A stretch of 64,000 nt of DNA, from contig JAQTZZ010000002.1 of the NCBI GenBank assembly GCA_028687545.1, forward strand, positions 139,635 to 203,634, given 5' to 3'. Positions within the stretch are counted from its first letter, which is position 1; every line of letters begins with the position of its first letter. Positions 1 through 64,000 of this stretch are shown here, piece after piece. Made by a program: the position numbers and the translations under genes. This stretch comes from Candidatus Wallbacteria bacterium (GTDB lineage: Bacteria; Muiribacteriota; JAQTZZ01). A model generated the notes under the pieces. It saw nothing but the letters and a program-made list of their open reading frames with translations. It made no database searches and was not told the DNA's origin.

Positions 1-1989
1 AAGCTGATTCTGGAGAAAGCCCTTTTTTTTTCCGAGTCCGGCGATCAGGCTGAAGCGCTCAGGCTGTATCTGAAACTGGCTGAAAAGGATCAAGCGCAGG
101 CTGGAGAATATCTGGTCAAGGCAGGTAACCTGGCGCTTGGATTGAATCGGGTGAAACTGGCGCTGTCCTGTTACGAGCGTGCCTGTGCCTGTCATGACGA
201 TCAGCTGGTCAATGAAATGCTGGCTTTACTGTATCATAAAACAGGAGATTGCCTTAAATCCAGCCGCCTGTTCCTCGATTTATACAGAAAATACGGAAAT
301 CAGCACTATTTACTGGAATTTTTACGCATCCTCACCCTGAATCAGGAAACAGCGGCCCTGTTCCAGGCTGATTTGACTGATCTGGATAAAAACACTGCTG
401 AAATCGAAGCTCTTTTTCTGCTGTTTACTCTCAACCGATTTCTGAATCGGACTGAAATCTGCTCTCGGATCGCAGACCGGATTTTGCGTGGTGGGGGCAC
501 TTTTCATGCCGGGGAATGCGCCTTGTTTCTGTTCGGGCATTTTTCTGATGCCGGGAATTATGCGGAGGCCCTTAACAGCCTGAAAAAGGGTAAAAAATTC
601 ATCAATCCGGATATTTTTAATTTTCAGGCAGGGGAAATCCTTTGCCAGGCCGGTAAAAAGAGTCAGGCTTTGAAATACTTCAGCCGCCTTGGTGCAGCAG
701 GACTGGAACGGACACTGGCTCTGCTTGAATCGTTAGATAGACATCAGGAAGTGCTGGAGCAATGCCGCAATCTGGATCTGAATCAAAGAAACTGGGGGAT
801 AGTGAAGCTTTATCTCTCGTCCTTGTGGAAAACAGGTAAATATAAGGAAGGCCGGGAATTGCTGAACACAGGTGATTTTGCTAAAAACGAGGAATATTTC
901 CGCCTGAGAGAGGGATTCGTTCTGAAGGTGAAGGAGTGTGATCTCTTTCTAGCGGATTGTTATTACGCTGCAGGGTATTATGCCGCTGCCCTTTTAAAAC
1001 TGAAAAAGGGTAAAAATCTGATGGAGCAAAGGATTTTCAATTATAAAGCCGGGGAAATCCTTGATCAGGCCGGCAAAAAAAGGCAGGCCCTGAAATACTT
1101 TCAAAGGCTGGGAAAGAGCGAACTGGAACGGACACTGGCTCTGCTTGATTCGCTGGGCAGGAATCAGGAAATACTGGAGCAATGCCGCAATCTGGATCTG
1201 AATCAGGAGAATTGGGGTGTGGCGAAACTGTACCTCTCTGCCCTCTGGAAAACCGGCAATTATCGTGAAGGCCTGCAATTACTGAATGGCGACTTTGATA
1301 AAAACAGGGAATATTACAAACTGCAGAATGGATTCATCCAGAAGGTGAAAGAATGCGATTTGCTTTTAGCTGAGTGTTATTTCGCTGCCGGAGATTATGC
1401 TGCAGCCCTCGCAAAATTAAAAAAGGCGAAAACCCTGATGGACCGGAAGATATTCAATTATAAGGCAGGAGAAATCCTGGATCAGGCCGGCAAAAAAAGG
1501 CAGGCCTTGAAATACTTCCGCTGTCTTGGGATGATCGGGCTGGAACGGACACTGATGCTGCTTGATGAACTGGGCAGGGATCAGGAAGTGCTGGAGCAGT
1601 GCCGAGCGCTGGATCTGAATCAAATGAACTGGGGAATCGCGAAATTGTATCTCTCGACTTTATGGAAAACCGGGAATTATCGGGAAGGCCTGCAATTGTT
1701 CCAAAACTGCAATTTCGAAAAAAACAAGGAGTATTACCGGCGGCTGGGGGGATTCGCCCTGGAAACCGGTGAATACGAAACAGCTCTGGAAAGTTATTCC
1801 AGGCTGGAGAGTTCAGCAAAAAACCGGAAAGAAAGCCTGGAATTTCTGGAAACCGAAGGCTACATTCTCAGAAAATTAGGCAGGAGACTGCCGGCCTTGA
1901 AAAAATACCTGCAGCTTTTGAAGTTGCCAGGCCGGAAAATTCAAGCATTGAAAGCCATTCTCTGCACGCTGATTCCTGGGAAAAACTGA
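1..1989 (+). CDS. TPR-repeat C-terminal part of a radical SAM/SPASM–TPR fusion paralog; 5' end lies outside the window
   Basis: Frame 1 is open from base 1 to TGA at 1987-1989. Translation from base 1 (KLILEKALFFSESGD...) aligns with the mid-region of the two downstream paralogs. Three tandem ~140-aa modules (AGNYA.AL..LKKGK...FNY.AGEIL.QAGKK.QALKYF.RLG...LERTLALL.SL.R.QE.LEQCRNLDLNQ.NWG..KLYLS.LWKTG.Y.EG) and the shared tail ...LKAILCTLIPGKN. Confidence 0.75.
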   Translation, partial: KLILEKALFFSESGDQAEALRLYLKLAEKDQAQAGEYLVKAGNLALGLNRVKLALSCYERACACHDDQLVNEMLALLYHKTGDCLKSSRLFLDLYRKYGNQHYLLEFLRILTLNQETAALFQADLTDLDKNTAEIEALFLLFTLNRFLNRTEICSRIADRILRGGGTFHAGECALFLFGHFSDAGNYAEALNSLKKGKKFINPDIFNFQAGEILCQAGKKSQALKYFSRLGAAGLERTLALLESLDRHQEVLEQCRNLDLNQRNWGIVKLYLSSLWKTGKYKEGRELLNTGDFAKNEEYFRLREGFVLKVKECDLFLADCYYAAGYYAAALLKLKKGKNLMEQRIFNYKAGEILDQAGKKRQALKYFQRLGKSELERTLALLDSLGRNQEILEQCRNLDLNQENWGVAKLYLSALWKTGNYREGLQLLNGDFDKNREYYKLQNGFIQKVKECDLLLAECYFAAGDYAAALAKLKKAKTLMDRKIFNYKAGEILDQAGKKRQALKYFRCLGMIGLERTLMLLDELGRDQEVLEQCRALDLNQMNWGIAKLYLSTLWKTGNYREGLQLFQNCNFEKNKEYYRRLGGFALETGEYETALESYSRLESSAKNRKESLEFLETEGYILRKLGRRLPALKKYLQLLKLPGRKIQALKAILCTLIPGKN

Positions 1990-2000
1990 ATCTCGCTGAG

Positions 2001-4640
2001 GTGTGCGTGAACTTAAGAAAAATCGATATCCTCCAGTTTGCAGTCACTGACCGCTGCAACCTGAAATGCATCATGTGCCATCATGGTACGCTTGAGTATC
2101 AGAGGCAGTTGAAAAGTGATTTCAGCCTGGACCTTTTCCGGGGAGTGCTGGACGACATGGCTGGAAACGGCTTCAGTGCAAGGGCGCTCTATTTTTTCTG
2201 GAACGGGGAAGCTTTTCTGCTGCCGGATTTTTTGCCGATGCTCCAGTCTGCTTACAGTCTGAATTCAAGAACCCGGCTGTTCGACGTGGTTTACCTGAAC
2301 ACTAATGCCGGATTGCTCGATCCTGAAAAATCAGATCAGCTGCTTTCCCTTTTGAGCACTGACAAATCTAATGCTTTCTGCGTGCTGAATTTTTCCATAG
2401 ACGCTGTGAATGAGCAGACATACAACTCCATCCGCAGGGGCGGAAATTTCAGGAAAACAGTGGAAAACATCAAGTACCTGGTGAGAAAAGGATCTGAATC
2501 AGGGTTATCCAGCCTCTATTTCATCTTCCAGATCATAGTTCAGCCTGGAAATTTCAGCGAAGTGGGAGATTTTGCAGCTTACTGGAGCGGATTCCTCTCT
2601 GAACTTCAGCTGCCGCATGAAACCGTGGCGCTTATGGATCTGTCGTATTTAGGGATCCAGGAAAAAAAGAAACATCTGATAAACATCAGGCCGCTTCTGT
2701 TGAAAGGTTCCCCTGAATTCGACCGCAAAACAGAGGGAATCTGGAACTACTGGAAAAAAGTCCTGACTGAAGGTGAAAATCCTCCACTTCCGGAACTGCC
2801 GGATGATCGGCATTACATCGTGCCGCTTCCTGAACTGAATCTGGCGGCAAGAGAAAAACTCGCTCCGCAAAGGCGGTTCTTAGGCGGAGATTATCTCCGC
2901 AAAAATCCCTGCCCTTATTTGTTTAAAAATGTGCTGATCAGGCCTGACGGGGAAGTCAGCGTCTGCTGCCGCGACCCGTTTTCCCTTGGCAACCTGAAAA
3001 ACAGCAGATTCTCTGAAATCTGGCTTTCTGCCGAGGCAGACCAGATGCGAAAATTGAGCTTGAATCTGGATTTTGCATCCCTCTCGCCAGGCTGCGTCCA
3101 TTGCAGTGAAAGCGACGAATCTTTCTGGGAGATGCTGCATCTTGCGGAAATCAGCAGTTTTTACCAGGACCATCCGCCTGAGCGGATTGTATCTTTTGTG
3201 AGAACACTTCCTGAAGAGGATCAAAAGCTGATTCTGGAGAAAGCCCTCTTTTTTTCCGAATCCGGAGATCTTCCTGAAGCATATCGCCTGTTTTCAATGC
3301 TTGATGACTCGATGATCAGCTTGTCAGCACGGGCTTATTATGAATTCAAAACCGGGAAAATGGAAGAAGCTGTAAAGGATTATCTGAAACTGCTTCAATA
3401 CCCTGAATTGAAAAACCGCGGTGAAGTCATGCTTTCGCTGGCGATTTTGAAAATCGGGGAACAGAAGAATGAAGAAGGACTCTACTGGCTGGAGCAGGCT
3501 GAAAAAATTATTCCGAAACATCCCTTGGTGATTGAACAAAAAGCATACCTTTTAATGTCTGCTGATCCGCAAAAAGCTCTGGAGTACTTCAATCAGGCAG
3601 GGTCGTTTTTTAAGAATCAGCTTTTAACCCGGGAAAAACAAGATCTCTTTAGTTCTGAGCGAGCTTCCGGATATTATGCAAATGAAAGACATCTGAATGA
3701 GATGCTGGCTTTGTTATACAATAAAACAGGAGATTATCCCAAATCCTGTTGCTGGTTTCTCAGTTTGTACAAGAAATACGGAAACGAACATTATTTGCTT
3801 GAATTTTTACGCATCCTCTCTCTGAATCCGGATACTGCGCCTTTATTCAGGGACGATTTGACTGATCTGGATAAAAATGCCGGTGAAACTGAATCGCTCT
3901 TCCTTCTGTTTACACTCAACCGCTATCTGAACAGGAATGAAATCTGTTTCAGGGTCGCAAACCGGATCCTACGCGAACAACCAGGCACGCTTCCTGCCAG
4001 AGAATGCGCTTTGTTTCTGTCTGGTTATTGTATGGACGCCGGAAACTATGCAATTGCCCTCTCTGGATTGAAAAAGGGAAAAAAACTTATGGATCAGGAG
4101 ACATTTAATTACAAAGCCGGGGAAATTTTAGAAAAGGCAGGGAAAAAGAAGCAGGCCTTAAAGTACTTCATGCGTCTTTCTGAGGACGGTTTGGAACGGA
4201 AGCTGGCTTTGCTTGATTCTCTGGGCAGATCTCAGGAAATACTGGAATTTTGCAGCAGCGTGGATTTGAATCAAAAAAGCTGGGGTGTGATGAAAGTGTT
4301 TCTCTCCTCATTGTGGAAGACAGGAAAATACCAGGAAGGCTTGAAACTGATTAACAATTTTAAATTTGATAAAAATGAAGATTACTATCGGATGCAGGGT
4401 GGATTCGCCCTGGAAGGGGGTGAATATGAAACTGCCCTGAAAAGTTACGCCCTGCTGGAAAATAATACGGAAAACGGAAAGGATCGGCTGGAATTTCTGG
4501 AAACAGAAGCCTACATTCTCAGAAAACTGGGCAGAAAGCTGGAAGCTTTGAAAAAATACCTGCGGCTGCTGAAGTTTCCTGGCAGGCGAATTCATGCATT
4601 GAAAGCCATGCTCTGCACGCTGATCCCGGGGAAAAACTGA
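2001..4640 (+). CDS. radical SAM/SPASM domain protein fused to C-terminal TPR repeats (879 aa)
   Basis: GTG start 11 nt after the upstream stop. N-terminus FAVTDRCNLKCIMCHHG carries a CX3CX2C radical SAM motif, followed by FFWNGEAFL (GGE-like) and NTNAGLL. A Cys-rich SPASM/twitch-like segment follows (NPCPYLF...VCCRDPFSLGNL...SPGCVHCSESDE), then TPR-like repeats and the paralog-conserved C-terminus. Confidence 0.8.
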   Translation: MCVNLRKIDILQFAVTDRCNLKCIMCHHGTLEYQRQLKSDFSLDLFRGVLDDMAGNGFSARALYFFWNGEAFLLPDFLPMLQSAYSLNSRTRLFDVVYLNTNAGLLDPEKSDQLLSLLSTDKSNAFCVLNFSIDAVNEQTYNSIRRGGNFRKTVENIKYLVRKGSESGLSSLYFIFQIIVQPGNFSEVGDFAAYWSGFLSELQLPHETVALMDLSYLGIQEKKKHLINIRPLLLKGSPEFDRKTEGIWNYWKKVLTEGENPPLPELPDDRHYIVPLPELNLAAREKLAPQRRFLGGDYLRKNPCPYLFKNVLIRPDGEVSVCCRDPFSLGNLKNSRFSEIWLSAEADQMRKLSLNLDFASLSPGCVHCSESDESFWEMLHLAEISSFYQDHPPERIVSFVRTLPEEDQKLILEKALFFSESGDLPEAYRLFSMLDDSMISLSARAYYEFKTGKMEEAVKDYLKLLQYPELKNRGEVMLSLAILKIGEQKNEEGLYWLEQAEKIIPKHPLVIEQKAYLLMSADPQKALEYFNQAGSFFKNQLLTREKQDLFSSERASGYYANERHLNEMLALLYNKTGDYPKSCCWFLSLYKKYGNEHYLLEFLRILSLNPDTAPLFRDDLTDLDKNAGETESLFLLFTLNRYLNRNEICFRVANRILREQPGTLPARECALFLSGYCMDAGNYAIALSGLKKGKKLMDQETFNYKAGEILEKAGKKKQALKYFMRLSEDGLERKLALLDSLGRSQEILEFCSSVDLNQKSWGVMKVFLSSLWKTGKYQEGLKLINNFKFDKNEDYYRMQGGFALEGGEYETALKSYALLENNTENGKDRLEFLETEAYILRKLGRKLEALKKYLRLLKFPGRRIHALKAMLCTLIPGKN

Positions 4641-4652
4641 ACACGCGATGAG

Positions 4653-7600
4653 GTGTGCGTGAATTTAAGAGAAATCGAGATTCTTCAGTTTGCAGTCACT
4701 GACCGCTGCAATCTCAAATGCATCATGTGCCATCAAGGCACGCTGGAGTATCAGAAACAGATAAAGCGTGATTTCAGCCTGGACCTTTTCCGGGGAGTGC
4801 TGGACGACATGGCCGGAAACGGCTTCAGTGCAAGGGCGCTTTATTTTTTCTGGAACGGGGAAACGTTTCTGCATCCGGATTTTCTATCAATGCTTCACTA
4901 TGCATACAACCTGAATGCAAAAAACAGGATCTTTGACGTGGCTTATTTGAACACCAATGCAGGGTTGCTGGATCCTGAAAAATCCGATCAGCTGATTTCC
5001 ATCCTGGACAGGAGCGGCTCGAATGTTCTCAGCATCCTGAATTTTTCGATAGACGCAGTGAATGAACAGACTTACAAAGCCATCCGCAGGGGCGGGAATT
5101 TCAGAAAAACAGTGGAAAACATCAAGTATCTGGTCAGGAAAAGATCTGATTCAGGGTTGTCCAGCCTCTATTTTATTTTCCAGATCATAGTGCAGCCCGG
5201 AAATTTCAATGAAGTGGAGGATTTTTCTGCTTACTGGAGCGGATTCCTGTCGGAACTGAAATTACCGCATGAAATTGTAGCGCTTGAGGATCTGTCGTAT
5301 CTGGAAATAAGTGAGAAAAAGAAGCATTTGATTAACATCAGGCCTCTTCTGACCAAGGGAATTCCTGACTTCGACCGCAAAGCAGCTGGAATCTGGAATT
5401 ACTGGAAAAATGTTCTGATCCGAAGAGAGCGGGAAAATCCCCAGCTTCCGGAAATACCGGATGATCGATGTTACATCGTTCCGATTCCAGAACTCAATCT
5501 GGCTGCTTTAGAAAATCAGGCACCGCAAAGGCGATTCCTAGGCGGAACATACCTGCGGAAAAATCCCTGCCCCTACCTATTTAAGACCGCGTTGATCAAA
5601 CCTGACGGAGAGGTTACTGTCTGCTGCCGAGACCCGTTCCACCTGGGGAATCTGAACCAGAACAGATTTTCTGAAATCTGGCTCTCCCCTGATTCTGATA
5701 AAAAGAGAAATCTGAGTTTGAACTTGGACTTTGCCGCACTCTCTCCTGGTTGTGTCCATTGCAGTGATTGTGATGAATCATTCTGGAAAATGCTTTATCT
5801 TCCTGAAATCAGTAATTTTTATCAAAACAATCCTCCTGAGCAAGTTGTTTCCTTTGTAAGAACTCTTCCGGAAAAAGAGCAAAAACTGATCCTGGAGAAA
5901 GCTCTCTTTTTTTCCGAATCCGGTGATATTGCCTTGGCAGATCGCCTGTTTTCAATGCTCGATGATTCGGCGATCAATTTGATCGCCCGTGCCTCTTTTG
6001 AAGTCAAAACAGGGAAAACCGGGGAAGCGGTAAGAGATTATCTGAGACTGCTTGAATATCCTGAGCTGAAAAACCGGGGAGAGATTTTCCTCTCAGTGGC
6101 GATTCTGAAAATCAGGGAACATAAAAATGGTGAAGGTCTGCACTGGTTGGACCAGGCTGAAAATTTGATTCCTGATCACCCAAAATTGATTGAACAAAAA
6201 GCCTATCTTTTAATGTCCGCTGAACCGCAAAAAGCGCTGGAATATTTTCTCAGACTGGCCGCTCTGGCTGATAAATCCGAAAAGATCAGGATTTATCTGA
6301 ACTGTGCTCTACTCTGCTTTAAAACTCAAAATTCCGAGAAAGCCCTGGAATATTTGTGTCAAGCAGAACCGTTTCTTCCGGAAAACATTAGTGCTCCCGA
6401 AGATCTGGCCATCCGGGCATATCTGCTGGAAAAATTTGGAAAAACAGATGATGCGGTCAGGGATTATCTGAAACTGCTTGATTATCCGGATTTGAAAAAC
6501 CGGGGAGAAATAATGCTTTCGCTGGGACTCCTAAAACTCGGGATCCAAAAAAATGATGAGGGGCTGTATTGGCTGAATCAGGCTGAACAATTGATTCCTG
6601 ATCACCCCAAACTGATCGAACAAAAAGCCTATCTTTTGATGTCCGCTGAACCGCAAAAAGCGCTGGAATATTTTCTCAGACTGGCCGCTCTGGCTGATAA
6701 ATCCGAAAAGGGACGGATCTATCTAGCTTCCGCGTTTCTATCACAAAAAATGCGAAACCCTGAGAAAACCCTGGAATATTTGAGACAGGCTGAGCCATTT
6801 CTTCCGGATGAGATTGTTACTGGGGAAGTGCTGACCCAGAAAGCACATTTACTGGAAAATCTGGGAAAAACTGAAGAAGCATTCCAGGCATATCTGAAAT
6901 TAATCGAAAAAAATGGCCCGGCGACAGGAGAACATCAGCTCAAAGCCGGATATCTTGCACTGGAATTGAAAGATGAAAAGCAGGCATTGACCTGCTTTGA
7001 GAGCGCTTCCAGATATTGCACCAATGAATTGAGAATTAACGAAGTTCTGGCTTCCTTATACCGTAAAGAAGGAGATTATTCCAAATCCTGCTGCCTATTT
7101 CTCGGTTTGCATAAAAAATTCGGAAGCGAGCATTATCTGCTGGAATTTTTACGGACCCTCTCCCTGCATCCGGAAGTAGTGCCTTTATTTAGTGATGATT
7201 TGACTGATCTGGATAAAAGTGCCACTGAATCTGAAGCGCTTTTTCTTCTGTTCTCACTCAACCGCTCCCTGAATCGGACTGAAACCTGCTTCAAAATCAC
7301 AGAACGGCTGTTATCTGAAAAGGCCGCCAGTCCATATGAAAAAGAGTGCGCTTTGTTTTCAGCAGAGTATTTTTCAGCAGCCGGCAATTACGCTGCTGCC
7401 CTTTTCAGGCTGAAAAAGGGGAGAAAGCAGATTGATCAGCAGACTTTTAATTATCAGACAGGTGAAATCCTTAATAAAGCAGGCAAAAAGAGACTGGCAC
7501 TTAAATATTTCAGGAAGCTTGGTGAAGCCGGATTGGAACGCACCCTGGCTCTGCTTGATTCCATGGACAGATCTCTGGAAGTGCTGGAACTTTGCCGAAA

Positions 7601-7982
7601 TCTGGAGCTGATTCAAAAGAACTGGGGTAAAGTGAAATTGTATCTCTTGTCTTTATGGAAAACAGGAAAATATCAGGAAGGCATGCAAGTGTTCAATAAT
7701 GGCAATTTTGACAAAAATGAGGAATATTACAGGCTGCAGGGTGGATTTGCGCTTAAAACAGGGGAATCTGAAACGGCCCTGGCAAGTTACGCGATGCTTG
7801 AAAATACGGCAAAAAGCGAGAAAGACAGGTTGGAGTTCCTGGAAACCGAGGGATACATTCTCAGAAAATTGGGCAGGAAGAGAGAGGCCTTGAAAAAATA
7901 TTACCGGATTTTGAAGTCGTCTGGCCGTAAAATTCATGCTCTGAAAGCCATGCTCTGCACGTTTCTTCCAGGGAAAAACTGA
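4653..7982 (+). CDS. radical SAM/SPASM domain protein fused to C-terminal TPR repeats (1109 aa); longest paralog
   Basis: Same architecture as 2001..4640 (CNLKCIMCHQG; WNGETFL; VCCRDPFHLGNL; SPGCVHCSDCDE). The 5' ~110 nt are about 90% identical to the paralog. Extra length comes from inserted TPR modules, including a near-identical internal duplication. Confidence 0.8.
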   Translation: MCVNLREIEILQFAVTDRCNLKCIMCHQGTLEYQKQIKRDFSLDLFRGVLDDMAGNGFSARALYFFWNGETFLHPDFLSMLHYAYNLNAKNRIFDVAYLNTNAGLLDPEKSDQLISILDRSGSNVLSILNFSIDAVNEQTYKAIRRGGNFRKTVENIKYLVRKRSDSGLSSLYFIFQIIVQPGNFNEVEDFSAYWSGFLSELKLPHEIVALEDLSYLEISEKKKHLINIRPLLTKGIPDFDRKAAGIWNYWKNVLIRRERENPQLPEIPDDRCYIVPIPELNLAALENQAPQRRFLGGTYLRKNPCPYLFKTALIKPDGEVTVCCRDPFHLGNLNQNRFSEIWLSPDSDKKRNLSLNLDFAALSPGCVHCSDCDESFWKMLYLPEISNFYQNNPPEQVVSFVRTLPEKEQKLILEKALFFSESGDIALADRLFSMLDDSAINLIARASFEVKTGKTGEAVRDYLRLLEYPELKNRGEIFLSVAILKIREHKNGEGLHWLDQAENLIPDHPKLIEQKAYLLMSAEPQKALEYFLRLAALADKSEKIRIYLNCALLCFKTQNSEKALEYLCQAEPFLPENISAPEDLAIRAYLLEKFGKTDDAVRDYLKLLDYPDLKNRGEIMLSLGLLKLGIQKNDEGLYWLNQAEQLIPDHPKLIEQKAYLLMSAEPQKALEYFLRLAALADKSEKGRIYLASAFLSQKMRNPEKTLEYLRQAEPFLPDEIVTGEVLTQKAHLLENLGKTEEAFQAYLKLIEKNGPATGEHQLKAGYLALELKDEKQALTCFESASRYCTNELRINEVLASLYRKEGDYSKSCCLFLGLHKKFGSEHYLLEFLRTLSLHPEVVPLFSDDLTDLDKSATESEALFLLFSLNRSLNRTETCFKITERLLSEKAASPYEKECALFSAEYFSAAGNYAAALFRLKKGRKQIDQQTFNYQTGEILNKAGKKRLALKYFRKLGEAGLERTLALLDSMDRSLEVLELCRNLELIQKNWGKVKLYLLSLWKTGKYQEGMQVFNNGNFDKNEEYYRLQGGFALKTGESETALASYAMLENTAKSEKDRLEFLETEGYILRKLGRKREALKKYYRILKSSGRKIHALKAMLCTFLPGKN

Positions 7983-7994
7983 AGTTTCTATACC

Positions 7995-8108
7995 ATGTAC
8001 GGTAAATTTTGGTGGTGTGCAGCCGGATGTTTTTCGTGGACAATGATTTGTGGCGGGTCCTGTCTCTGCGTTACCCTTTTCTTTTCTTCGGTGGGCTCAG
8101 AAAATTAA
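7995..8108 (+). CDS. speculative 37-aa Cys/Trp-rich peptide ORF (MYGKFWWCAAGCFSWTMICGGSCLCVTLFFSSVGSEN)
   Basis: ATG at 7995, TAA at 8106-8108, 12 nt downstream of the third rSAM/SPASM–TPR gene. Five Cys and three Trp. No clear Shine-Dalgarno, and the region is GT-rich, which inflates Cys/Trp/Gly codons in this frame. Confidence 0.15.
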   Translation: MYGKFWWCAAGCFSWTMICGGSCLCVTLFFSSVGSEN

Positions 8109-8171
8109 AGGGTAACTCCGGCCACCCCACAAGGTTTCAGAAGAATAAATTGGAAAATTTACCCGCACGAA

Positions 8172-9332
8172 TCACTTTCTCAATATCTCAGCTTCCAGCG
8201 CCTGATATTTCTTCATGTTTTCATAAACAGCCAGATCAAAGCCATCCCAGTCGGGCATCACAACTGACTCCAGCGCTGAAATAAGTTCAGCCGCGTCACT
8301 GATTTTCACTCCGATCCTGAGCCGCTCCAGCAGTTCAGACTCGATTGCGAAATTCCGCATGAACGGCCCGTAAATCACCCGGCAGCCGGCCTGGGCCGGT
8401 TCCAGGATATTGTGGCCTCCCAGATTGAGGAAACTTCCGCCCACAAAGGCAAATTGAGCCCTGCCGTAAAATTCAGCCAGCACTCCCATCCTGTCGATCA
8501 GCAGAAAGTCGCCATACCAGTTTTCCCCTGAGCTTAAAAGTTTGCCTGTAAAACCAAGATTCGACGCGTCTTTCAGCACCTGCCTGCAGCGTTCCACATT
8601 GCGCGGTGCCAGAGCTACCCTGAAGCCCTGCTTCCTGATTTCCCGCAAGGCAGCGAACAGGACTTTTTCATCCTCAAAATGCGTGCTGCCTGCAATCAGC
8701 AGTTTTTCCTTATGCGCCACTTTTACACAGCCTGGCAGGAGCTTGAAATTCACAGGCAGCCGGCAGATGATGCCCGCTTCGTTCAGAAATCTCTGATTAA
8801 GTTCGTCTTTGGGATAGACGTTCCCATTTTTCAGACAGATTCTGTAGAGCGAAAAAAAGCGCAAAAGCTGACGATTTGCGTTAGAGAGGCGCACATTCAG
8901 CCAGAAAAGCGGGATATAGCGTTTCTTTGCAGCCAGCATCAGATTCGGCCACAGGTCCACTTCAGAGACTACTATTTTTCTTGGTTGGACTGTATCAAGC
9001 ATTTTCCCGACTGCAAAGGAGAAGTCCAATGGCGCGAGCATCACTCTGCGCGTCAGGTTTTCCCAGTTTTTCTTCAAGTGAGCAACTAGCTCTGTGTCAG
9101 GAGACAGCACCAGGCAGGAGCTGGCTCGCTCGGCCATCCCTGCAATGTTTCTGAATTCCCCGAAAGAGACAGTAAAAAAAACAACTGGTTTATCAAGTTC
9201 AGGGTAATCCACAAAACCCAGCCAGGACTTGAAATTCGCGAAGCTGATCAATTCCTTGTTGTATAAATAAACCAGAATCAGCGGAGAACAAAGCAGCAGG
9301 AAAAAAAGATAGGCAAGATCAATCAAGGCCAT
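8172..9332 (-). CDS. waaA: 3-deoxy-D-manno-octulosonic acid (Kdo) transferase
   Basis: Translation carries Kdo-transferase motifs (GSTHFEDE, FVGGSFLNLGGHNILEPAQAG) and an N-terminal membrane anchor. Start set at the ATG giving MALIDLAYLFF (cat at 9330-9332), a 14-bp overlap with the upstream acyltransferase gene. Confidence 0.8.
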   Translation of the reverse strand: MALIDLAYLFFLLLCSPLILVYLYNKELISFANFKSWLGFVDYPELDKPVVFFTVSFGEFRNIAGMAERASSCLVLSPDTELVAHLKKNWENLTRRVMLAPLDFSFAVGKMLDTVQPRKIVVSEVDLWPNLMLAAKKRYIPLFWLNVRLSNANRQLLRFFSLYRICLKNGNVYPKDELNQRFLNEAGIICRLPVNFKLLPGCVKVAHKEKLLIAGSTHFEDEKVLFAALREIRKQGFRVALAPRNVERCRQVLKDASNLGFTGKLLSSGENWYGDFLLIDRMGVLAEFYGRAQFAFVGGSFLNLGGHNILEPAQAGCRVIYGPFMRNFAIESELLERLRIGVKISDAAELISALESVVMPDWDGFDLAVYENMKKYQALEAEILRK

Positions 9333-10140
9333 AGGTACGCTTCTTAAATCTGTCGTAAAACAACTGCCACTGTTCAGGCACTTTCCTGACAACCTGGTCG
9401 TAGAATTCAAGGTATCTGCGACTTTGATCCTCAACCGATTCATCCGGATTGGCTGAAGTCAGATTCTCAAGCACAATCCTGTGAAATCCATTTTTTTTCC
9501 GCTTCAGGTAAATTCCCACTACAGGAAGCCCGTATCGCTTTGAGAGCCTGGCAGGCCCTGCCGGGAATGACACATCGCATCCGCACCAGGAGAGCCTGAT
9601 CCCGTTCGGTCCTCCGTCATGGTCTGAGATCAGGCCCAGCACTTCCTTTTTCCTGATCAGCCTGAGAACCCCCAGAATGTTGTCATGGTCGATCAATCTG
9701 ATTCCGACCTTATCCCTGTAACTGTTCAATATTTTCTCCTGCAGTTCGCTTCTGGCGCGCAAGTAGATCGAAGTGAGCGGCAGCCCGTATGCCACCAGAG
9801 CACCTCCCAGCAGTTCCCAGTTTCCCAGATGCATTGAGAGAAAAATCATGGCTTTCCCGCTGCTGCGCGCTTTTTTCACCAGTTCCTGATCGAGCTCGTC
9901 AAAACGCACGATCCGCCTGATCTGATCCGGAAACAGGCTGAAATAAAAAAGTTCAAAGAGCAGCTGCCCCTGCTGTCTGAAAAATTCCCTGACAGTCTTC
10001 TGAAGCTTAAATTCACTGATGTCAGGGAAAAGAGCCCGCAGATTCCGCTCAGGCACCTCGGCCAGGGAGGGGGCGCACCGATAAACAAACAGCCCGATAA
10101 GCCGGGCTGTTGAACTTCCAATCCTGTATAAAAGCATCAC
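9319..10140 (-). CDS. lpxL: lipid A late acyltransferase, LpxL/HtrB (lauroyl/myristoyl acyltransferase) family
   Basis: 273-aa product with the family's size and layout (MHLGNWELLGG; DHDGGPNGIRL). Overlaps the giant gene's stop by 4 bp and waaA's start by 14 bp. The exact paralog (LpxL, LpxM or LpxP) is not resolvable. Confidence 0.7.
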   Translation of the reverse strand: MMLLYRIGSSTARLIGLFVYRCAPSLAEVPERNLRALFPDISEFKLQKTVREFFRQQGQLLFELFYFSLFPDQIRRIVRFDELDQELVKKARSSGKAMIFLSMHLGNWELLGGALVAYGLPLTSIYLRARSELQEKILNSYRDKVGIRLIDHDNILGVLRLIRKKEVLGLISDHDGGPNGIRLSWCGCDVSFPAGPARLSKRYGLPVVGIYLKRKKNGFHRIVLENLTSANPDESVEDQSRRYLEFYDQVVRKVPEQWQLFYDRFKKRTYGLD

Positions 10141-13100
10141 TCTTTTTCAGCTTCCAGGTCTTTCCAGAAGGTGGTATTGACACGCTTGGGCTTGAGCATT
10201 TCCTGCGCTTCCCTGGTGATCTCGCTGTCTACAGGAGCCAGGTTGACGACTACGATGAACTCTGCCACAGCCTCGTCGATCATGCCTTTATCGCGGTAAG
10301 CTTTGCCAAGGTAGAAATGCGCATTGACATTGTTCTCGTCCAGAGCGATGATCCGTTTGTATTCCAGCACAGCGTCGTCCAGTCTGCCCTTCTTCAGATA
10401 GAGGGAAGACAGGCTGAAATGGGCATCCAGGTTGCGGCTGTCCCGGCGCAGGCCCTCTTCCAGCATCTTGGCGGCTTCCTCGAATCTGGAAAGCTCTTTA
10501 TAAACTTCTGCCAGCATGAAATAACCCTGGGCTCCCTCAGGCATCAGGCCGATCACCTTCTGCAGTTCTTCCAGCGCGTAATCGTACAGTTCGCGGTCCA
10601 GATAGATCTGGGCCAGCATGTTATGCGCCTCAGTTTCCTGGGGATTTTCGCGGATAATGTCCTTGTAGGCGGTGATGGCACGGTCGTAAAGCTTCTTGTC
10701 CTTGTAGATCCTGGCGAGCGACAGTCTGGCCTTGAGACTCACAGGCTCCACTTCGATCGCTTTCTTGTAATATGAGATCGCTTCCTCCATCATACCCTTG
10801 CCGACGTAGAGGTCTCCAAGATAGATGTATGGTTCGGCCTTGCCAGGTTCGATCTTGCGGCATTTTTCCAGCACCACGATCGCATTGTCGTTCATCTTGA
10901 GGCGCAGGAAAAGCTTGCCCATTCCCATGTGAATCCTGTAATCCTGCGGCCGCTTTTCCGAGAGCTTCTGATAGATCTGCCTGGCTTTCTCGTCCTCGTT
11001 CAGCCCCTCGTAACATTCCGCCTCTTTCCTCAGCAGTTCCTCGTCGTCCTCCCGCTCCAAGAGCAGCTTCTGGAAATAGCGCAGGGCTTCCTGGAATCTG
11101 TTCTTCTTGAAATAGATGTTGCCGATGATTTCCAGTGATTCCTGGCTGTCCGGGAAATTGCCGAGCACTTCATGCAGGAGAGGCAGGGCGTCATCCAGTT
11201 TGCCGATTCTCACGTAGCAGCGGGCGAGGCGGATCTTCAATTCGTGATCCTGAGAGACTTCCATCGCCTTCTTGATCTCAGCCACAGTTTCCGAAATCAT
11301 GTCCCTGCTGTAGTAGATGTCTGCCAGGAGTTTGTAAGCTTCCACCGAATTCCTGGGGTAATATTCCTTGATCTTGGAAAGCACAGTCACGGATTTCTCG
11401 AAATCACGCAGATGCCAGTATGTTTTACCCATCCAGAGCAGCAGATCAGGGTCTTTTTCCTTCAGCTCCCTGGCTTTTTTAAAATAGTCCAAAGCTCCTT
11501 CTGGATTTTTTTTAGTTGCTTCGATCGTGCCCAGGCGGTAGAAGGCTTCGAAGGAATTGGGGTCGAGATAGAGGAGTTTCTGGTAGAGTTCTTCCGCTTC
11601 CTTGAAGCGTTTCATCGAGAGATAAACCTCTCCCATTTCCCGCAGGAATTCCTGATTATTCATGCGCAGGTGGACAGCCCGCTCGAGACAAGGCAGGGCG
11701 GCCTTGAGGTCACCCCTGCTGCGGTGGATTCTGCCCATTTCGAAATAGGCTTCCACAAAATTGGGGCTGACTTCGATCGCTTTCTGGAAAAGGCGGATGC
11801 TGTCCTCAAGAAGCTTCCGCTCCAGATAAATCATGCCCAGATAATAATATGCTTCGGCCCGGTTGGGGTCATTCAGAACTACCTGTTCCAGATGCTTGAG
11901 CGCCAGGTTGAAATCGTGTTCCTGGTAATAGATTGTCCCCAGCTCGAAGAAGGCGTTGATATCTTCCCCGTTCTTTTCAAGATATTTCTCCAGGTTTTCC
12001 TTGGCTTCCGAAGTTTTACCCATGCCCTTTTCAAGCAGTGCCAGCCTGTAGCGGGTGTCCTTGTAACCTCCGGTCATCTCGATCACTTTCAACAAATTCT
12101 GATACGCCTTATCCGGCTTGCCGAGCTTCTGATATACATAACCTGAGAGGTAATACGCTTCAGGCTCGCCGATCGACAGATTGCGGGCTTTTTCATACTG
12201 CGCGATGGCCTCGTTCAGCATGTGGGCTTTCTCATAAGCAGTTCCCAGAGTGATCCGCAGGTCGTAAGAAGCCTCGTCGAGATAAGTGGCTTTCTCCAGG
12301 TAGGAAATGGCTTCGTCGATCCTGTCGCGCTCGATCAGGATCTTCCCGATGTCGTGCATGGCAGGCTTGAATCTCGGATTGTACTGGATAGCCCGCTCCA
12401 TGTTCCTGGTGGCCGCGTCCAGCATGTTCTGCTGCCAGTAAATGCGGGCCAGCCAGTAATAAGCTTCGGCCGTTTCCGGCCAGCGCTCGATCAGACGCTT
12501 GAAGAGCGACTGGGCGGAATCGTATTTTTTCTTTTCGAAATAGCATTTCGCCAGCAGCAGGTTGGTTTCCCTGTCGTCAGGAGTCAGGCGTGACTGCTCG
12601 TCCAGAAATGGAATGGCATCATCGATCTGGTCCTCTTTCAATCTGAGCTTTGCCAGATACAGATTCACCTGTTCAAAAGCATTGTTTAAAGAGTAAACCT
12701 TGCGGAAGAGGTCGGCGGCTTTATTCAGATCGCCAAGTTTGAAGGAGATCAGCCCGAGTTCGTAATCCACAGTCGGAGTGCTTTCCTTCTCCATCTGCCG
12801 CAATTCCTGAAGCTCGATCTCAGCTTCGCTGAAACGCTCCTTTTCCCGGTAGAGTCTGGCAAGATAGATCCTGACTCTGGGTTCAGCGGGAAGCAGTTCT
12901 TTCAGTTTCTGGAATTTGAACAGCGCGTCCTCGAAATCACCGTTGTAGTAGTGGGCTTCCCCGAGATTCATAAGAATTTCAGGGGTTTCCTTCCTCTCCA
13001 CGACAGCGCGATATTCATGGACAGCTTCTGCATATCGTCCCATCTTGAAATAGACCTGTGCCAGCCTGCTCCTTACCCCGACGTCGTCGGTATTGAAATT

Positions 13101-16100
13101 CAAAGCTCTGCGCAAGGATTCCTTGGCTTTCTCATTTTCGTTCATAGCGATGAAAATTTCCGCTTCGATGGACAGAAGTTCGGCGTCCTTATCACGGGCC
13201 GGAACAGGTTCCAGGGTTTTAAGGGCCTGATGGGTGTTTTCACTAAGCAGATAGGCTCTGGCAAGCAGCTTGCGGCCTTCACAGTCCTGCGGGCAGATCT
13301 TCATGAAACGTTCCAGTTCCAGGATGGAATTGGCGTAATCGCACTTGGCGAAATAGCTCTGCGCAAGCAGCAGGCCGTAACGCGCTTCCCCGGTATTTAC
13401 CATCAGCTTGCGGAAAAGTTCCACGGATGTTTCCAGGTCTCCCCTTGCTCTGGCGATCAGTCCTCCCAGTTCCTCGATCCGCTGCTCTCCGGCTCCCCCT
13501 GCCTTTCCGAGCCATTCGGAGGCCTGCTCGAAATTTCCCTGCTTGTAATTCAGCAGCGAGAGGTAATATTCGGAGCCTGCATCAGGAGATTGAACCAGCA
13601 CAGCTTTGAAATCAACAAGGGCCTGATCGTATTCTCCGTTCTCGAGATGAATTTTCCCGATCTCCAGATTATTCTTGCACTTTTCAAAACAAAGGAGCGC
13701 TTTTTCCCGTTCGTTGCCCGCAAGATACAGCCTGGCAAGTTTTTCGAACATCTCAGGGGGCTTGTCGCCGGGAAAATTTTCCAGCGCTTTGACCGCACCG
13801 GTAAGATTGTTCTGCTCTTCCATGATTTGTGAAAGCATCATCCGCAAGTCCATCTGCACCGGGGATAAGAAGATGGCACGTTCCAGCAGGAATGCCGCCT
13901 TGTCCAGCTTGCCGTCCTCCCGGTAAATCATGGCCAGAAGCTGATAAGGGAGAAAATTGTCAGGTTTGAGCGGGATCACTTTTTCCAGGATCTTCTCGGC
14001 TTCCCGCTTGAGCTTCCTGTCGAAATACGCGGCTGCCAGTTCGGAGAGGAGGGTAAGATTTTCCGGATCCTTATGCCTGGCCTTTTCCAGGATGGAAATG
14101 GCATCACCGGCCCTTTTGTCTTCCCTGAGCATCCGGCCGAGTTCGATGTATGAGTCCAGATAGTTAGGCAGATTCTCGATCAGTTCCTCCAGGATCTTCC
14201 TGGCTTCTTCCCGTTTGCCGGCCAGCTGATAAATCCGGGCCAGATTGTAACGCGCGCTCTCATGATACGGGTTGAGCATCAGGAGCTTTTTCACGGCTTC
14301 TTCTGCCAGGTGATAATGTCCCTGCTCGAAATAGATCCGGCTCATGAACAGCCAGGGATCCTCGCTGGACGGATGATGGCTCAGATATTCCTCGAAATCC
14401 TTCTGCGCCAGCACATGTTTTTTCAGATTGAAATTGATCTTGCCTGAGAGCAGGATATATTCAGGGTTGGGGTCAGGGGTTTCCCTCAAAAATTCCACTT
14501 TTTCCGCCGCTTTTTCGTAATTCCCGGTTTCAAGGTAGCAGACTGTCAGCAGATAACCGACATCTTCTGAAACCCGGTCCAGCTTCTCGGCTTTCTGCAG
14601 GAAGGAAACCGCATCCCCGTGACGCTTCTGATCGATCAGAATCCTGGCTGCATCGAGCAGTACCGCGAGTTTCTCCGGAGCAAGCTCCACCGCCTTATCC
14701 AGGGACTTTCTGGCCAGATCGTGTTTTTCCTGACAGGCCAGCACTCCGCCGAGCATCAGGTAAGCCTGGCTTTCGCGCTTGTCTTTACAGATTTCCCGTA
14801 GAATCTCCTCAGCCTTGGCATGGCTCCCCTTTTTCCAGTATGCATCGGCCAGTACCATGCCTGCGGAATAATTCCCGGGCCAGAGCGGCCGCAGGAGCTC
14901 AATCACCTGGCCGAATTCCTTCCTGGTCAGATAGATTCTCCCGAGAAATTCACGGACTTCAGCGTTTTCGGGCTCGAATTTCAAATATTGCCTGAAGTTC
15001 GCTTCGGCCTGGACGAAATCCTGTTTGTGATAATAAATCCTGCCTGCCTGCAGGAAAGCCTGCTTGAAGCTGGGATTCAGTTCCATCACTTTTTCCATGG
15101 CCAGCAGGGCATCCTGCTCTTTGCCAAGTTTCTGATAGACCTCGCCAATTTCAAAATAGGCCTGATATGAGGAAAAGTCGATCTCGACAGCCCTGTGGAA
15201 CTCGTTCAGAGCCTCTTCAAACAGACCCTGTTCCTTGAGTATTTTTCCCAGGTAAAAGTAAGCGTCAAAAAACTTCGGCTGATGAAGCAGGGCTTTCTGC
15301 AGAAGTTCCTTGGCGTCATTGAGCATTTTCTGTTCCTTGTAGACCATGGCCAGCCCCAGCAGCGCCTGGAAGTTTTCGGGTTCATTGTCCAGAATGGACT
15401 TGAAGAGCAGGTTGGCTTCAGTCACTTCGCCGTTGGCAAGATATGCCTGCCCCAGTTCCAGGTAAGCGCCGAAATCGCTCGGAGTTTGAGAAATTGCCGT
15501 TTTGAACGCTACTATCGCATGAGAAAGCTTGCCGCGCAGCCTGAGTATCTTTCCCAGCAGGTAATGATAACCCGGGACTTTTCGCTCTTCAGGGATTTCC
15601 CTGATGATGCGCTCAGCATCGACGACCCGGCCCAGCTCGAAATATGCCCGGACCAGTTTGAGCTTCAGCTCAGGGCTTTTCAGACCGGAGGGCAGGCCTT
15701 CCAGGAAATCGACCGCCAGCAGGTAGTTGTTCATCTCAATCAGGCAGTCGGCTTTCCGGGAATACACCTCACGGTCGGATGGAGAAATCTTCAGCGCACG
15801 GTCGTAAAGTTTCAAAGCCTCGTCGAACAGTTTCCGCTTCCTGTACGCGCTGCACATGCACAGGTAAGCATCAACGCTTTCAGGCTTGATCTCCAGAAGT
15901 TTCTTCAAAATGGAAATCCCGTCGTCAAAATTGCTGTTCCTGAAAAAGGCTTCAGCCAGCATCAGATGGAATTTCTCATTTTCCCTCTGTATGCTCAGTG
16001 CTTTCCCGAGATATTCGGTGGCCAGTTCCAGCCTGCCTGCGTTCAGGTTCGCTTCACCAAGACAGGCATAAATCTCTGCGTCCCGGTCCTTTTCCTCGAT

Positions 16101-18107
16101 CCTTTCCAGGTATTCGCAGGCGTCCTGCCATTTGGAAAGTTTGAGGCTGATGCTGCCAAGATTCCTCAAGGCTTCCAGGCATTCCGGAGCCTTAGCCAGC
16201 ACGTCCCTGAAACAGGCGTAGCCTCCTTCCAGGTCGTGTTCCTCAAGCAGCAGCTTCCCTTTGAGAAGCAGCGGATTATAATCGTCAGGCTTGAGGGTCA
16301 GGCATTTTTCGATGAAACGTCCGGCCTTGCGGTAATCTTTCTGACTGCCGGAAAGCATTGCCAGAAAATAATAGGCATCCGCATTTTCTTCGATTTCCAG
16401 GATTTTCTTAAGGTACTGTTCCGCCTGCTGAGGCTTTCCGTTCTGAAAGCAGACCTCAGCCAGTTCAGAGAGCAGATTCAGATGCCTGCTCCCGGTATCG
16501 AGCGAGACGGCCTTTTCCAGGTAATAGATCGTTTCCTCGATCAAACCCCTCTCACGGGAAATCTTTCCGAGGTAATAATAAATCTCATTCTGGTAGGGAT
16601 TGAGTTCAGCCACTTTCTTGAATTCCAGAAAGGCTTTTTCCAGGTCTTTCTGCTCAAAATAAGCCTTGGCGAGATAGAAATGCAGCCTTTCATTGAAGGG
16701 TTCATATTCAAGGGCTTTCAGCCACTCGCGGGTTGCTTCGCCGGTCTTTCCCTGTTCGTAGAAAGAGAGCCCCAGCTCGAAATAACTGCGGAAACTGTCC
16801 AGCCCCATGTTTTCCAGAATCGAGGAGGCTTTCTCGCGCACGAGCTGGGATTTGTCCTTGAGTGCTCCGATGAGAGCTTCGGTGGCTTCGCTGCTGCCTA
16901 TCCCGGCCAGGGCTTCCACAACCGCCACCCTTACTTCTTCCTGCGGATCAGACAGATATTTCATCAATTCAGGTACTGCTTCCTTATACCCCATGAATTT
17001 GATCGTGTTGATAGTTTCCACCCTGATGAAAGGTGAAGGTGATGACATTGTATTCAGGAGCAGCCGATAGATTTCTTCGCAGGGAAAATTCCGGAGAGCC
17101 TGGAGTGCGACTTTTTTCAGCTCCAGGTCATCGCTTTCCAGGGCAGAAATGAAGATGCCCTTGCTCTTCTCGTCCCCGATTTTGATCAGGGCGCTCAGGA
17201 TTTCCTTCTTCACTTCCCGATGGGTATCGTTGAATGCGTTGATCAGTGCTTCCTGTGTGGTTTCCAGGCCGAGCCGTTCCAATGCCCGGGCTGCATTCCT
17301 CCTGACTTCCCACTGGTGGTCTGCAAGGGCTTTGACCAGGTTGGGGGCAGACTTTTCGTCTGACAGTTCACCCATCGCCCAGACGCAGTTTTTCCGCACA
17401 TCAGGGTTGGAGTCCTCCATAGCTCGGATCAGAGCGTCGACAGCTGAGGAATTGCCAACTCTACCCAAGGCACGGGCTGCCAGAGAACGCACTTTACCGT
17501 TCTGGTCCTTGAGGGATTCCAGGATCGCCGGAATCGCCCGCTCGTCTCCGAGCTGAAAGAGCATTTCCAGAGCCTTGCTCCGAAGCTGCGGGGCCGGATC
17601 ATTCAAGGCGGCGATCAATGCATCGATTGAGCGCTTGTCATGGAAGACTTCCAGAGCTTCCAGCACCTGGCCTCTGACTTCCCGGTTCTCATCCGACATG
17701 ATCTGCAGCAATGGTTCCAGAGCCCGTTCGTCGCCAATGTTCTTCAGGGCATCGATTGCAGTTTTGCGTACATCGCTGTTCTGGTCTCTGAGCATCGGCA
17801 GCATGCATTCGACGCTGCCCTTGTTCCTGAATTCTCCCAGAGCCCTCGTGGCTATGATCCGGATTTCTTTGTTATTCTCCCGGAGAAGCTGCTCCAGAAC
17901 CGGTATGATTCTGGTGTCTTTCAGTTCCAGAAAAATCTCCACCACCCTGACTACAACCTGCTGGTTGAGGGTTGGGAGCAGCCTTTTAATGTCTTCGAAA
18001 TAGTCCAGCAGCCTGTTCTTGCGAATTAATTCCAAGGCTTCGAGTTTATCCAGCAGGGACGGACTTTCTAAACCCTTGATAATCTTTTCTTGTTCAGCAC
18101 TTTTCAT
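10137..18107 (-). CDS. giant (2656 aa) HEAT-repeat plus TPR-repeat protein
   Basis: Uninterrupted ORF. N-terminal ~450 aa are PBS-lyase-type HEAT repeats (DVRKTAIDALKNIGDERALEPL; NREVRGQVLEALE...). The rest is dozens of 34-aa TPR-like units (A.YYLG..Y...G....A...F.KA.E.DP). GGGGGA Shine-Dalgarno before the ATG at 18107. Confidence 0.85.
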   Translation of the reverse strand: MKSAEQEKIIKGLESPSLLDKLEALELIRKNRLLDYFEDIKRLLPTLNQQVVVRVVEIFLELKDTRIIPVLEQLLRENNKEIRIIATRALGEFRNKGSVECMLPMLRDQNSDVRKTAIDALKNIGDERALEPLLQIMSDENREVRGQVLEALEVFHDKRSIDALIAALNDPAPQLRSKALEMLFQLGDERAIPAILESLKDQNGKVRSLAARALGRVGNSSAVDALIRAMEDSNPDVRKNCVWAMGELSDEKSAPNLVKALADHQWEVRRNAARALERLGLETTQEALINAFNDTHREVKKEILSALIKIGDEKSKGIFISALESDDLELKKVALQALRNFPCEEIYRLLLNTMSSPSPFIRVETINTIKFMGYKEAVPELMKYLSDPQEEVRVAVVEALAGIGSSEATEALIGALKDKSQLVREKASSILENMGLDSFRSYFELGLSFYEQGKTGEATREWLKALEYEPFNERLHFYLAKAYFEQKDLEKAFLEFKKVAELNPYQNEIYYYLGKISRERGLIEETIYYLEKAVSLDTGSRHLNLLSELAEVCFQNGKPQQAEQYLKKILEIEENADAYYFLAMLSGSQKDYRKAGRFIEKCLTLKPDDYNPLLLKGKLLLEEHDLEGGYACFRDVLAKAPECLEALRNLGSISLKLSKWQDACEYLERIEEKDRDAEIYACLGEANLNAGRLELATEYLGKALSIQRENEKFHLMLAEAFFRNSNFDDGISILKKLLEIKPESVDAYLCMCSAYRKRKLFDEALKLYDRALKISPSDREVYSRKADCLIEMNNYLLAVDFLEGLPSGLKSPELKLKLVRAYFELGRVVDAERIIREIPEERKVPGYHYLLGKILRLRGKLSHAIVAFKTAISQTPSDFGAYLELGQAYLANGEVTEANLLFKSILDNEPENFQALLGLAMVYKEQKMLNDAKELLQKALLHQPKFFDAYFYLGKILKEQGLFEEALNEFHRAVEIDFSSYQAYFEIGEVYQKLGKEQDALLAMEKVMELNPSFKQAFLQAGRIYYHKQDFVQAEANFRQYLKFEPENAEVREFLGRIYLTRKEFGQVIELLRPLWPGNYSAGMVLADAYWKKGSHAKAEEILREICKDKRESQAYLMLGGVLACQEKHDLARKSLDKAVELAPEKLAVLLDAARILIDQKRHGDAVSFLQKAEKLDRVSEDVGYLLTVCYLETGNYEKAAEKVEFLRETPDPNPEYILLSGKINFNLKKHVLAQKDFEEYLSHHPSSEDPWLFMSRIYFEQGHYHLAEEAVKKLLMLNPYHESARYNLARIYQLAGKREEARKILEELIENLPNYLDSYIELGRMLREDKRAGDAISILEKARHKDPENLTLLSELAAAYFDRKLKREAEKILEKVIPLKPDNFLPYQLLAMIYREDGKLDKAAFLLERAIFLSPVQMDLRMMLSQIMEEQNNLTGAVKALENFPGDKPPEMFEKLARLYLAGNEREKALLCFEKCKNNLEIGKIHLENGEYDQALVDFKAVLVQSPDAGSEYYLSLLNYKQGNFEQASEWLGKAGGAGEQRIEELGGLIARARGDLETSVELFRKLMVNTGEARYGLLLAQSYFAKCDYANSILELERFMKICPQDCEGRKLLARAYLLSENTHQALKTLEPVPARDKDAELLSIEAEIFIAMNENEKAKESLRRALNFNTDDVGVRSRLAQVYFKMGRYAEAVHEYRAVVERKETPEILMNLGEAHYYNGDFEDALFKFQKLKELLPAEPRVRIYLARLYREKERFSEAEIELQELRQMEKESTPTVDYELGLISFKLGDLNKAADLFRKVYSLNNAFEQVNLYLAKLRLKEDQIDDAIPFLDEQSRLTPDDRETNLLLAKCYFEKKKYDSAQSLFKRLIERWPETAEAYYWLARIYWQQNMLDAATRNMERAIQYNPRFKPAMHDIGKILIERDRIDEAISYLEKATYLDEASYDLRITLGTAYEKAHMLNEAIAQYEKARNLSIGEPEAYYLSGYVYQKLGKPDKAYQNLLKVIEMTGGYKDTRYRLALLEKGMGKTSEAKENLEKYLEKNGEDINAFFELGTIYYQEHDFNLALKHLEQVVLNDPNRAEAYYYLGMIYLERKLLEDSIRLFQKAIEVSPNFVEAYFEMGRIHRSRGDLKAALPCLERAVHLRMNNQEFLREMGEVYLSMKRFKEAEELYQKLLYLDPNSFEAFYRLGTIEATKKNPEGALDYFKKARELKEKDPDLLLWMGKTYWHLRDFEKSVTVLSKIKEYYPRNSVEAYKLLADIYYSRDMISETVAEIKKAMEVSQDHELKIRLARCYVRIGKLDDALPLLHEVLGNFPDSQESLEIIGNIYFKKNRFQEALRYFQKLLLEREDDEELLRKEAECYEGLNEDEKARQIYQKLSEKRPQDYRIHMGMGKLFLRLKMNDNAIVVLEKCRKIEPGKAEPYIYLGDLYVGKGMMEEAISYYKKAIEVEPVSLKARLSLARIYKDKKLYDRAITAYKDIIRENPQETEAHNMLAQIYLDRELYDYALEELQKVIGLMPEGAQGYFMLAEVYKELSRFEEAAKMLEEGLRRDSRNLDAHFSLSSLYLKKGRLDDAVLEYKRIIALDENNVNAHFYLGKAYRDKGMIDEAVAEFIVVVNLAPVDSEITREAQEMLKPKRVNTTFWKDLEAEKE

Positions 18108-18162
18108 CTATCCCCCAACTTTTTCAAATACAAAATGGTTTACCCTTCAGACAGACCCGCTA

Positions 18163-18192
18163 ATGATAATTAATCAGGCTTTATTTTGTCAA
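18163..18192 (-). promoter_or_regulatory. putative sigma70-type promoter of the giant HEAT/TPR gene
   Basis: On the - strand: TTGACA (complement of 18187-18192), 18-nt spacer, TATCAT (complement of 18163-18168), about 55 nt upstream of the ATG at 18107. Confidence 0.3.
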
Positions 18193-18220
18193 ATTAAGTA
18201 AAGAATGAGCATTGAAGTAG

Positions 18221-18240
18221 AGACGCGCCATGGCGCGTCT
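18221..18240. promoter_or_regulatory. perfect 20-bp palindrome AGACGCGCCATGGCGCGTCT
   Basis: Exactly self-complementary. Sits ~30 bp upstream of the putative -35 of the giant gene and ~40 bp downstream of the small ORF at 18280..18399. Could be an operator or a hairpin. Confidence 0.35.
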
Positions 18241-18279
18241 TTACCCTCGGATGTTGCAAGAAATTTGCCGACTCAACAA

Positions 18280-18399
18280 TCAGATGTGTTTGAATACCGG
18301 TTTCAGGGCATCAATGGCCTTGAAAAAAAGTTCCACCCCGACGAAAGATACGATCAGCGGGAGAAAAATGCAGAGCATGACCAGTAAAAGCAGTTCCAT
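18280..18399 (-). CDS. possible 39-aa small membrane protein (MELLLLVMLCIFLPLIVSFVGVELFFKAIDALKPVFKHI)
   Basis: ATG at 18397-18399 preceded by AAGGGGATAAG (Shine-Dalgarno-like); a single predicted transmembrane helix. An alternative upstream start at 18462 would give 60 aa. Confidence 0.25.
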   Translation of the reverse strand: MELLLLVMLCIFLPLIVSFVGVELFFKAIDALKPVFKHI

Positions 18400-18613
18400 C
18401 TTATCCCCTTGCCTTCGGCAGCTTTTTTTCTGAACTGAGTTGAGTATCTGAGACGGTATCAAGTATTGCCGTCAAACTCAGGAATTGTTCAGACATTCTG
18501 CCTGAAGAATCGTATATAATACTCATCGGTACATATTGCATAAAAAATTATGCTAAACAATCCGCAAAATGTTTTTTCGAAAATCGGGAAAACTTTTTAC
18601 TGAAGTCTCGAAT

Positions 18614-19960
18614 TCAAAATCCTGCTTCTACCGCTTCTTCCAGAGAACAGACTTCAATTATTTCCACACCTTCAAAGGATTCGGTGATTTTTTCCTTGCC
18701 TTTGGGGAGGATCATTTTTTGATAGCCGAGTTTCGCTCCTTCCCTGATCCGTTCATTCATGAAGGGTACTATCCTGATCTCAGAAGTCAGGCTCAATTCT
18801 CCCAGACTGAACAGGCAACGCGGGGGTTTGTTCCTGAAAGACGAATAAACTGCAAGCGCTACTGCGAGATCTGAAGCAGGATCAAAAACTTTAAGCCCGC
18901 CCACGACATTGACGTATACGTCGTATTCCGCTGTTTTTATTCCGAGATACTTTTCGATCACCGCGATAATGGAAAAAATCCTGGTGACTTCGATACCCTG
19001 TGCAAGCCTCCGTCCATTACCGAATGAACTGTAATTAGTAAGACTCTCGATCTCGCAAAGCATCGGTCTGGTGCCTTCCATTGATGTCGTCACCTGTATT
19101 CCGGCCCTGGAAGCAGACCTGTCAGACAGGAACAGTTCAGCAGGGTTTAAGACTTCTGAAAGTCCCTGCCCGGTCATCTGGAAAATCCCGATTTCATTGG
19201 TGGAGCCGAAACGGTTTTTTACAGTGCGCAGGATCCGGAAATTGAACTTCCGTTCGCCTTCGAAATAGATCACTGTATCCACCATGTGCTCCAGAATCTT
19301 CGGGCCTGCAATGGTGCCCTCCTTGGTGACATGTCCCACGATGATCAGGCTGGTTCCGGATTCCTTGGCATGCGCCACCAGCTTCTGAGTGCATTCCCTG
19401 ATTTGAGAGACAGTCCCTGGAGCGGATTCGCAGGAAGCGGTATTCATGGTCTGGATGGAATCAATCACCACTACGGCCGGCGAGTTGTTTTTAATGGCAT
19501 CCAGTATGAATTCCACCGTGGTTTCAGGAAAGAGCAGCAGGCTGCCGGCCCCGGAAATTCCCAGGCGCTCAGCCCTCATTTTCAGCTGCTGCGGCGATTC
19601 TTCGCCCAGGACGTACATCACCTTGGCTTTAGCAGAAAGCAATGCAGACATCTGCAGAAGCAGAGTGGACTTGCCGATGCCCGGCTCACCCCCAACCAGT
19701 ATCACTGATGCAGGTACTATCCCTCCGCCAAGGACGCGGTCGAATTCTCCGCAGCCGGTAGAAATCCGCTGATGGCTGATGCTTTCGATTTTTTCAAGTG
19801 ACAGCACTGCAGCGGATTGATGCCCGGCAGTTTTGTGATTTTCGGTCTTCTCTTCGGTAAGAGAATTCCACTTGCCGCAGTCCGGACATTTGCCCAGCCA
19901 CTTTGGGCTCTGAAAACCGCAGCTCTGGCAGGTGTAGATGATTTTATTCACTTGATTCAT
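18614..19960 (-). CDS. radA: DNA repair protein RadA/Sms
   Basis: N-terminal zinc ribbon (CQSCGFQSPKWLGKCPDCGKWNS), RecA-like ATPase with Walker A GGEPGIGKSTLLLQ, and a C-terminal Lon-protease-like domain; 448 aa. Confidence 0.9.
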   Translation of the reverse strand: MNQVNKIIYTCQSCGFQSPKWLGKCPDCGKWNSLTEEKTENHKTAGHQSAAVLSLEKIESISHQRISTGCGEFDRVLGGGIVPASVILVGGEPGIGKSTLLLQMSALLSAKAKVMYVLGEESPQQLKMRAERLGISGAGSLLLFPETTVEFILDAIKNNSPAVVVIDSIQTMNTASCESAPGTVSQIRECTQKLVAHAKESGTSLIIVGHVTKEGTIAGPKILEHMVDTVIYFEGERKFNFRILRTVKNRFGSTNEIGIFQMTGQGLSEVLNPAELFLSDRSASRAGIQVTTSMEGTRPMLCEIESLTNYSSFGNGRRLAQGIEVTRIFSIIAVIEKYLGIKTAEYDVYVNVVGGLKVFDPASDLAVALAVYSSFRNKPPRCLFSLGELSLTSEIRIVPFMNERIREGAKLGYQKMILPKGKEKITESFEGVEIIEVCSLEEAVEAGF

Positions 19961-20358
19961 CCGAAAAAATACTGCTTCAGTGCAGGCAGAGTATAGGTAC
20001 CGCGCATCATTTCAAAATACAGGATGAGTAATACCTGAAAAACGAAATAGCAGGAATACAATCTGAAATCCGTCCTTCCGAAATAGCGCTCTGCAAGATA
20101 AACGAACCCGTTTGAATAAAACATGAAGAGTATCATCCCGCTGGAAATCAGGATCAGAATGGTCTGCAGGGAAAAATCCAGCACAAACAGGGATCCGATG
20201 AAAATCGCGAGTCCCAGCCCGAAAAAGAGATTGTTGTAATATGAGACAAGTTCGGTCCAGCGTTCTGGTTCAGACTTCCCGAGCGAGAGGAAAAGCGCAA
20301 CCCCGCAGACCATCACAGTGGAAAGATAGACAGAGTTCAGTATCAGTTCTTCGTGCAT
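19957..20358 (-). CDS. hypothetical small integral membrane protein (133 aa, ~4 TM helices)
   Basis: ORF overlaps the radA start by 4 bp (translational coupling); hydrophobic segments throughout; no recognisable motif. Confidence 0.45.
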   Translation of the reverse strand: MHEELILNSVYLSTVMVCGVALFLSLGKSEPERWTELVSYYNNLFFGLGLAIFIGSLFVLDFSLQTILILISSGMILFMFYSNGFVYLAERYFGRTDFRLYSCYFVFQVLLILYFEMMRGTYTLPALKQYFFG

Positions 20359-20469
20359 TTTTTCTCCTGATCAGCGAAAATCAACTTATCCTTCATTATT
20401 TATTCAGCATTAACAAATTGTCAACTTTTCGTGGGAAAGATCACTTTGCATTGCACCATAAATCTCTGT

Positions 20470-20994
20470 TCAGATCCAGTCAAGCAGATTCTCAAGCGAT
20501 TCCACTACGCAGCAGTCCAGTCCAGCCACCTTGCCCTGCTCACTCTCCCCGTAACCTGTCAGCACCAGAAAGCTCTTCTTCAACCCGGCGTTGAGTCCGC
20601 AAAGGACGTCAGAGTGCTTGTCGCCCACGAGGAATGATGATTCAAGGTCCAGTACGTATCTGTCCCGGGCCTCAAAGATCATACCAGGTTCAGGCTTCCG
20701 GCAGCTGCAGGGTCCGCTGTAATCCGGATGATGCGGGCAGATCAGAAAATCGTCGATCAGTCCGCCTGATTTCCGATTCAGTTCTTCGTTTACGGCCTGG
20801 GCAGCGGCCAGGTTGTACATCCCTTTGGCGATCCCGGCCTGGTTTGTCACAACGAGCAGGAGAAATCCCATTTCTTTCAGTTTTTTCAGGACTTCCGGAA
20901 CACCGGGTAACAATGCAACTGCAGCCGGATCGTGCAGGTAGTTCCGTTCAACTATCAAGGTCCCGTCACGGTCAAAAAAGAAAGCTTTTTTCAT
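20470..20994 (-). CDS. gmhB: D-glycero-beta-D-manno-heptose 1,7-bisphosphate 7-phosphatase (HAD family)
   Basis: FFFDRDGTL (HAD motif I), VVTNQAGIAKG, and the GmhB zinc-binding signature CPHHP...C.CRKPEPGM; 174 aa. Confidence 0.8.
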   Translation of the reverse strand: MKKAFFFDRDGTLIVERNYLHDPAAVALLPGVPEVLKKLKEMGFLLLVVTNQAGIAKGMYNLAAAQAVNEELNRKSGGLIDDFLICPHHPDYSGPCSCRKPEPGMIFEARDRYVLDLESSFLVGDKHSDVLCGLNAGLKKSFLVLTGYGESEQGKVAGLDCCVVESLENLLDWI

Positions 20995-21005
20995 CTCAAA
21001 AGCCC

Positions 21006-22100
21006 TCAGCTTCCGATTCCCAGAACTTTTTCATAGGCTGAAAGAGTTTTCCTGGCTGTTTTCTCCCAGGTGAATTCTTTGCTGACTCTCTCTTTCAGAC
21101 GGCTGTTAGGCTGGGCTTTCCAGGCCCCTCTTAAAGCCTCCGCAATGCTGTCGACATTTCCCGGATCGCAGTAAAAGGCTTGATCCCCGAAATATTCCCT
21201 GGTGCACCCACCTTCGGTCACCACGAGCCTGCAGCCGAACAGGGCTGCCTCCAGCGAGGCGAGTCCTGGAGTTTCGAACCAGCTGGGCAGGGCATGTACC
21301 CTGGCCCTGCGATAAAACTTGCAAAGTTCCCGCTGCGGCATCGCCGATAATATTTCAGCGTTCCGGCCCTTCTCAAGCATGATTTTCGCATAAAGCTTCC
21401 GGTAACGCTTTTTCCCTGAAACAGAGCCGATGATCACTAGCGGCAGGTCGAGAAGGTTGGCGGCCCGGACCAGATTCAACCTGTTCTTGCGGTCATCGAT
21501 CCTGCCGACAGAGAGAACGAAATCCTCGAAGTCAATCCCTGGAGGGGATTCATCTCCTGTGGTCTCAACCAGATCCGAGTCGACGGCGTTCGGGATCACC
21601 ACAGCTTCAGCGGTTTTCCCGAAAAACCGCTCGAGATTGGAGATTTCCGCTCTGGAATTCGGCAGCAGCAGATCCACCCGGGAGAGGACGTCTCTGATCG
21701 CCTGGTAGTTTTTCAGGCTGGTGCTGCCTCCCCTGAACCTGCGGAAAGCTCTTTTAAAACCGAGCGAAAGGAAATCGATCAAATCCTGGGCAAGGTGCCG
21801 CAGCGGAATCTCCTGGTACCAGAAAACAGTGGAAAGGACGACTGGAGGCCGATTCGCCGGAAGTGCGTTAAAAAAAGAGATTACCTCATCCGAAAATCGG
21901 AAAAGGTGTATCAGGTCGCATTCTTTGGATTCAGCCGGATGGTTGAGGTACCGCACCTCACAGCCAAGTTTCCTCAAGTGCTGAGCAGTTTTATAGATCT
22001 GGGTCTCGGCACCCCCAGTCCGGAATTCCAGCCCTTCCAGAAGTTCAGAATAGAAGCCGATTTTCAAACTACTTAATTCCCTGTAAAGTCTGATAATCAT
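21006..22100 (-). CDS. glycosyltransferase family 4 (GT-B fold)
   Basis: C-terminal GT4 motif region (RARVHALPSWFETPGLASLEAALFGCRLVVTEGG). Start placed at the ATG at 22100; the track's TTG at 22127 would overlap rfbG more deeply. Confidence 0.7.
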   Translation of the reverse strand: MIIRLYRELSSLKIGFYSELLEGLEFRTGGAETQIYKTAQHLRKLGCEVRYLNHPAESKECDLIHLFRFSDEVISFFNALPANRPPVVLSTVFWYQEIPLRHLAQDLIDFLSLGFKRAFRRFRGGSTSLKNYQAIRDVLSRVDLLLPNSRAEISNLERFFGKTAEAVVIPNAVDSDLVETTGDESPPGIDFEDFVLSVGRIDDRKNRLNLVRAANLLDLPLVIIGSVSGKKRYRKLYAKIMLEKGRNAEILSAMPQRELCKFYRRARVHALPSWFETPGLASLEAALFGCRLVVTEGGCTREYFGDQAFYCDPGNVDSIAEALRGAWKAQPNSRLKERVSKEFTWEKTARKTLSAYEKVLGIGS

Positions 22101-23136
22101 CGATCTGTGCGTCAGTGAGAGCCGCAAGATCGGTTTTTTTCAGATAAAACGCCTTATACCAGTCGCAAGTATTGCTGATCATCCGTTCCTGCAAGAGCAA
22201 TGGATGCCAGCCGAGCCGGAAAAAGGCCTTGTCGCAATTCAGCCTTAGAATATTCGCTTCCTGAAACGAACCGCCAGAAGCGCGATAAGCGTTTTCCGGC
22301 TTGTCAAAGCCCCAGATCTCACTCATTTTTCTCACAAGTGTTTCCACGATGAGGTTCCCGGATGCCTGAGGACCGAAGTTGAAACTTTCGCCGCTTGGAA
22401 CTTTTCCTGTAAACAAAGCCTCAGCAAGCAGCAGGTACCCTCGCAGCGGCTCAAGCACATGCTGCCAGGGCCTGACTGACTGGGGATTGCGGATCAGCAC
22501 GGGTTCCCCCTTGCTCCAGGCTCTGACACAGTCCGGCACAAGCCTGTCAGGGGCCCAGTCGCCGCCTCCGATCACGTTTCCGGCTCTGACCGAAGCTATC
22601 TTGACAGGCAGATTCCCGAAAAAAGAACGGGAATATGATGAAAACACGATTTCAGCGGCCCCTTTGGAAGCGCTGTAAACATCTCTTCCCCCGAGCCTGT
22701 CGTTTTCCCGATAGCCAAAGTCCCAGTCCTTGTTTTCATAGCATTTATCGCTGGAGACGATTACTGCAGCGCAGGGATAAGCCAGTTCTCTCAAGGATTC
22801 CAGCAGATTGGCGGTTCCCATGATGTTTGAGGAGAAAGTTTCAATCGGATCGGCATACCCTTTGGAAACAATGGCCTGCGCCGCCAGATGGAAGACGAAT
22901 TCCGGCTGGATGTCGGAGATGATTTTCCTGAGGATTCTCAGATCCCTGATATCTGCAACATAATGGATGATCCGGCGCTCCAGGTTCAGTGTCTCGAACA
23001 TTGAGGGAGAACTGGGCACATCTTTAGATACTCCATATACTTTTGCACCAGCCCGGACCAGCCAGGCTGTAAGCCAGGAACCCTTGAACCCGGTGTTGCC
23101 GGTGATCAGTACTTTCCTGTCGCGGAAAAAATCCAT
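22069..23136 (-). CDS. rfbG: CDP-glucose 4,6-dehydratase
   Basis: Rossmann N-terminus (KVLITGNTGFKGSWLTAWL), DKCYEN, YSASKGAAE catalytic region, VRAGNVIGGGDW and IRNPQSVRPWQHVLEPL, matching the RfbG layout. Confidence 0.8.
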   Translation of the reverse strand: MDFFRDRKVLITGNTGFKGSWLTAWLVRAGAKVYGVSKDVPSSPSMFETLNLERRIIHYVADIRDLRILRKIISDIQPEFVFHLAAQAIVSKGYADPIETFSSNIMGTANLLESLRELAYPCAAVIVSSDKCYENKDWDFGYRENDRLGGRDVYSASKGAAEIVFSSYSRSFFGNLPVKIASVRAGNVIGGGDWAPDRLVPDCVRAWSKGEPVLIRNPQSVRPWQHVLEPLRGYLLLAEALFTGKVPSGESFNFGPQASGNLIVETLVRKMSEIWGFDKPENAYRASGGSFQEANILRLNCDKAFFRLGWHPLLLQERMISNTCDWYKAFYLKKTDLAALTDAQIDDYQTLQGIK

Positions 23137-23282
23137 CAGTCCTCCCAGACAAGTGAGAATGATATATCTCCTGCATTCACCCGCAGGTTATTTGTCGCTC
23201 AATCCAGATTTTATCATAAATCCTGCAATTTCATCAATTCAGAGAGTGGATAAAATCTTGTTTCTGAGATACAATTCGTGTC

Positions 23283-24320
23283 ATGGGAAACAAGAAAATC
23301 CTGGTGATCGCGGCCTACGCAGGAATCGGAGATTTTTTCCTGTCCCTGCCGATGTTCGAAACCCTGCATCAGCAATACAACACGAAATTCGACATCCTGG
23401 TGCGCTCTGACGCCAGATTTCTGCCGTTTATCAGGACTGTCGACCTGTTCAGCCATGTCTATATTTATGACCGCAAAGGAAAGCACAGTTCCTTTTCAGC
23501 CCAGTTCAGGCTCCTCAGAAGGTTGCGCCGGCAGAATTATGAGATCGGATTCACCCTTCATCCAGGCAAGCGCTATGTCCTGATGCTGTATCTGTCCGGA
23601 GCTGAAATCCGTGTCGGCGGATATGAATACTCTTTTCTCAAATATTTCCTGACCCACCCGGTCCCGGACCTTAAGGCCGACCCGATCTTTTTCAGGAAAT
23701 TCCAGGCAGGGGAAGTCCATGGACTGGACTGTTTTTTCTATTTTCTGGACTGCCTGGGCTTGAAATACGAGCGGAAAAAACCGGTAGTGTCCCTTGGAGA
23801 AATCGAAAAAAGTGCCGCTATCCTGATTTCCGGACTGAATAAGCCTCTGATCGGCATCAACACCGGATCTTCAGGCGAAGCCAAAAACTGGCCGCTGGAG
23901 AATTTTCTCGCTCTTGCTGAAAATCTCAAGAAGGAAAAAAAGGCTTCTCTGATCTTTTTCGGCGGTCCGGGAGAGGCCGATAAATTTTCGGTTTTTAAAA
24001 GCAGATTCCCTGCTGATCTGTATGCCATCGGAAACGATTTCCCGATTCTTCTCAACACAGCCCTCCTGAAAAAATGCGACCTGCTGATCTCCAACGACAC
24101 AGGCCTGGTGCACATCGCCTCATTTTTCGATCTGCCTGTCATCTCCATCGGTGGAGGCGCAAGAACAGGCAAGGCTTTTCTGGCCTGGAGCAAAAAATCC
24201 CGTAATCTTCTTGAATCAGTTGACTGCAATCTGCTCTGCAGAGAATGCGGCAATTGTGCCTGCGTAAAGAATATCAGGGTAGAGAGTGTGCTGAAGGCTG
24301 TGGATGAACTGCTTTCGTAG
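23283..24320 (+). CDS. glycosyltransferase family 9 (LPS heptosyltransferase-like)
   Basis: GT9 hallmarks: ILVIAAYAGIGDFF near the N-terminus and ISNDTGLVHIASFFDLPVISIGG near the C-terminus; 345 aa. Confidence 0.8.
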   Translation: MGNKKILVIAAYAGIGDFFLSLPMFETLHQQYNTKFDILVRSDARFLPFIRTVDLFSHVYIYDRKGKHSSFSAQFRLLRRLRRQNYEIGFTLHPGKRYVLMLYLSGAEIRVGGYEYSFLKYFLTHPVPDLKADPIFFRKFQAGEVHGLDCFFYFLDCLGLKYERKKPVVSLGEIEKSAAILISGLNKPLIGINTGSSGEAKNWPLENFLALAENLKKEKKASLIFFGGPGEADKFSVFKSRFPADLYAIGNDFPILLNTALLKKCDLLISNDTGLVHIASFFDLPVISIGGGARTGKAFLAWSKKSRNLLESVDCNLLCRECGNCACVKNIRVESVLKAVDELLS

Positions 24321-24344
24321 GGAACGGTCGCGACTGTTCCCTAC
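24317..24344. terminator. 28-bp near-perfect palindrome spanning the stop codons of two convergent glycosyltransferase genes
   Basis: GTAGGGAACGGTCGCGACTGTTCCCTAC is self-complementary except for one G·T pair; it contains TAG at 24318-24320 (+ gene) and the complement of CTA at 24341-24343 (- gene). No flanking T-tract. Confidence 0.4.
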
Positions 24345-25516
24345 TCCCGGCAGAGATTCTCAATTATCTCTAAAAATCTCGCGGAAATCACGCTGGTGTC
24401 GAAGAGGCGCACTGCACGCTCGCGGGCCATTTTTCCGAGCCTGGCGGCAGATCCGGGATGGGCGACCAGATTCAGCACCGCACCGCAGATTTCCGCGGCA
24501 CTGCGCTCATGCACAAGCACCGCTGCGTCCCCGACCACTTCCGGGATCGAGCCGCAGTAAGTAGTGACGATCGGAAGCTCACAGCTCATGGCTTCCACCA
24601 GTGCGATCCCGAACTGCTCTTCCCAGCTTTTCAAGGAAATGCTGCCGTGGATAAACACATCTGCCAGATTCAGGTATCTGCACAAATCCTTGTTGGGTAT
24701 GAAACCGGTGAACCTGGAACATTTATCAAGTCCCATTTTCCGGGCCTGTTCGAGATAACTGTCAAACAGCTTGCCGTTTCCCAGATAGTAATGGACAAAG
24801 CTGAAACCTTTCTTTTTCATGATCCCGTCAGCTTCGAGCAGGAAATCCAGACCTTTATTCTCTTCAATCTTTCCCACTGTCATCAAAACAGTTTCTCCGG
24901 AAAGTCCAAGCTCTCCGACCAGGTTCATGTCCTTGGGCTTTTTCCGGAAATTATCAGTATAAATGCCGTCATACAGCACAACCGACCGACCAGGATCAAC
25001 TCCTTCGATGATTTCCTTGTTTCTGATCCTGTTTGTCCAGGGCAGGAAAAGATTAGTCTCCCTGTTGATGGCTTTCCAGACATGGCGCATGTCAGACTTG
25101 CCCTGATAAAGGAAGGGAATGGTCTCAGCGTCGCGGAAGATAGTCTTATATCTGTAGTGATGCTCTTTCCTGAGCTTCAGCACGCAATAAGCTTCAAGGT
25201 CGCCCAGTGGGATGCAAAGGTCCATCTCAGCGAGAAAGCCGTCGTCAAAGCAGGGATATTCGGCCGACCTCCCGATAAAAAATTCAGGTCTGATCGGCGT
25301 AGCCAGCTTCCAGACTTCATACAGAGCCTTGCGGAAAAAGTTCCTGTTTTTCCTCTCCTGATTCGGGTAACAGCAGTTTACGCAACAGAGATTTCCTTCC
25401 CTGCCTTCGAAATAATATTTGTCTGTGATCCAAAAAAATTCATGCTTTTTAAAAGCTTCCGCAAAAATCCTGATTTCGCGGATATCCACGAGGTTGGACA
25501 GCACTGCGATCTTCAT
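24341..25516 (-). CDS. glycosyltransferase family 4
   Basis: C-terminal GT4 signature (SWEEQFGIALVEAMSCELPIVTTYCGSIPEVVGD); 391 aa; 4-bp overlap with the upstream GT2 gene. Confidence 0.85.
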   Translation of the reverse strand: MKIAVLSNLVDIREIRIFAEAFKKHEFFWITDKYYFEGREGNLCCVNCCYPNQERKNRNFFRKALYEVWKLATPIRPEFFIGRSAEYPCFDDGFLAEMDLCIPLGDLEAYCVLKLRKEHHYRYKTIFRDAETIPFLYQGKSDMRHVWKAINRETNLFLPWTNRIRNKEIIEGVDPGRSVVLYDGIYTDNFRKKPKDMNLVGELGLSGETVLMTVGKIEENKGLDFLLEADGIMKKKGFSFVHYYLGNGKLFDSYLEQARKMGLDKCSRFTGFIPNKDLCRYLNLADVFIHGSISLKSWEEQFGIALVEAMSCELPIVTTYCGSIPEVVGDAAVLVHERSAAEICGAVLNLVAHPGSAARLGKMARERAVRLFDTSVISARFLEIIENLCRE

Positions 25517-26274
25517 GTCCCACCCTCTTTTCGGGACTTGTCCAGGTAGAAAGCGTAAATCAGCCCGGTATGGAAAGATTCCAGCAGGCAGAGGTAAAAA
25601 CCGCGGATCCCGTCCCTGTATCCAAACTTCTGAAAATAGCGCTTGGCAAATGATTTCAACATTCTATGGATCACAAAGAAAGGGGTGATTCTCCTGGAAA
25701 ATCCATCCTGGCTGAGCTTCTCACCCTCAATCGCCGCATACCGGATTGTTTTTAGCGTAAACTGGTAGAGGTCACGCGCATTATCATGATAGCACCAGCC
25801 GGATAACCGCCCTACTGATCCGGCATAATCAAGAGATTCATGCACTGGTTTGTGGAAACGGCCGCTGCCTCGCCTGAACAGGCGGGGCATTGAAGTGTAA
25901 GTGTTGTAATCGCAATATAGAATTATCTCGCCCAGGAACAGATGCTTCCGTTTGAAATCATAAGCCTCATGTTCAGGCCTGTCCAGAGTGCTCCTGATGC
26001 TTTTCACCAGTTTTTCGGACAGATATTCATCGGAATCCAGCATCAGGATCCAGTCTCCTGAACATTGATCAATGCCGAAATTCCTCTGTTCCGAGAAATC
26101 GACCATTTTTCTGCGAAAGGTTTTAGCCTTGGGAAGATCGTCCAGCTGATTGAGCGTACCGTCTGAACTGAAATCGTCTACAATCACAAACTCATCGGCG
26201 ATTTCATAGGCTGAGAATACAGCCTTCTTGACCGTTTCTTCGCAATTTTTCGTGAGCATCACCACGGAGAGCAT
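25513..26274 (-). CDS. glycosyltransferase family 2
   Basis: N-terminal GT-A signature (LSVVMLTKNCEETV...VIVDDFSSDGT) and the DxD-type LDSDE motif; 253 aa. Confidence 0.8.
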   Translation of the reverse strand: MLSVVMLTKNCEETVKKAVFSAYEIADEFVIVDDFSSDGTLNQLDDLPKAKTFRRKMVDFSEQRNFGIDQCSGDWILMLDSDEYLSEKLVKSIRSTLDRPEHEAYDFKRKHLFLGEIILYCDYNTYTSMPRLFRRGSGRFHKPVHESLDYAGSVGRLSGWCYHDNARDLYQFTLKTIRYAAIEGEKLSQDGFSRRITPFFVIHRMLKSFAKRYFQKFGYRDGIRGFYLCLLESFHTGLIYAFYLDKSRKEGGT

Positions 26275-26406
26275 GCTGTCTCCAAATATTTTTCAGCTAT
26301 GTATTGTCTCAATATATGGGCTCCCAAAAGCAAAGTCAACAGCAGCCTGCCGATATTTATGAGGCTGTTGCTTGATTCAAGCCTGAGACACGCATATAAT
26401 TTTCTC

Positions 26407-27213
26407 ATGATTTGCGCGATCTGCGGTTTTTCCCGGAACCGGCTCTTCAGAGTAAAAGAGATGATGTTTGGCTTTCCCGAGGAATTCGATTATTTCGAGT
26501 GCGGATCATGCGGCTGTGTCCAGATTGCGGCAGTGCCTGACGACCTGTCCAGATATTATCCAGATAATTATTACAGCTATAACCGGATAGCCGGGAATGA
26601 AGAACCCGGTTTCAGGAGTTTCTGCAGATCTATCAGGAACAACCTGAAATTTTTTCGGGAATCATTGATCTGCAGAAGTACCCCGGTTTTGAGGTCCCCC
26701 CTGTTTGCAATCTTTAAAAGCCAGGATCTGCAGCTTCTGTTCAGGACCGGAATCACTGTCGATTCATCGATCCTGGACGTGGGATGCGGGACAGGCGCTT
26801 ATCTTTCAAGGCTTTCTGCCATCGGATTCAAAAACCTGCTTGGAATTGACCCTTATTTGAAATCCGACATCCGATATAAAAGCGGCCTCAGAATCCTCAA
26901 AAAAACAGTCCATGATCTGCAGGACCAGTTTGATCTTGTGATGCTTCATCACTCCCTCGAGCATATCCCGGACCAGCTCGCGACTCTCACAGCGTGCCAG
27001 CGACTTTTGAAAAGCGGCGGAGCCTGTCTTGTCCGGATTCCTGTGGCAGATTCTTACTGTTATCAAAGGTATGGGAAAAACTGGGTCAACCTGGATGCTC
27101 CCAGGCATCTCTTCCTGCATACTGCAAAAAGCCTGGCACTGATTTCAGGGAAAGCCGGTTTCAGGATCAGGGAAATCAATTATGACTCCAGTGATTTTTC
27201 TCTCTGGGGATAG
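26407..27213 (+). CDS. class I SAM-dependent methyltransferase with N-terminal Cys4 zinc-ribbon
   Basis: CAICGF...CGSCGC zinc ribbon; SAM-binding motif I ILDVGCGTGAY; DLVMLHHSLEHIPD. Start set at the ATG at 26407 (MICAICGF); the track ORF begins at 26299. Confidence 0.7.
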   Translation: MICAICGFSRNRLFRVKEMMFGFPEEFDYFECGSCGCVQIAAVPDDLSRYYPDNYYSYNRIAGNEEPGFRSFCRSIRNNLKFFRESLICRSTPVLRSPLFAIFKSQDLQLLFRTGITVDSSILDVGCGTGAYLSRLSAIGFKNLLGIDPYLKSDIRYKSGLRILKKTVHDLQDQFDLVMLHHSLEHIPDQLATLTACQRLLKSGGACLVRIPVADSYCYQRYGKNWVNLDAPRHLFLHTAKSLALISGKAGFRIREINYDSSDFSLWG

Positions 27214-27405
27214 AGCAGTATGAAAAAAACATCCCGCTGCGAGCGGAAAACTCTTACAGTGAAAATCCAGCCAAATCTATTTTCTCCAGGACCCAGATTC
27301 TCGATTTCAGGATACAGGCGGAAAGCCTGAATCTGGAAAAGAAAGGTGATCTGGCAGCCTTTATCCTAAGAAAGGACTGATCTGAAAAAAGCTTATATCC
27401 TTGTC

Positions 27406-28407
27406 TTGAACTGGAATGGCCTGCCGGATACTGTTGAATGCCTGGAATCAGCGCTGAAGCAGTCTTACCGGAATTACCAGATAATCCTGGTCGAAAACGG
27501 CTCGACCGACGGTTCCTATGAAAAAATCCTCGAGTACTTCAAAGGGCACCTGGATTGCGGATTTCTTTCTTCCTCACCTCACAAAGATAAAATTTTCCCT
27601 CTCTCGGAAAAGCCGCTGGATTTTATAGAATGCCGGGGGCAGCAGGACAGCGGGCAGCGGGTTGTGCTGATCAGAAATGAAATCAACCAGGGCTGGTCAG
27701 CCGGATTCAAGACCGGGCTCGACTTTTTCCTGAAAAAGAACGACGGCGATTATCTGCTGGTTTTGAATAATGATGTAGTGATCGAAGCTGATTATCTGGG
27801 AAAACTGGTTGAAACTGCGGTCAGAAACCCGGATTTCGGAGTAATCGGCTCCATTGCTTACTGGTATGAATACCCGGAGCGGATCATGTCTGTCGGTGGA
27901 GAATTCACATTTGCGGACTGGCAGCTTTATACTGATCTGTCAGACTTGAAAAGAAAGGCGGAAATGTCTTTCCCCAACGAATACCTGGTCAGCGTTCTGA
28001 CAGGATGCAGCATGTTCTTCCAGAAAAAATCCTTTTCCGTAGTCGGGCCAACCCCTGTTTATTATCATTTCTGGGAAGATCTGGAATTGTACTACAGGCT
28101 CAGAAATGCCGGGTTCGGCCTGATCCTGAACACTGACGCCAGGCTCTGGCATAAAGGAGGCACAGCCGAAAACTATCATCAGGGGCCGACAAAATTTTCT
28201 TCCTATTACGGCATCCGCAACAAGTTCATTTTTGCGAAGCGCAATCTGGGAATCCTGGAAAAAAGTTATATTTACACGGTCTTTGCGGCAAAAATGATGA
28301 TCAGAGTCTTCTTTTACAGAATCTCAAAGGAAGTCAAGCAGGGAATGCTCCGGGGCGTACTGGACGGATTCAGAGGCGTAACCGGTAAAATTGATTTAAA
28401 AAACTGA
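27406..28407 (+). CDS. glycosyltransferase family 2
   Basis: YILVLNWNG...IILVENGSTDGS and LVLNNDVV motifs. The frame is open back to 27370 with no ATG; the start is TTG at 27406 or CTG at 27382, after an AAAGGA site. Confidence 0.7.
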   Translation: MNWNGLPDTVECLESALKQSYRNYQIILVENGSTDGSYEKILEYFKGHLDCGFLSSSPHKDKIFPLSEKPLDFIECRGQQDSGQRVVLIRNEINQGWSAGFKTGLDFFLKKNDGDYLLVLNNDVVIEADYLGKLVETAVRNPDFGVIGSIAYWYEYPERIMSVGGEFTFADWQLYTDLSDLKRKAEMSFPNEYLVSVLTGCSMFFQKKSFSVVGPTPVYYHFWEDLELYYRLRNAGFGLILNTDARLWHKGGTAENYHQGPTKFSSYYGIRNKFIFAKRNLGILEKSYIYTVFAAKMMIRVFFYRISKEVKQGMLRGVLDGFRGVTGKIDLKN

Positions 28408-28424
28408 CTCCCAGTGAGTGACCA

Positions 28425-29267
28425 CTAATAATTTTTCAGCTTTGAATTATCACCCCAGAATTTCAAAGGTTCATAGTCAGGATACGGATACACTCCCAGA
28501 TCAAGCTCGATGCTCTTCCCGGTCCTTGAAAGATAATCCAGCACCATCTGACGCACAGTCACTGGTTTGCCGCTGCAGATGTTGAATATGCCGGATTCCA
28601 GCTCCTGGAGGGCCACCCTGGCGATGTAGCAGACGGCCAGTTCCACGGGCAGATAGTCCCGCACCTGCTCCCCGCCGGACATGGGAAACGATTTTTCCCC
28701 TTTGGACAATGCAAGATCGAGTTGAGAAAACAGCGATTTTTCACTTTGCCCCTTGCCATGCAGGTAAAAAGGACGCAGCCACTTCAGGGCAAAAGGTTTT
28801 TTCACTGCGAATTCCTCCAGGAACCTGCGCAGAGTATCCTTGGCCAGTGCATATGGCAGGACCGGCCTGACATCCATCTTTTCAGAGAGGCATCCTTCCT
28901 GCATTCCGTATTCCAGGCAGGTCCCCAATGCCGTAACATTCTCAAGACCGTGCTCGACAAGATTCTTCAGGAAAAAATAGCTCTGGGGAAGGTTCCGTTC
29001 AAAATGGAAAAGCTCTTTGTAATTGGGCAACCCTTGCCAGGCCAGGTGAATCACCAGATCTGGATTTCCGAAATATCTGAAAAGATCCCGCTCGTCTTCT
29101 CCAACGATCTGATACTGGATATATCTGACCCAGCCCCACCAGTCGGATTTGGCGGCGCGAGCCTGGTCGCAGTCCGTAGCCACCACCACATGCCCCAATC
29201 TCAACAACTCCGTGATCAGATGATTTCCCATGAAACCGGCTGCGCCTGTCACTAATATTTTCTTCAT
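28425..29267 (-). CDS. NAD-dependent epimerase/dehydratase family protein (likely nucleotide-sugar reductase/epimerase)
   Basis: Rossmann N-terminus MKKILVTGAAGFMGNHL and a short-chain dehydrogenase-like fold; 280 aa; sits inside the CDP-sugar tailoring set. Confidence 0.75.
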   Translation of the reverse strand: MKKILVTGAAGFMGNHLITELLRLGHVVVATDCDQARAAKSDWWGWVRYIQYQIVGEDERDLFRYFGNPDLVIHLAWQGLPNYKELFHFERNLPQSYFFLKNLVEHGLENVTALGTCLEYGMQEGCLSEKMDVRPVLPYALAKDTLRRFLEEFAVKKPFALKWLRPFYLHGKGQSEKSLFSQLDLALSKGEKSFPMSGGEQVRDYLPVELAVCYIARVALQELESGIFNICSGKPVTVRQMVLDYLSRTGKSIELDLGVYPYPDYEPLKFWGDNSKLKNY

Positions 29268-29282
29268 GGGCTCTCCTCCGTC

Positions 29283-30503
29283 TTACAATACTTCCAGTTT
29301 CGGGATCGGCTTCACGAATTTTCCTTCCCACTCCCCGATATATCCAAGTTGAGACATGATCTCATCAGACAGATTCCAGGGCAGGATCAGGATCAGATCC
29401 GGTTTTGTTTTCCGGATTTCATCCTCAGACATGACAGGGATATGGCTTCCAGGCAGGAACTTCCCGATTTTGTGGGGTGATTTATCCACCACATAAGAGA
29501 TCAGATCCCGTTTGATTCCGCAGTAGTTGAGCAGTGTGTTCCCTTTGGCGGCAGCGCCGTATGCAGCAACCGTCTTCCTGCTTTTTTTCGCATCGATCAG
29601 GAACGATAAAAGTTCATTTTTTACAGAGTCCGCCTGGGCTTGAAATCCTCGATAATAATCCGGATCCGACATCCCCTCTTTTTCCTCCCTGTTCAGTAAG
29701 TCATTGTATCTGCTCGATAACTGGCAGTTCCCGGAATGTGCGGCATAGATCCTCAGCGAGCCGCCGTGGGTGGGAAGTTCGTCCACATCGAAAATCGTCA
29801 AACCGTGGGAGCTGAAAATCCGGCTGACTGTGGTCAGGGAGAGATAGGAAAAATGCTCATGATAGATTGTATCGAACTGGTTCCCTGAGATCAGTTTCAT
29901 CAGATGTGGGAATTCCATCGTGATGGTGCCTCCTGGTTTAAGCACAAGTTTCATGCCTGAGACAAAATCATTGATGTCAGGCACATGGGCCAGCACATTG
30001 TTGCCGACCAGCAGGTCGGCCTGCAGGCCTTCCCGGCAGAGTTCGAAGGCAGCTTTTTCAGTGAAAAACTCCACCCTGGTCTGTATCCCTTTCTGAATGG
30101 CTTCAAAGGCGGTGTTACGGGCTGGCTCGATTCCCAGGACCGGGATTCCGTCTTCCTTGAAATACTGCAGCAGATATCCGTCATTGGAGGCGATTTCCAG
30201 AACGAGCGACTGGGGTCCCAGGGACAGGCGCCGCCTGATCAGGCCGGCAAAATTCCTGCAGTGCATAAGCCAGCTCTGGGAATAAGAGGAAAAATATGCG
30301 TAATCAGCGGAAAAAATCTCATCATGCCGCTTGAATTCATCGATCTGTACCAGAAAACAGCTATCGCAAACAAATATTTTCAGCGGGTAAAAAGTCTCAG
30401 GTTCGTTGAGCTGCAGTTCGGTAAGGAATGAATTGGAGGGCGGGGAATTTCCCAGGTCGATCAGCACGTGATTCAACGGTTTTTTGCAGTAGCGGCAGTT
30501 CAT
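29283..30503 (-). CDS. nucleotide-sugar C-methyltransferase-like (zinc-ribbon plus class I methyltransferase plus C-methyltransferase C-terminal domain)
   Basis: N-terminal CRYCKKP...CDSC zinc ribbon, SAM-binding LEIASNDG and DLLVGNNVLAHVPD, a C-terminal domain typical of TylC3-type sugar C-methyltransferases; 406 aa. Confidence 0.7.
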   Translation of the reverse strand: MNCRYCKKPLNHVLIDLGNSPPSNSFLTELQLNEPETFYPLKIFVCDSCFLVQIDEFKRHDEIFSADYAYFSSYSQSWLMHCRNFAGLIRRRLSLGPQSLVLEIASNDGYLLQYFKEDGIPVLGIEPARNTAFEAIQKGIQTRVEFFTEKAAFELCREGLQADLLVGNNVLAHVPDINDFVSGMKLVLKPGGTITMEFPHLMKLISGNQFDTIYHEHFSYLSLTTVSRIFSSHGLTIFDVDELPTHGGSLRIYAAHSGNCQLSSRYNDLLNREEKEGMSDPDYYRGFQAQADSVKNELLSFLIDAKKSRKTVAAYGAAAKGNTLLNYCGIKRDLISYVVDKSPHKIGKFLPGSHIPVMSEDEIRKTKPDLILILPWNLSDEIMSQLGYIGEWEGKFVKPIPKLEVL

Positions 30504-31048
30504 TTTATCCCTCTGTAATCAGGCTTGAGCAGCTCGAAATTCCTGTCCCGCTCAGAAATCTCACTGATTTCCAAGGGCCATCTGATGCCAAGAATCGGGT
30601 CATCAAAGCGCAGACCCCGTTCATGCTCCCTGGAATAGAAACCAGTGTGGCAATACAACATTTCGCAATCGTCAGTCAATGTCTGAAACCCGTGAGCAAA
30701 ATATTCAGGCACAATCAGCATGAGTCTGTTCTCCGCAGAAAGTTCTACCCCTGCAAAGTGCAGAAAGGTGTCGGATCCGGCCCGCAGATCGACGATTACA
30801 TCGTAAACAGCTCCCCTGATGCACCTGACCAGCTTCATTTCGCTGCTGGGAGGGATCTGATAATGCAGGCCGCGGATAGCGGATGCCATTTTTGTATAGG
30901 TATGGTTCATCTGAACTATCTCCTTCTGGAAACCGATCTCTTTGAATTCATTCCTGCAGAAAACCCTGGCAAACCAGCCCCGGTTGTCGCTGATCGGTTC
31001 CGGTTCGATCAGGTGTGCTCCTTCCAAGCCGATTCCGGTAAATTTCAT
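30500..31048 (-). CDS. dTDP/CDP-4-dehydro-6-deoxysugar 3,5-epimerase-like (RmlC cupin family)
   Basis: 182-aa cupin with RmlC-like motifs (DNRGWFARVF; GLHYQ; GFYSREHERGLRFDDP); 4-bp overlaps with both neighbours. Confidence 0.75.
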   Translation of the reverse strand: MKFTGIGLEGAHLIEPEPISDNRGWFARVFCRNEFKEIGFQKEIVQMNHTYTKMASAIRGLHYQIPPSSEMKLVRCIRGAVYDVIVDLRAGSDTFLHFAGVELSAENRLMLIVPEYFAHGFQTLTDDCEMLYCHTGFYSREHERGLRFDDPILGIRWPLEISEISERDRNFELLKPDYRGIK

Positions 31049-31902
31049 AAATCCCTTCGCATTGGTCTGAAGCTGCAGTTGAGCACATCGTTAATTTCCA
31101 GAGCCCGTTCGATCAGTTCTTTCTTAAGGATCCGGTTTGTTTTGAGGTCAAACACTCTGTACCCCTGAGCCCGCATCAGCCGGATCAGATCATATGCGCT
31201 GTGCCCGAGCATTTTGTAAATCTGCGGGGAAAGTTCGATCAGAATGACCGGTTTCCGTGTGAGGGATGACAGGAAGTTCTGCATTCCAAGCAGGACCTTG
31301 TATTCATACCCTTCGCAGTCGATCTTGATCATGCCCACATCATGCAGAGGATGATCCGCTACATAATTATCAAAGGTGTCGATCATCACCACTTCCTCGG
31401 ATTCAAGCTCGTCCTTACCGGGAACAAAGCTGTTGGCACCGATATTTCCCTTAGCCACGTAAATGGTCTGCCTGCCAGTGGTGTCGCCGAGCGCGAAATT
31501 ATTGAGCTGAAATGCAGGACTGGGATTCAATTCCTTCAGTCTCTGCAGGCGGTTGAAATACTTCGGTACAGGTTCGAATGCGTGGACAGAGCCGTGGCTC
31601 CCCACCAGACCTGCGGCATAAGCGGAAATGTAGCCGATGTTGGCGCCGATGTCCACAAAAGTCTGTCCTCTGGTCAGGAACCGCTTCAATTCCACCAGAA
31701 TGTCGATTTCATATCTGCCATGATACATTTCCGCGATCATACCGTCCCTGAGCCCGAAATCAAACTCAAACGCAATTCCATTCACACGGCCTAAATGCCT
31801 TCCTGAGACGGGGGGGGTTCTGAAGCACATACCGGTTCTGGTCGTGATCCTGCGAATCAGCAGCCTGGGATTCTGAAACATCATTTTCAATATTCGATTC
31901 AT
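31045..31902 (-). CDS. FkbM-family methyltransferase
   Basis: FVDIGANIGYISAYAAG...VHAFEP is the FkbM SAM-binding signature; 285 aa. Confidence 0.7.
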   Translation of the reverse strand: MNRILKMMFQNPRLLIRRITTRTGMCFRTPPVSGRHLGRVNGIAFEFDFGLRDGMIAEMYHGRYEIDILVELKRFLTRGQTFVDIGANIGYISAYAAGLVGSHGSVHAFEPVPKYFNRLQRLKELNPSPAFQLNNFALGDTTGRQTIYVAKGNIGANSFVPGKDELESEEVVMIDTFDNYVADHPLHDVGMIKIDCEGYEYKVLLGMQNFLSSLTRKPVILIELSPQIYKMLGHSAYDLIRLMRAQGYRVFDLKTNRILKKELIERALEINDVLNCSFRPMRRDL

Positions 31903-32029
31903 GGATTACCTCAGAAGAAATATTCAGGATGATATGATAATGGATGTCTTTTTTCAACTGTTAAACTTTCATTAAAACTCAAATTTCAATCCGGAAAAAG
32001 GCTTTCACACCTATATCTTCCTTCTCCTA

Positions 32030-32830
32030 ATGTCGATGGGTTTAAAAATCATCCCAGGTGGAACCATGATTGATACAGATAAACTGCAGGTACTGATCGA
32101 GAAAGCCGGAAACCTCCAGATCCGGGATTATAAATCTCTGGACACGATCGTGCACGAAGCTGAATCAATTTTCGATCGAACTCCCGATAATTCCCGCTTT
32201 CTGAACAAATTGAAAAGCATCAATTTCTCCCCGCTTTCGATCGGCGCCTCCTCGCAGGAACTCAGCACTTCCTGGACATCCGGCAGAGATAAGATTATTT
32301 CTTTCTTCAAAGATATAATCGAAGAGAGCAGACTCAATTTTTTCTTCGAAAATTCAGGGGAAATCTCAGAACATTTTTCGGTTAAAGCGGATGAATTCTT
32401 CATCTGGCAGTTCCACGACGAAGAAATGCGGGGACAGCTGGAGGAACTTTTAGAGAAATTGACGGCTTCACCCGTACTTCATCTTGCAGTGCCGGGGAAA
32501 ATGCGTTTCCACGACCTGGACCAGATTATTCCAGACCTCAGAATGGCGATCTTTCTGCTCTCTTTCCGGGAAAGCAACTATCCTGACTTCAAACTCTCGC
32601 TCCCGATTCCGGAAGCCCTGCTTCAGGAAATGTTCGTGCAGCTGGGTTATTTTCTGGGAAAACTCGGCCCGGAAAAAGTGCTGATATTCGTCAGAGAGGG
32701 CCAGGGCATTAAGAAACCGTCATTTCTGGAAAACCTGGATCATGTTGTTTTCACGGACAAGGGAAGCTGGAAAAATGAATTCACCTCAAAGTTTCAGGGT
32801 GAGAATCGGAAAAAAATCATTCTTCACTAG
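32030..32830 (+). CDS. hypothetical protein (266 aa), no confident family
   Basis: Long ORF with a plausible start region; the 3' end overlaps the convergent zinc-ribbon gene by 14 bp; no diagnostic motif recognised. Confidence 0.45.
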   Translation: MSMGLKIIPGGTMIDTDKLQVLIEKAGNLQIRDYKSLDTIVHEAESIFDRTPDNSRFLNKLKSINFSPLSIGASSQELSTSWTSGRDKIISFFKDIIEESRLNFFFENSGEISEHFSVKADEFFIWQFHDEEMRGQLEELLEKLTASPVLHLAVPGKMRFHDLDQIIPDLRMAIFLLSFRESNYPDFKLSLPIPEALLQEMFVQLGYFLGKLGPEKVLIFVREGQGIKKPSFLENLDHVVFTDKGSWKNEFTSKFQGENRKKIILH

Positions 32831-34085
32831 GAATTTCCGGATTATCTTCGGCAAAATCCAGTGACTCGCAGCCAAACAGGTCGTCATAGGCAAAGTAGAT
32901 CATTCCCGCACTCAACGGCAGCGTGGCCAGCAAACCGATCCCGGCAAGAAGAGCCCCAAGTAAATTGATTGAAAACAGCGACAGCCCGAATTTGACAAAT
33001 CCGGCCCTGTTTTTGCTGATCAGCTTGATACTGTAAAGTGTGGCCTCCTGATATTCGAGTTTGCGGTCAATCACCAGCAGAGTGGTGAAAATGTAATGCA
33101 CAAAAAGCACTATCCCGGGAATCACCAGCAGAATAGTACCTACGCTGATCTGAATGCCAGTGACGACACCCAGCAGCACCAGGGGCTTTCCGTAAATCTG
33201 CCCCATCTGCAGGTCCTGATATCCCGCATCCTTGAACTGGGAGACATGATGGCAGAACTGATAAAAACCGGCGCTCATGACCGGAGTGATGATCAGAGCC
33301 ATCAGCAGTGTGGAGAAATACAGCACTGCCGGGGGGAACATCAGGTGGACTGAAAGATAGAGTACTGAGAAAAACAGGGTTGCGATGAATAAAAACAGAA
33401 AAGACCAGATCAGGGTAATGGCTGGTTCGGTTTTCAGGATATCGATGCTTTTAAACAGATATTCCTTGGTTTTTCCTGGCAGGATGATGGCGCTCTTATA
33501 AGCGATCCCGATGTCTGAGGTGTTTTTTTTCTGCGTTGATTTGCTCACAGCTCCTCCTGCCGGAGCCTCAATTTTCGGTTCATCCTTCTTTTCGATTTCA
33601 GTCAGGAGACTGCCAATCAAATGCTCTTTCTGAATAATCTTCTTTTTATGCTCGTCTGTATCAGGGGACATCTGCTTTAATCCATCCAGCAGATCTTCAT
33701 CAACCAGTTCATCCGGTAAACTTTTTTTATCAGCTGGAAGGGATGCTTTATCATTCACTGCAGGTTTCTGCGTGGTGCCAGTCTTGGAAACCTGGGCCGG
33801 CTTGGAGGGGATGCCGGGTTTGGCAGGAGTTTTGGGAGCTGCTGAAGATAATGGGGCAGCGGTTTTGGAAGCGGCAGCCTGCTTAGGAGGAGTTGCACTT
33901 TTTTCGGTTGCTTTCTGTGCCTGTGGAGTTGTTCCGGATTTCTGCCCGGTCCCTCCTCCACCTTTCGCAGCTGCATCAGGCTGGGCTGGTTCGAGACCGT
34001 CTACCCTGCTGCCGCAACTGGCGCAAAATCTCTTCCCCCTTGCCTTGTAATCGCCGCATTTAGGACAAGCCATCTCACCCTCCAA
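32817..34085 (-). CDS. zinc-ribbon domain membrane protein with a Pro/Ala/Lys/Thr-rich linker
   Basis: N-terminal CPKCG...CASCG zinc ribbon, ~150-aa low-complexity linker, C-terminal multi-pass membrane domain. Confidence 0.6.
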   Translation of the reverse strand: MEGEMACPKCGDYKARGKRFCASCGSRVDGLEPAQPDAAAKGGGGTGQKSGTTPQAQKATEKSATPPKQAAASKTAAPLSSAAPKTPAKPGIPSKPAQVSKTGTTQKPAVNDKASLPADKKSLPDELVDEDLLDGLKQMSPDTDEHKKKIIQKEHLIGSLLTEIEKKDEPKIEAPAGGAVSKSTQKKNTSDIGIAYKSAIILPGKTKEYLFKSIDILKTEPAITLIWSFLFLFIATLFFSVLYLSVHLMFPPAVLYFSTLLMALIITPVMSAGFYQFCHHVSQFKDAGYQDLQMGQIYGKPLVLLGVVTGIQISVGTILLVIPGIVLFVHYIFTTLLVIDRKLEYQEATLYSIKLISKNRAGFVKFGLSLFSINLLGALLAGIGLLATLPLSAGMIYFAYDDLFGCESLDFAEDNPEIPSEE

Positions 34086-34215
34086 AGAAGAAACTGTCGG
34101 AAAATCTTACTCTCTTCATCGAAAAAAACTTGAAGAACATTAGAGCCATGCTACCTTTTTCCAGTCGGCAACAGATTAACAAATAACAGCATGACAGTCA
34201 ACAATCGGTTGCAGT

Positions 34216-35418
34216 TCATTTCATTTCGCCATACAGGACAGGCATTCTGAATTCACTGACAGAGACCATCGCGACCGTATTGCGGCGGACCTGTCCGGAG
34301 AAGCATATTTTCAGATAATTTTCCGAAAAACCAGTGTTCAGACCTTTTTTGGATTCCTCGACGAGTACCGGAAGGGACCGGCCCAGATAGCGCCTCCTCC
34401 TCGATTCAAACAGGGTGTCCCGCAAGCTGGTGATCAGCCTGATCCGCTCCCCCATCACCTGCCTGGACAGAGCCGATTCCTTCAGATCCATGGCTTTAGT
34501 CCCTTCGCGGAATGAAAACGGGAAAACATGCAGATAGGCGAATTCCCCCGCCTCAACTACTGCCATGGTTTCCTTGAAGTCCCTGTCTGTCTCTCCCGGA
34601 AAGCCGACGATCACGTCTCCGGTGATCTCCATGCCGGGAACATTCTGCAATTCGGATACAACACGCAGAATGTCGGCAGCCGTATAGCGTCTGTTCATCA
34701 GCTTCAACACTCGATCCGATCCTGACTGCATGGAAATGTGCAGATGAGGCATCAGCTTATGATCGTAAAACGCCTTGATCAATGCCGGAGTTATCTCCTG
34801 GGGGTGCAGCGAGCCAAGCCTCAGCCTCAGCAGGTCTTCGATCCCTGAGATTCTGTCGATCAGTTCGGGAAGGTATCGGGGTTCCCCCAGATCGAATCCG
34901 TATTTTCCCAGATGCACTCCTGTCAACACGATTTCACGGAATCCGTTTTTTACCAGATTTTCGACCTCTGAAACTGCTTCAGTCATTACTTTACTCTCCA
35001 GGGCAGGCCTGAGCTTTGGTACTATGCAATAGGCACAGAAACTATCGCAGCCATCCTGGATTTTGACGAAAGCACGGGTATGGGATGCGAATCCTGAAAT
35101 CCGGCTGGCAGTGATTCCGAATTTGTCTCTGAAAGCGGCAGTCTCAAAATATTCCACGCTGTAATTGGAAAGCCTTGCCCTGAGATTTTCCGAAATGCAT
35201 CCCACGAGCCAGACTGATTTGCCGCTGTTCCGGGCGGATTTCACAAGCCTCGCCACTTTGCATTCGGACTCGGAGGTCACGACGCAGGATTTGACGATCA
35301 GAAGCTCGGCTTCGCTGAATCCGGTTGACTGATACCCAAGCCTGCTCAGTTCTTCGCGGATCAGTTCACCCTCGTACTGGTTGACTTTGCAGCCGAACGC
35401 ATGCAGGTGGAATTTCAT
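34216..35418 (-). CDS. MiaB-like radical SAM methylthiotransferase (MtaB/RimO-like)
   Basis: N-terminal MTTase domain (KFHLHAFGCKVNQYEGE), radical SAM region and a C-terminal TRAM-like tail. Start set at the ATG at 35416-35418 (MKFHL), a 4-bp overlap with rsmE. Confidence 0.75.
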   Translation of the reverse strand: MKFHLHAFGCKVNQYEGELIREELSRLGYQSTGFSEAELLIVKSCVVTSESECKVARLVKSARNSGKSVWLVGCISENLRARLSNYSVEYFETAAFRDKFGITASRISGFASHTRAFVKIQDGCDSFCAYCIVPKLRPALESKVMTEAVSEVENLVKNGFREIVLTGVHLGKYGFDLGEPRYLPELIDRISGIEDLLRLRLGSLHPQEITPALIKAFYDHKLMPHLHISMQSGSDRVLKLMNRRYTAADILRVVSELQNVPGMEITGDVIVGFPGETDRDFKETMAVVEAGEFAYLHVFPFSFREGTKAMDLKESALSRQVMGERIRLITSLRDTLFESRRRRYLGRSLPVLVEESKKGLNTGFSENYLKICFSGQVRRNTVAMVSVSEFRMPVLYGEMK

Positions 35419-36134
35419 CTGAGCGAGCCTTTCCGCTGGAGGAGAAGCGCAGCGATCACAGTGGCCGCGTTGGAAGTGCGCAGGATGTTGCCTGAGAGCC
35501 TGACCGGAATAAAACCGTTCGCTCCTGCCAGTTCCATTTCTCCACATGTAAAATCTCCTTCAGGACCCACAAGCGCTAGAATTTCCGAATGCCTTATCTC
35601 CATTTCAGCTAAGCATCTGGAATTCGCTTCCAGCGAAAAAATCAGTTTCTGGTCTGCAGCCGATTTCACCAGTTCCGTGAACAGGATCGGTTCGGAGATT
35701 GATGGGATCTTTTTTCCTCTGCACTGTTTCGCAGCTTCCTTCGCGATTCCGAGCCAGCGTTCCCTGAGCTTTTGATTTTTCCCAGCGACTGGGCGGATGA
35801 TCGTCCGCTCCGAAATAAAAGGGATGATCCGGTCCACATTCAACTGGGTAAGATTATCGATTACAGACTCAAAGTCCCGCTTCACGAGAGAAATTCCCAT
35901 TGTAACACCGGATTGGTCTGTAATTTTTGATCTCTTGATTAAAATGCAGCGCACAATTTTCAGGCTTGGGTCGAATTCCATCACTGATGCAAGATAATAA
36001 TTTCCGGCATTGTCGATGATCTCGATCCTGTCCTGCGGCTGGACTCGCAGCACATTCTTCAGATGGTGGAATTCCTCGCTGAACTCAATTACATCGCTTC
36101 CGGATAAAACAGGTTCCAGAAAGAGTCGGATCAT
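35415..36134 (-). CDS. rsmE: 16S rRNA (uracil1498-N3)-methyltransferase
   Basis: 239 aa; N-terminal PUA-like region with HHLKNVLRVQPQDRIEIIDNAGNYYLA; SPOUT C-terminal domain. Confidence 0.8.
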   Translation of the reverse strand: MIRLFLEPVLSGSDVIEFSEEFHHLKNVLRVQPQDRIEIIDNAGNYYLASVMEFDPSLKIVRCILIKRSKITDQSGVTMGISLVKRDFESVIDNLTQLNVDRIIPFISERTIIRPVAGKNQKLRERWLGIAKEAAKQCRGKKIPSISEPILFTELVKSAADQKLIFSLEANSRCLAEMEIRHSEILALVGPEGDFTCGEMELAGANGFIPVRLSGNILRTSNAATVIAALLLQRKGSLR

Positions 36135-36175
36135 ATCCCGGATTCTAAGTCATTCTGTCTGTTATTTGCAAGAGT

Positions 36176-37855
36176 CTATCCCAGGTCCAGAACCTCTATC
36201 CAGTAATTTTTCTCATTTTTGTCCAGGCTCTCCCCGAACAATGACAGGCCATTGCCGTCATCGCAGATGAATGAGAGGCGGCACTCCCGGTCCAGGCAGG
36301 GACTGGTGAAAAACACCGATATTTCACCGCCCTGCTGAGACTTGCTGGGCAGCCTGGCTTCCTTTTCAGTTCCGTTCAGAGATACTTTCATTGTCCCGGC
36401 ATTCCCGGATTGCGTGCTGGCTCTGAATCTGATACAGAGTTTGCGGGAAGAGGCTGCAGCGGAAAAAATGTACTCAATCCTGCCCTTGAATCTTCCGACC
36501 AGATGCGCCCAGCCGGTCCGGCACCACTGATCGCCAGACCAGTAATTCAGAGGAATCGGCTCGAATTTTCCGGAACTGTAATCTCTGATCTCGATTGCCA
36601 GAGTCCCGCCAGCTTGAAGGTGGTATTTTCCTCTTGGGATCGCTGCTCCGGTTTCCGGTCTGATACCTGTATGCAGAAAGTAAAATTCACTCAGGGCTTC
36701 TCTAGTCAGGTCCTTGGGCAGATAGGAAATCACAGCAGGATTCTGCCTCCCGAAATCAGTTTCTTCCAGCTGCCCGGTCTGACTGAAAAGCTCTGATCCA
36801 GGCATTGGACGGTAGAAACTTAATCCATAGCGTACATTATTTTGCCTGAGATGAGAGAGAAATTCCCCGGTCTTTGATAAATCTTCCATTGTCTCGCCTG
36901 GCAACCCGGCAATCGCCAGCACGAAGGGTTCAATGCCGTGGCAGTGGCAGATCTCCACTGCCCGCAATACCTGCTCGGGAGTAATGTTTTTCCTGATCCT
37001 CGCAAGCATTGAAACAGACCCGCTTTCCAGTCCGATGTCCAGCCGCCTGCACCCCATCCGGCGCAGCAGGTCTGCCACATGATCCGATATGTTGTCGGCT
37101 CGCGCATGAGAGCGGAATCTGATTTCCAGGCCATTTTTCTCAATCAATGCTGCCAGTTTCTGCAACTCCCTGAAATCTGTCAGCAGGTCTGCATCTTCAA
37201 AGGAAAAGCAGTCGATTCCGATTGTCCTGAAGTATTTGAATTCACTGATCAGCATTTCAGGATTGCGGAAATCTACCGTACCTTCGTAAAAAAAAGGATT
37301 GATACAGAATGTGCATTCATGTGGACAGCCACGGGAATAAAAAGTCAGCGCAGTTTTCGGCCCTTCGGGATTCTCAACGTCTTTGAGAGCAGGTTCCTGG
37401 TAAAGAGTCTGTCCCGGGTATTTAATGTATGGAAATTCAGATAAAGTTCCCAGATATTTCAACTGGGATGAAAGCAGTCCATGCCTGTATTTGTCGCTTT
37501 CCAGGCAGTCCAGCAGACTCTGAAAACGATTTTTGTAAATGATATAGTCGAATCCGGCATCCAAGTATTGCTTGAAATAATCGAAATACTCATGAAAAAA
37601 AACAATTCTGCATTGCCCTGACTTCAGTGCCCTGATTTTCATGGCCAGCTCCAGCACTCTCTTTTCTCTGGAAGTGAGGATGAAAATATCGTATAGAGCA
37701 AAGTCCTGGGGGAGGGTATTGTCCTGCAGCTCGAAAAAGGAATAATCGAACTTCCCTTCGCAGAGAGCACCGATGGTGAGAAGATTGAGCACCTCGTTCC
37801 GGCAGTATGAACCGGGACTTGTGGCATTAATAAGAGCAAGCCTGGATTTGACCAT
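36176..37855 (-). CDS. B12-binding-domain radical SAM protein with an extra C-terminal beta-rich domain
   Basis: N-terminal cobalamin-binding-like domain; radical SAM motif YSRGCPHECTFC (CX3CX2C); ~150-aa uncharacterised C-terminal extension; 559 aa. Confidence 0.8.
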   Translation of the reverse strand: MVKSRLALINATSPGSYCRNEVLNLLTIGALCEGKFDYSFFELQDNTLPQDFALYDIFILTSREKRVLELAMKIRALKSGQCRIVFFHEYFDYFKQYLDAGFDYIIYKNRFQSLLDCLESDKYRHGLLSSQLKYLGTLSEFPYIKYPGQTLYQEPALKDVENPEGPKTALTFYSRGCPHECTFCINPFFYEGTVDFRNPEMLISEFKYFRTIGIDCFSFEDADLLTDFRELQKLAALIEKNGLEIRFRSHARADNISDHVADLLRRMGCRRLDIGLESGSVSMLARIRKNITPEQVLRAVEICHCHGIEPFVLAIAGLPGETMEDLSKTGEFLSHLRQNNVRYGLSFYRPMPGSELFSQTGQLEETDFGRQNPAVISYLPKDLTREALSEFYFLHTGIRPETGAAIPRGKYHLQAGGTLAIEIRDYSSGKFEPIPLNYWSGDQWCRTGWAHLVGRFKGRIEYIFSAAASSRKLCIRFRASTQSGNAGTMKVSLNGTEKEARLPSKSQQGGEISVFFTSPCLDRECRLSFICDDGNGLSLFGESLDKNEKNYWIEVLDLG

Positions 37856-37856
37856 C

Positions 37857-39503
37857 TTATCGATTGTTGAGAAAAGCTCCCTGAATCTCAGGAGCTGAGT
37901 TGTTTTTCAAACAGGCCATTCCTGAAAGCAGCAGCAGTATCTTTTCAAATCCTTTATACCCTAAATTCCTGGTGTCTTCAAAAAGGCGCTGAGGCTCGAT
38001 TTTCACTCCATTCGAGGCGGAGAATTCACTCAGCATTTTGCAGAAAAAAGGTCTGCCTTTTTCAAACCAGCGGTCAATCGGCACTTTCAGGGGTGTTTTG
38101 GGTCTTGTGAGTACCTGTTCAGGCAGGTCATTGCGCATCAGTTCATGGAGGATGAATTTGCTCTTTTTCCCGTTCAGCCGGAAATCGTCGGGTAAAGACT
38201 GGAAAAAATTACGGAATCTATAATCTGCAAACGGAACCAATATTTCCGATTCAGCAGCATCAGCAATCCCCCTGATTCTAGGTAACTGATTGTCAGGAAG
38301 GAGTTCATCGTACTGAAAATCAGTCAGCGAATTCATGGGCTTCATCCATTCAATCCAGAAATGTTCCGGTTCAGTCCAACCTTTTTGAAACATCTCCTTT
38401 AATTCGTCTGAATTGAAATATGGCGTAAGATATTCCCTGTGATCAAAGATTTCCTGAAGTTCATCATTGAAAATGTCCTTCAGGATCGTGTTGCGGGGGA
38501 GATTGTCAAGCATCTCTACCGGAAAAAGACTGTAATAGCGGCTCTGCCGCTCTCTCTTTGCCAGAGCGGATAACTGATAATCATATCCCAGCAGCCCTTC
38601 ATCGCTCCCTGCACCATTCACAAAGCTGGAATGCCTTCCTGATAATGCAGCTATGAAGCTGAGCTGCCCCTGAGAACGAAGCAGGAAAGCCTTTTCAGAC
38701 AGAAGTTTTACCATCCAGTGTTTGAACATCTCAAATGTCAAATGGATTTTTTCATGTTTGATCCCAAGATATCTGGCAACTGCCTCGGCAGATTGAATCT
38801 CATTGTAATCAGGTTCGTCAAAAGTAATGGTATAGGCAGTCAAATTCCTGCCCAGCTTTTTCCCGGCTACTGCCAGTGATGACGAATCTATGCCTCCTGA
38901 CAGTAAAAGATTCAAGTCTTTACCGCATCTTAAATTCAGTGCATCCAGAATCAGAGCAAGCAGCGCCTTCTTTGCCTCAGCGAAACTGCCTCTGAAAACT
39001 TCAGCTTTCCAGGTATGGTATTTATCGATTTTCAGAGATTTTAAATTTAATTCCAGACAGTTCCCGGCTGGAAGGGATTGTACTCCAGTCCAGAAGGTCT
39101 GTGTCCCTGGAAGATAAGAATAGCGAAGAAATGACTGGACAGCATTCAGATTCGGAAGTGCCGGTTTCCCGGCCAGAATCGAAACATCGCAGGGATTTTC
39201 ACTGAAACTCAGCACACCCTGCTCCAGACTGTAATAAATCTGCCTGCAACCCATCCGGTCACGAATCAGCAGGCCCAGTTTTTTTTTCTGGTCATGGATC
39301 AGGATCACGGCTTCAAAGTTGAATTCGCGGCAGGCAGCAAGCCCCTTTGTCCTGTATTGTTCACAAAACAATGCTGCAGGGTTGGAAAGTTCAGACAATC
39401 CGAAAAACCTTCCTGATACCGCTACAGTGATCTCACTGGCTGAATGGACCAGCGCTTCTGAACAGATCAGCAGGTTTGATGAGAGGTCCAGCGTACCTCT
39501 CAT
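37857..39503 (-). CDS. asparagine synthetase B-like amidotransferase/adenylating enzyme lacking the N-terminal Cys nucleophile
   Basis: PP-loop LLSGGIDSSSLAV (the AsnB SGGxDSS motif). The N-terminus is MRGT, not MCG, and the ATG is fixed by an ATGA overlap with the upstream TPR gene stop. Confidence 0.8.
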   Translation of the reverse strand: MRGTLDLSSNLLICSEALVHSASEITVAVSGRFFGLSELSNPAALFCEQYRTKGLAACREFNFEAVILIHDQKKKLGLLIRDRMGCRQIYYSLEQGVLSFSENPCDVSILAGKPALPNLNAVQSFLRYSYLPGTQTFWTGVQSLPAGNCLELNLKSLKIDKYHTWKAEVFRGSFAEAKKALLALILDALNLRCGKDLNLLLSGGIDSSSLAVAGKKLGRNLTAYTITFDEPDYNEIQSAEAVARYLGIKHEKIHLTFEMFKHWMVKLLSEKAFLLRSQGQLSFIAALSGRHSSFVNGAGSDEGLLGYDYQLSALAKRERQSRYYSLFPVEMLDNLPRNTILKDIFNDELQEIFDHREYLTPYFNSDELKEMFQKGWTEPEHFWIEWMKPMNSLTDFQYDELLPDNQLPRIRGIADAAESEILVPFADYRFRNFFQSLPDDFRLNGKKSKFILHELMRNDLPEQVLTRPKTPLKVPIDRWFEKGRPFFCKMLSEFSASNGVKIEPQRLFEDTRNLGYKGFEKILLLLSGMACLKNNSAPEIQGAFLNNR

Positions 39504-39901
39504 GATTTACTTTTCCTGCAGTATTCGATCAATTCGAGAATTTTTTCATCCCGCTCATTTTCAGGAATTTTCTCAAGATAATCTAGAGCTTTCACGAAAT
39601 CACCGGACTGCTTGAAAAGGTTGCCGGTTTCATAAAGTGCTTCTGAATCAGAACCCAGTGCCAGCGCTTTTTCAAAATATCCGAATGACTCATCGAATTC
39701 TCCCATTTCACGCAACAGGATCCCCAGTCTGACATAATCGGTTTTTCCAGGATGCGGGTCGTCTTCAAGCCTTTCCTTGAGGATGCTGTAAGCGATCTGG
39801 TAGAGAGCTTTCAGGTAGTACTTGTCATCGCTTTTCGCCTGTTTCAGCAATTCTTTCAGCACCTGGTCATTATCAAGAAGATAAAATGAGTTATTCGACA
39901 T
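39500..39901 (-). CDS. small TPR-repeat protein (133 aa)
   Basis: Two to three TPR-like units; GAGGCGG Shine-Dalgarno before the ATG; stop overlaps the AsnB-like start. Confidence 0.6.
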   Translation of the reverse strand: MSNNSFYLLDNDQVLKELLKQAKSDDKYYLKALYQIAYSILKERLEDDPHPGKTDYVRLGILLREMGEFDESFGYFEKALALGSDSEALYETGNLFKQSGDFVKALDYLEKIPENERDEKILELIEYCRKSKS

Positions 39902-40120
39902 GCCGCCTCAATTGCACACATTGAGATATTATTTACAATAGCATTTTCCATTGCTCATTTCAAACCCGGGTTGTATTGCATCCGTTTTTTTTGCATCCGT
40001 TTTTTTGATTGACATATGAGCTTCATGCAAAAATGACAGTAAAATTTGAAAGTGCCTCTTGAAATTACCACGCTGAGTATATAGATTAAATAATGTACTT
40101 ATCGATTATTTGGGGGTGCA

Positions 40121-40939
40121 ATGAAAGTCATTATCACTGCAGCAGTCACAGGTGCAGAAACCACCCGCGCCCAGCAGCCGAATCTGCCGGTAACTCCGGC
40201 GGAAATCGCCCAGTCCACATATGAAGCCTGCATGGCCGGTGCAGCCATCGTCCACCTGCATGTACGAAAAGACGACGGGACTCCTACCCAGGATGTGGGT
40301 ATCTTTGAGAAAACAATTAAACTGATCCGCGAGAAATGCGAGATTGTGATCGAGATCACCACAGGCGGAGCAGTGGGCATGAGCGATGATGAGCGAGTGG
40401 CTCCGGTCAAACTCAAGCCCGACCTTGCGTCCCTCGACTGCGGCTCAGTCAATTTCGGCGACGACATCCTGCCCAACGGTTTCCCCAGCCTGCGCAGATT
40501 CGCCCGCCTGATGCGCGAACATGGCGTCAAGCCCACCATTGAATGCTTCGATTACGGCCACATCAACAATGCCAAGCTCCTGATCAAGGAAGGCCTGATC
40601 GATCCGCCTTATTATTTCACCTTTGTGACTGGTGTACCGGGTGGAATTCCGGGCACAGTCAAGAATCTTGTCTTCATGCGGGATGAGCTGCCTGAAAATA
40701 CTGTCTGGTCCAGCATCGGCATCGGCGGCAAGGCGTCGCTTCCCATGGGCCTGGCAGCCCTTCTGATGGGCGGCAATGTGCGCACCGGGTTCGAAGACAA
40801 CATCTATTTCAGGAAAGGCCAGCTCGCCAAGAGCAACGCCCAGCTCGTAACCCGGATCGTGGAGTTCGCCAAGGAACTGGGGCACGAGATCGCCACCCCG
40901 GCGGAAGCGAGAGAGATTTTAGGATTGAAGAAAAAGTGA
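40121..40939 (+). CDS. kce: 3-keto-5-aminohexanoate cleavage enzyme (BKACE/DUF849 family)
   Basis: N-terminal VIITAAVTGAETT...PNLPVTPAEIA...AGAAIVHLHVR matches the BKACE family; 272 aa; GGGGGTG Shine-Dalgarno; next to kdd and kamA. Confidence 0.8.
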   Translation: MKVIITAAVTGAETTRAQQPNLPVTPAEIAQSTYEACMAGAAIVHLHVRKDDGTPTQDVGIFEKTIKLIREKCEIVIEITTGGAVGMSDDERVAPVKLKPDLASLDCGSVNFGDDILPNGFPSLRRFARLMREHGVKPTIECFDYGHINNAKLLIKEGLIDPPYYFTFVTGVPGGIPGTVKNLVFMRDELPENTVWSSIGIGGKASLPMGLAALLMGGNVRTGFEDNIYFRKGQLAKSNAQLVTRIVEFAKELGHEIATPAEAREILGLKKK

Positions 40940-40976
40940 ATATCAGTCTGACAAAATTTTTCATTGAGGAGGTTAA

Positions 40977-42017
40977 ATGAAAGGCAATAAGTTCGGAACC
41001 CATCGCGTGATCGAGCCCAAAGGAGTGCTGCCCCAGCCCGCGCTGGTGATCGACAATGACATGAATAAACTATACGACAATGAAATACTCTGCGATGTGA
41101 CCACGCTGAACGTAGACTCGGCAAGCTTCACCCAGATCAAGGACGAAGCCGTAAAAGACCCCAAAAGAATCGAAGAAATAATGCTCGGGATTGTAGAACG
41201 CTTTGGCAAGCATAAAAATCCTGTCACAGGCTCAGGAGGCATGTTCATCGGTAAAGTAGCCAGAATTGGTAAAGCGCTTAAAGGCAAGATCCCTCTTCAG
41301 GAAGGAGACAGAATCGCAAGCCTGGTCTCGCTCTCGCTCACTCCGCTGAAGATCAAGAAAATCAAGAAAATCCACATAGACAAAGATCAGGTGGACATCG
41401 AAGGCCAGGCCATCCTGTTCGAGTCAGCGATTTACGCCAAGCTGCCGGAAGACCTGGACGAGAAACTGGCGCTGGCAGTGCTGGATGTGGCAGGTGCGCC
41501 TGCTCAGACCGCCAAACTGGTGCGGCCGGGCAATACAGTGCTGGTGATAGGCGCAGCAGGCAAATCCGGCCTTCTCTGCTGCTATGTAGCCAAGAAATAT
41601 GCCGGTTGCACCGGCCGTGTGATTGCCCTGGTGCATAGCGAAAAAAGCCTGGACCTGATGAAAAAAGTGAATTTCATTGATAACGTGATCGTGGCCGAAG
41701 CCTCAAACGCAGTGGATGTGCTGGAAAAGGTGGAAGCAGTCACCAACGGACAGCTCTGCGACCTGGTGATCAACTGCGTGAGCCGTGAAAACACGGAGAT
41801 GGGATCGATTCTCCCCTGCAAAGACAATGGTACGGTCTATTTTTTCTCCATGTCCACGAGTTTCACCAAAGCAGCTCTGGGCGCCGAGGGAGTAGGCAAG
41901 GACGTGACCATGGTGATCGGCAACGGCTATACCAAGGATCATGCCGCGATCACTATCGATTTAATGAGGGAATCCGAATGGCTGAGGAAATATTACGAGA
42001 AAAAGTACGTCGGCTGA
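40977..42017 (+). CDS. kdd: L-erythro-3,5-diaminohexanoate dehydrogenase (probable)
   Basis: 346 aa with Rossmann motif VLVIGAAGKSG; GAGGAGG Shine-Dalgarno; sits between kce and kamA as in lysine-fermentation operons. Assignment leans on context as well as sequence. Confidence 0.65.
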   Translation: MKGNKFGTHRVIEPKGVLPQPALVIDNDMNKLYDNEILCDVTTLNVDSASFTQIKDEAVKDPKRIEEIMLGIVERFGKHKNPVTGSGGMFIGKVARIGKALKGKIPLQEGDRIASLVSLSLTPLKIKKIKKIHIDKDQVDIEGQAILFESAIYAKLPEDLDEKLALAVLDVAGAPAQTAKLVRPGNTVLVIGAAGKSGLLCCYVAKKYAGCTGRVIALVHSEKSLDLMKKVNFIDNVIVAEASNAVDVLEKVEAVTNGQLCDLVINCVSRENTEMGSILPCKDNGTVYFFSMSTSFTKAALGAEGVGKDVTMVIGNGYTKDHAAITIDLMRESEWLRKYYEKKYVG

Positions 42018-42028
42018 AAGGAGTGCCT

Positions 42029-43273
42029 ATGGCTAGAGTCTTTTCGGATGTGCCTGAAAAAAAGTGGCAGGACTGGCAGTGGCAGCTGCAGAACCGCCTT
42101 ATGAAACTGCCTGATCTGAAGAAATGCTACCCTCTGACTGGCCAGCAGGTCAAGGATATCCAGAAAGTGCTGGTCAGCTTCAGGATGGCGATCACCCCAT
42201 ATTACCTTTCACTGATCGACCCTCAGAATCCTGACGATCCTGTGATGAAACAGGCTATTCCCACTATCCATGAAACAGAATTTTACCCCACAGATATGGA
42301 TGATCCCCTGCATGAGGAAGTGGATTCGCCTTGTCCTGGTCTCACCCATCGCTACCCTGACCGGGCGCTGCTTTTAGTGACTCATGTCTGCTCGATGTAC
42401 TGCAGGCACTGCACACGCAGGAGAAAAGTCGGAGACAATGAGGACCGGCACCTTCCCAAAAAGCAGCTGCTGGCCGGCTTTGATTACATCAGGAAAACGC
42501 CGCAGATCAGGGATGTGATTCTCTCAGGCGGTGACCCCTTCACCTTGACTGATCAGGAAATAGAGTGGCTGCTCTCTGAGCTTCGCAAGATCAAGCATGT
42601 GGAGATCATCCGTATCGGCACCAGGACTCCGGTCGTACTTCCCATGCGCATCACGGAAGCTCTCTGCCGGATGATCAAGAAGTACCATCCGGTCTACGTC
42701 AATACTCACTTCAATCATTTCCAGGAAATCAACGCAGACTCCAAACGGGCCTGCGAAATGCTTGCAGACCACGGTATTCCGCTCGGCAACCAGTCAGTGC
42801 TTTTAAAAGGAGTCAACGACAATCCGGCAGTGATGAAAAAGCTGGTCTGCGACCTCTTGAAGATCCGCGTCAAACCCTATTACATCTATGAATGCGACAT
42901 GTCCCGCGGCATCAGCCATTTCAGGACCCCTGTCGCCACAGGCATCAGCATCATGGAAAACCTGCGCGGACATGTCTCTGGCCTCGCTGTCCCGCATTTT
43001 GTAATCGACGCTCCAGGCGGAGGCGGAAAAGTGCCTGTGATGCCGACCTACATCATCTCCCAGGGGCCCGGTACGATCGTGCTGCGCAACTACGAAGGCA
43101 AAATCATTTCCTGCCACGACCGTCCGGGCGAAGCCGAAACCGAGGACCTGCCCAAAAACCTGAGCAGATACTATTCCATGGAAGGTGTGGCGGAACTCCT
43201 GAACACCCAGAATCACGCGCTGGATTACGGCAAGATCCTCAAGAAAGGTCCCAAGCGCGGAAAAAGAAAATAA
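42029..43273 (+). CDS. kamA: L-lysine 2,3-aminomutase (radical SAM, PLP-dependent)
   Basis: KamA N-terminal W.DWQWQL region, radical SAM CSMYCRHC, and a conserved C-terminal PLP region. Start set at the ATG at 42029 after AAAGGAG; the track's upstream start at 41978 overlaps kdd. Confidence 0.85.
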   Translation: MARVFSDVPEKKWQDWQWQLQNRLMKLPDLKKCYPLTGQQVKDIQKVLVSFRMAITPYYLSLIDPQNPDDPVMKQAIPTIHETEFYPTDMDDPLHEEVDSPCPGLTHRYPDRALLLVTHVCSMYCRHCTRRRKVGDNEDRHLPKKQLLAGFDYIRKTPQIRDVILSGGDPFTLTDQEIEWLLSELRKIKHVEIIRIGTRTPVVLPMRITEALCRMIKKYHPVYVNTHFNHFQEINADSKRACEMLADHGIPLGNQSVLLKGVNDNPAVMKKLVCDLLKIRVKPYYIYECDMSRGISHFRTPVATGISIMENLRGHVSGLAVPHFVIDAPGGGGKVPVMPTYIISQGPGTIVLRNYEGKIISCHDRPGEAETEDLPKNLSRYYSMEGVAELLNTQNHALDYGKILKKGPKRGKRK

Positions 43274-43317
43274 TTGCTCTGATTTTTAAACAGTCTGTTT
43301 CAAAATCGAATTCCAAG

Positions 43318-43350
43318 AAGAGAAATCCAACGGGTTTCTCTTCTTTTTTT
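43318..43350 (+). terminator. intrinsic terminator after kamA
   Basis: Perfect 9-bp stem GAAGAGAAA / TTTCTCTTC with a 9-nt loop, followed directly by a T7 run. Confidence 0.5.
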
Positions 43351-43395
43351 GAACCGATTCCATTTTTTTTCGTATAGTATGTAAAAGAAGGCAAA

Positions 43396-43899
43396 ATGGA
43401 CGCAAACGAAACACTCAAAAAATGGTTTTCCGAATATCACAGAGAGCTGTTTCTGTTCCTGCGGAAGCTGAGCAGAGACCATCATCTGGCGCAGGACCTG
43501 ATCCAGGAAACTTATGTCAGGGCTTACCTGAAATTCCACCTGTACGATCCCTCTCGCGGAAAACTGAAAAACTGGCTCTACCGGATCGCCATAAATCTTT
43601 ATCACGACCATCTGCGTTTTGAAAGCAGAGAACAGGAAACAGTCCGGAAACTGTCTGTGGAAAAACAGCTGGAATCCCAGGGCGACAAAAACGGAGAGGA
43701 ATGCTTTAAAATTCTACTGGAGCGAGCAGTGGACAGCCTGATTCCGGAGAAAAGGGAAATTCTGCTGTTATCGCTGGACAATAAGCTTGAAGAGGTAGGG
43801 CGGATTCTGGATCTGCCTGAGGGAACGGTAAAAAGCCGGCTTTTTCATATCAGACGGGAACTGCAGTCCCTGATCGAAAAACTGGAAACGGAGGCGTGA
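43396..43899 (+). CDS. ECF-type RNA polymerase sigma-70 factor
   Basis: Region 2 (HLAQDLIQETYVRAYLKF) and region 4 helix-turn-helix (LPEGTVKSRLFHIRREL); 167 aa. Confidence 0.85.
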   Translation: MDANETLKKWFSEYHRELFLFLRKLSRDHHLAQDLIQETYVRAYLKFHLYDPSRGKLKNWLYRIAINLYHDHLRFESREQETVRKLSVEKQLESQGDKNGEECFKILLERAVDSLIPEKREILLLSLDNKLEEVGRILDLPEGTVKSRLFHIRRELQSLIEKLETEA

Positions 43900-43900
43900 A

Positions 43901-44662
43901 ATGGGTATTAAAGACTTGAAGGAAAAACTGGACAGAATGGACGATTACATGCAGGACAAAAATGAGTCAATCCCGGAATGGGATGAGATTTCCGGCACTG
44001 TATACACGAAAATGGTGGACAGGACTTTCGGATATCTGATTTCATCACTGGCTGCGTGTTTCTTTCTGACGTTTGTGTTTCCAAGATATTATGCCGTCTG
44101 CAGCTTGAGCGGAAGCGATCCCGCAGAGTTCCTCAGACAGATAACGATTCTCTTTCTAAATCCCGGTATGCTGATTTCCACGATACTCGCCCTGCTTTTT
44201 TTCCTCGGGGGAACTGCACTTTATTTTTCCCATAACTGGGGACGGCTTCTGCTGAACTATTGCTTCGTGTTCTGGGGGCTGATAATCATCTATGAGATGC
44301 GCCACGGATTCGGCATGTTTCTCTCAGCAGAGATTTCCCAGAAGCTCCTGGCTCTGATGCTCTGGTTCTCAGTCATTCCTTTCATCTATGCCTATTTTGT
44401 CTATCATCAGCAGAGACTTTTTCATCTGAGCTTCTTGAAAGGCCTCATCCTGATCATGATGGCTGTCAATCTCTATATCATCTTCAACAGCATCTTCCTG
44501 GCACCGGCCGCGGCAGACAGACATGCCAATTACTTGCCGCTCGCCTTCTTTGCAGTCATCCTGATGCAGACTTACGAGGGACTCGGAACCTTCTTTCCCT
44601 CATTGCGTCAGATGCTGCATGGAAAATCAAAAGCCTCACAACCCCGTGAAACTGGAGCCTGA
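43901..44662 (+). CDS. polytopic membrane protein, possible anti-sigma factor partner
   Basis: Starts 1 nt after the sigma factor stop; soluble ~40-aa N-terminus then ~6 TM helices; no conserved motif. Confidence 0.5.
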   Translation: MGIKDLKEKLDRMDDYMQDKNESIPEWDEISGTVYTKMVDRTFGYLISSLAACFFLTFVFPRYYAVCSLSGSDPAEFLRQITILFLNPGMLISTILALLFFLGGTALYFSHNWGRLLLNYCFVFWGLIIIYEMRHGFGMFLSAEISQKLLALMLWFSVIPFIYAYFVYHQQRLFHLSFLKGLILIMMAVNLYIIFNSIFLAPAAADRHANYLPLAFFAVILMQTYEGLGTFFPSLRQMLHGKSKASQPRETGA

Positions 44663-44670
44663 GGCATGGT

Positions 44671-45684
44671 GTGTGTCTGGATTTTCGTGACAATACCGCG
44701 GGTTTGGGATACAATTACTGCATGCCGAAAGCCGCGCTTGAAAAACTCTTTTCAGAACCTGCCGTGTTCCTGACAGGCAACAGGAAAAATGCGGGGAAAA
44801 CCACGGTTCTGAATCACCTTGTCAGATACGCAAATTCGAAAAGAGAGGCGGAACATGTCTCTCTTTTTTCCATTGGCTGGGATGGCGAAGGACGTGACAG
44901 GATCTTTGAGAATCGGAAACCGGAAATCACTGTTTTCCAAGGCATGCGCTTTCTGACCGCTGAATACGCCCTGTCGCGAGCGGATTTCCCGTATCGGATT
45001 CTGTCAGGCTTCTCTTTCCGCTCCAATGCTGGAAATTACTATCTATGCCAAGCTCTGGCTGAAGGAAAAATCGAACTGATCGGACCTGAAGCTAATTATC
45101 AGCTGGATGAGGTTTTTTCGATTATCAAGGAATCGATGCCTGAAGGCACAGTATTGATCGACGGGGCGCTGGACAGGATCTCACAGATGGCTTCGCGGAA
45201 AGCGCCCGGCTTTGTCTTCATTTTCTCCCCTCTGCCGGGTAAAACCACTGAACAGATGCTGGCTGATTTCAGGCTGCAGCTCTCGCTTTTTGCACTTCCA
45301 AAAGCCGGATTGCTTTCACCCGGGGAGTCGGAAATCACGGGTTACAGTAAAGGCAAGGTCGTGCTGGAATGCGGAAAAAACGATCCTTTCACCGCTGAAT
45401 CGCTTGAGCTTGTTTATATTAAAGGCGCTCTCACCAGGAGCCTTGCCGATAAATTCCCCGGGGGGCTGGAACTGGTGGTGCAGGACTTCACCAGGATTTT
45501 TCTGGGTCCTGAAATTGAGCGGCGCAGGATCAGCGTGCTCGAACAGCCGGTGCCGCTGCTTTTCTGTTATAATCCAGGTCTGACAGGTATTGGTTTTCAG
45601 TCAATCCACAAAGAGCTTCTGGAAATGAATTCTGGATTTTTCCCCTCAGTCCGACTCTTAGATGTGATGGAACTGGAGAATTAG
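44671..45684 (+). CDS. hypothetical P-loop-containing protein
   Basis: Walker A-like FLTGNRKNAGKTTVLN near the N-terminus. GTG start at 44671 preceded by GAGG; the alternative ATG at 44722 has a weaker ribosome-binding site. Confidence 0.5.
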   Translation: MCLDFRDNTAGLGYNYCMPKAALEKLFSEPAVFLTGNRKNAGKTTVLNHLVRYANSKREAEHVSLFSIGWDGEGRDRIFENRKPEITVFQGMRFLTAEYALSRADFPYRILSGFSFRSNAGNYYLCQALAEGKIELIGPEANYQLDEVFSIIKESMPEGTVLIDGALDRISQMASRKAPGFVFIFSPLPGKTTEQMLADFRLQLSLFALPKAGLLSPGESEITGYSKGKVVLECGKNDPFTAESLELVYIKGALTRSLADKFPGGLELVVQDFTRIFLGPEIERRRISVLEQPVPLLFCYNPGLTGIGFQSIHKELLEMNSGFFPSVRLLDVMELEN

Positions 45685-45685
45685 C

Positions 45686-47263
45686 ATGGAAAGCGCAGTC
45701 CGCCTCTATACAAAGTATTCTCTGCAGAAAAGTAAAACCGCCAGGCTGTCCCTGCTCAAGAGGGTCTCAGCCGAACACCCGGAAATCCCGCTGCAGGGCG
45801 AAAAAGAAAAATTCTTTGAACTGGTGATAATTGAAGAGCAGGACAAGCCTCTGAGGGATTTTGCCCTTGGAATTTTACACAAGCTGAAAGGGTACGAAGT
45901 TAAGCCTGTAAAGACTGCCGGACGCCCTCCTGCCAAACCTGTCAAAATCGAGCAGAATTTCAGATTCTCGGTGCAGCGCGAAAATTTCCATGGCCCTCCT
46001 GCTCAGCTCAACAGCGAATTGAAAAAGCACTTTGCCGAACAATGCCGCGATCCGTTTTTTTCAGAAGTGCCGTTTCTCAACTACCTGCGCCGCGATCTGC
46101 GTGAAATCATCCGTAAAATCCTGAAAAAACCGCCTGTTTTCGGATTCTTTCAGTCAAAGCAGCACAATGGAGAAGCAGTTTATACTCTGGAAAAATCACT
46201 GGACCTGCAGCTTTTCTCAGGGCTGATCCCGCTGGACAGAGCGTTTTTTGCGGAAAATCACCTGCTGGACCCGGTGGCCAGGCTGGTGCCTGAACTCTAT
46301 TATACTCTCGTGCTGCTGGACCCGGATGGTCTGACACTGATCTTCAGGGGAGGCCTGGAACAGGTCAGCGCCTGCTATATGCGTCTGCCTGTTTCCGCTG
46401 TTTCGGACTGTTACTATCGAGACAATCGCTGCTTCCTAAAATTGACTGGCGAGATGCTGGTTTTCAGCGAGGTCTCAGAAGATGTTTCCTCTGAAATGGA
46501 GCTTGCCGTAAAGCTGAGCCGGGTTCTCGTTTCAGCGGAAGACCTTGGAATCATCGAGCGTGAAAAAAAGCGCCTTTCAGTGGAACTCAAGGGACGCATC
46601 ATCACGCAGGCGGTTTACAGCAAAAGACTTCAACTGATCACCCGGCTGAAGGATGCGATTTTTTCCCAGAGAAACATCGGCAGCATCCTGGGAAACCTGC
46701 TTTCTAAAAGTTCAGACGCCAGTAACAGGCTTATCTTCCGGGAATACGGGAAAGAGCTCTCGCTCCTTTTTTCGGACATCGTAGGCTTTACCAAAAAAAC
46801 TCAGCAGATCGGCACTGTCGGGATCATGGGAGTGCTTGCACTTTACGAAAAAATTGCGGAAAACGCAGCCGTAAAATATTCCGGACAGATCATCAAGAAA
46901 ATGGGAGACGGGATTCTGTTTTCCTTTGAAAAAAAGGAAAACGCAGCGCAATGCGCTTTCCATCTTCTTTCGGAAATCGATTCCACCAATCAAAATCTGG
47001 AGCATAACCACCGCTTTCAGATCAGGATCGTGCTTAATTCAGGCCTGATCTTTCAGAAAAACGGCGACATCTTCGGGGATCCGGTGAACATGATTTCCAG
47101 GATAGAAAAGGAAGCCGGGGCAGGGGAAATCGTAGCTACTGAAAGCTTCATCACCGGGATTTCTTCTGAATTTCAATGTCAGAGCCTGGGGGAAAAAAAT
47201 CTCAAGGGTTTTGAGGAACCAGTAACAATTTTCAGAATCATCAAAACCCCGGAGGACAGATGA
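45686..47263 (+). CDS. class III adenylate/guanylate cyclase-domain protein with ~330-aa uncharacterised N-terminal region
   Basis: C-terminal cyclase homology domain (LLFSDIVGFT...KKMGDGILFSF...RIVLNSGLIFQKNGDIFGDPVNMISRIEK); starts 1 nt after the upstream stop. Confidence 0.75.
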   Translation: MESAVRLYTKYSLQKSKTARLSLLKRVSAEHPEIPLQGEKEKFFELVIIEEQDKPLRDFALGILHKLKGYEVKPVKTAGRPPAKPVKIEQNFRFSVQRENFHGPPAQLNSELKKHFAEQCRDPFFSEVPFLNYLRRDLREIIRKILKKPPVFGFFQSKQHNGEAVYTLEKSLDLQLFSGLIPLDRAFFAENHLLDPVARLVPELYYTLVLLDPDGLTLIFRGGLEQVSACYMRLPVSAVSDCYYRDNRCFLKLTGEMLVFSEVSEDVSSEMELAVKLSRVLVSAEDLGIIEREKKRLSVELKGRIITQAVYSKRLQLITRLKDAIFSQRNIGSILGNLLSKSSDASNRLIFREYGKELSLLFSDIVGFTKKTQQIGTVGIMGVLALYEKIAENAAVKYSGQIIKKMGDGILFSFEKKENAAQCAFHLLSEIDSTNQNLEHNHRFQIRIVLNSGLIFQKNGDIFGDPVNMISRIEKEAGAGEIVATESFITGISSEFQCQSLGEKNLKGFEEPVTIFRIIKTPEDR

Positions 47264-48861
47264 AAGATATTTTCGTCCATCTAAGAATCGCCGAATTTCT
47301 GGAGCAGGAATGGGAGCTGTATTCTCCTGTCTGCCGCCGCCGGAAAGAGGATTTCCTTCACTTCCATACTCCAGGGGAGGAATGCAATTTGAGACATGAA
47401 TGGATGATCCAGCGGCATTTTCTGGAGTTTCTCACTAAGCTCCCGGATGCCGGTGAAAATGTCCGTGAATCACTGCGGAAAATTCCGGATGTCAGCAGCA
47501 TGCTCGAACAGGAGAATCTGGCTGTATTCGAACTTTTTGACCTGAAAAAATTTCTGCTGCATTTACGGAAAATCAGGGAAATCTGGTCCTCCAGCTCCTT
47601 AAGACCCTTTGTTTTCAAGCACGCTTATCAAAATCTCTGGCAGTTCCTGACTTTTTCCCAGGATGAGCATAGTTTCGCGATAGTATCAGGTTATTCCAGG
47701 GCATTAAGCAGCATCCGCACAAAAATTTCCAGCCTGCGCAATGCCCGCGACAGGCGCATCCAGGCTTTCTACAGACAGCTCGAACGGAAATTCAAGCTGA
47801 AAAAGCGGATCATGTCCGAAGAATTCACTGTTGATCTGGAGTCAAAACTTTTACCTGTTCTGAGAAAGTCCCCTCATTTTACGCTGATCGAAGAGAAAGG
47901 CGGCTATTGCCTGTTCAGGATCAGATTTCCTTCTGCTGTCGAACGCCTGAATCAATCGATCAACAATCTGCGCAGAAAGGAAGCCGCTGCCGAGCTGAAA
48001 GTGCTGGACAGGCTCAACGCCTGCTATCGGAAAGTCAGGTCTAATCTGAAAAAAGATTACGAAAACCTGATACTCTGGGAAAAGTATTTTTCCCTGGCCA
48101 GTATGTCGCAGAAACTGGGGCTAATTGAACCTGAATTGAGAAAGCGCGGAGTTTCTGTAAAAAACGGCCGTTATCTGCCTCTGGCAAAGGATCTGGCATT
48201 GCAGAATCTCAACTACACTCCGCTTGATTTCGAAACATCAACCAGCGCCAGCATCATCTCAGGCTCCAACATGGGCGGCAAGACACAGGTCCTGAAAGCC
48301 ATCGGATTCCTGCAGGGGCTGTTCCAGCTCGGTTTCTTCCTGCCGGCTGAGACATTTTCCTCAAGCCTCTTTTTTGAAATCTACTTTTCCGCAGCCGAGC
48401 GTTTTCCGGAAAAAGCCGGACTCTCCAGTTTCGGGTCAGAAATCAGCTACATCTCAGAAGCCCTGGAAAAGATAGACCACCGCTGCCTGTACCTGGTGGA
48501 CGAATTCTCGCGCACCACCAATATCCGCGAAGGCCTGGCCCTCAATTACGCGCTGCTCTCGCATTTTTCAGGGTCAAAATCCACTCTGGTGCTGACCACT
48601 CACTTTGACATTCTCACCGGATATCTCAAAGTCTCCCAGTTCCAGACCGGCGGCTTGAAAGGCAAAAAAGAACTTCCCTCCCTTTATAAACTCCACGGCC
48701 CTGAGCGCGCCGCATATTTCCACAAGCTGATGGACTACCACCTGCACCCGAAAAAGGGTTCCGCAGTGCCCGAAGAAGCGCTCACCATAGCCGAAATCCT
48801 GGGCCTGCAGCCCGGCATCATCGCTGATGCCAGGAAGTTTTTAGTTAAACTGAGAAAGTAA
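47260..48861 (+). CDS. MutS domain V-like ABC-type ATPase (no mismatch-binding or Smr domain evident)
   Basis: Walker A SGSNMGGKTQVLKA, Walker B LYLVDEF, and LVLTTHFD (MutS-type His motif); coiled-coil-rich N-terminal half; 4-bp overlap with the cyclase gene. Confidence 0.65.
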   Translation: MKDIFVHLRIAEFLEQEWELYSPVCRRRKEDFLHFHTPGEECNLRHEWMIQRHFLEFLTKLPDAGENVRESLRKIPDVSSMLEQENLAVFELFDLKKFLLHLRKIREIWSSSSLRPFVFKHAYQNLWQFLTFSQDEHSFAIVSGYSRALSSIRTKISSLRNARDRRIQAFYRQLERKFKLKKRIMSEEFTVDLESKLLPVLRKSPHFTLIEEKGGYCLFRIRFPSAVERLNQSINNLRRKEAAAELKVLDRLNACYRKVRSNLKKDYENLILWEKYFSLASMSQKLGLIEPELRKRGVSVKNGRYLPLAKDLALQNLNYTPLDFETSTSASIISGSNMGGKTQVLKAIGFLQGLFQLGFFLPAETFSSSLFFEIYFSAAERFPEKAGLSSFGSEISYISEALEKIDHRCLYLVDEFSRTTNIREGLALNYALLSHFSGSKSTLVLTTHFDILTGYLKVSQFQTGGLKGKKELPSLYKLHGPERAAYFHKLMDYHLHPKKGSAVPEEALTIAEILGLQPGIIADARKFLVKLRK

Positions 48862-48875
48862 ATATTGTCAACTAT

Positions 48876-50129
48876 TTATGCCGCACAAGATAACTCGACA
48901 TTTTCACATGTTTTCGCATCAGCTCTGTACCAACAGAATCTCAATGCTACAGCCAGAATGATCTGAACGATTGCAGACAGGATCAGGATCGCCCAGGCTG
49001 AGGTGAAAGCTGCGGCAAAAGTGCCGATCAGGAGCGATAAGATCGCGGCCGGGCTTTCCAGGAATGAGAACAGGGCAAAGACCTGGCCCCTGTTTTCGTC
49101 GGCCACCTGCTGCTGGACAATCGTGTTGAGAATGATGGTGTGAGCGGCGCTCGCCAGGCCCAGAAAAGCGAAAATCAGGATTGCCAGACGATTATAACCG
49201 TTCAGCAGGAACCACAGGAAAAACAGTCCGTCCCAGAAGAGGATGTTCAGGTAAAGTCTGAGCGGATTGCGGCCATCCAGGATCAGGCCCAGAAGCAGAC
49301 TGCCGACTACGATCCCGATTCCGAGCGCTGAGAGAAGCACACCCCAGGCGAGCTCTGCCTTGTCGCCCAGGCCCAGGCCGTCCTTGAGATGGAAATAGAT
49401 CAGGATTCCCTGCATTGTCATGGCGATGGTCACGAAAGTGTTGATCAGAAGCATCCTGCGCAAGTTCAGGTCTGACCAGACTGCAGACAAACTCCTGCCT
49501 ATGGGCTGCCGGTTATTTTTCGATTTTACAGAAATATGTTTCTCATCGACCCTCAGATTGTAAATGATCAGGGCTGAGATCAGAAAGGTAGCGCCGTCGA
49601 TCAGGAAAGCAGGTGCAGTTCCAAGCAGCCCGGCCACGGCAGCGCCGAAGGCAGAGCCGCAGATCAGGTTGACATTGCTCAGGGATGAATTGAAGGAATT
49701 GTAAAGCACCAGGTCCTCGCGGCGCACCAGGTTCGGTTCCAGAGCGCTCTGGGCCGGCTGCCTGAATACATAGACCAGGGAGCTCAGGAACGCAAAGAAG
49801 TAAATCCCTGGCAGGCTGTCCACAAAAATCACGCAAGCAATGGCCAGGGCGGAAAAGACATCGCAGAGCACCATTACCATCCTGCGGGACAAGCAGTCCA
49901 CGATCCGTCCTGCGAACAGCCCGCACAGCAGGAATGGCACGAATTTCATGACTGTCAGGAAACCCAGGTCAGTGATTCTCCCGCCTGAGATGTCATAGAC
50001 TTTTTTCAGAAGCGCGAAATAGCTGACATGATTCCCGAGGCTCGAAATAAAACCCGCGGAAATCAGCAGCATCACCGGCCGGTTGGCAAACAGCATCCCG
50101 TATTTTTTGAGTGCAGCCAGTCTTTTCAT
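48876..50129 (-). CDS. MFS transporter
   Basis: 417 aa, ~12 predicted TM helices, MFS-like loop motifs. Confidence 0.8.
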   Translation of the reverse strand: MKRLAALKKYGMLFANRPVMLLISAGFISSLGNHVSYFALLKKVYDISGGRITDLGFLTVMKFVPFLLCGLFAGRIVDCLSRRMVMVLCDVFSALAIACVIFVDSLPGIYFFAFLSSLVYVFRQPAQSALEPNLVRREDLVLYNSFNSSLSNVNLICGSAFGAAVAGLLGTAPAFLIDGATFLISALIIYNLRVDEKHISVKSKNNRQPIGRSLSAVWSDLNLRRMLLINTFVTIAMTMQGILIYFHLKDGLGLGDKAELAWGVLLSALGIGIVVGSLLLGLILDGRNPLRLYLNILFWDGLFFLWFLLNGYNRLAILIFAFLGLASAAHTIILNTIVQQQVADENRGQVFALFSFLESPAAILSLLIGTFAAAFTSAWAILILSAIVQIILAVALRFCWYRADAKTCENVELSCAA

Positions 50130-50153
50130 GATTCACACCTTTATTGAGCTTTT

Positions 50154-50226
50154 GCGCCATAAAGAATGGTGTTCTCGAATGCATCTCAGCAGAGATGAGG
50201 CGAATCCAAAGTGTTCTTTATGGCGT
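50154..50226 (-). promoter_or_regulatory. long dyad-symmetry element in the MFS leader (12-bp perfect inverted repeat enclosing an inner hairpin)
   Basis: CGCCATAAAGAA (50155-50166) pairs with TTCTTTATGGCG (50214-50225); an inner CATCTC/GAGATG hairpin lies between; ~25 nt upstream of the MFS ATG. Confidence 0.35.
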
Positions 50227-50604
50227 TAAAGATCATTAATCCCCTTTCCCGGTCCGGTTGGACCGTAAGAAAACCATTTTTCAGAGCGATAAACTGAAAC
50301 AGTTTAACGCTCAGAAAACAGAGCTGAAGCGAACAAAAATGAGCTCCGCGGGGATTGATGTGAGATGCTGTCAGTGATCTGACTGAAGGATCAGGAATCG
50401 AATCCCGCAGGGAGCAAACGTTCAGGGCCTTGGGAACTCAAGTCATCCATATTGCCTCCCTGTAGGATATTTGGAAGAGTTCGGAAAATCCCTCTTCCAA
50501 ATTAATTATACAGCAAATATCGGCATAAAGCCAGATAAGATTAAGAACCAGCCGGCTTGTCATGGTCTGAAACCCGGGTTATATGTTGTACAGATGGGGA
50601 GACA

Positions 50605-52182
50605 ATGAAACTATCTGTTTTAATTTCACTGCTGTTCATGTCCGTCGTTTCGGCGGGACCGCTTTCGCTTACTCCCATGCAGAAAGCTTCCGACTTTTAT
50701 GCCCTGACCAAGATCATGGAAACAGGTTATGCGATGCTGGAATACAAGAAAACCAATATCCTCAAGGAAGATTACCTGCAGATAAAGAAGCGGTATTTCT
50801 TCGATATCTCGAAAACCAGAACTGATGCGGAATACTATACATTGCTTTTCAAGTACATCCATGAATTCAAGGACGGCCACCTTTACCTGGACGGTGTGTT
50901 CAATCTGGACCTGGCAATGCTGCCGGTAGATTTTCGGTATCTTGAGGGAAAAGTGGTGGTATCCGACATCTACATTACTGGGACAAAGTTCGGAATCGGG
51001 GATGAACTGATCGAATTCGACGGCAAACCGACCGCATCTGTCCTGGAAGAGCTGGCTCCTTATTACACCGGCGGAGGCTCAGCCGGACATCAGCTGAAGG
51101 GGATATTGCAGGCAATCGGTTACCGCTCCAGCAACAGGCTGATGCCTGCTGACGGGAGCAGCGCGGTTCTCAAGCTGAAAAGCAGGAAAACCGGCTCCGA
51201 GTATTCCGATACAGAGGCTTGGGTCATCAAGAAATACAGCGAGATCTATTCCAGGGGATTCAGGCTGCCAGCCAGGCTCCACTCGTTCTATGAAAACGAC
51301 GGGAATTGGAGTTTTGACCCTCTGTATGTGCAGACGCTGATCAGGAAGCAGCTTATGGGCAGTCCTGTAGCCGGCCAGAGGCTTGAAGATAACCTGACCG
51401 CAGAAATAATACTGTACACCTCCGGATCGAAACAGTACAAAATCGGCAGGATCAGGGTTCCGGACTATGATGGATGGGCTATTGAATCGTTCGACACTCT
51501 GCTCAGCGGACTTGCTGACTGCGACGGCCTGATTTTGGACCAGAGGGACAACCCGGGCGGTTACATCGATCTCTGCCAGAACCTGGTTTCTCGTTTCCTG
51601 GATGCACCTCTGACAAATCTGGAGTTTTCCGTTCCGCTCAACCGGCACTGGCTGAATAATGTTGAACTCAAGCTCAAGTTGTATACTCAAGCCCAGTATC
51701 CTGCTGATCAGATCGCCGTGGTAAAGACCTGCAGGGATACGATGTACGCAAATGCCAATGCAGGCAAGAAAATGAGTGATTTCATACCGTTCTTCTATGC
51801 AAGCAAACTCCAACCTGCTGAGCTGAAATTTCTTAAGCCGGTGCTGGTCCTGATTGACTCAGGCTGCTTCAGTTGCGGGGATCTGGTGCCTGCATCGTTC
51901 AGGCAGAAAGACTGGATGGGCAAACTCAAGCTTTTCGGAGAGACAACAGGCGCCGGAGGAGGAAATGTAGTCCAAGCCGGCCCGCTTCCTCTCAGTGAAA
52001 CAATGTTCCACGTCACAGCCAGCCTGGCCCGCTGGGGTGGAAAAAACATCATCGAAAACAATGGGATCAGCCCGGATGTGGTTTCCCCATATACAATCTC
52101 CGACCTGTACAGCGAGGCTGTAGAAAATAAAAACACATACCTGGAAAAGGCCTGTGCCGAACTGGTCAAGATGATAAACTGA
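50605..52182 (+). CDS. S41-family peptidase (C-terminal processing protease-like), secreted
   Basis: Signal peptide MKLSVLISLLFMSVVSAG; S41-type DQRDNPGGYIDL motif. Start set at the ATG at 50605 after GGGGAG. Confidence 0.7.
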   Translation: MKLSVLISLLFMSVVSAGPLSLTPMQKASDFYALTKIMETGYAMLEYKKTNILKEDYLQIKKRYFFDISKTRTDAEYYTLLFKYIHEFKDGHLYLDGVFNLDLAMLPVDFRYLEGKVVVSDIYITGTKFGIGDELIEFDGKPTASVLEELAPYYTGGGSAGHQLKGILQAIGYRSSNRLMPADGSSAVLKLKSRKTGSEYSDTEAWVIKKYSEIYSRGFRLPARLHSFYENDGNWSFDPLYVQTLIRKQLMGSPVAGQRLEDNLTAEIILYTSGSKQYKIGRIRVPDYDGWAIESFDTLLSGLADCDGLILDQRDNPGGYIDLCQNLVSRFLDAPLTNLEFSVPLNRHWLNNVELKLKLYTQAQYPADQIAVVKTCRDTMYANANAGKKMSDFIPFFYASKLQPAELKFLKPVLVLIDSGCFSCGDLVPASFRQKDWMGKLKLFGETTGAGGGNVVQAGPLPLSETMFHVTASLARWGGKNIIENNGISPDVVSPYTISDLYSEAVENKNTYLEKACAELVKMIN

Positions 52183-52357
52183 TTCTTATTTTTTCTCCAG
52201 CAGAATCCACTCATCCTGGAAATTCACGATGTCTTCGATGAACTTCTTGTAACTCGCGTATTCAGAAGCCGGATAGGTGTCGCCGACTCTCTTGAAATCC
52301 AGGTTGACTTTCAAAATACTGCGGCTGCTTGTATCGAATGAGGCTGTAAACTCCATG
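52182..52357. repeat. direct repeat copy 1 (176 bp, identical to 60035..60210)
   Basis: Base-by-base comparison shows an exact 176-nt identity, same orientation; identity ends abruptly after ...GTAAACTCCATG. Confidence 0.95.
52186..52357 (-). pseudogene. orphan 3'-terminal fragment (last 57 codons) of the DUF3857/transglutaminase-like gene at 60039..62087
   Basis: Encodes MEFTASFDTSSRSILKVNLDFKRVGDTYPASEYASYKKFIEDIVNFQDEWILLEKK, identical to the C-terminus of the intact gene; upstream codons are unrelated. Confidence 0.75.
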
Positions 52358-52481
52358 TTCAGATCGACCTGCTGAAAATATTCAATTTCTTCAAAGTTTG
52401 AATACACCTCCTTTATTAGAGTATCCGCTCAAATCCACGATTCCGGCTTTACACTTATCGGATGTGCCAGCATGGCTCAAG

Positions 52482-53606
52482 CTAACGGGTAATCTCTCCC
52501 TGTTTAGCGGGCTCCAGAATCACTGTCTGGGTCGGAAATGCAAATTCGACCCCCAGCGCTTTAAAGGAATCCGCAATTTGAAGATTTATCTCTTGATGAA
52601 TGTCCATATATTTATTGTAGTCATTGCCGTTTATCAAATAAGAAGTCTCTATGATCAGGTTGAAATCTCCATACTCTGCGAAATGGCAGCGGTTAAACAT
52701 CGTATCTTCAGTGTTATCAATGATTGCTTTGATGACTGAAGGAATTTTCCTCAATTTGTCAGTGCCAGTCTGATAAGTAACTCCTAACCGGAACGTCACT
52801 CGCCGACGGGTCATTTTCTTGTAATTCCTAACTCTGCTGCCAGTCAGATCCGAATTCGATAAAATTATTTCTTCCCCGTTGAGGCTTGCCAGCCTTGTTG
52901 TTTTAATGCCGATATGCTCCACACTCCCCAGAAAATCTCCAATTACGATAAAATCTCCTTCCTCAAACGGCCTGTCAAAGAAAATCACGAAATAATTAAA
53001 CAAATCATTCAGTATGTTCTGAGAAGCCAGGGCTATTGCCACACCGCCGATACCAAGCCCGGTAATCAGCGTGGTCAGGTTGAAGCCAAGATTATCAAGG
53101 ATCAGGGTGAAACAAAGCATCCAGAAAAACATTTTCAGAATACCGACAATCCCTGCGGAAGTGGTTGGGGATATTCTGGATTCTTCTTTTTTCAGCCAGC
53201 GCTCCTCAAAAAAATAGACTGCAACGCAAATGGCAAATCTCGTAGTCTGGACAATCACAAAGATCAGGCCAATCCAGTCAACCAGTCTTTTTACCGCAGG
53301 ATTAAGATCAAGTTCATTTACGGAGAAATAAAAAGCTATGTAAAAAAGAAGCGGGAAGAGATATTTTTCCACCAGTTTAGAAATAATGCTGTCCTGGCTG
53401 AGTTTTCCTGTTATAACCAGAGATTTAAGGCGACATAGAATAAATTTCTTCACAAATCGCATGCAGGAAAAAGCGAAAAGCAGAGTGATGAAAGCTATCG
53501 CATAACGGGAAAAAGGATTGCCCAGGAACACCCAGGACCAGATTTCATTCCTGAAAAATAACTCCTCCATTAAAGACAAAAGATTGTCGAAATGTTGTTG
53601 AAGCAT
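52482..53606 (-). CDS. small-conductance mechanosensitive channel (MscS family)
   Basis: MscS pore helix/beta domain signature (LGIGGVAIALASQNILNDLF...GDFIVIGDFLGSVEHIGIKTTRL); 374 aa. Confidence 0.85.
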   Translation of the reverse strand: MLQQHFDNLLSLMEELFFRNEIWSWVFLGNPFSRYAIAFITLLFAFSCMRFVKKFILCRLKSLVITGKLSQDSIISKLVEKYLFPLLFYIAFYFSVNELDLNPAVKRLVDWIGLIFVIVQTTRFAICVAVYFFEERWLKKEESRISPTTSAGIVGILKMFFWMLCFTLILDNLGFNLTTLITGLGIGGVAIALASQNILNDLFNYFVIFFDRPFEEGDFIVIGDFLGSVEHIGIKTTRLASLNGEEIILSNSDLTGSRVRNYKKMTRRRVTFRLGVTYQTGTDKLRKIPSVIKAIIDNTEDTMFNRCHFAEYGDFNLIIETSYLINGNDYNKYMDIHQEINLQIADSFKALGVEFAFPTQTVILEPAKQGEITR

Positions 53607-53656
53607 GCCTAACTCCTTATGGACATTACTGGCACAAAACGATCATGCCTGGCGCT

Positions 53657-55009
53657 CTAAAACGCATAGTATCTCACCCATACATAGACTGCCGACATTG
53701 TTACGGTCATAACCATTACCGGCATCCCGTAACGCATGAACTCGACAAAGGTGATCTTCCGGCCGTGCTTCTCGGAAATCCCGGCCACTACCACATTGGC
53801 GGAAGCGCCGATGATCGTGCCGTTTCCCCCGAGACACGCACCCAGGGCCAGTGACCACCAGAGTGGCAGCAGATCCGCATGGTGGAGAAGATCGGTTCCG
53901 GATACACCCGGCCAGAGCTGTTTCGCCATGTCGATGATCAGAGGGGTCATGGTAGCAACATAGGGGATATTGTCTATGAAGGCTGAGGCAAAGGCAGAAA
54001 ACCACAGGATCCCCATGCTGGCAGCGAGAAGGTTGCCTCTTGTGAACTCCAGTACTTTCACCGACATCCAGCTGATCAGCCCCACTTTCACCACTGCCCC
54101 GATGATGATGAACAGGCCGATGAAGAAAAACAGGGTGCCCCATTCGGCTTCAGCCAGGATATGATGAGGGTCATGCGTTCCTGAGATCAGGAGCAGCAGG
54201 CTGGCCCCGAAGAGCGCGACAGTGGCAGGCTCCAGATGAAGGGCTCCATGGGCTACAAATCCGGTCAGGGTCAGGCCGAGTACGAACAGGGATTTCTTCA
54301 GCATCAGGTGGTTTTTGATCACTATCGTTTCGTCCATCAGCATGATCCTCTGTTTCAACTCTTCTCTGGTTTTGAGCTTCTTGCCCCAGATGAATTTAAC
54401 TGCCAGGCAGAAGACCAGCATGATGACCAATATCACTGGAGTCAATTGATAGATGAAGTCCATGAATGTCAGCTCAGCTTTGGATGCGATCATGATGTTG
54501 GGCGGGTCCCCGATCAGGGTGGCAGTGCCGCCGATGTTGGAAGCCAGGGTGCAGGCGATCAGGTAGGGGACGAAATCAACTTCCAGCGCTTCGGCAATGT
54601 AGACGATCACCGGCGCGATGAGAAGGACTGTGGTGACATTGTCCAGAAAGGCGCTCAGCACGGCAGTTACAACAGAGAAGATCACCATGATGCTGATCGG
54701 GTCTCCCTTTCCAAGCTTGGCGCTTCTGATGGCTACGTATTCGAAAACTCCGGTCGGCCGCATCAGGTTGATGATCACCATCATGGAGAGGAGCAGGAAT
54801 ATCACGTTCCAGTCCACACCCAGTTCTTCGACATGAAAGGCTTCGTGCTGTGAAAGCAGCTTGAGCACAAGGACCAGGGAAGCCCCGAACATTGCTACAA
54901 TGGTTTTATGGACTCTCTCGGAAATGATGATTGCGTAAGAAATAATGAATATGGCTGTAGCTGTCCAGAACAGGCCGTCCATGACTATAGGTTGAAGATT
55001 ATTTTGCAT
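53657..55009 (-). CDS. ArsB/NhaD-superfamily ion transporter
   Basis: 450 aa, ~12 TM helices; ArsB/NhaD permease-like repeats (SAFLDNVTTVLLIAPV; SAFIDNIPYVATMTPL). Confidence 0.75.
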   Translation of the reverse strand: MQNNLQPIVMDGLFWTATAIFIISYAIIISERVHKTIVAMFGASLVLVLKLLSQHEAFHVEELGVDWNVIFLLLSMMVIINLMRPTGVFEYVAIRSAKLGKGDPISIMVIFSVVTAVLSAFLDNVTTVLLIAPVIVYIAEALEVDFVPYLIACTLASNIGGTATLIGDPPNIMIASKAELTFMDFIYQLTPVILVIMLVFCLAVKFIWGKKLKTREELKQRIMLMDETIVIKNHLMLKKSLFVLGLTLTGFVAHGALHLEPATVALFGASLLLLISGTHDPHHILAEAEWGTLFFFIGLFIIIGAVVKVGLISWMSVKVLEFTRGNLLAASMGILWFSAFASAFIDNIPYVATMTPLIIDMAKQLWPGVSGTDLLHHADLLPLWWSLALGACLGGNGTIIGASANVVVAGISEKHGRKITFVEFMRYGMPVMVMTVTMSAVYVWVRYYAF

Positions 55010-55114
55010 TCATCCTCCACAAGCCGGCAGATGCGTGAGCGGCTATTTATCAACTTCTTCAGGCAATATGTCGGCAGCGCATAGCTTTCTGGAATCAGCA
55101 TCGATTGCCAGAAT

Positions 55115-57334
55115 TTATTCCCTTGATTGGGATGCGGTGATCAGGTTTTCCAGCAAATCAAGCAGTCCGGAACAACTCACCAGATTGAATCTGGCAATAG
55201 ACTGATCCATGCCGATTCTGATGGAATAGGCATCCGGCGGAAGCACTCTGAAAAGGTCTTCATCAGTCACGTCATCACCGGCAGCCATGATGAAATCAGG
55301 GTTTTCCTTGAGCATGAAGTCCATGGCTCCGGAGCCTTTGTTCACTCCCGCATTCCTGACTTCAACCACTTTGTTCCCTGACATGATCTGAACATCAATG
55401 TTGGCCGTGAAATTCACCAGCTGATCGGTTAATTCCTTGGAAAGCAGTGAAGCGGATTCCTGATCCGCCATCCGGTAATGCCAGACCAGGGAAAAATCCT
55501 TTTCCTCAATGAATGAACCTGGTAAACGATCAACGTGCAATTGCAGAATCGGATAAATATGCTCTTTCCAGGTGCAGGTCATGGGTTTAGACAGAATCCA
55601 GTCACTGCCCCGCATCTTCAGCCAGGCCCCGTGTTCAGCGACAAATCCGATTTTGATACCTGGGAACCATTTATCCAGAGTTTTCCTGTCCCTGCCTGTT
55701 ACAATGATCACTTCCGTATCCCGAATGTCCGTTAACTCCTTGAGGATCTTCAGCACTCTCTGAGTAGGTATGGCTGCTGAAGGCTCCTTGGCAAAAGGGA
55801 CCAGAGTGCCGTCATAATCAAGAAAAATGGCTCTCCGCTCAGATTTGTTGAAATCCGAGCACAGTTTATTTCGGATATTTTTGGATATAAGCCGGGCTTT
55901 TAAAGTATCCTGTTCGGCCCTGATGCCGACTAGAGTCCCGCAGAAATCCTCAGCCCAGCGGATTATGTTGTAGCGTTGAAGCCTTGCCAGCATGGGTCTG
56001 TTGCGGCTGATCTGTTCTTCCTTCGGCATTTCCAGGGCATTTTTTATCGCTGCTGCTATTTCATCCCTGTGATTCGGATTGACGATGATTGCTTCTCGCA
56101 TTTCAGGGGCTGCTCCCGCCATTTCGCTCAAGATCAGCACCCCGTCCCCATCTTTCCCATGGGATGCCAGATATTCCTTGGCCACCAGATTCATTCCATC
56201 CCTCAGCGGGGTAATCAGAGCTACATCGCTGATTCCGTAGACTGCGGATAATGCCTTGAAAGACAATGATCGGAATTGATAAATAACCGGATTCCAGTGG
56301 ATCGTGCTGTATTTTCCGTTGAGCCTGCCCACATATTCGTCGATCTGCTTTTTCAGCTGATGATATTGTTCGACTTCTACCCTGGATGGAACTATTACCA
56401 TGAAAAGAGACACTTTTCCATGCCACTGAGGGTTCTTCTCCAGGAACAGCTCAAACGCCTCCAGCCTGTTTATTATGCCTTTGACATAGTCCAGGCGATC
56501 TACAGAAAGTATGGCTTTAAGTTGCCCGAGCTTGCTTCTGAGTTTGCCGATCTCTTCCCGGACCTCTGGAGTTCCAGCGCTTTTATAGAATAGATCATAA
56601 TCAATCCCCATGGGAAATGTCTTGGCTTTTACGATCCTGTCTTCAATGGTCAGGCGGCCGAAATTGTTTTCATGGCCGAGTATTCTTGATACGCATCTCA
56701 AAAAATACTGGGTATAATCCTGGGTATGAAATCCGATCAGATTGGCTCCCAGCAGCCCTTCCAGAATTTCTCTGCGCCAGCCGGTGGGCAGCAGCCGGAA
56801 AATCTCAAATGACGGGAATGGGATATGCAGGAAAAAACCGATCTGCGCATCAGGTTTCTTTTCCCTGATCAGTTTGGGAAGCAGCATCAGATGGTAGTCG
56901 TGCACCCAGACGATGTCATCATCGTCCATGATTTCCAGGATGGCATCCCTGAACAGCATGTTCACACTTCTATAATTCTGCCAGGATTTCTCTTTATATA
57001 CTGCCAGAGATGGAAAGTACTGAAATAAAGGCCAGATAGTCTTATTGCAGAAACCAAGATAAAATTCATCCATCACTTTCTGAGATAGAAAAATCGGATA
57101 AGCCTGATGGTTTTTAATTAAATCAGCCTTGAGATGTTCCCTCAGCTTTTTTTCCGCACTGATACCGGGCCAGCCTACCCAGAAATAGCCTTTTTCTTTT
57201 ATTGAATTGTTCGGTGAGGCCAGATAGGATCTCATTCCTGTAGCGAGCCCGCCGGAGCTTTTATGAAACTTGATCTTACGCTTTTCCCTGGCAAGAGTGA
57301 TCGGCAGGCGATTGGACACTATGATGAACTTCAT
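55115..57334 (-). CDS. bifunctional trehalose-6-phosphate synthase (GT20) / trehalose-6-phosphate phosphatase (HAD)
   Basis: N-terminal OtsA-like domain (IIVSNRLPI; [10 protein letters not shown]) and C-terminal HAD phosphatase ([13 protein letters not shown]; [10 protein letters not shown]); 739 aa. Confidence 0.85.
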
Positions 57335-57546
57335 TCAACCTCCAGAACGGAATATTATCTAAACCAAATTTCTATCAGCACCATCACAGTAAGAGCAAGC
57401 CGGAAAAATGAGGATGTTAATTTTATTTGTTGTGGCTACAGGTTTGTTTTCGACAGGAGCAGAAAAACTGTTTCATTATAATTTAATACTATCTTTTCTA
57501 TTTTCATGTGTCAATAATATTTATCGATCAGTTTTACTTAGTTTAT

Positions 57547-57575
57547 TGACCACCTTGTTTTCTAAGGTTATAATA
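57547..57575 (+). promoter_or_regulatory. putative sigma70 promoter upstream of the TetR gene
   Basis: TTGACC (57547-57552), 17-nt spacer, TATAAT (57570-57575); ~195 nt upstream of the TetR ATG. Confidence 0.35.
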
Positions 57576-57769
57576 ATATTGTAAGTTGTCGATAATTAAC
57601 TTAGAAGGCAATAGCAATACTGCAGGAAAAGACAAGGACCTTTGACAGAGGGGCCTTGAAGCTGGCAAAATAGTACTCTGGTCACCGGACTAATCCAAAT
57701 GGGGGGTCAGCGCCCGAGCATGTAATTGAACAGCCGGACACTGAGCCGGCCGATCAAGAGGAATATAAA

Positions 57770-58423
57770 ATGCAGACAAATGTGATCAAGGAACGCAGCA
57801 GAAGAATCGAAACGAAAGCCATTCGCCCAAAAGCCACTCTCAGAAAGACCACCGTGATCAGACGCAGGGAACTGATTCTTACCGCTCGCTCGATCATCTT
57901 CAACGAAGGCACCGGCAATTTCACCTTGCGCCGCCTGGCTGATGAAGTCGGGCTCACTGAAGCAGCAATCTACCGTCATTTCGATAACAAGGAAGAGATT
58001 CTCCTTGCCCTGGTGGATTTCATGTATGACGGCTGGGACAGAAAACTCAACGCACTCCTGGAAAAGAAAATCCCTCCAAGAGAGAAACTGATGAAGCTCG
58101 GAAAAATCCACCTGACTCAGCTGCTCAAGCATCAGTTCAACCCAGTCATGCTCTTCTCCGAAGCCGTTGACCCAAGGCAGCCGAAAATCGCCGAAGCAAT
58201 CATTATGAAAAGGAAACGCCTGTTCGAAGTGATCGGAATCATCGTCAGGGAAGGTTGTGATACCGGCATCTTCAGATCCAGGCTCGATGTCCAGGCTGCT
58301 GTCCTGGCTCTGTCAGGGGTGCTGCAGAACTGCATCATCCGCTGGACTCTCACCAAGAAAACTAAATTTCTCAAGAGCGAGATGGAGCGAGCCATGGCTC
58401 TGATCATTGACGGACTGAGCTGA
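57770..58423 (+). CDS. TetR/AcrR-family transcriptional regulator
   Basis: N-terminal helix-turn-helix (LILTARSIIFNEGTGNFTLRRLADEVGLTEAAIYRHFDNKEEIL); AGAGGA Shine-Dalgarno; 217 aa. Confidence 0.85.
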   Translation: MQTNVIKERSRRIETKAIRPKATLRKTTVIRRRELILTARSIIFNEGTGNFTLRRLADEVGLTEAAIYRHFDNKEEILLALVDFMYDGWDRKLNALLEKKIPPREKLMKLGKIHLTQLLKHQFNPVMLFSEAVDPRQPKIAEAIIMKRKRLFEVIGIIVREGCDTGIFRSRLDVQAAVLALSGVLQNCIIRWTLTKKTKFLKSEMERAMALIIDGLS

Positions 58424-58456
58424 TGTGCAAATCCAAGACACGAAAAGGAGCTGGTG

Positions 58457-58537
58457 ATGGATATCAACTTTTCCTTTGCGATTTTATGGCTCATCATAGT
58501 TGGTGTTTTGGTAGCCATTATAAAAAAATACAAATGA
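58457..58537 (+). CDS. 26-aa hydrophobic peptide (MDINFSFAILWLIIVGVLVAIIKKYK)
   Basis: ATG preceded by AAAGGAG; a single TM-like helix with a basic C-terminus; paralogous to the peptide at 59903..59986. Confidence 0.4.
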   Translation: MDINFSFAILWLIIVGVLVAIIKKYK

Positions 58538-58561
58538 TCACAATGAAGTCATACCACTGAA

Positions 58562-59842
58562 ATGAAGAAACGACTGATCGAAGAAGGTTTACTATTACTC
58601 GGCGTCACCAAATGGGTGGTTTTTTCGGTAATTATTGGCTGCATTGTCGGGGTATCGACTGCGATTTTTTTAAAGACCTTGAACTGGAGCATTTCCGCAG
58701 CTGCCAGATATCATTATTACTTTCTGCTCATGCCACTCGCTTTCTTTGTCAGCGCATTGCTGATCAAGTATCTTTCACCAGGCGCAGAGGGCCATGGAAC
58801 CGAGAAAGTAATCGAAGCCATACATCAGAACGATTCCATCATCAATGCATCAGTAGTTCCGGTCAAGCTGCTGGCCACTGTGATCACGATTGCCTGCGGA
58901 GGCTCAGCCGGAAAAGAAGGTCCCTGCGCCCAGATAGGAGCCGGGCTGGCTTCCCTGTTTGCCAGAATTTTCAGATTTGACAGCGAGGACCGGAAAAAAC
59001 TTGTCGTCTGCGGTATCAGCGCCGGCTTTGCATCAGTATTCGGAACTCCGATAGCAGGCGCGATTTTCGGAGTTGAAGTTTTGTTCGTAGGAAGCCTTCT
59101 CTACGATGTTCTCCTGCCATCCTTTATCGCAGGCATTATCAGTTTCCACATCACTTCAATGTTTGGCTGCACTTACTTCTATCATCCTCTGAACATCTCT
59201 CCCAATCTGGACAATTTGTCTTTCATCTGGGTTCTTGTATCAGGTGTGGTTTTCGGAATTGTTTCAGTGATGCTGATAGAACTGCTGAGAATGGGAAGCA
59301 AGCTGTCTAAAAGAATTCATTGCTGGAGCCCGCTCAAGGGAATAGCCGGTGGAACTATCCTGGTGATCCTGGCCTCATTGTTTTCAACGCAATATTTAGG
59401 ATTGGGGTTGAGCACGATCGAAAGTTGCCTGCAGGGAGTGAAAGTCAGCGGGTTTGCCTTTTTCCTCAAGGCGCTTTTTACCAGCCTGACCCTTAACTTT
59501 GGAGGAAGCGGAGGTATAGTCACACCCATTTTTTTCATAGGCAGCACATCCGGGAATCTTTTCGCCCAGATCTTCAATCTGAATATTGGCATCTTTTCAG
59601 CCTTGGGGTTTGTAGCCCTGCTGGCTGGTGCTGCCAATACGCCGATCGCGGCAAGCATCATGTCCATTGAGCTGTTTGGCCCTACGATCGCGCCTTATGC
59701 GGCGATCGCCTGCGTGGTCAGCTTTCTGATCAGCGGCCACCGCAGCGTGTATCCATCGCAAATCCTGGCGTTCAGAAAATCTAAGTTCATTGATGTCGAG
59801 ACAGGCAAGGTGATGGCTGAAGTCAGAGTCGAGTTTCCCTAG
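58562..59842 (+). CDS. ClC-family chloride channel / H+-Cl- antiporter
   Basis: ClC selectivity-filter-like motifs GGSAGKEGP and GTPIAGAIFGVEV; 426 aa, multi-pass. Confidence 0.85.
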   Translation: MKKRLIEEGLLLLGVTKWVVFSVIIGCIVGVSTAIFLKTLNWSISAAARYHYYFLLMPLAFFVSALLIKYLSPGAEGHGTEKVIEAIHQNDSIINASVVPVKLLATVITIACGGSAGKEGPCAQIGAGLASLFARIFRFDSEDRKKLVVCGISAGFASVFGTPIAGAIFGVEVLFVGSLLYDVLLPSFIAGIISFHITSMFGCTYFYHPLNISPNLDNLSFIWVLVSGVVFGIVSVMLIELLRMGSKLSKRIHCWSPLKGIAGGTILVILASLFSTQYLGLGLSTIESCLQGVKVSGFAFFLKALFTSLTLNFGGSGGIVTPIFFIGSTSGNLFAQIFNLNIGIFSALGFVALLAGAANTPIAASIMSIELFGPTIAPYAAIACVVSFLISGHRSVYPSQILAFRKSKFIDVETGKVMAEVRVEFP

Positions 59843-59902
59843 TCTCCAAATTATAATGCAGAGTCAGATAGATTGCGGTAACTTTAGTCTAAAGGAGGAA
59901 AA

Positions 59903-59986
59903 ATGGATTTGAATCTTCTCGAAATGCTTGGCTTGCTTGTCGCAGTGGCAATATTCGCATCTTTTCTAAGAAAACACCTGAAGTAA
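59903..59986 (+). CDS. 27-aa hydrophobic peptide (MDLNLLEMLGLLVAVAIFASFLRKHLK)
   Basis: Strong Shine-Dalgarno AAAGGAGGA 6 nt before the ATG; same MD.N / TM helix / basic tail layout as 58457..58537; followed by a hairpin. Confidence 0.45.
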   Translation: MDLNLLEMLGLLVAVAIFASFLRKHLK

Positions 59987-60004
59987 GACCATTCATAGTT
60001 GAGA

Positions 60005-60024
60005 GGGCGGTCCTTGAACCGCCC
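60005..60024. terminator. GC-rich hairpin between convergent genes
   Basis: 7-bp stem GGGCGGT / ACCGCCC with a 6-nt loop, between the small peptide ORF and the stop of the - strand DUF3857 gene; no immediately adjacent T-run. Confidence 0.35.
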
Positions 60025-60034
60025 CTGCGTGGTA

Positions 60035-60210
60035 ATTCTTATTTTTTCTCCAGCAGAATCCACTCATCCTGGAAATTCACGATGTCTTCGATGAACTTCT
60101 TGTAACTCGCGTATTCAGAAGCCGGATAGGTGTCGCCGACTCTCTTGAAATCCAGGTTGACTTTCAAAATACTGCGGCTGCTTGTATCGAATGAGGCTGT
60201 AAACTCCATG
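60035..60210. repeat. direct repeat copy 2 (176 bp, identical to 52182..52357); this copy is the 3' end of the intact gene
   Basis: Exact identity to 52182..52357 by direct comparison. Confidence 0.95.
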
Positions 60211-62087
60211 CCGCCGAAATTCAGCTTCCTCTTCTCCGGGCAAAAGGCCAGTCCGTAATCTTTGGGCAGCTTCACCTGGTAGACAAAGTGACTCTCAGTC
60301 ACACCATGGAAAAACATCGGGTAAGCTCTCTGTTCCCTGGCCACTTCAGAGGCTGAAAAGAGATAGAATTCAGGAAGCTGGAACGCCAGCATGGATCCTG
60401 CCCTCTTCGGGTATTCAGAAGCACTGAATGAGTAAGAAATTCCCAGATTGTTCGTGAGATCTCCCAGATTCTGGTATTCATATTTTTGGAGTACAGCCCT
60501 GGGATGGATTCTGGCGATACTCTTCTCCCACTCCTTATCCAGTTCATTTTTTGAAAGATAATAATTCTTGCGGTAATTATTCTGAGTGCTGCCTTCGAAT
60601 TTGTCTGTCACAGAGGCTCTCAGATCTCCGTTTTCGTTCAGATTCAGGTCGAAAGTGCTGAAACTCTTGGCAGGCACATAAGGCAGGTCGACCAGTTTCC
60701 GCTCCGCGAGCGACAAAGCCGGAGAACCCTGGCAGCCGCCCGGGAAATCACCCATAGTCATGGAGTCGTCATTGACATAGATCAGTTTGCCGTTGTCCAG
60801 CTTTAATCCAAGATTGCCGAACTGTTCGACACACGGCACAGAAACCTCAAGTGAACCTGAATTGCGGTCCGAGAGCAGCAGAAAGTCGCTCTTCACTCCA
60901 AGTTCGGAAAGCAGAGCATGAAACAGAAACGTCTTGTCAACTTTGGAGCCCATTTTCTTTTCGTAAATGACGGCCGGATCCAGCGGATAGTAATGAGTAT
61001 TGGAGAGGCTGACCCAGGCTGTGACTATATTCTTGGTCAGGAACTGGTAGAGTGCGGCAATCTTTTCTTCCCGGCTTTTTGCGGAAGCCGTGATGGTCTC
61101 GCAGGCTGATTTAAGGGCAGGGGAACTTTTATCCCAGGCGGAATATTTTGCCGCGAGAGCTGCTGCGATCCCTGCATAGTCATAGGCAGGCGAGACGGTC
61201 AGAGTCGGAAATACATCCGAAACGGGCGGTGTGTTTTCCTCTTCCTGGTAAGGCGGGATTTTCTTCATTTCAAAACTGTATGCAACTCCTGCGCCTGAGC
61301 CGGACTTTTTCAGGAGATTCCTGTCCGCATTCCGAAGTGACAGATTCAGTTTGAGCCCTGCCGGAGCTTCGATGCGGACTCTGGCGCTGAGATACGGTAC
61401 GGACGAAGTGAAGGATTCGACAAAACATTGAGGATTGTCCAGGATGTCCCTGGAAGTATATCGCTCTTCATAGGAATACTCCACGAAAGATCCGCTCTCC
61501 ACCTTGGGGATGATCACCTTGACTTCCCTGGCTTTTTCATAAAGCGGATAAGAGGAATAAGTGGAAGTATCTGTGACTGCATAGTCATTGGCATATGTGA
61601 TCCTGCCGTCAGTGATCGAGCGGGCGTACCTGATCGTGAAATCCGACCTGCCCGGGATATAGTTGAGATAGAAGGTCCCGATGCTCTTGCCGCCTTCTTT
61701 GTTGACCCTGCCCAGGAAATGATGGGAAAAAACGGCTCCGCCGTCGGTCTTATAGGTAATGGTGGTGTCCGACATGAAGCAGATATAATCATACTGGTCG
61801 TATTCTTTGAAGTCCTTGCGGGAAATCACTTTTCTCACCAGCTGATCCTTGATCTCTTCAGGCTTGTAGACACCCTTTTCCTCGTATTCGCGGAAAAGGT
61901 CCAGCCTGGTCAGCTTGTCCTGTTCGATCGTGATGTTCTTGCCGGTTTCCCTCTCGCAGAACACGATCGCGCCCTTGCTGTACTCCACTAAACGGCCGTT
62001 GATTTCCTTGCCGTCCTTGAGTATCAGCAGGTCGGCACAGGCAGAGAACCCGAAAACAAGCAGAAGAGCTAAAAGGATGTTTCTCAT
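60039..62087 (-). CDS. DUF3857-like / transglutaminase-like domain lipoprotein (682 aa); the transglutaminase core appears to lack the Cys
   Basis: Lipoprotein-type signal peptide (MRNILLALLLVFGFSAC). The region that aligns with the neighbour's GDC segment reads VDKTFLFHALLSELGVKSD; 4-bp overlap with the upstream paralog. Confidence 0.7.
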   Translation of the reverse strand: MRNILLALLLVFGFSACADLLILKDGKEINGRLVEYSKGAIVFCERETGKNITIEQDKLTRLDLFREYEEKGVYKPEEIKDQLVRKVISRKDFKEYDQYDYICFMSDTTITYKTDGGAVFSHHFLGRVNKEGGKSIGTFYLNYIPGRSDFTIRYARSITDGRITYANDYAVTDTSTYSSYPLYEKAREVKVIIPKVESGSFVEYSYEERYTSRDILDNPQCFVESFTSSVPYLSARVRIEAPAGLKLNLSLRNADRNLLKKSGSGAGVAYSFEMKKIPPYQEEENTPPVSDVFPTLTVSPAYDYAGIAAALAAKYSAWDKSSPALKSACETITASAKSREEKIAALYQFLTKNIVTAWVSLSNTHYYPLDPAVIYEKKMGSKVDKTFLFHALLSELGVKSDFLLLSDRNSGSLEVSVPCVEQFGNLGLKLDNGKLIYVNDDSMTMGDFPGGCQGSPALSLAERKLVDLPYVPAKSFSTFDLNLNENGDLRASVTDKFEGSTQNNYRKNYYLSKNELDKEWEKSIARIHPRAVLQKYEYQNLGDLTNNLGISYSFSASEYPKRAGSMLAFQLPEFYLFSASEVAREQRAYPMFFHGVTESHFVYQVKLPKDYGLAFCPEKRKLNFGGMEFTASFDTSSRSILKVNLDFKRVGDTYPASEYASYKKFIEDIVNFQDEWILLEKK

Positions 62088-64000
62088 TTGCCACCTCCAA
62101 CTTCTTCAAGGAAGACAACTTTCTGGAAGCAGTCCTCCACTTTCTTGGTGAATTCGCGGTACATCTGATAATCGGAGACAGGCACGAAATCTTCCTTGAA
62201 AGACAGAGCCATGCTGAAAGTGAATCCACCTTTTGTCAGCCTGTAATCCTGCCAGAAATTAGCATATTTATTGGAGAGGGAGACATTTTCCGGTAACTGC
62301 TTGACCTTCAGGGTCGAGGGCAGCTTAACATGGTATTCATATTTCTCCATCGAGCTCGAATTATATAAAATCGGATATCTGCGACAGAGAAGCGAAGTCT
62401 CTTCGAAGGCCTGGCTGTTTTTGAAATCCATCACCCGGTAATTCCCGGATTTCTTCATCACTTCAGGACAGCTCCAATACAGTTCGCGCGAAAAAGGCTT
62501 GCTGATGTCAAAGGCATTGCTGATCTTGTATCTGAGCAGTTTCGCATCCGGGTAATCCTGGGTGATCATGCTTCTCAGCTCATCTTCCCACATGTCTTCG
62601 CGGCGGTACATCCAGTAGCCGCGTGCACCGGACTCATAAGATCCGGTATAACTGGTGCGATAATAGATCCTGGCACTCTCATCCATGTCAACAGTGATGA
62701 TCTGGTACTTCCGGAAACAGTTGTCCGAAGGTTTAGGAAGTTCCGTCTTATAAAATTCACCTTTGAAATAGTTTTCGATCCAGACGCCCTGATCGTCCTC
62801 ACGGAAAGTCGGATAGCGCTGGGTAGTGGCTGTGGAATCCAGTGTCAGGCGTGTGCCGTTCAGATAGACCGCATTGATGGCATGGTTGATCCCGAAATTC
62901 GGGATCCTGAGATCCCGGGCAGCCCCGGGTTTAGTGTTGAGAGCGACAGGATAGGCCTCGATCCCGGCGACTTTCAGCATAGTGGCCATCAGGATCGCCT
63001 TGTCGATGCAGTCGCCGAATTTGTTTTTAAAGGTCATTTCAGCGGGATGGCCGCTCATGCCTGAAGCGATTCCGCTCTTGATCGAGATATAGCGGATGTT
63101 CTGCTGCAGCCAGTGATAAATTGAGGCCAGCATCTCTTCCTGGGTCTGGCAGCCGGAGATTATCTTCTTTGTTTCCTCTTCCAGAAATGGAGTCAGGACC
63201 ATGCGCTCCTCAGCCATCTTCTTCTCCCAGGCGAAATAACCATTCCAGTCCTTCATGGTGGAACATTTGACGCGCTTGGCAATGTCATAGTAATCGGGCA
63301 TCTTGGGTTCATTGATGATTGGAGCCGAATTTCTGACTTCCCAGTAGAAATGCTTGCCCTGCTCATCGGTACGGCGTCTGGGTTCGCTGCCGCGGTCCAT
63401 GTTCAGCGGAGCCCAGTAAAGTTCCTTGTCTGTAGGGATCACTACGTCAAGGCTGGAGAGCCTGACAGGGACATTGTCTTCAAAGCCAAAGGCAGGGAAG
63501 AAGAAATCCCTGTTGAACGGATTGTAAGTATACTCTTCATAAATATATTCGATGATCGAACCAACTGTGACCTTGGGCAGTGCGATAGTGATCATTTTTC
63601 CCTGGCTGATGAAATCCGCGCCTTCGTCGGCAGGAGTGGAGACTGAAATGTCGCTGCTCTGCGGATATTGAACGCTGCCCTCAGGGCTGATCACGCGCAC
63701 CAGATAAAATGTCATCCGGTCGCGGTCTTCTTCCCAGAAAAACTGGAGATTGTTGAGGATCGCGTTTTCCTTGAGAATTTTCATTGCCCTGTGGTAGATA
63801 TAAGTTCTCTCGCCGTTTTCAAAGAGCAGATTCTGCCCGCAGTCTCTGAGCACGAGCGAGTCCACATCCGGATAATTCTTCTGAAAAGCCAGGGCATCCG
63901 CAGCCAGCGCCTGGATGTCTCCCAGCTTGCCGGTAAAAGGTTTCACAAACGGCTCTGATGAGGATTTTCCGTCAATCGCGGCGACTTCCCCGGCTGTTTG
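62084..64000 (-). CDS. DUF3857-like / transglutaminase-like domain protein with a Cys-containing core; 5' end probably beyond the window
   Basis: FGDCIDKAILMATMLKVAGIEAYPV fits the transglutaminase-like G-D-C core. The frame stays open from the GTG at 63946 to the window edge at 64000. Confidence 0.7.
   Translation of the reverse strand, partial: QTAGEVAAIDGKSSSEPFVKPFTGKLGDIQALAADALAFQKNYPDVDSLVLRDCGQNLLFENGERTYIYHRAMKILKENAILNNLQFFWEEDRDRMTFYLVRVISPEGSVQYPQSSDISVSTPADEGADFISQGKMITIALPKVTVGSIIEYIYEEYTYNPFNRDFFFPAFGFEDNVPVRLSSLDVVIPTDKELYWAPLNMDRGSEPRRRTDEQGKHFYWEVRNSAPIINEPKMPDYYDIAKRVKCSTMKDWNGYFAWEKKMAEERMVLTPFLEEETKKIISGCQTQEEMLASIYHWLQQNIRYISIKSGIASGMSGHPAEMTFKNKFGDCIDKAILMATMLKVAGIEAYPVALNTKPGAARDLRIPNFGINHAINAVYLNGTRLTLDSTATTQRYPTFREDDQGVWIENYFKGEFYKTELPKPSDNCFRKYQIITVDMDESARIYYRTSYTGSYESGARGYWMYRREDMWEDELRSMITQDYPDAKLLRYKISNAFDISKPFSRELYWSCPEVMKKSGNYRVMDFKNSQAFEETSLLCRRYPILYNSSSMEKYEYHVKLPSTLKVKQLPENVSLSNKYANFWQDYRLTKGGFTFSMALSFKEDFVPVSDYQMYREFTKKVEDCFQKVVFLEEVGGGK

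Follow-up and report, generated by a model that had tools for sequence, protein, structure and literature searches.

Two predicted single-pass membrane peptides bracket a CLC-family gene in a Candidatus Wallbacteria bacterium

The window, i.e., the whole 64-kb stretch of Candidatus Wallbacteria DNA that was analyzed, contains a gene for a CLC-family protein of 426 aa (clc, 58562..59842, + strand) bracketed by two very short open reading frames, mini1 (58457..58537, + strand) and mini2 (59903..59986, + strand), both located in intergenic DNA and on the operon strand. The first operon gene (tetR, 57770..58423, + strand) encodes a TetR/AcrR-family regulator (PF00440, E=1.7e-11, together with TetR C-terminal domains). 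Upstream of it, the best sigma-70-like candidate (57546..57574, + strand; TTGACC, 17 nt, TATAAT; 11/12 matches) is the probable operon promoter. No promoter-like site was seen on the + strand between tetR and mini1, nor directly upstream of mini1 or mini2. At the other end, a GC-rich hairpin (60005..60024; GGGCGGT/ACCGCCC, 6-nt loop), terminator-like with a weak T-run, lies between the operon and a convergent DUF3857 gene. The gene order tetR-mini1-clc-mini2, ending at this hairpin, is that of an apparent operon, in which both mini-ORFs are positioned downstream of the tetR promoter candidates and upstream of the hairpin. Because mini2 is located between the clc stop codon and the hairpin, it would share the clc transcript. 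The 7.85-kb segment surrounding the operon encodes an MscS-type channel, a CitMHS/ArsB-type transporter and a trehalose-6-phosphate synthase/phosphatase, and from this gene content it looks like an osmotic or ion-homeostasis module. A perfect 176-nt repeat stands on either side of this segment, which may have been acquired.

The ClC protein was assigned to its family by PF00654 (259 bits, E=8.8e-77) and has no CBS domains. Its gating-glutamate motif, GKEGP, is invariant across the alignment of the subfamily, and the closest solved structure was that of CLC-F (6d0j, E=1e-40). Function as a CLC-F fluoride/proton antiporter was considered and is not supported, as Rfam revealed no fluoride riboswitch in the window and the protein carries GGIVTP, not GGEVTP, its Ile being aligned with the Glu of 6d0j.

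Mini1 encodes a predicted single-pass peptide of 26 aa (MDINFSFAILWLIIVGVLVAIIKKYK), from the ATG at 58457 to the TGA at 58535-58537, and is preceded with a spacing of 6 nt by the Shine-Dalgarno (SD) sequence AAGGAG (58445..58450, + strand). Mini2 encodes a predicted single-pass peptide of 27 aa (MDLNLLEMLGLLVAVAIFASFLRKHLK), from the ATG at 59903 to the TAA at 59984-59986, the SD sequence AAGGAGG (59892..59898, + strand) being placed 4 nt upstream. The coordinates and strong SD sequences described in the initial annotation were thus confirmed, as was the common layout it had pointed out: both peptides start with an acidic M-D-(I/L)-N, continue with one transmembrane (TM)-like stretch and finish with a basic tail, KKYK in mini1 and RKHLK in mini2. 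The uninterrupted hydrophobic run extends over 16-20 residues in each peptide, with 17-residue Kyte-Doolittle maxima of 2.99 (mini1) and 2.36 (mini2). From this charge distribution, the predicted topology has the N-terminus outside and the basic tail inside. An assembly error in the mini1 region is excluded by an independent Logan assembly (SRR22315507_23692), which matched positions 52328-58936 of the window with zero mismatches. Neither peptide was found by exact look-up in a collection of 15 billion proteins and both are therefore unannotated, as had been stated. In addition, profile searches gave no match for either peptide in Pfam (E<=10), except a spurious hit to Nlp36 with 12.5 bits, or in NCBIfam (E<=1), and KdpF (PF09604) and other curated small-protein profiles were equally unmatched.

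Such short ORFs could be fortuitous and unexpressed, their SD-like hexamers and hydrophobic frames coinciding by chance in AT-rich spacers. The single genome, the lack of conservation and an ORF length too small for a strong coding statistic are all compatible with this reading. It was confronted with the 621 ATG-started ORFs of 18-60 aa present on both strands of the window, among which 14 were TM-like and 17 had an SD match of at least 5 nt, mini1 and mini2 being the only two to combine both properties. Then, all 4.9 kb of intergenic DNA was submitted to 2000 first-order Markov shuffles, in which ORFs with a 6-nt SD, an ATG, a length of 18-60 aa and a TM-like segment were counted. A mean of 0.005 qualifying ORFs was obtained per shuffle, and two or more occurred in 0.05% of the trials (P=0.0005). 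No qualifying ORF at all appeared in 20000 shuffles of either ClC flank, and nothing comparable exists elsewhere in the 64 kb. With such figures against it, coincidence is an improbable explanation. The SD matches of 6 nt (mini1) and 7 nt (mini2) are moreover among the longest when compared with the 42 large genes of the window. The codon scores of +1.1 (mini1) and +2.7 (mini2), to be read with the caution that such short ORFs impose, are inside the range of in-frame 26-codon windows of clc (mean 3.0, sd 2.9) and similar to those of the TM segments of this gene. Taken together, SD length, operon strand, codon scores and shuffle statistics make the mini-ORFs look genuine, in agreement with the initial proposal of real small membrane proteins, and we infer that both are probably translated into peptides that would insert into the membrane. 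As a separate observation, AT-rich intergenic DNA (31-41% GC) easily encodes hydrophobic, Lys-rich peptides, which counts against real genes.

Another ORF, of 45 aa (58423-58560), bridges tetR and clc, its ATG overlapping the tetR stop codon (TGATG) and its end lying 1 nt before the clc ATG. It was rejected as a true gene, having no SD and a codon score of -5.8, below 99.9% of in-frame windows. Mini1, clc and mini2 share one reading frame, and a fusion of the three by stop read-through or recoding was likewise discarded: two TGA codons, followed by TAG, TAA and TAG, are found in between, three in-frame stops separating clc from mini2, and the standard code applies since tetR itself ends with TGA. 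The two spacers fold ordinarily, with minimum free energy z-scores of +0.48 and -0.54, and Rfam at the gathering threshold returned nothing across the window. Hence, an RNA element in the spacers is unlikely, and a structured RNA or riboswitch in either of them was rejected on these grounds.

The act of translation, rather than its product, might also be what matters. Mini1 would then feed ribosomes to the clc start by termination-reinitiation, mini2 would act on the 3' end of the mRNA by protecting or tuning it, and neither peptide as such would have a function. Indeed, clc has no upstream SD, unlike most ATG-started genes of the window, and the mini1 stop codon precedes the clc ATG by 24 nt. 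However, 52 of 74 ClC homologues are SD-less too and have no upstream mini-ORF, indicating that SD-less initiation is normal for ClC, and no structure sequestering the clc start was seen. An obligatory translational coupling between mini1 and clc was rejected for the former reason. Besides, no gene downstream of mini2 is available for coupling, and the presence of a TM helix and a basic tail in both products is left unexplained. A role of translation alone is, in consequence, very unlikely.

The initial annotation had called the two peptides paralogous, a qualification that the comparisons do not support. BLASTP between mini1 and mini2 gave E=6, the local DNA alignment of the two ClC-flanking spacers scored at the shuffle mean (P=0.42), and no direct DNA repeats joining these spacers were found. 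The ungapped BLOSUM62 score of 32 exceeds the scores obtained against all 87 TM windows of the local membrane genes and was significant when whole sequences were shuffled (P=2e-4). When the shuffle preserved the N-terminus, TM stretch and tail segments, a P of only 0.018 was left, this residual signal being due mainly to D2 and N4. The layout common to mini1 and mini2 is that which the positive-inside rule predicts.

The conservation of mini-ORFs beside ClC genes, proposed earlier as a check, was assessed in 83 related loci whose ClC proteins are 53-77% identical to the present one (the genome loci being the best 80 of roughly 590 matches). No homologue of mini1 or mini2 adjoins clc in any of these 83 loci, nor was one found in 10 loci carrying TetR homologues. 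Around the closest ClC relatives (74-77% identity), the gaps are of 0-36 nt on both sides, leaving no room for the peptides. There, clc is packed into trehalose-synthesis operons and followed by a DUF5752 gene. Because these closest relatives function in operons without the peptides, the latter are not obligatory subunits of the ClC subfamily. The related loci belong to other phyla and have a different operon context, and a metagenome scan for close relatives yielded one locus only, at 53% identity. A protein encoded in a Candidatus Wallbacteria metagenome-assembled genome shares 100% identity with the tetR product, the next relative showing 51% identity in an unrelated context. Since the databases hold no close relative of the locus, and the available relatives come from other phyla and contexts, these comparisons have little power, and the absence of the peptides beside them points to lineage specificity and not to a lack of function. 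Lineage-specific peptides are thus the best reading of these comparisons. This tetR was met on a single further contig, which matches along 6.6 kb at 100% identity and so offers no population variation for dN/dS, and purifying selection cannot be shown from one genome.

In these same 83 loci, no credible small TM ORF flanks clc in 79. The remaining four (L025, L027, L008 and L001) are Omnitrophota ClC/trehalose operons with small TM ORFs at variable positions: at 2885-3001 in L025, overlapping the clc ATG, at 2016-2159 and 2165-2293 in L027, at 62-220 in L008, ending 7 nt upstream of clc, and at 3513-3641 in L001. These ORFs encode single-TM peptides of 38-52 aa with basic tails, with 'MK[LF]SGWIFM' and '...YAII[KH]GR' families, and they matched no Pfam or NCBIfam family. 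They resemble mini1 and mini2 by their architecture and genomic company, being found upstream or downstream of clc or at the operon end, but sequence similarity between the two sets is undetectable. Their occurrence counts in favor of the explanation preferred below. That unrelated families of dedicated single-pass partner peptides for a bacterial CLC were recruited independently in Wallbacteria and in Omnitrophota ClC/trehalose operons is a further scenario, which we regard as decidedly unlikely.

Orphan status also raises the question of where the ORFs come from. As relics of larger genes, mini2 would derive from a ClC tail helix or from the 5' end of a DUF5752 gene with its ribosome-binding site (RBS), and mini1 from a former neighbor. 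Mini2 is in frame with clc, long-form ClC homologues have a ...KSLIGLLxxI..KK tail, and residues 3-14 of mini2 match residues 16-27 of the DUF5752 protein of one related locus (L082) at 8/12 positions, in frame. Nevertheless, mini2 as a detached C-terminal helix of a long-form ClC was rejected, an HMM of 65 ClC tails giving -0.8 bits (E=210), and the in-frame stops preceding mini2 and the short form of the closest ClC relatives also argue against it. A DUF5752 origin was equally discarded, an HMM of 120 DUF5752 proteins giving no match at E<=100 and the DNA alignment being insignificant (P=0.14). For mini1, derivation from upstream neighbors or from a DUF6448 signal anchor, encoded beside TetR homologues, was rejected, with hydrophobic matches at E=0.28 only and DNA alignments at P=0.5-0.7. 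By these comparisons, an origin as gene relics is largely refuted, and it can hardly be credited.

Alternatively, the peptides might be translated from young ORFs born de novo in the AT-rich spacers, generic in their membrane insertion, devoid of a dedicated partner, neutral or mildly stress-related in effect and simply carried along by the operon. Both are orphans in every search, the GC content is low (31% and 41% vs 49%), as is the GC3 (0.42 and 0.44 vs a gene average of 0.58), and their codon scores are only intermediate. Random hydrophobic peptides, moreover, reportedly gain membrane effects easily. Opposed to this are the flanking of one gene by two near-consensus, well-spaced SD ORFs, at the shuffle probability given above, and the translation capacity that two strong RBSs cost, which suggests selection. 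Such a recent, partnerless origin is unlikely, yet it deserves more weight than a derivation from gene relics.

By their size of 26-27 aa and their hydrophobic helix with a charged end, the peptides would also fit membrane toxins that act under stress or serve to stabilize the 7.85-kb segment. In type I toxins (TisB, DinQ, ShoB, Ibs), a hydrophobic helix with one polar or charged end is contained in a peptide of 19-30 aa, and the perfect repeat around a possibly acquired segment goes in the same direction. However, type I toxins are transcribed as units of their own, with antisense RNAs, and their RBSs are occluded, whereas mini1 and mini2 are placed inside an operon, with exposed strong SDs, no promoter of their own and unremarkable RNA folding that gives no structured 5' UTR. 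No antisense gene is evident, and near mini1 a single antisense promoter-like site was seen, a weak 9/12 match within clc. A toxin function is accordingly highly improbable.

Known transporter-associated peptides offer closer parallels. KdpF (29 aa) is a single hydrophobic helix that acts as a stabilizing membrane subunit of the KdpFABC K+ pump (PMC12648545). As in the present operon, it is a helix of less than 30 aa and the operon-mate of an ion transporter tied to osmotic or ion homeostasis. Unlike the orphans mini1 and mini2, KdpF is widely conserved, it has no sequence similarity to them, and one such peptide accompanies a P-type ATPase, while two accompany a putative CLC partner here. More generally, KdpF, AcrZ, MgtS and CydX represent an established class of small membrane proteins co-encoded with transporters (PMC12648545), YohP being another bacterial small membrane protein of 27 aa (PMC7549839). 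Members of this class (AcrZ, MgtS, CydX, YohP) often adjoin, or are co-regulated with, the transporter or oxidase that they bind (PMC12648545, PMC7549839), and share with mini1 and mini2 a length below 50 aa, one TM helix, a strong RBS and their omission from annotation. They differ in having been validated by tagging, Ribo-seq and co-purification and, for most of them, in being conserved within their own clades, and a CLC target is not known for any. Chloride or ClC partners go unmentioned in a 2025 review of bacterial small membrane proteins, so that no precedent exists for a ClC-binding small protein, and the literature searched contained neither a bacterial CLC-associated small protein nor a prokaryotic counterpart of the CLC beta-subunits. 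In eukaryotes, such beta-subunits (barttin, Ostm1, GlialCAM) bind CLC dimers and control their stability, trafficking or gating (PMC4188032). As small-TM accessory proteins, they provide the functional analogy behind the subunit idea of the initial annotation, but their size is much greater, they span the membrane once or twice and carry extramembrane domains, and they are sequence-unrelated and eukaryote-specific. A role of mini1 and mini2 as ClC partners is plausible, and to describe them as subunits of the channel is no more than a hypothesis.

Considered as a whole, the best explanation, which we favor tentatively and at somewhat less than an even chance, is that mini1 and mini2 are genuine lineage-specific membrane peptides, co-expressed with ClC and playing a role similar to that of KdpF, AcrZ or MgtS. 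According to this model, the TetR-controlled operon tetR-mini1-clc-mini2, closed by the hairpin, would lead to co-transcription of the peptides with clc, and their strong RBSs would make them more abundant than the SD-less ClC. Each peptide would form a single TM helix, with its short acidic N-terminus outside and its basic C-terminal tail in the cytoplasm. Their most likely role would be to bind, helix to helix within the membrane, either the ClC dimer or a different transporter encoded by the segment, which would thereby be stabilized or tuned. While the ORFs, their RBS strength, TM and charge layout, operon position and improbability by chance are observed, translation, membrane insertion, topology and above all the partner and the effect are what we infer here, and that ClC itself is this partner appears rather doubtful.

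Annotation systematically overlooks small membrane proteins, and yet they often tune transporters, and for bacterial CLCs no such partner is known. If mini1 and mini2 are only young orphans, they would constitute a clean example of strong-RBS membrane peptides born de novo in operon spacers. If instead they bind ClC, they would make up a simple system, of two or three components, in which to study the control of CLC stability or gating by single helices, and would link CLC function to osmoadaptation through a compatible solute, trehalose, in uncultured phyla. Such CLC partner peptides, if true, would give the eukaryotic CLC beta-subunits their first counterparts in prokaryotes, and their independent recruitment in Wallbacteria and Omnitrophota, if true as well, would suggest that this CLC clade has a general, overlooked need for a helper in the membrane.

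The CLC-family gene of the window (ClC; 58562-59842, +; 426 aa; PF00654, 259 bits) follows a TetR-family regulator gene (57770-58423, +), and each of its flanking spacers holds one small open reading frame. In the 138-nt spacer between tetR and the ClC gene, mini-ORF1 (58457-58537, +) encodes MDINFSFAILWLIIVGVLVAIIKKYK, with AAGGAG placed 6 nt 5' of its ATG. In the 196-nt spacer 3' of the ClC gene, mini-ORF2 (59903-59986, +) encodes MDLNLLEMLGLLVAVAIFASFLRKHLK, with AAGGAGG 4 nt 5' of its ATG. Beyond mini-ORF2 comes a GC-rich hairpin (60005-60024), followed by a convergent DUF3857/transglutaminase-like gene (60039-62087, -), whose 3' end faces it. The window derives from a Candidatus Wallbacteria MAG, the proteins of which include exact (100% identity) counterparts of both the ClC and the TetR product. 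Upon re-reading of the sequence, the initial annotation proved right throughout as to the coordinates, lengths, Shine-Dalgarno (SD) strings and layout of both ORFs. Neither product occurs in a collection of 15 billion proteins and both are therefore unannotated. An independent Logan assembly (run SRR22315507) is identical to the window over 52328-58936, hence the mini-ORF1 region is no assembly artefact. Mini-ORF1, the ClC gene and mini-ORF2 share a reading frame (starts 58457, 58562 and 59903; position mod 3 = 2), which is probably a coincidence with a 1 in 9 chance; recoding joining the three is not indicated, since two in-frame stops intervene between mini-ORF1 and the ClC gene and three between the latter and mini-ORF2.

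Counting both strands, the 64 kb contain 621 ATG-started ORFs of 18-60 aa, and each was scored for SD matches of at least 5 nt at 3-11 nt and for transmembrane (TM)-like windows of 17 residues (Kyte-Doolittle). Fourteen ORFs were TM-like, 17 had such an SD match, and the two that combined both were exactly mini-ORF1 and mini-ORF2. First-order Markov shuffling of all 4.9 kb of intergenic DNA yielded a mean of 0.005 ORFs per replicate that joined a 6-nt SD and an ATG start to a product of 18-60 aa containing a TM-like segment, two or more being obtained in 0.05% of replicates, and none arose from either ClC flank in 20000 shuffles. SDs are used by the organism, as most ATG-started large genes of the window carry a match of 4-7 nt, and the mini-ORF sites rank among the longest in the window. 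Codon log-odds scores, from a model trained on 40 genes of the window, were +1.1 for mini-ORF1 and +2.7 for mini-ORF2; they lie below the average gene window (7.6) and in the usual range for windows read in frame within the ClC gene (mean 3.0, sd 2.9). A rather improbable reading is that the mini-ORFs are coincidences that are never expressed, and it is likely that both encode real membrane peptides; the signals are unusually clean and the case rests on one genome. A rival 45-aa ORF in another frame (58423-58560, +) fills the entire tetR-clc spacer, its ATG overlapping the tetR stop as TGATG and its stop lying 1 nt 5' of the ClC ATG. It lacks an SD and its codon score of -5.8 falls under 99.9% of true coding windows; it was rejected as a gene and is probably non-coding, its exact fit to the spacer being curious. 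Elsewhere in the window, an intergenic candidate small membrane ORF (18280-18399, -; 39 aa, MELLLLVMLCIFLPLIVSFVGVELFFKAIDALKPVFKHI, Kyte-Doolittle maximum 3.06) with a weak SD only (AAGG) lies upstream of a 2656-aa gene (10137-18107).

The two peptides had been described as paralogous. Their common layout is real, and the same layout is expected of any N-out/C-in single-pass peptide under the positive-inside rule. In an ungapped alignment, six positions are identical and the BLOSUM62 score is 32 (P=2e-4 against whole-peptide shuffles), and the likeness exceeded that of either peptide to any of 87 TM-like windows from the local ClC, CitMHS and MscS proteins, controls that have neither start codon nor basic tail. 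Descent from a common origin was neither established nor refuted. BLASTP returned E=6, shuffling the N-terminal, TM and tail segments separately left P=0.018, the remainder being mostly D2 and N4, and the best local DNA alignment of the two spacers equalled the shuffle mean (P=0.42). The spacers were also considered as an RNA element or DNA repeat. This was rejected, as no Rfam family matched in the window, neither spacer folded in excess of shuffles (z=+0.48 and -0.54), and no direct or inverted repeat linking them was found.

The ClC protein belongs to a CBS-less, strongly conserved clade (58-77% identity) present in Omnitrophota, Desulfobacterota, Nitrospirota, Bacteroidota and others. Among solved structures, the CLC-F fluoride/proton antiporter 6d0j (E=1e-40) is a nearer match to it than CLC-ec1 (about 1e-20). 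Unlike CLC-F, with the glutamate of GGEVTP in 6d0j, the window protein reads GGIVTP and is accompanied by no fluoride riboswitch (Rfam null). The clade motifs are an invariant GHGTEKV, which presumably stands where CLC-ec1 has GSGIPE, and GKEGP; the position after E172, at which CLC-ec1 carries its internal proton-transfer glutamate, is presumably Val in the clade.

Conservation of the mini-ORFs in orthologous loci was examined in 80 loci from genomes, one from a metagenome and two on Logan contigs. They were not conserved: no homologue was found in these 83 ClC loci by ORF scans with ATG, GTG and TTG starts, tblastn or blastp, a comparison of little power because the orthologous loci belong to other phyla with a different operon context and the sole other copy of the locus is sequence-identical. 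In the closest relatives (74-77% identity), the ClC gene lies inside trehalose operons with gaps of 0-36 nt on each side, leaving no room for mini-ORFs; the order is OtsA-like, OtsB-like, ClC, DUF5752, with TreT next in L001. TetR relatives, none above 51% identity, adjoin DUF6448, hemerythrin or flavodiiron genes and never a ClC gene. Together with the lack of mini-ORF homologues, this makes the tetR-mini1-clc-mini2 order unique in the data. It is unlikely that the mini-ORFs encode orphan peptides of recent origin that lack a dedicated partner. ClC-trehalose operons were observed at L082 1-4973, L001 311-3641, L025 1238-4347 and on the P0006 contig, with Glyco_transf_20 (OtsA-like), Trehalose_PPase, ClC, DUF5752 and then TreT, or with ClC preceded by an amylase-family trehalose-synthase-like gene. 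In the window, the fused OtsA/OtsB gene is transcribed divergently from tetR-clc. This association of ClC genes with those for a compatible solute, trehalose, is conserved, and we know of no earlier description of it.

Small membrane peptides do recur in ClC/trehalose operons, a weak positive: 4/83 loci, all Omnitrophota, carry small single-TM ORFs with basic tails that are unrelated to mini-ORF1 and mini-ORF2 and matched no Pfam or NCBIfam family. An unnamed family of 38-47 aa starting with MK[LF]SGWIFM comprises L025 2885-3001 (38 aa, MKFSGWIFMFCSWGAIISLMIFAYSKVLSAKKKKEKKI), located between the trehalose-synthase-like amylase gene and the ClC gene and overlapping the ClC ATG, L027 2016-2159, 193 nt 3' of ClC, and L001 3513-3641, which closes the ClC-DUF5752-TreT operon. 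Two loci carry members of a second family of 42-52 aa (...F(F/S)xIxYAII(K/H)GR..., then a basic Gln-rich tail) next to ClC: L008 62-220, stopping 7 nt 5' of ClC, and L027 2165-2293 (mutual match E=6e-5).

It is extremely unlikely that the mini-ORFs are gene relics. Mini-ORF2 is in frame with the ClC gene, and long-form homologues bear a C-terminal ...KSLIGLL...KK helix; an HMM of 65 such tails scored mini-ORF2 at -0.8 bits and the nearest relatives are short-form, so that a detached tail was rejected. Likewise, residues 3-14 of mini-ORF2 resemble residues 16-27 of DUF5752, the gene 3' of ClC in the nearest relatives, at 8/12 positions in frame. A DUF5752 relic was rejected, as an HMM of 120 DUF5752 proteins gave no match and DNA alignment gave P=0.14. 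Mini-ORF1 gave no signal against upstream neighbours in DNA alignment. A role in translation only is improbable. The ClC gene has no SD and mini-ORF1 stops 24 nt upstream of it, yet 52/74 ClC homologues also lack an SD and have no upstream mini-ORF; therefore, coupling to mini-ORF1 is unnecessary to explain ClC translation, and an obligatory dependence on mini-ORF1 was rejected.

The ORFs, their signals, their layout and their position in the operon are observed; translation, topology, partner and effect are inferred. Both ORFs would be translated from their own strong ribosome-binding sites on the tetR-clc transcript, each giving a peptide of 26-27 aa that would insert post-translationally into the membrane, as does the 27-aa YohP (PMC7549839), and would keep its basic tail in the cytoplasm. 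The peptides may pack as helices against a co-expressed membrane protein, on the model of the small membrane proteins KdpF, AcrZ and MgtS (PMC12648545). As partner, the ClC dimer would be the most economical choice; that the peptides bind ClC, as the accessory or regulatory subunits proposed in the initial annotation would, is less likely than not. The resemblance to the bacterial small-membrane-protein class is functional, and that to eukaryotic CLC beta-subunits (PMC4188032) is by analogy. No prokaryotic CLC partner was found in the literature searched, and neither chloride nor ClC comes up in a review of small bacterial membrane proteins published in 2025. The peptides belong to no curated family; type I toxin-like peptides are a very unlikely reading.

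At a larger scale, two identical direct copies of 176 nt (52182-52357 and 60035-60210, 7853 nt apart) repeat the terminal part of the DUF3857 gene (last 56 codons, stop and 4 further nt). They bracket a 7.85-kb segment with genes for an MscS-type channel, a CitMHS/ArsB-type transporter, a fused trehalose-6-phosphate synthase/phosphatase, TetR, mini-ORF1, ClC and mini-ORF2. The Logan contig stops at 52328, within repeat copy 1 and 30 nt from its inner edge, where an assembly graph with k=31 would be expected to branch if the repeat is genuine. The segment holds no integrase or transposase and its GC profile is unremarkable; an osmoadaptation island gained by transfer, insertion of a segment and a fault of assembly are all candidate explanations. 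Its gene content, taken with the trehalose operons in which the nearest ClC relatives reside, points to a putative osmotic or ion-homeostasis module.
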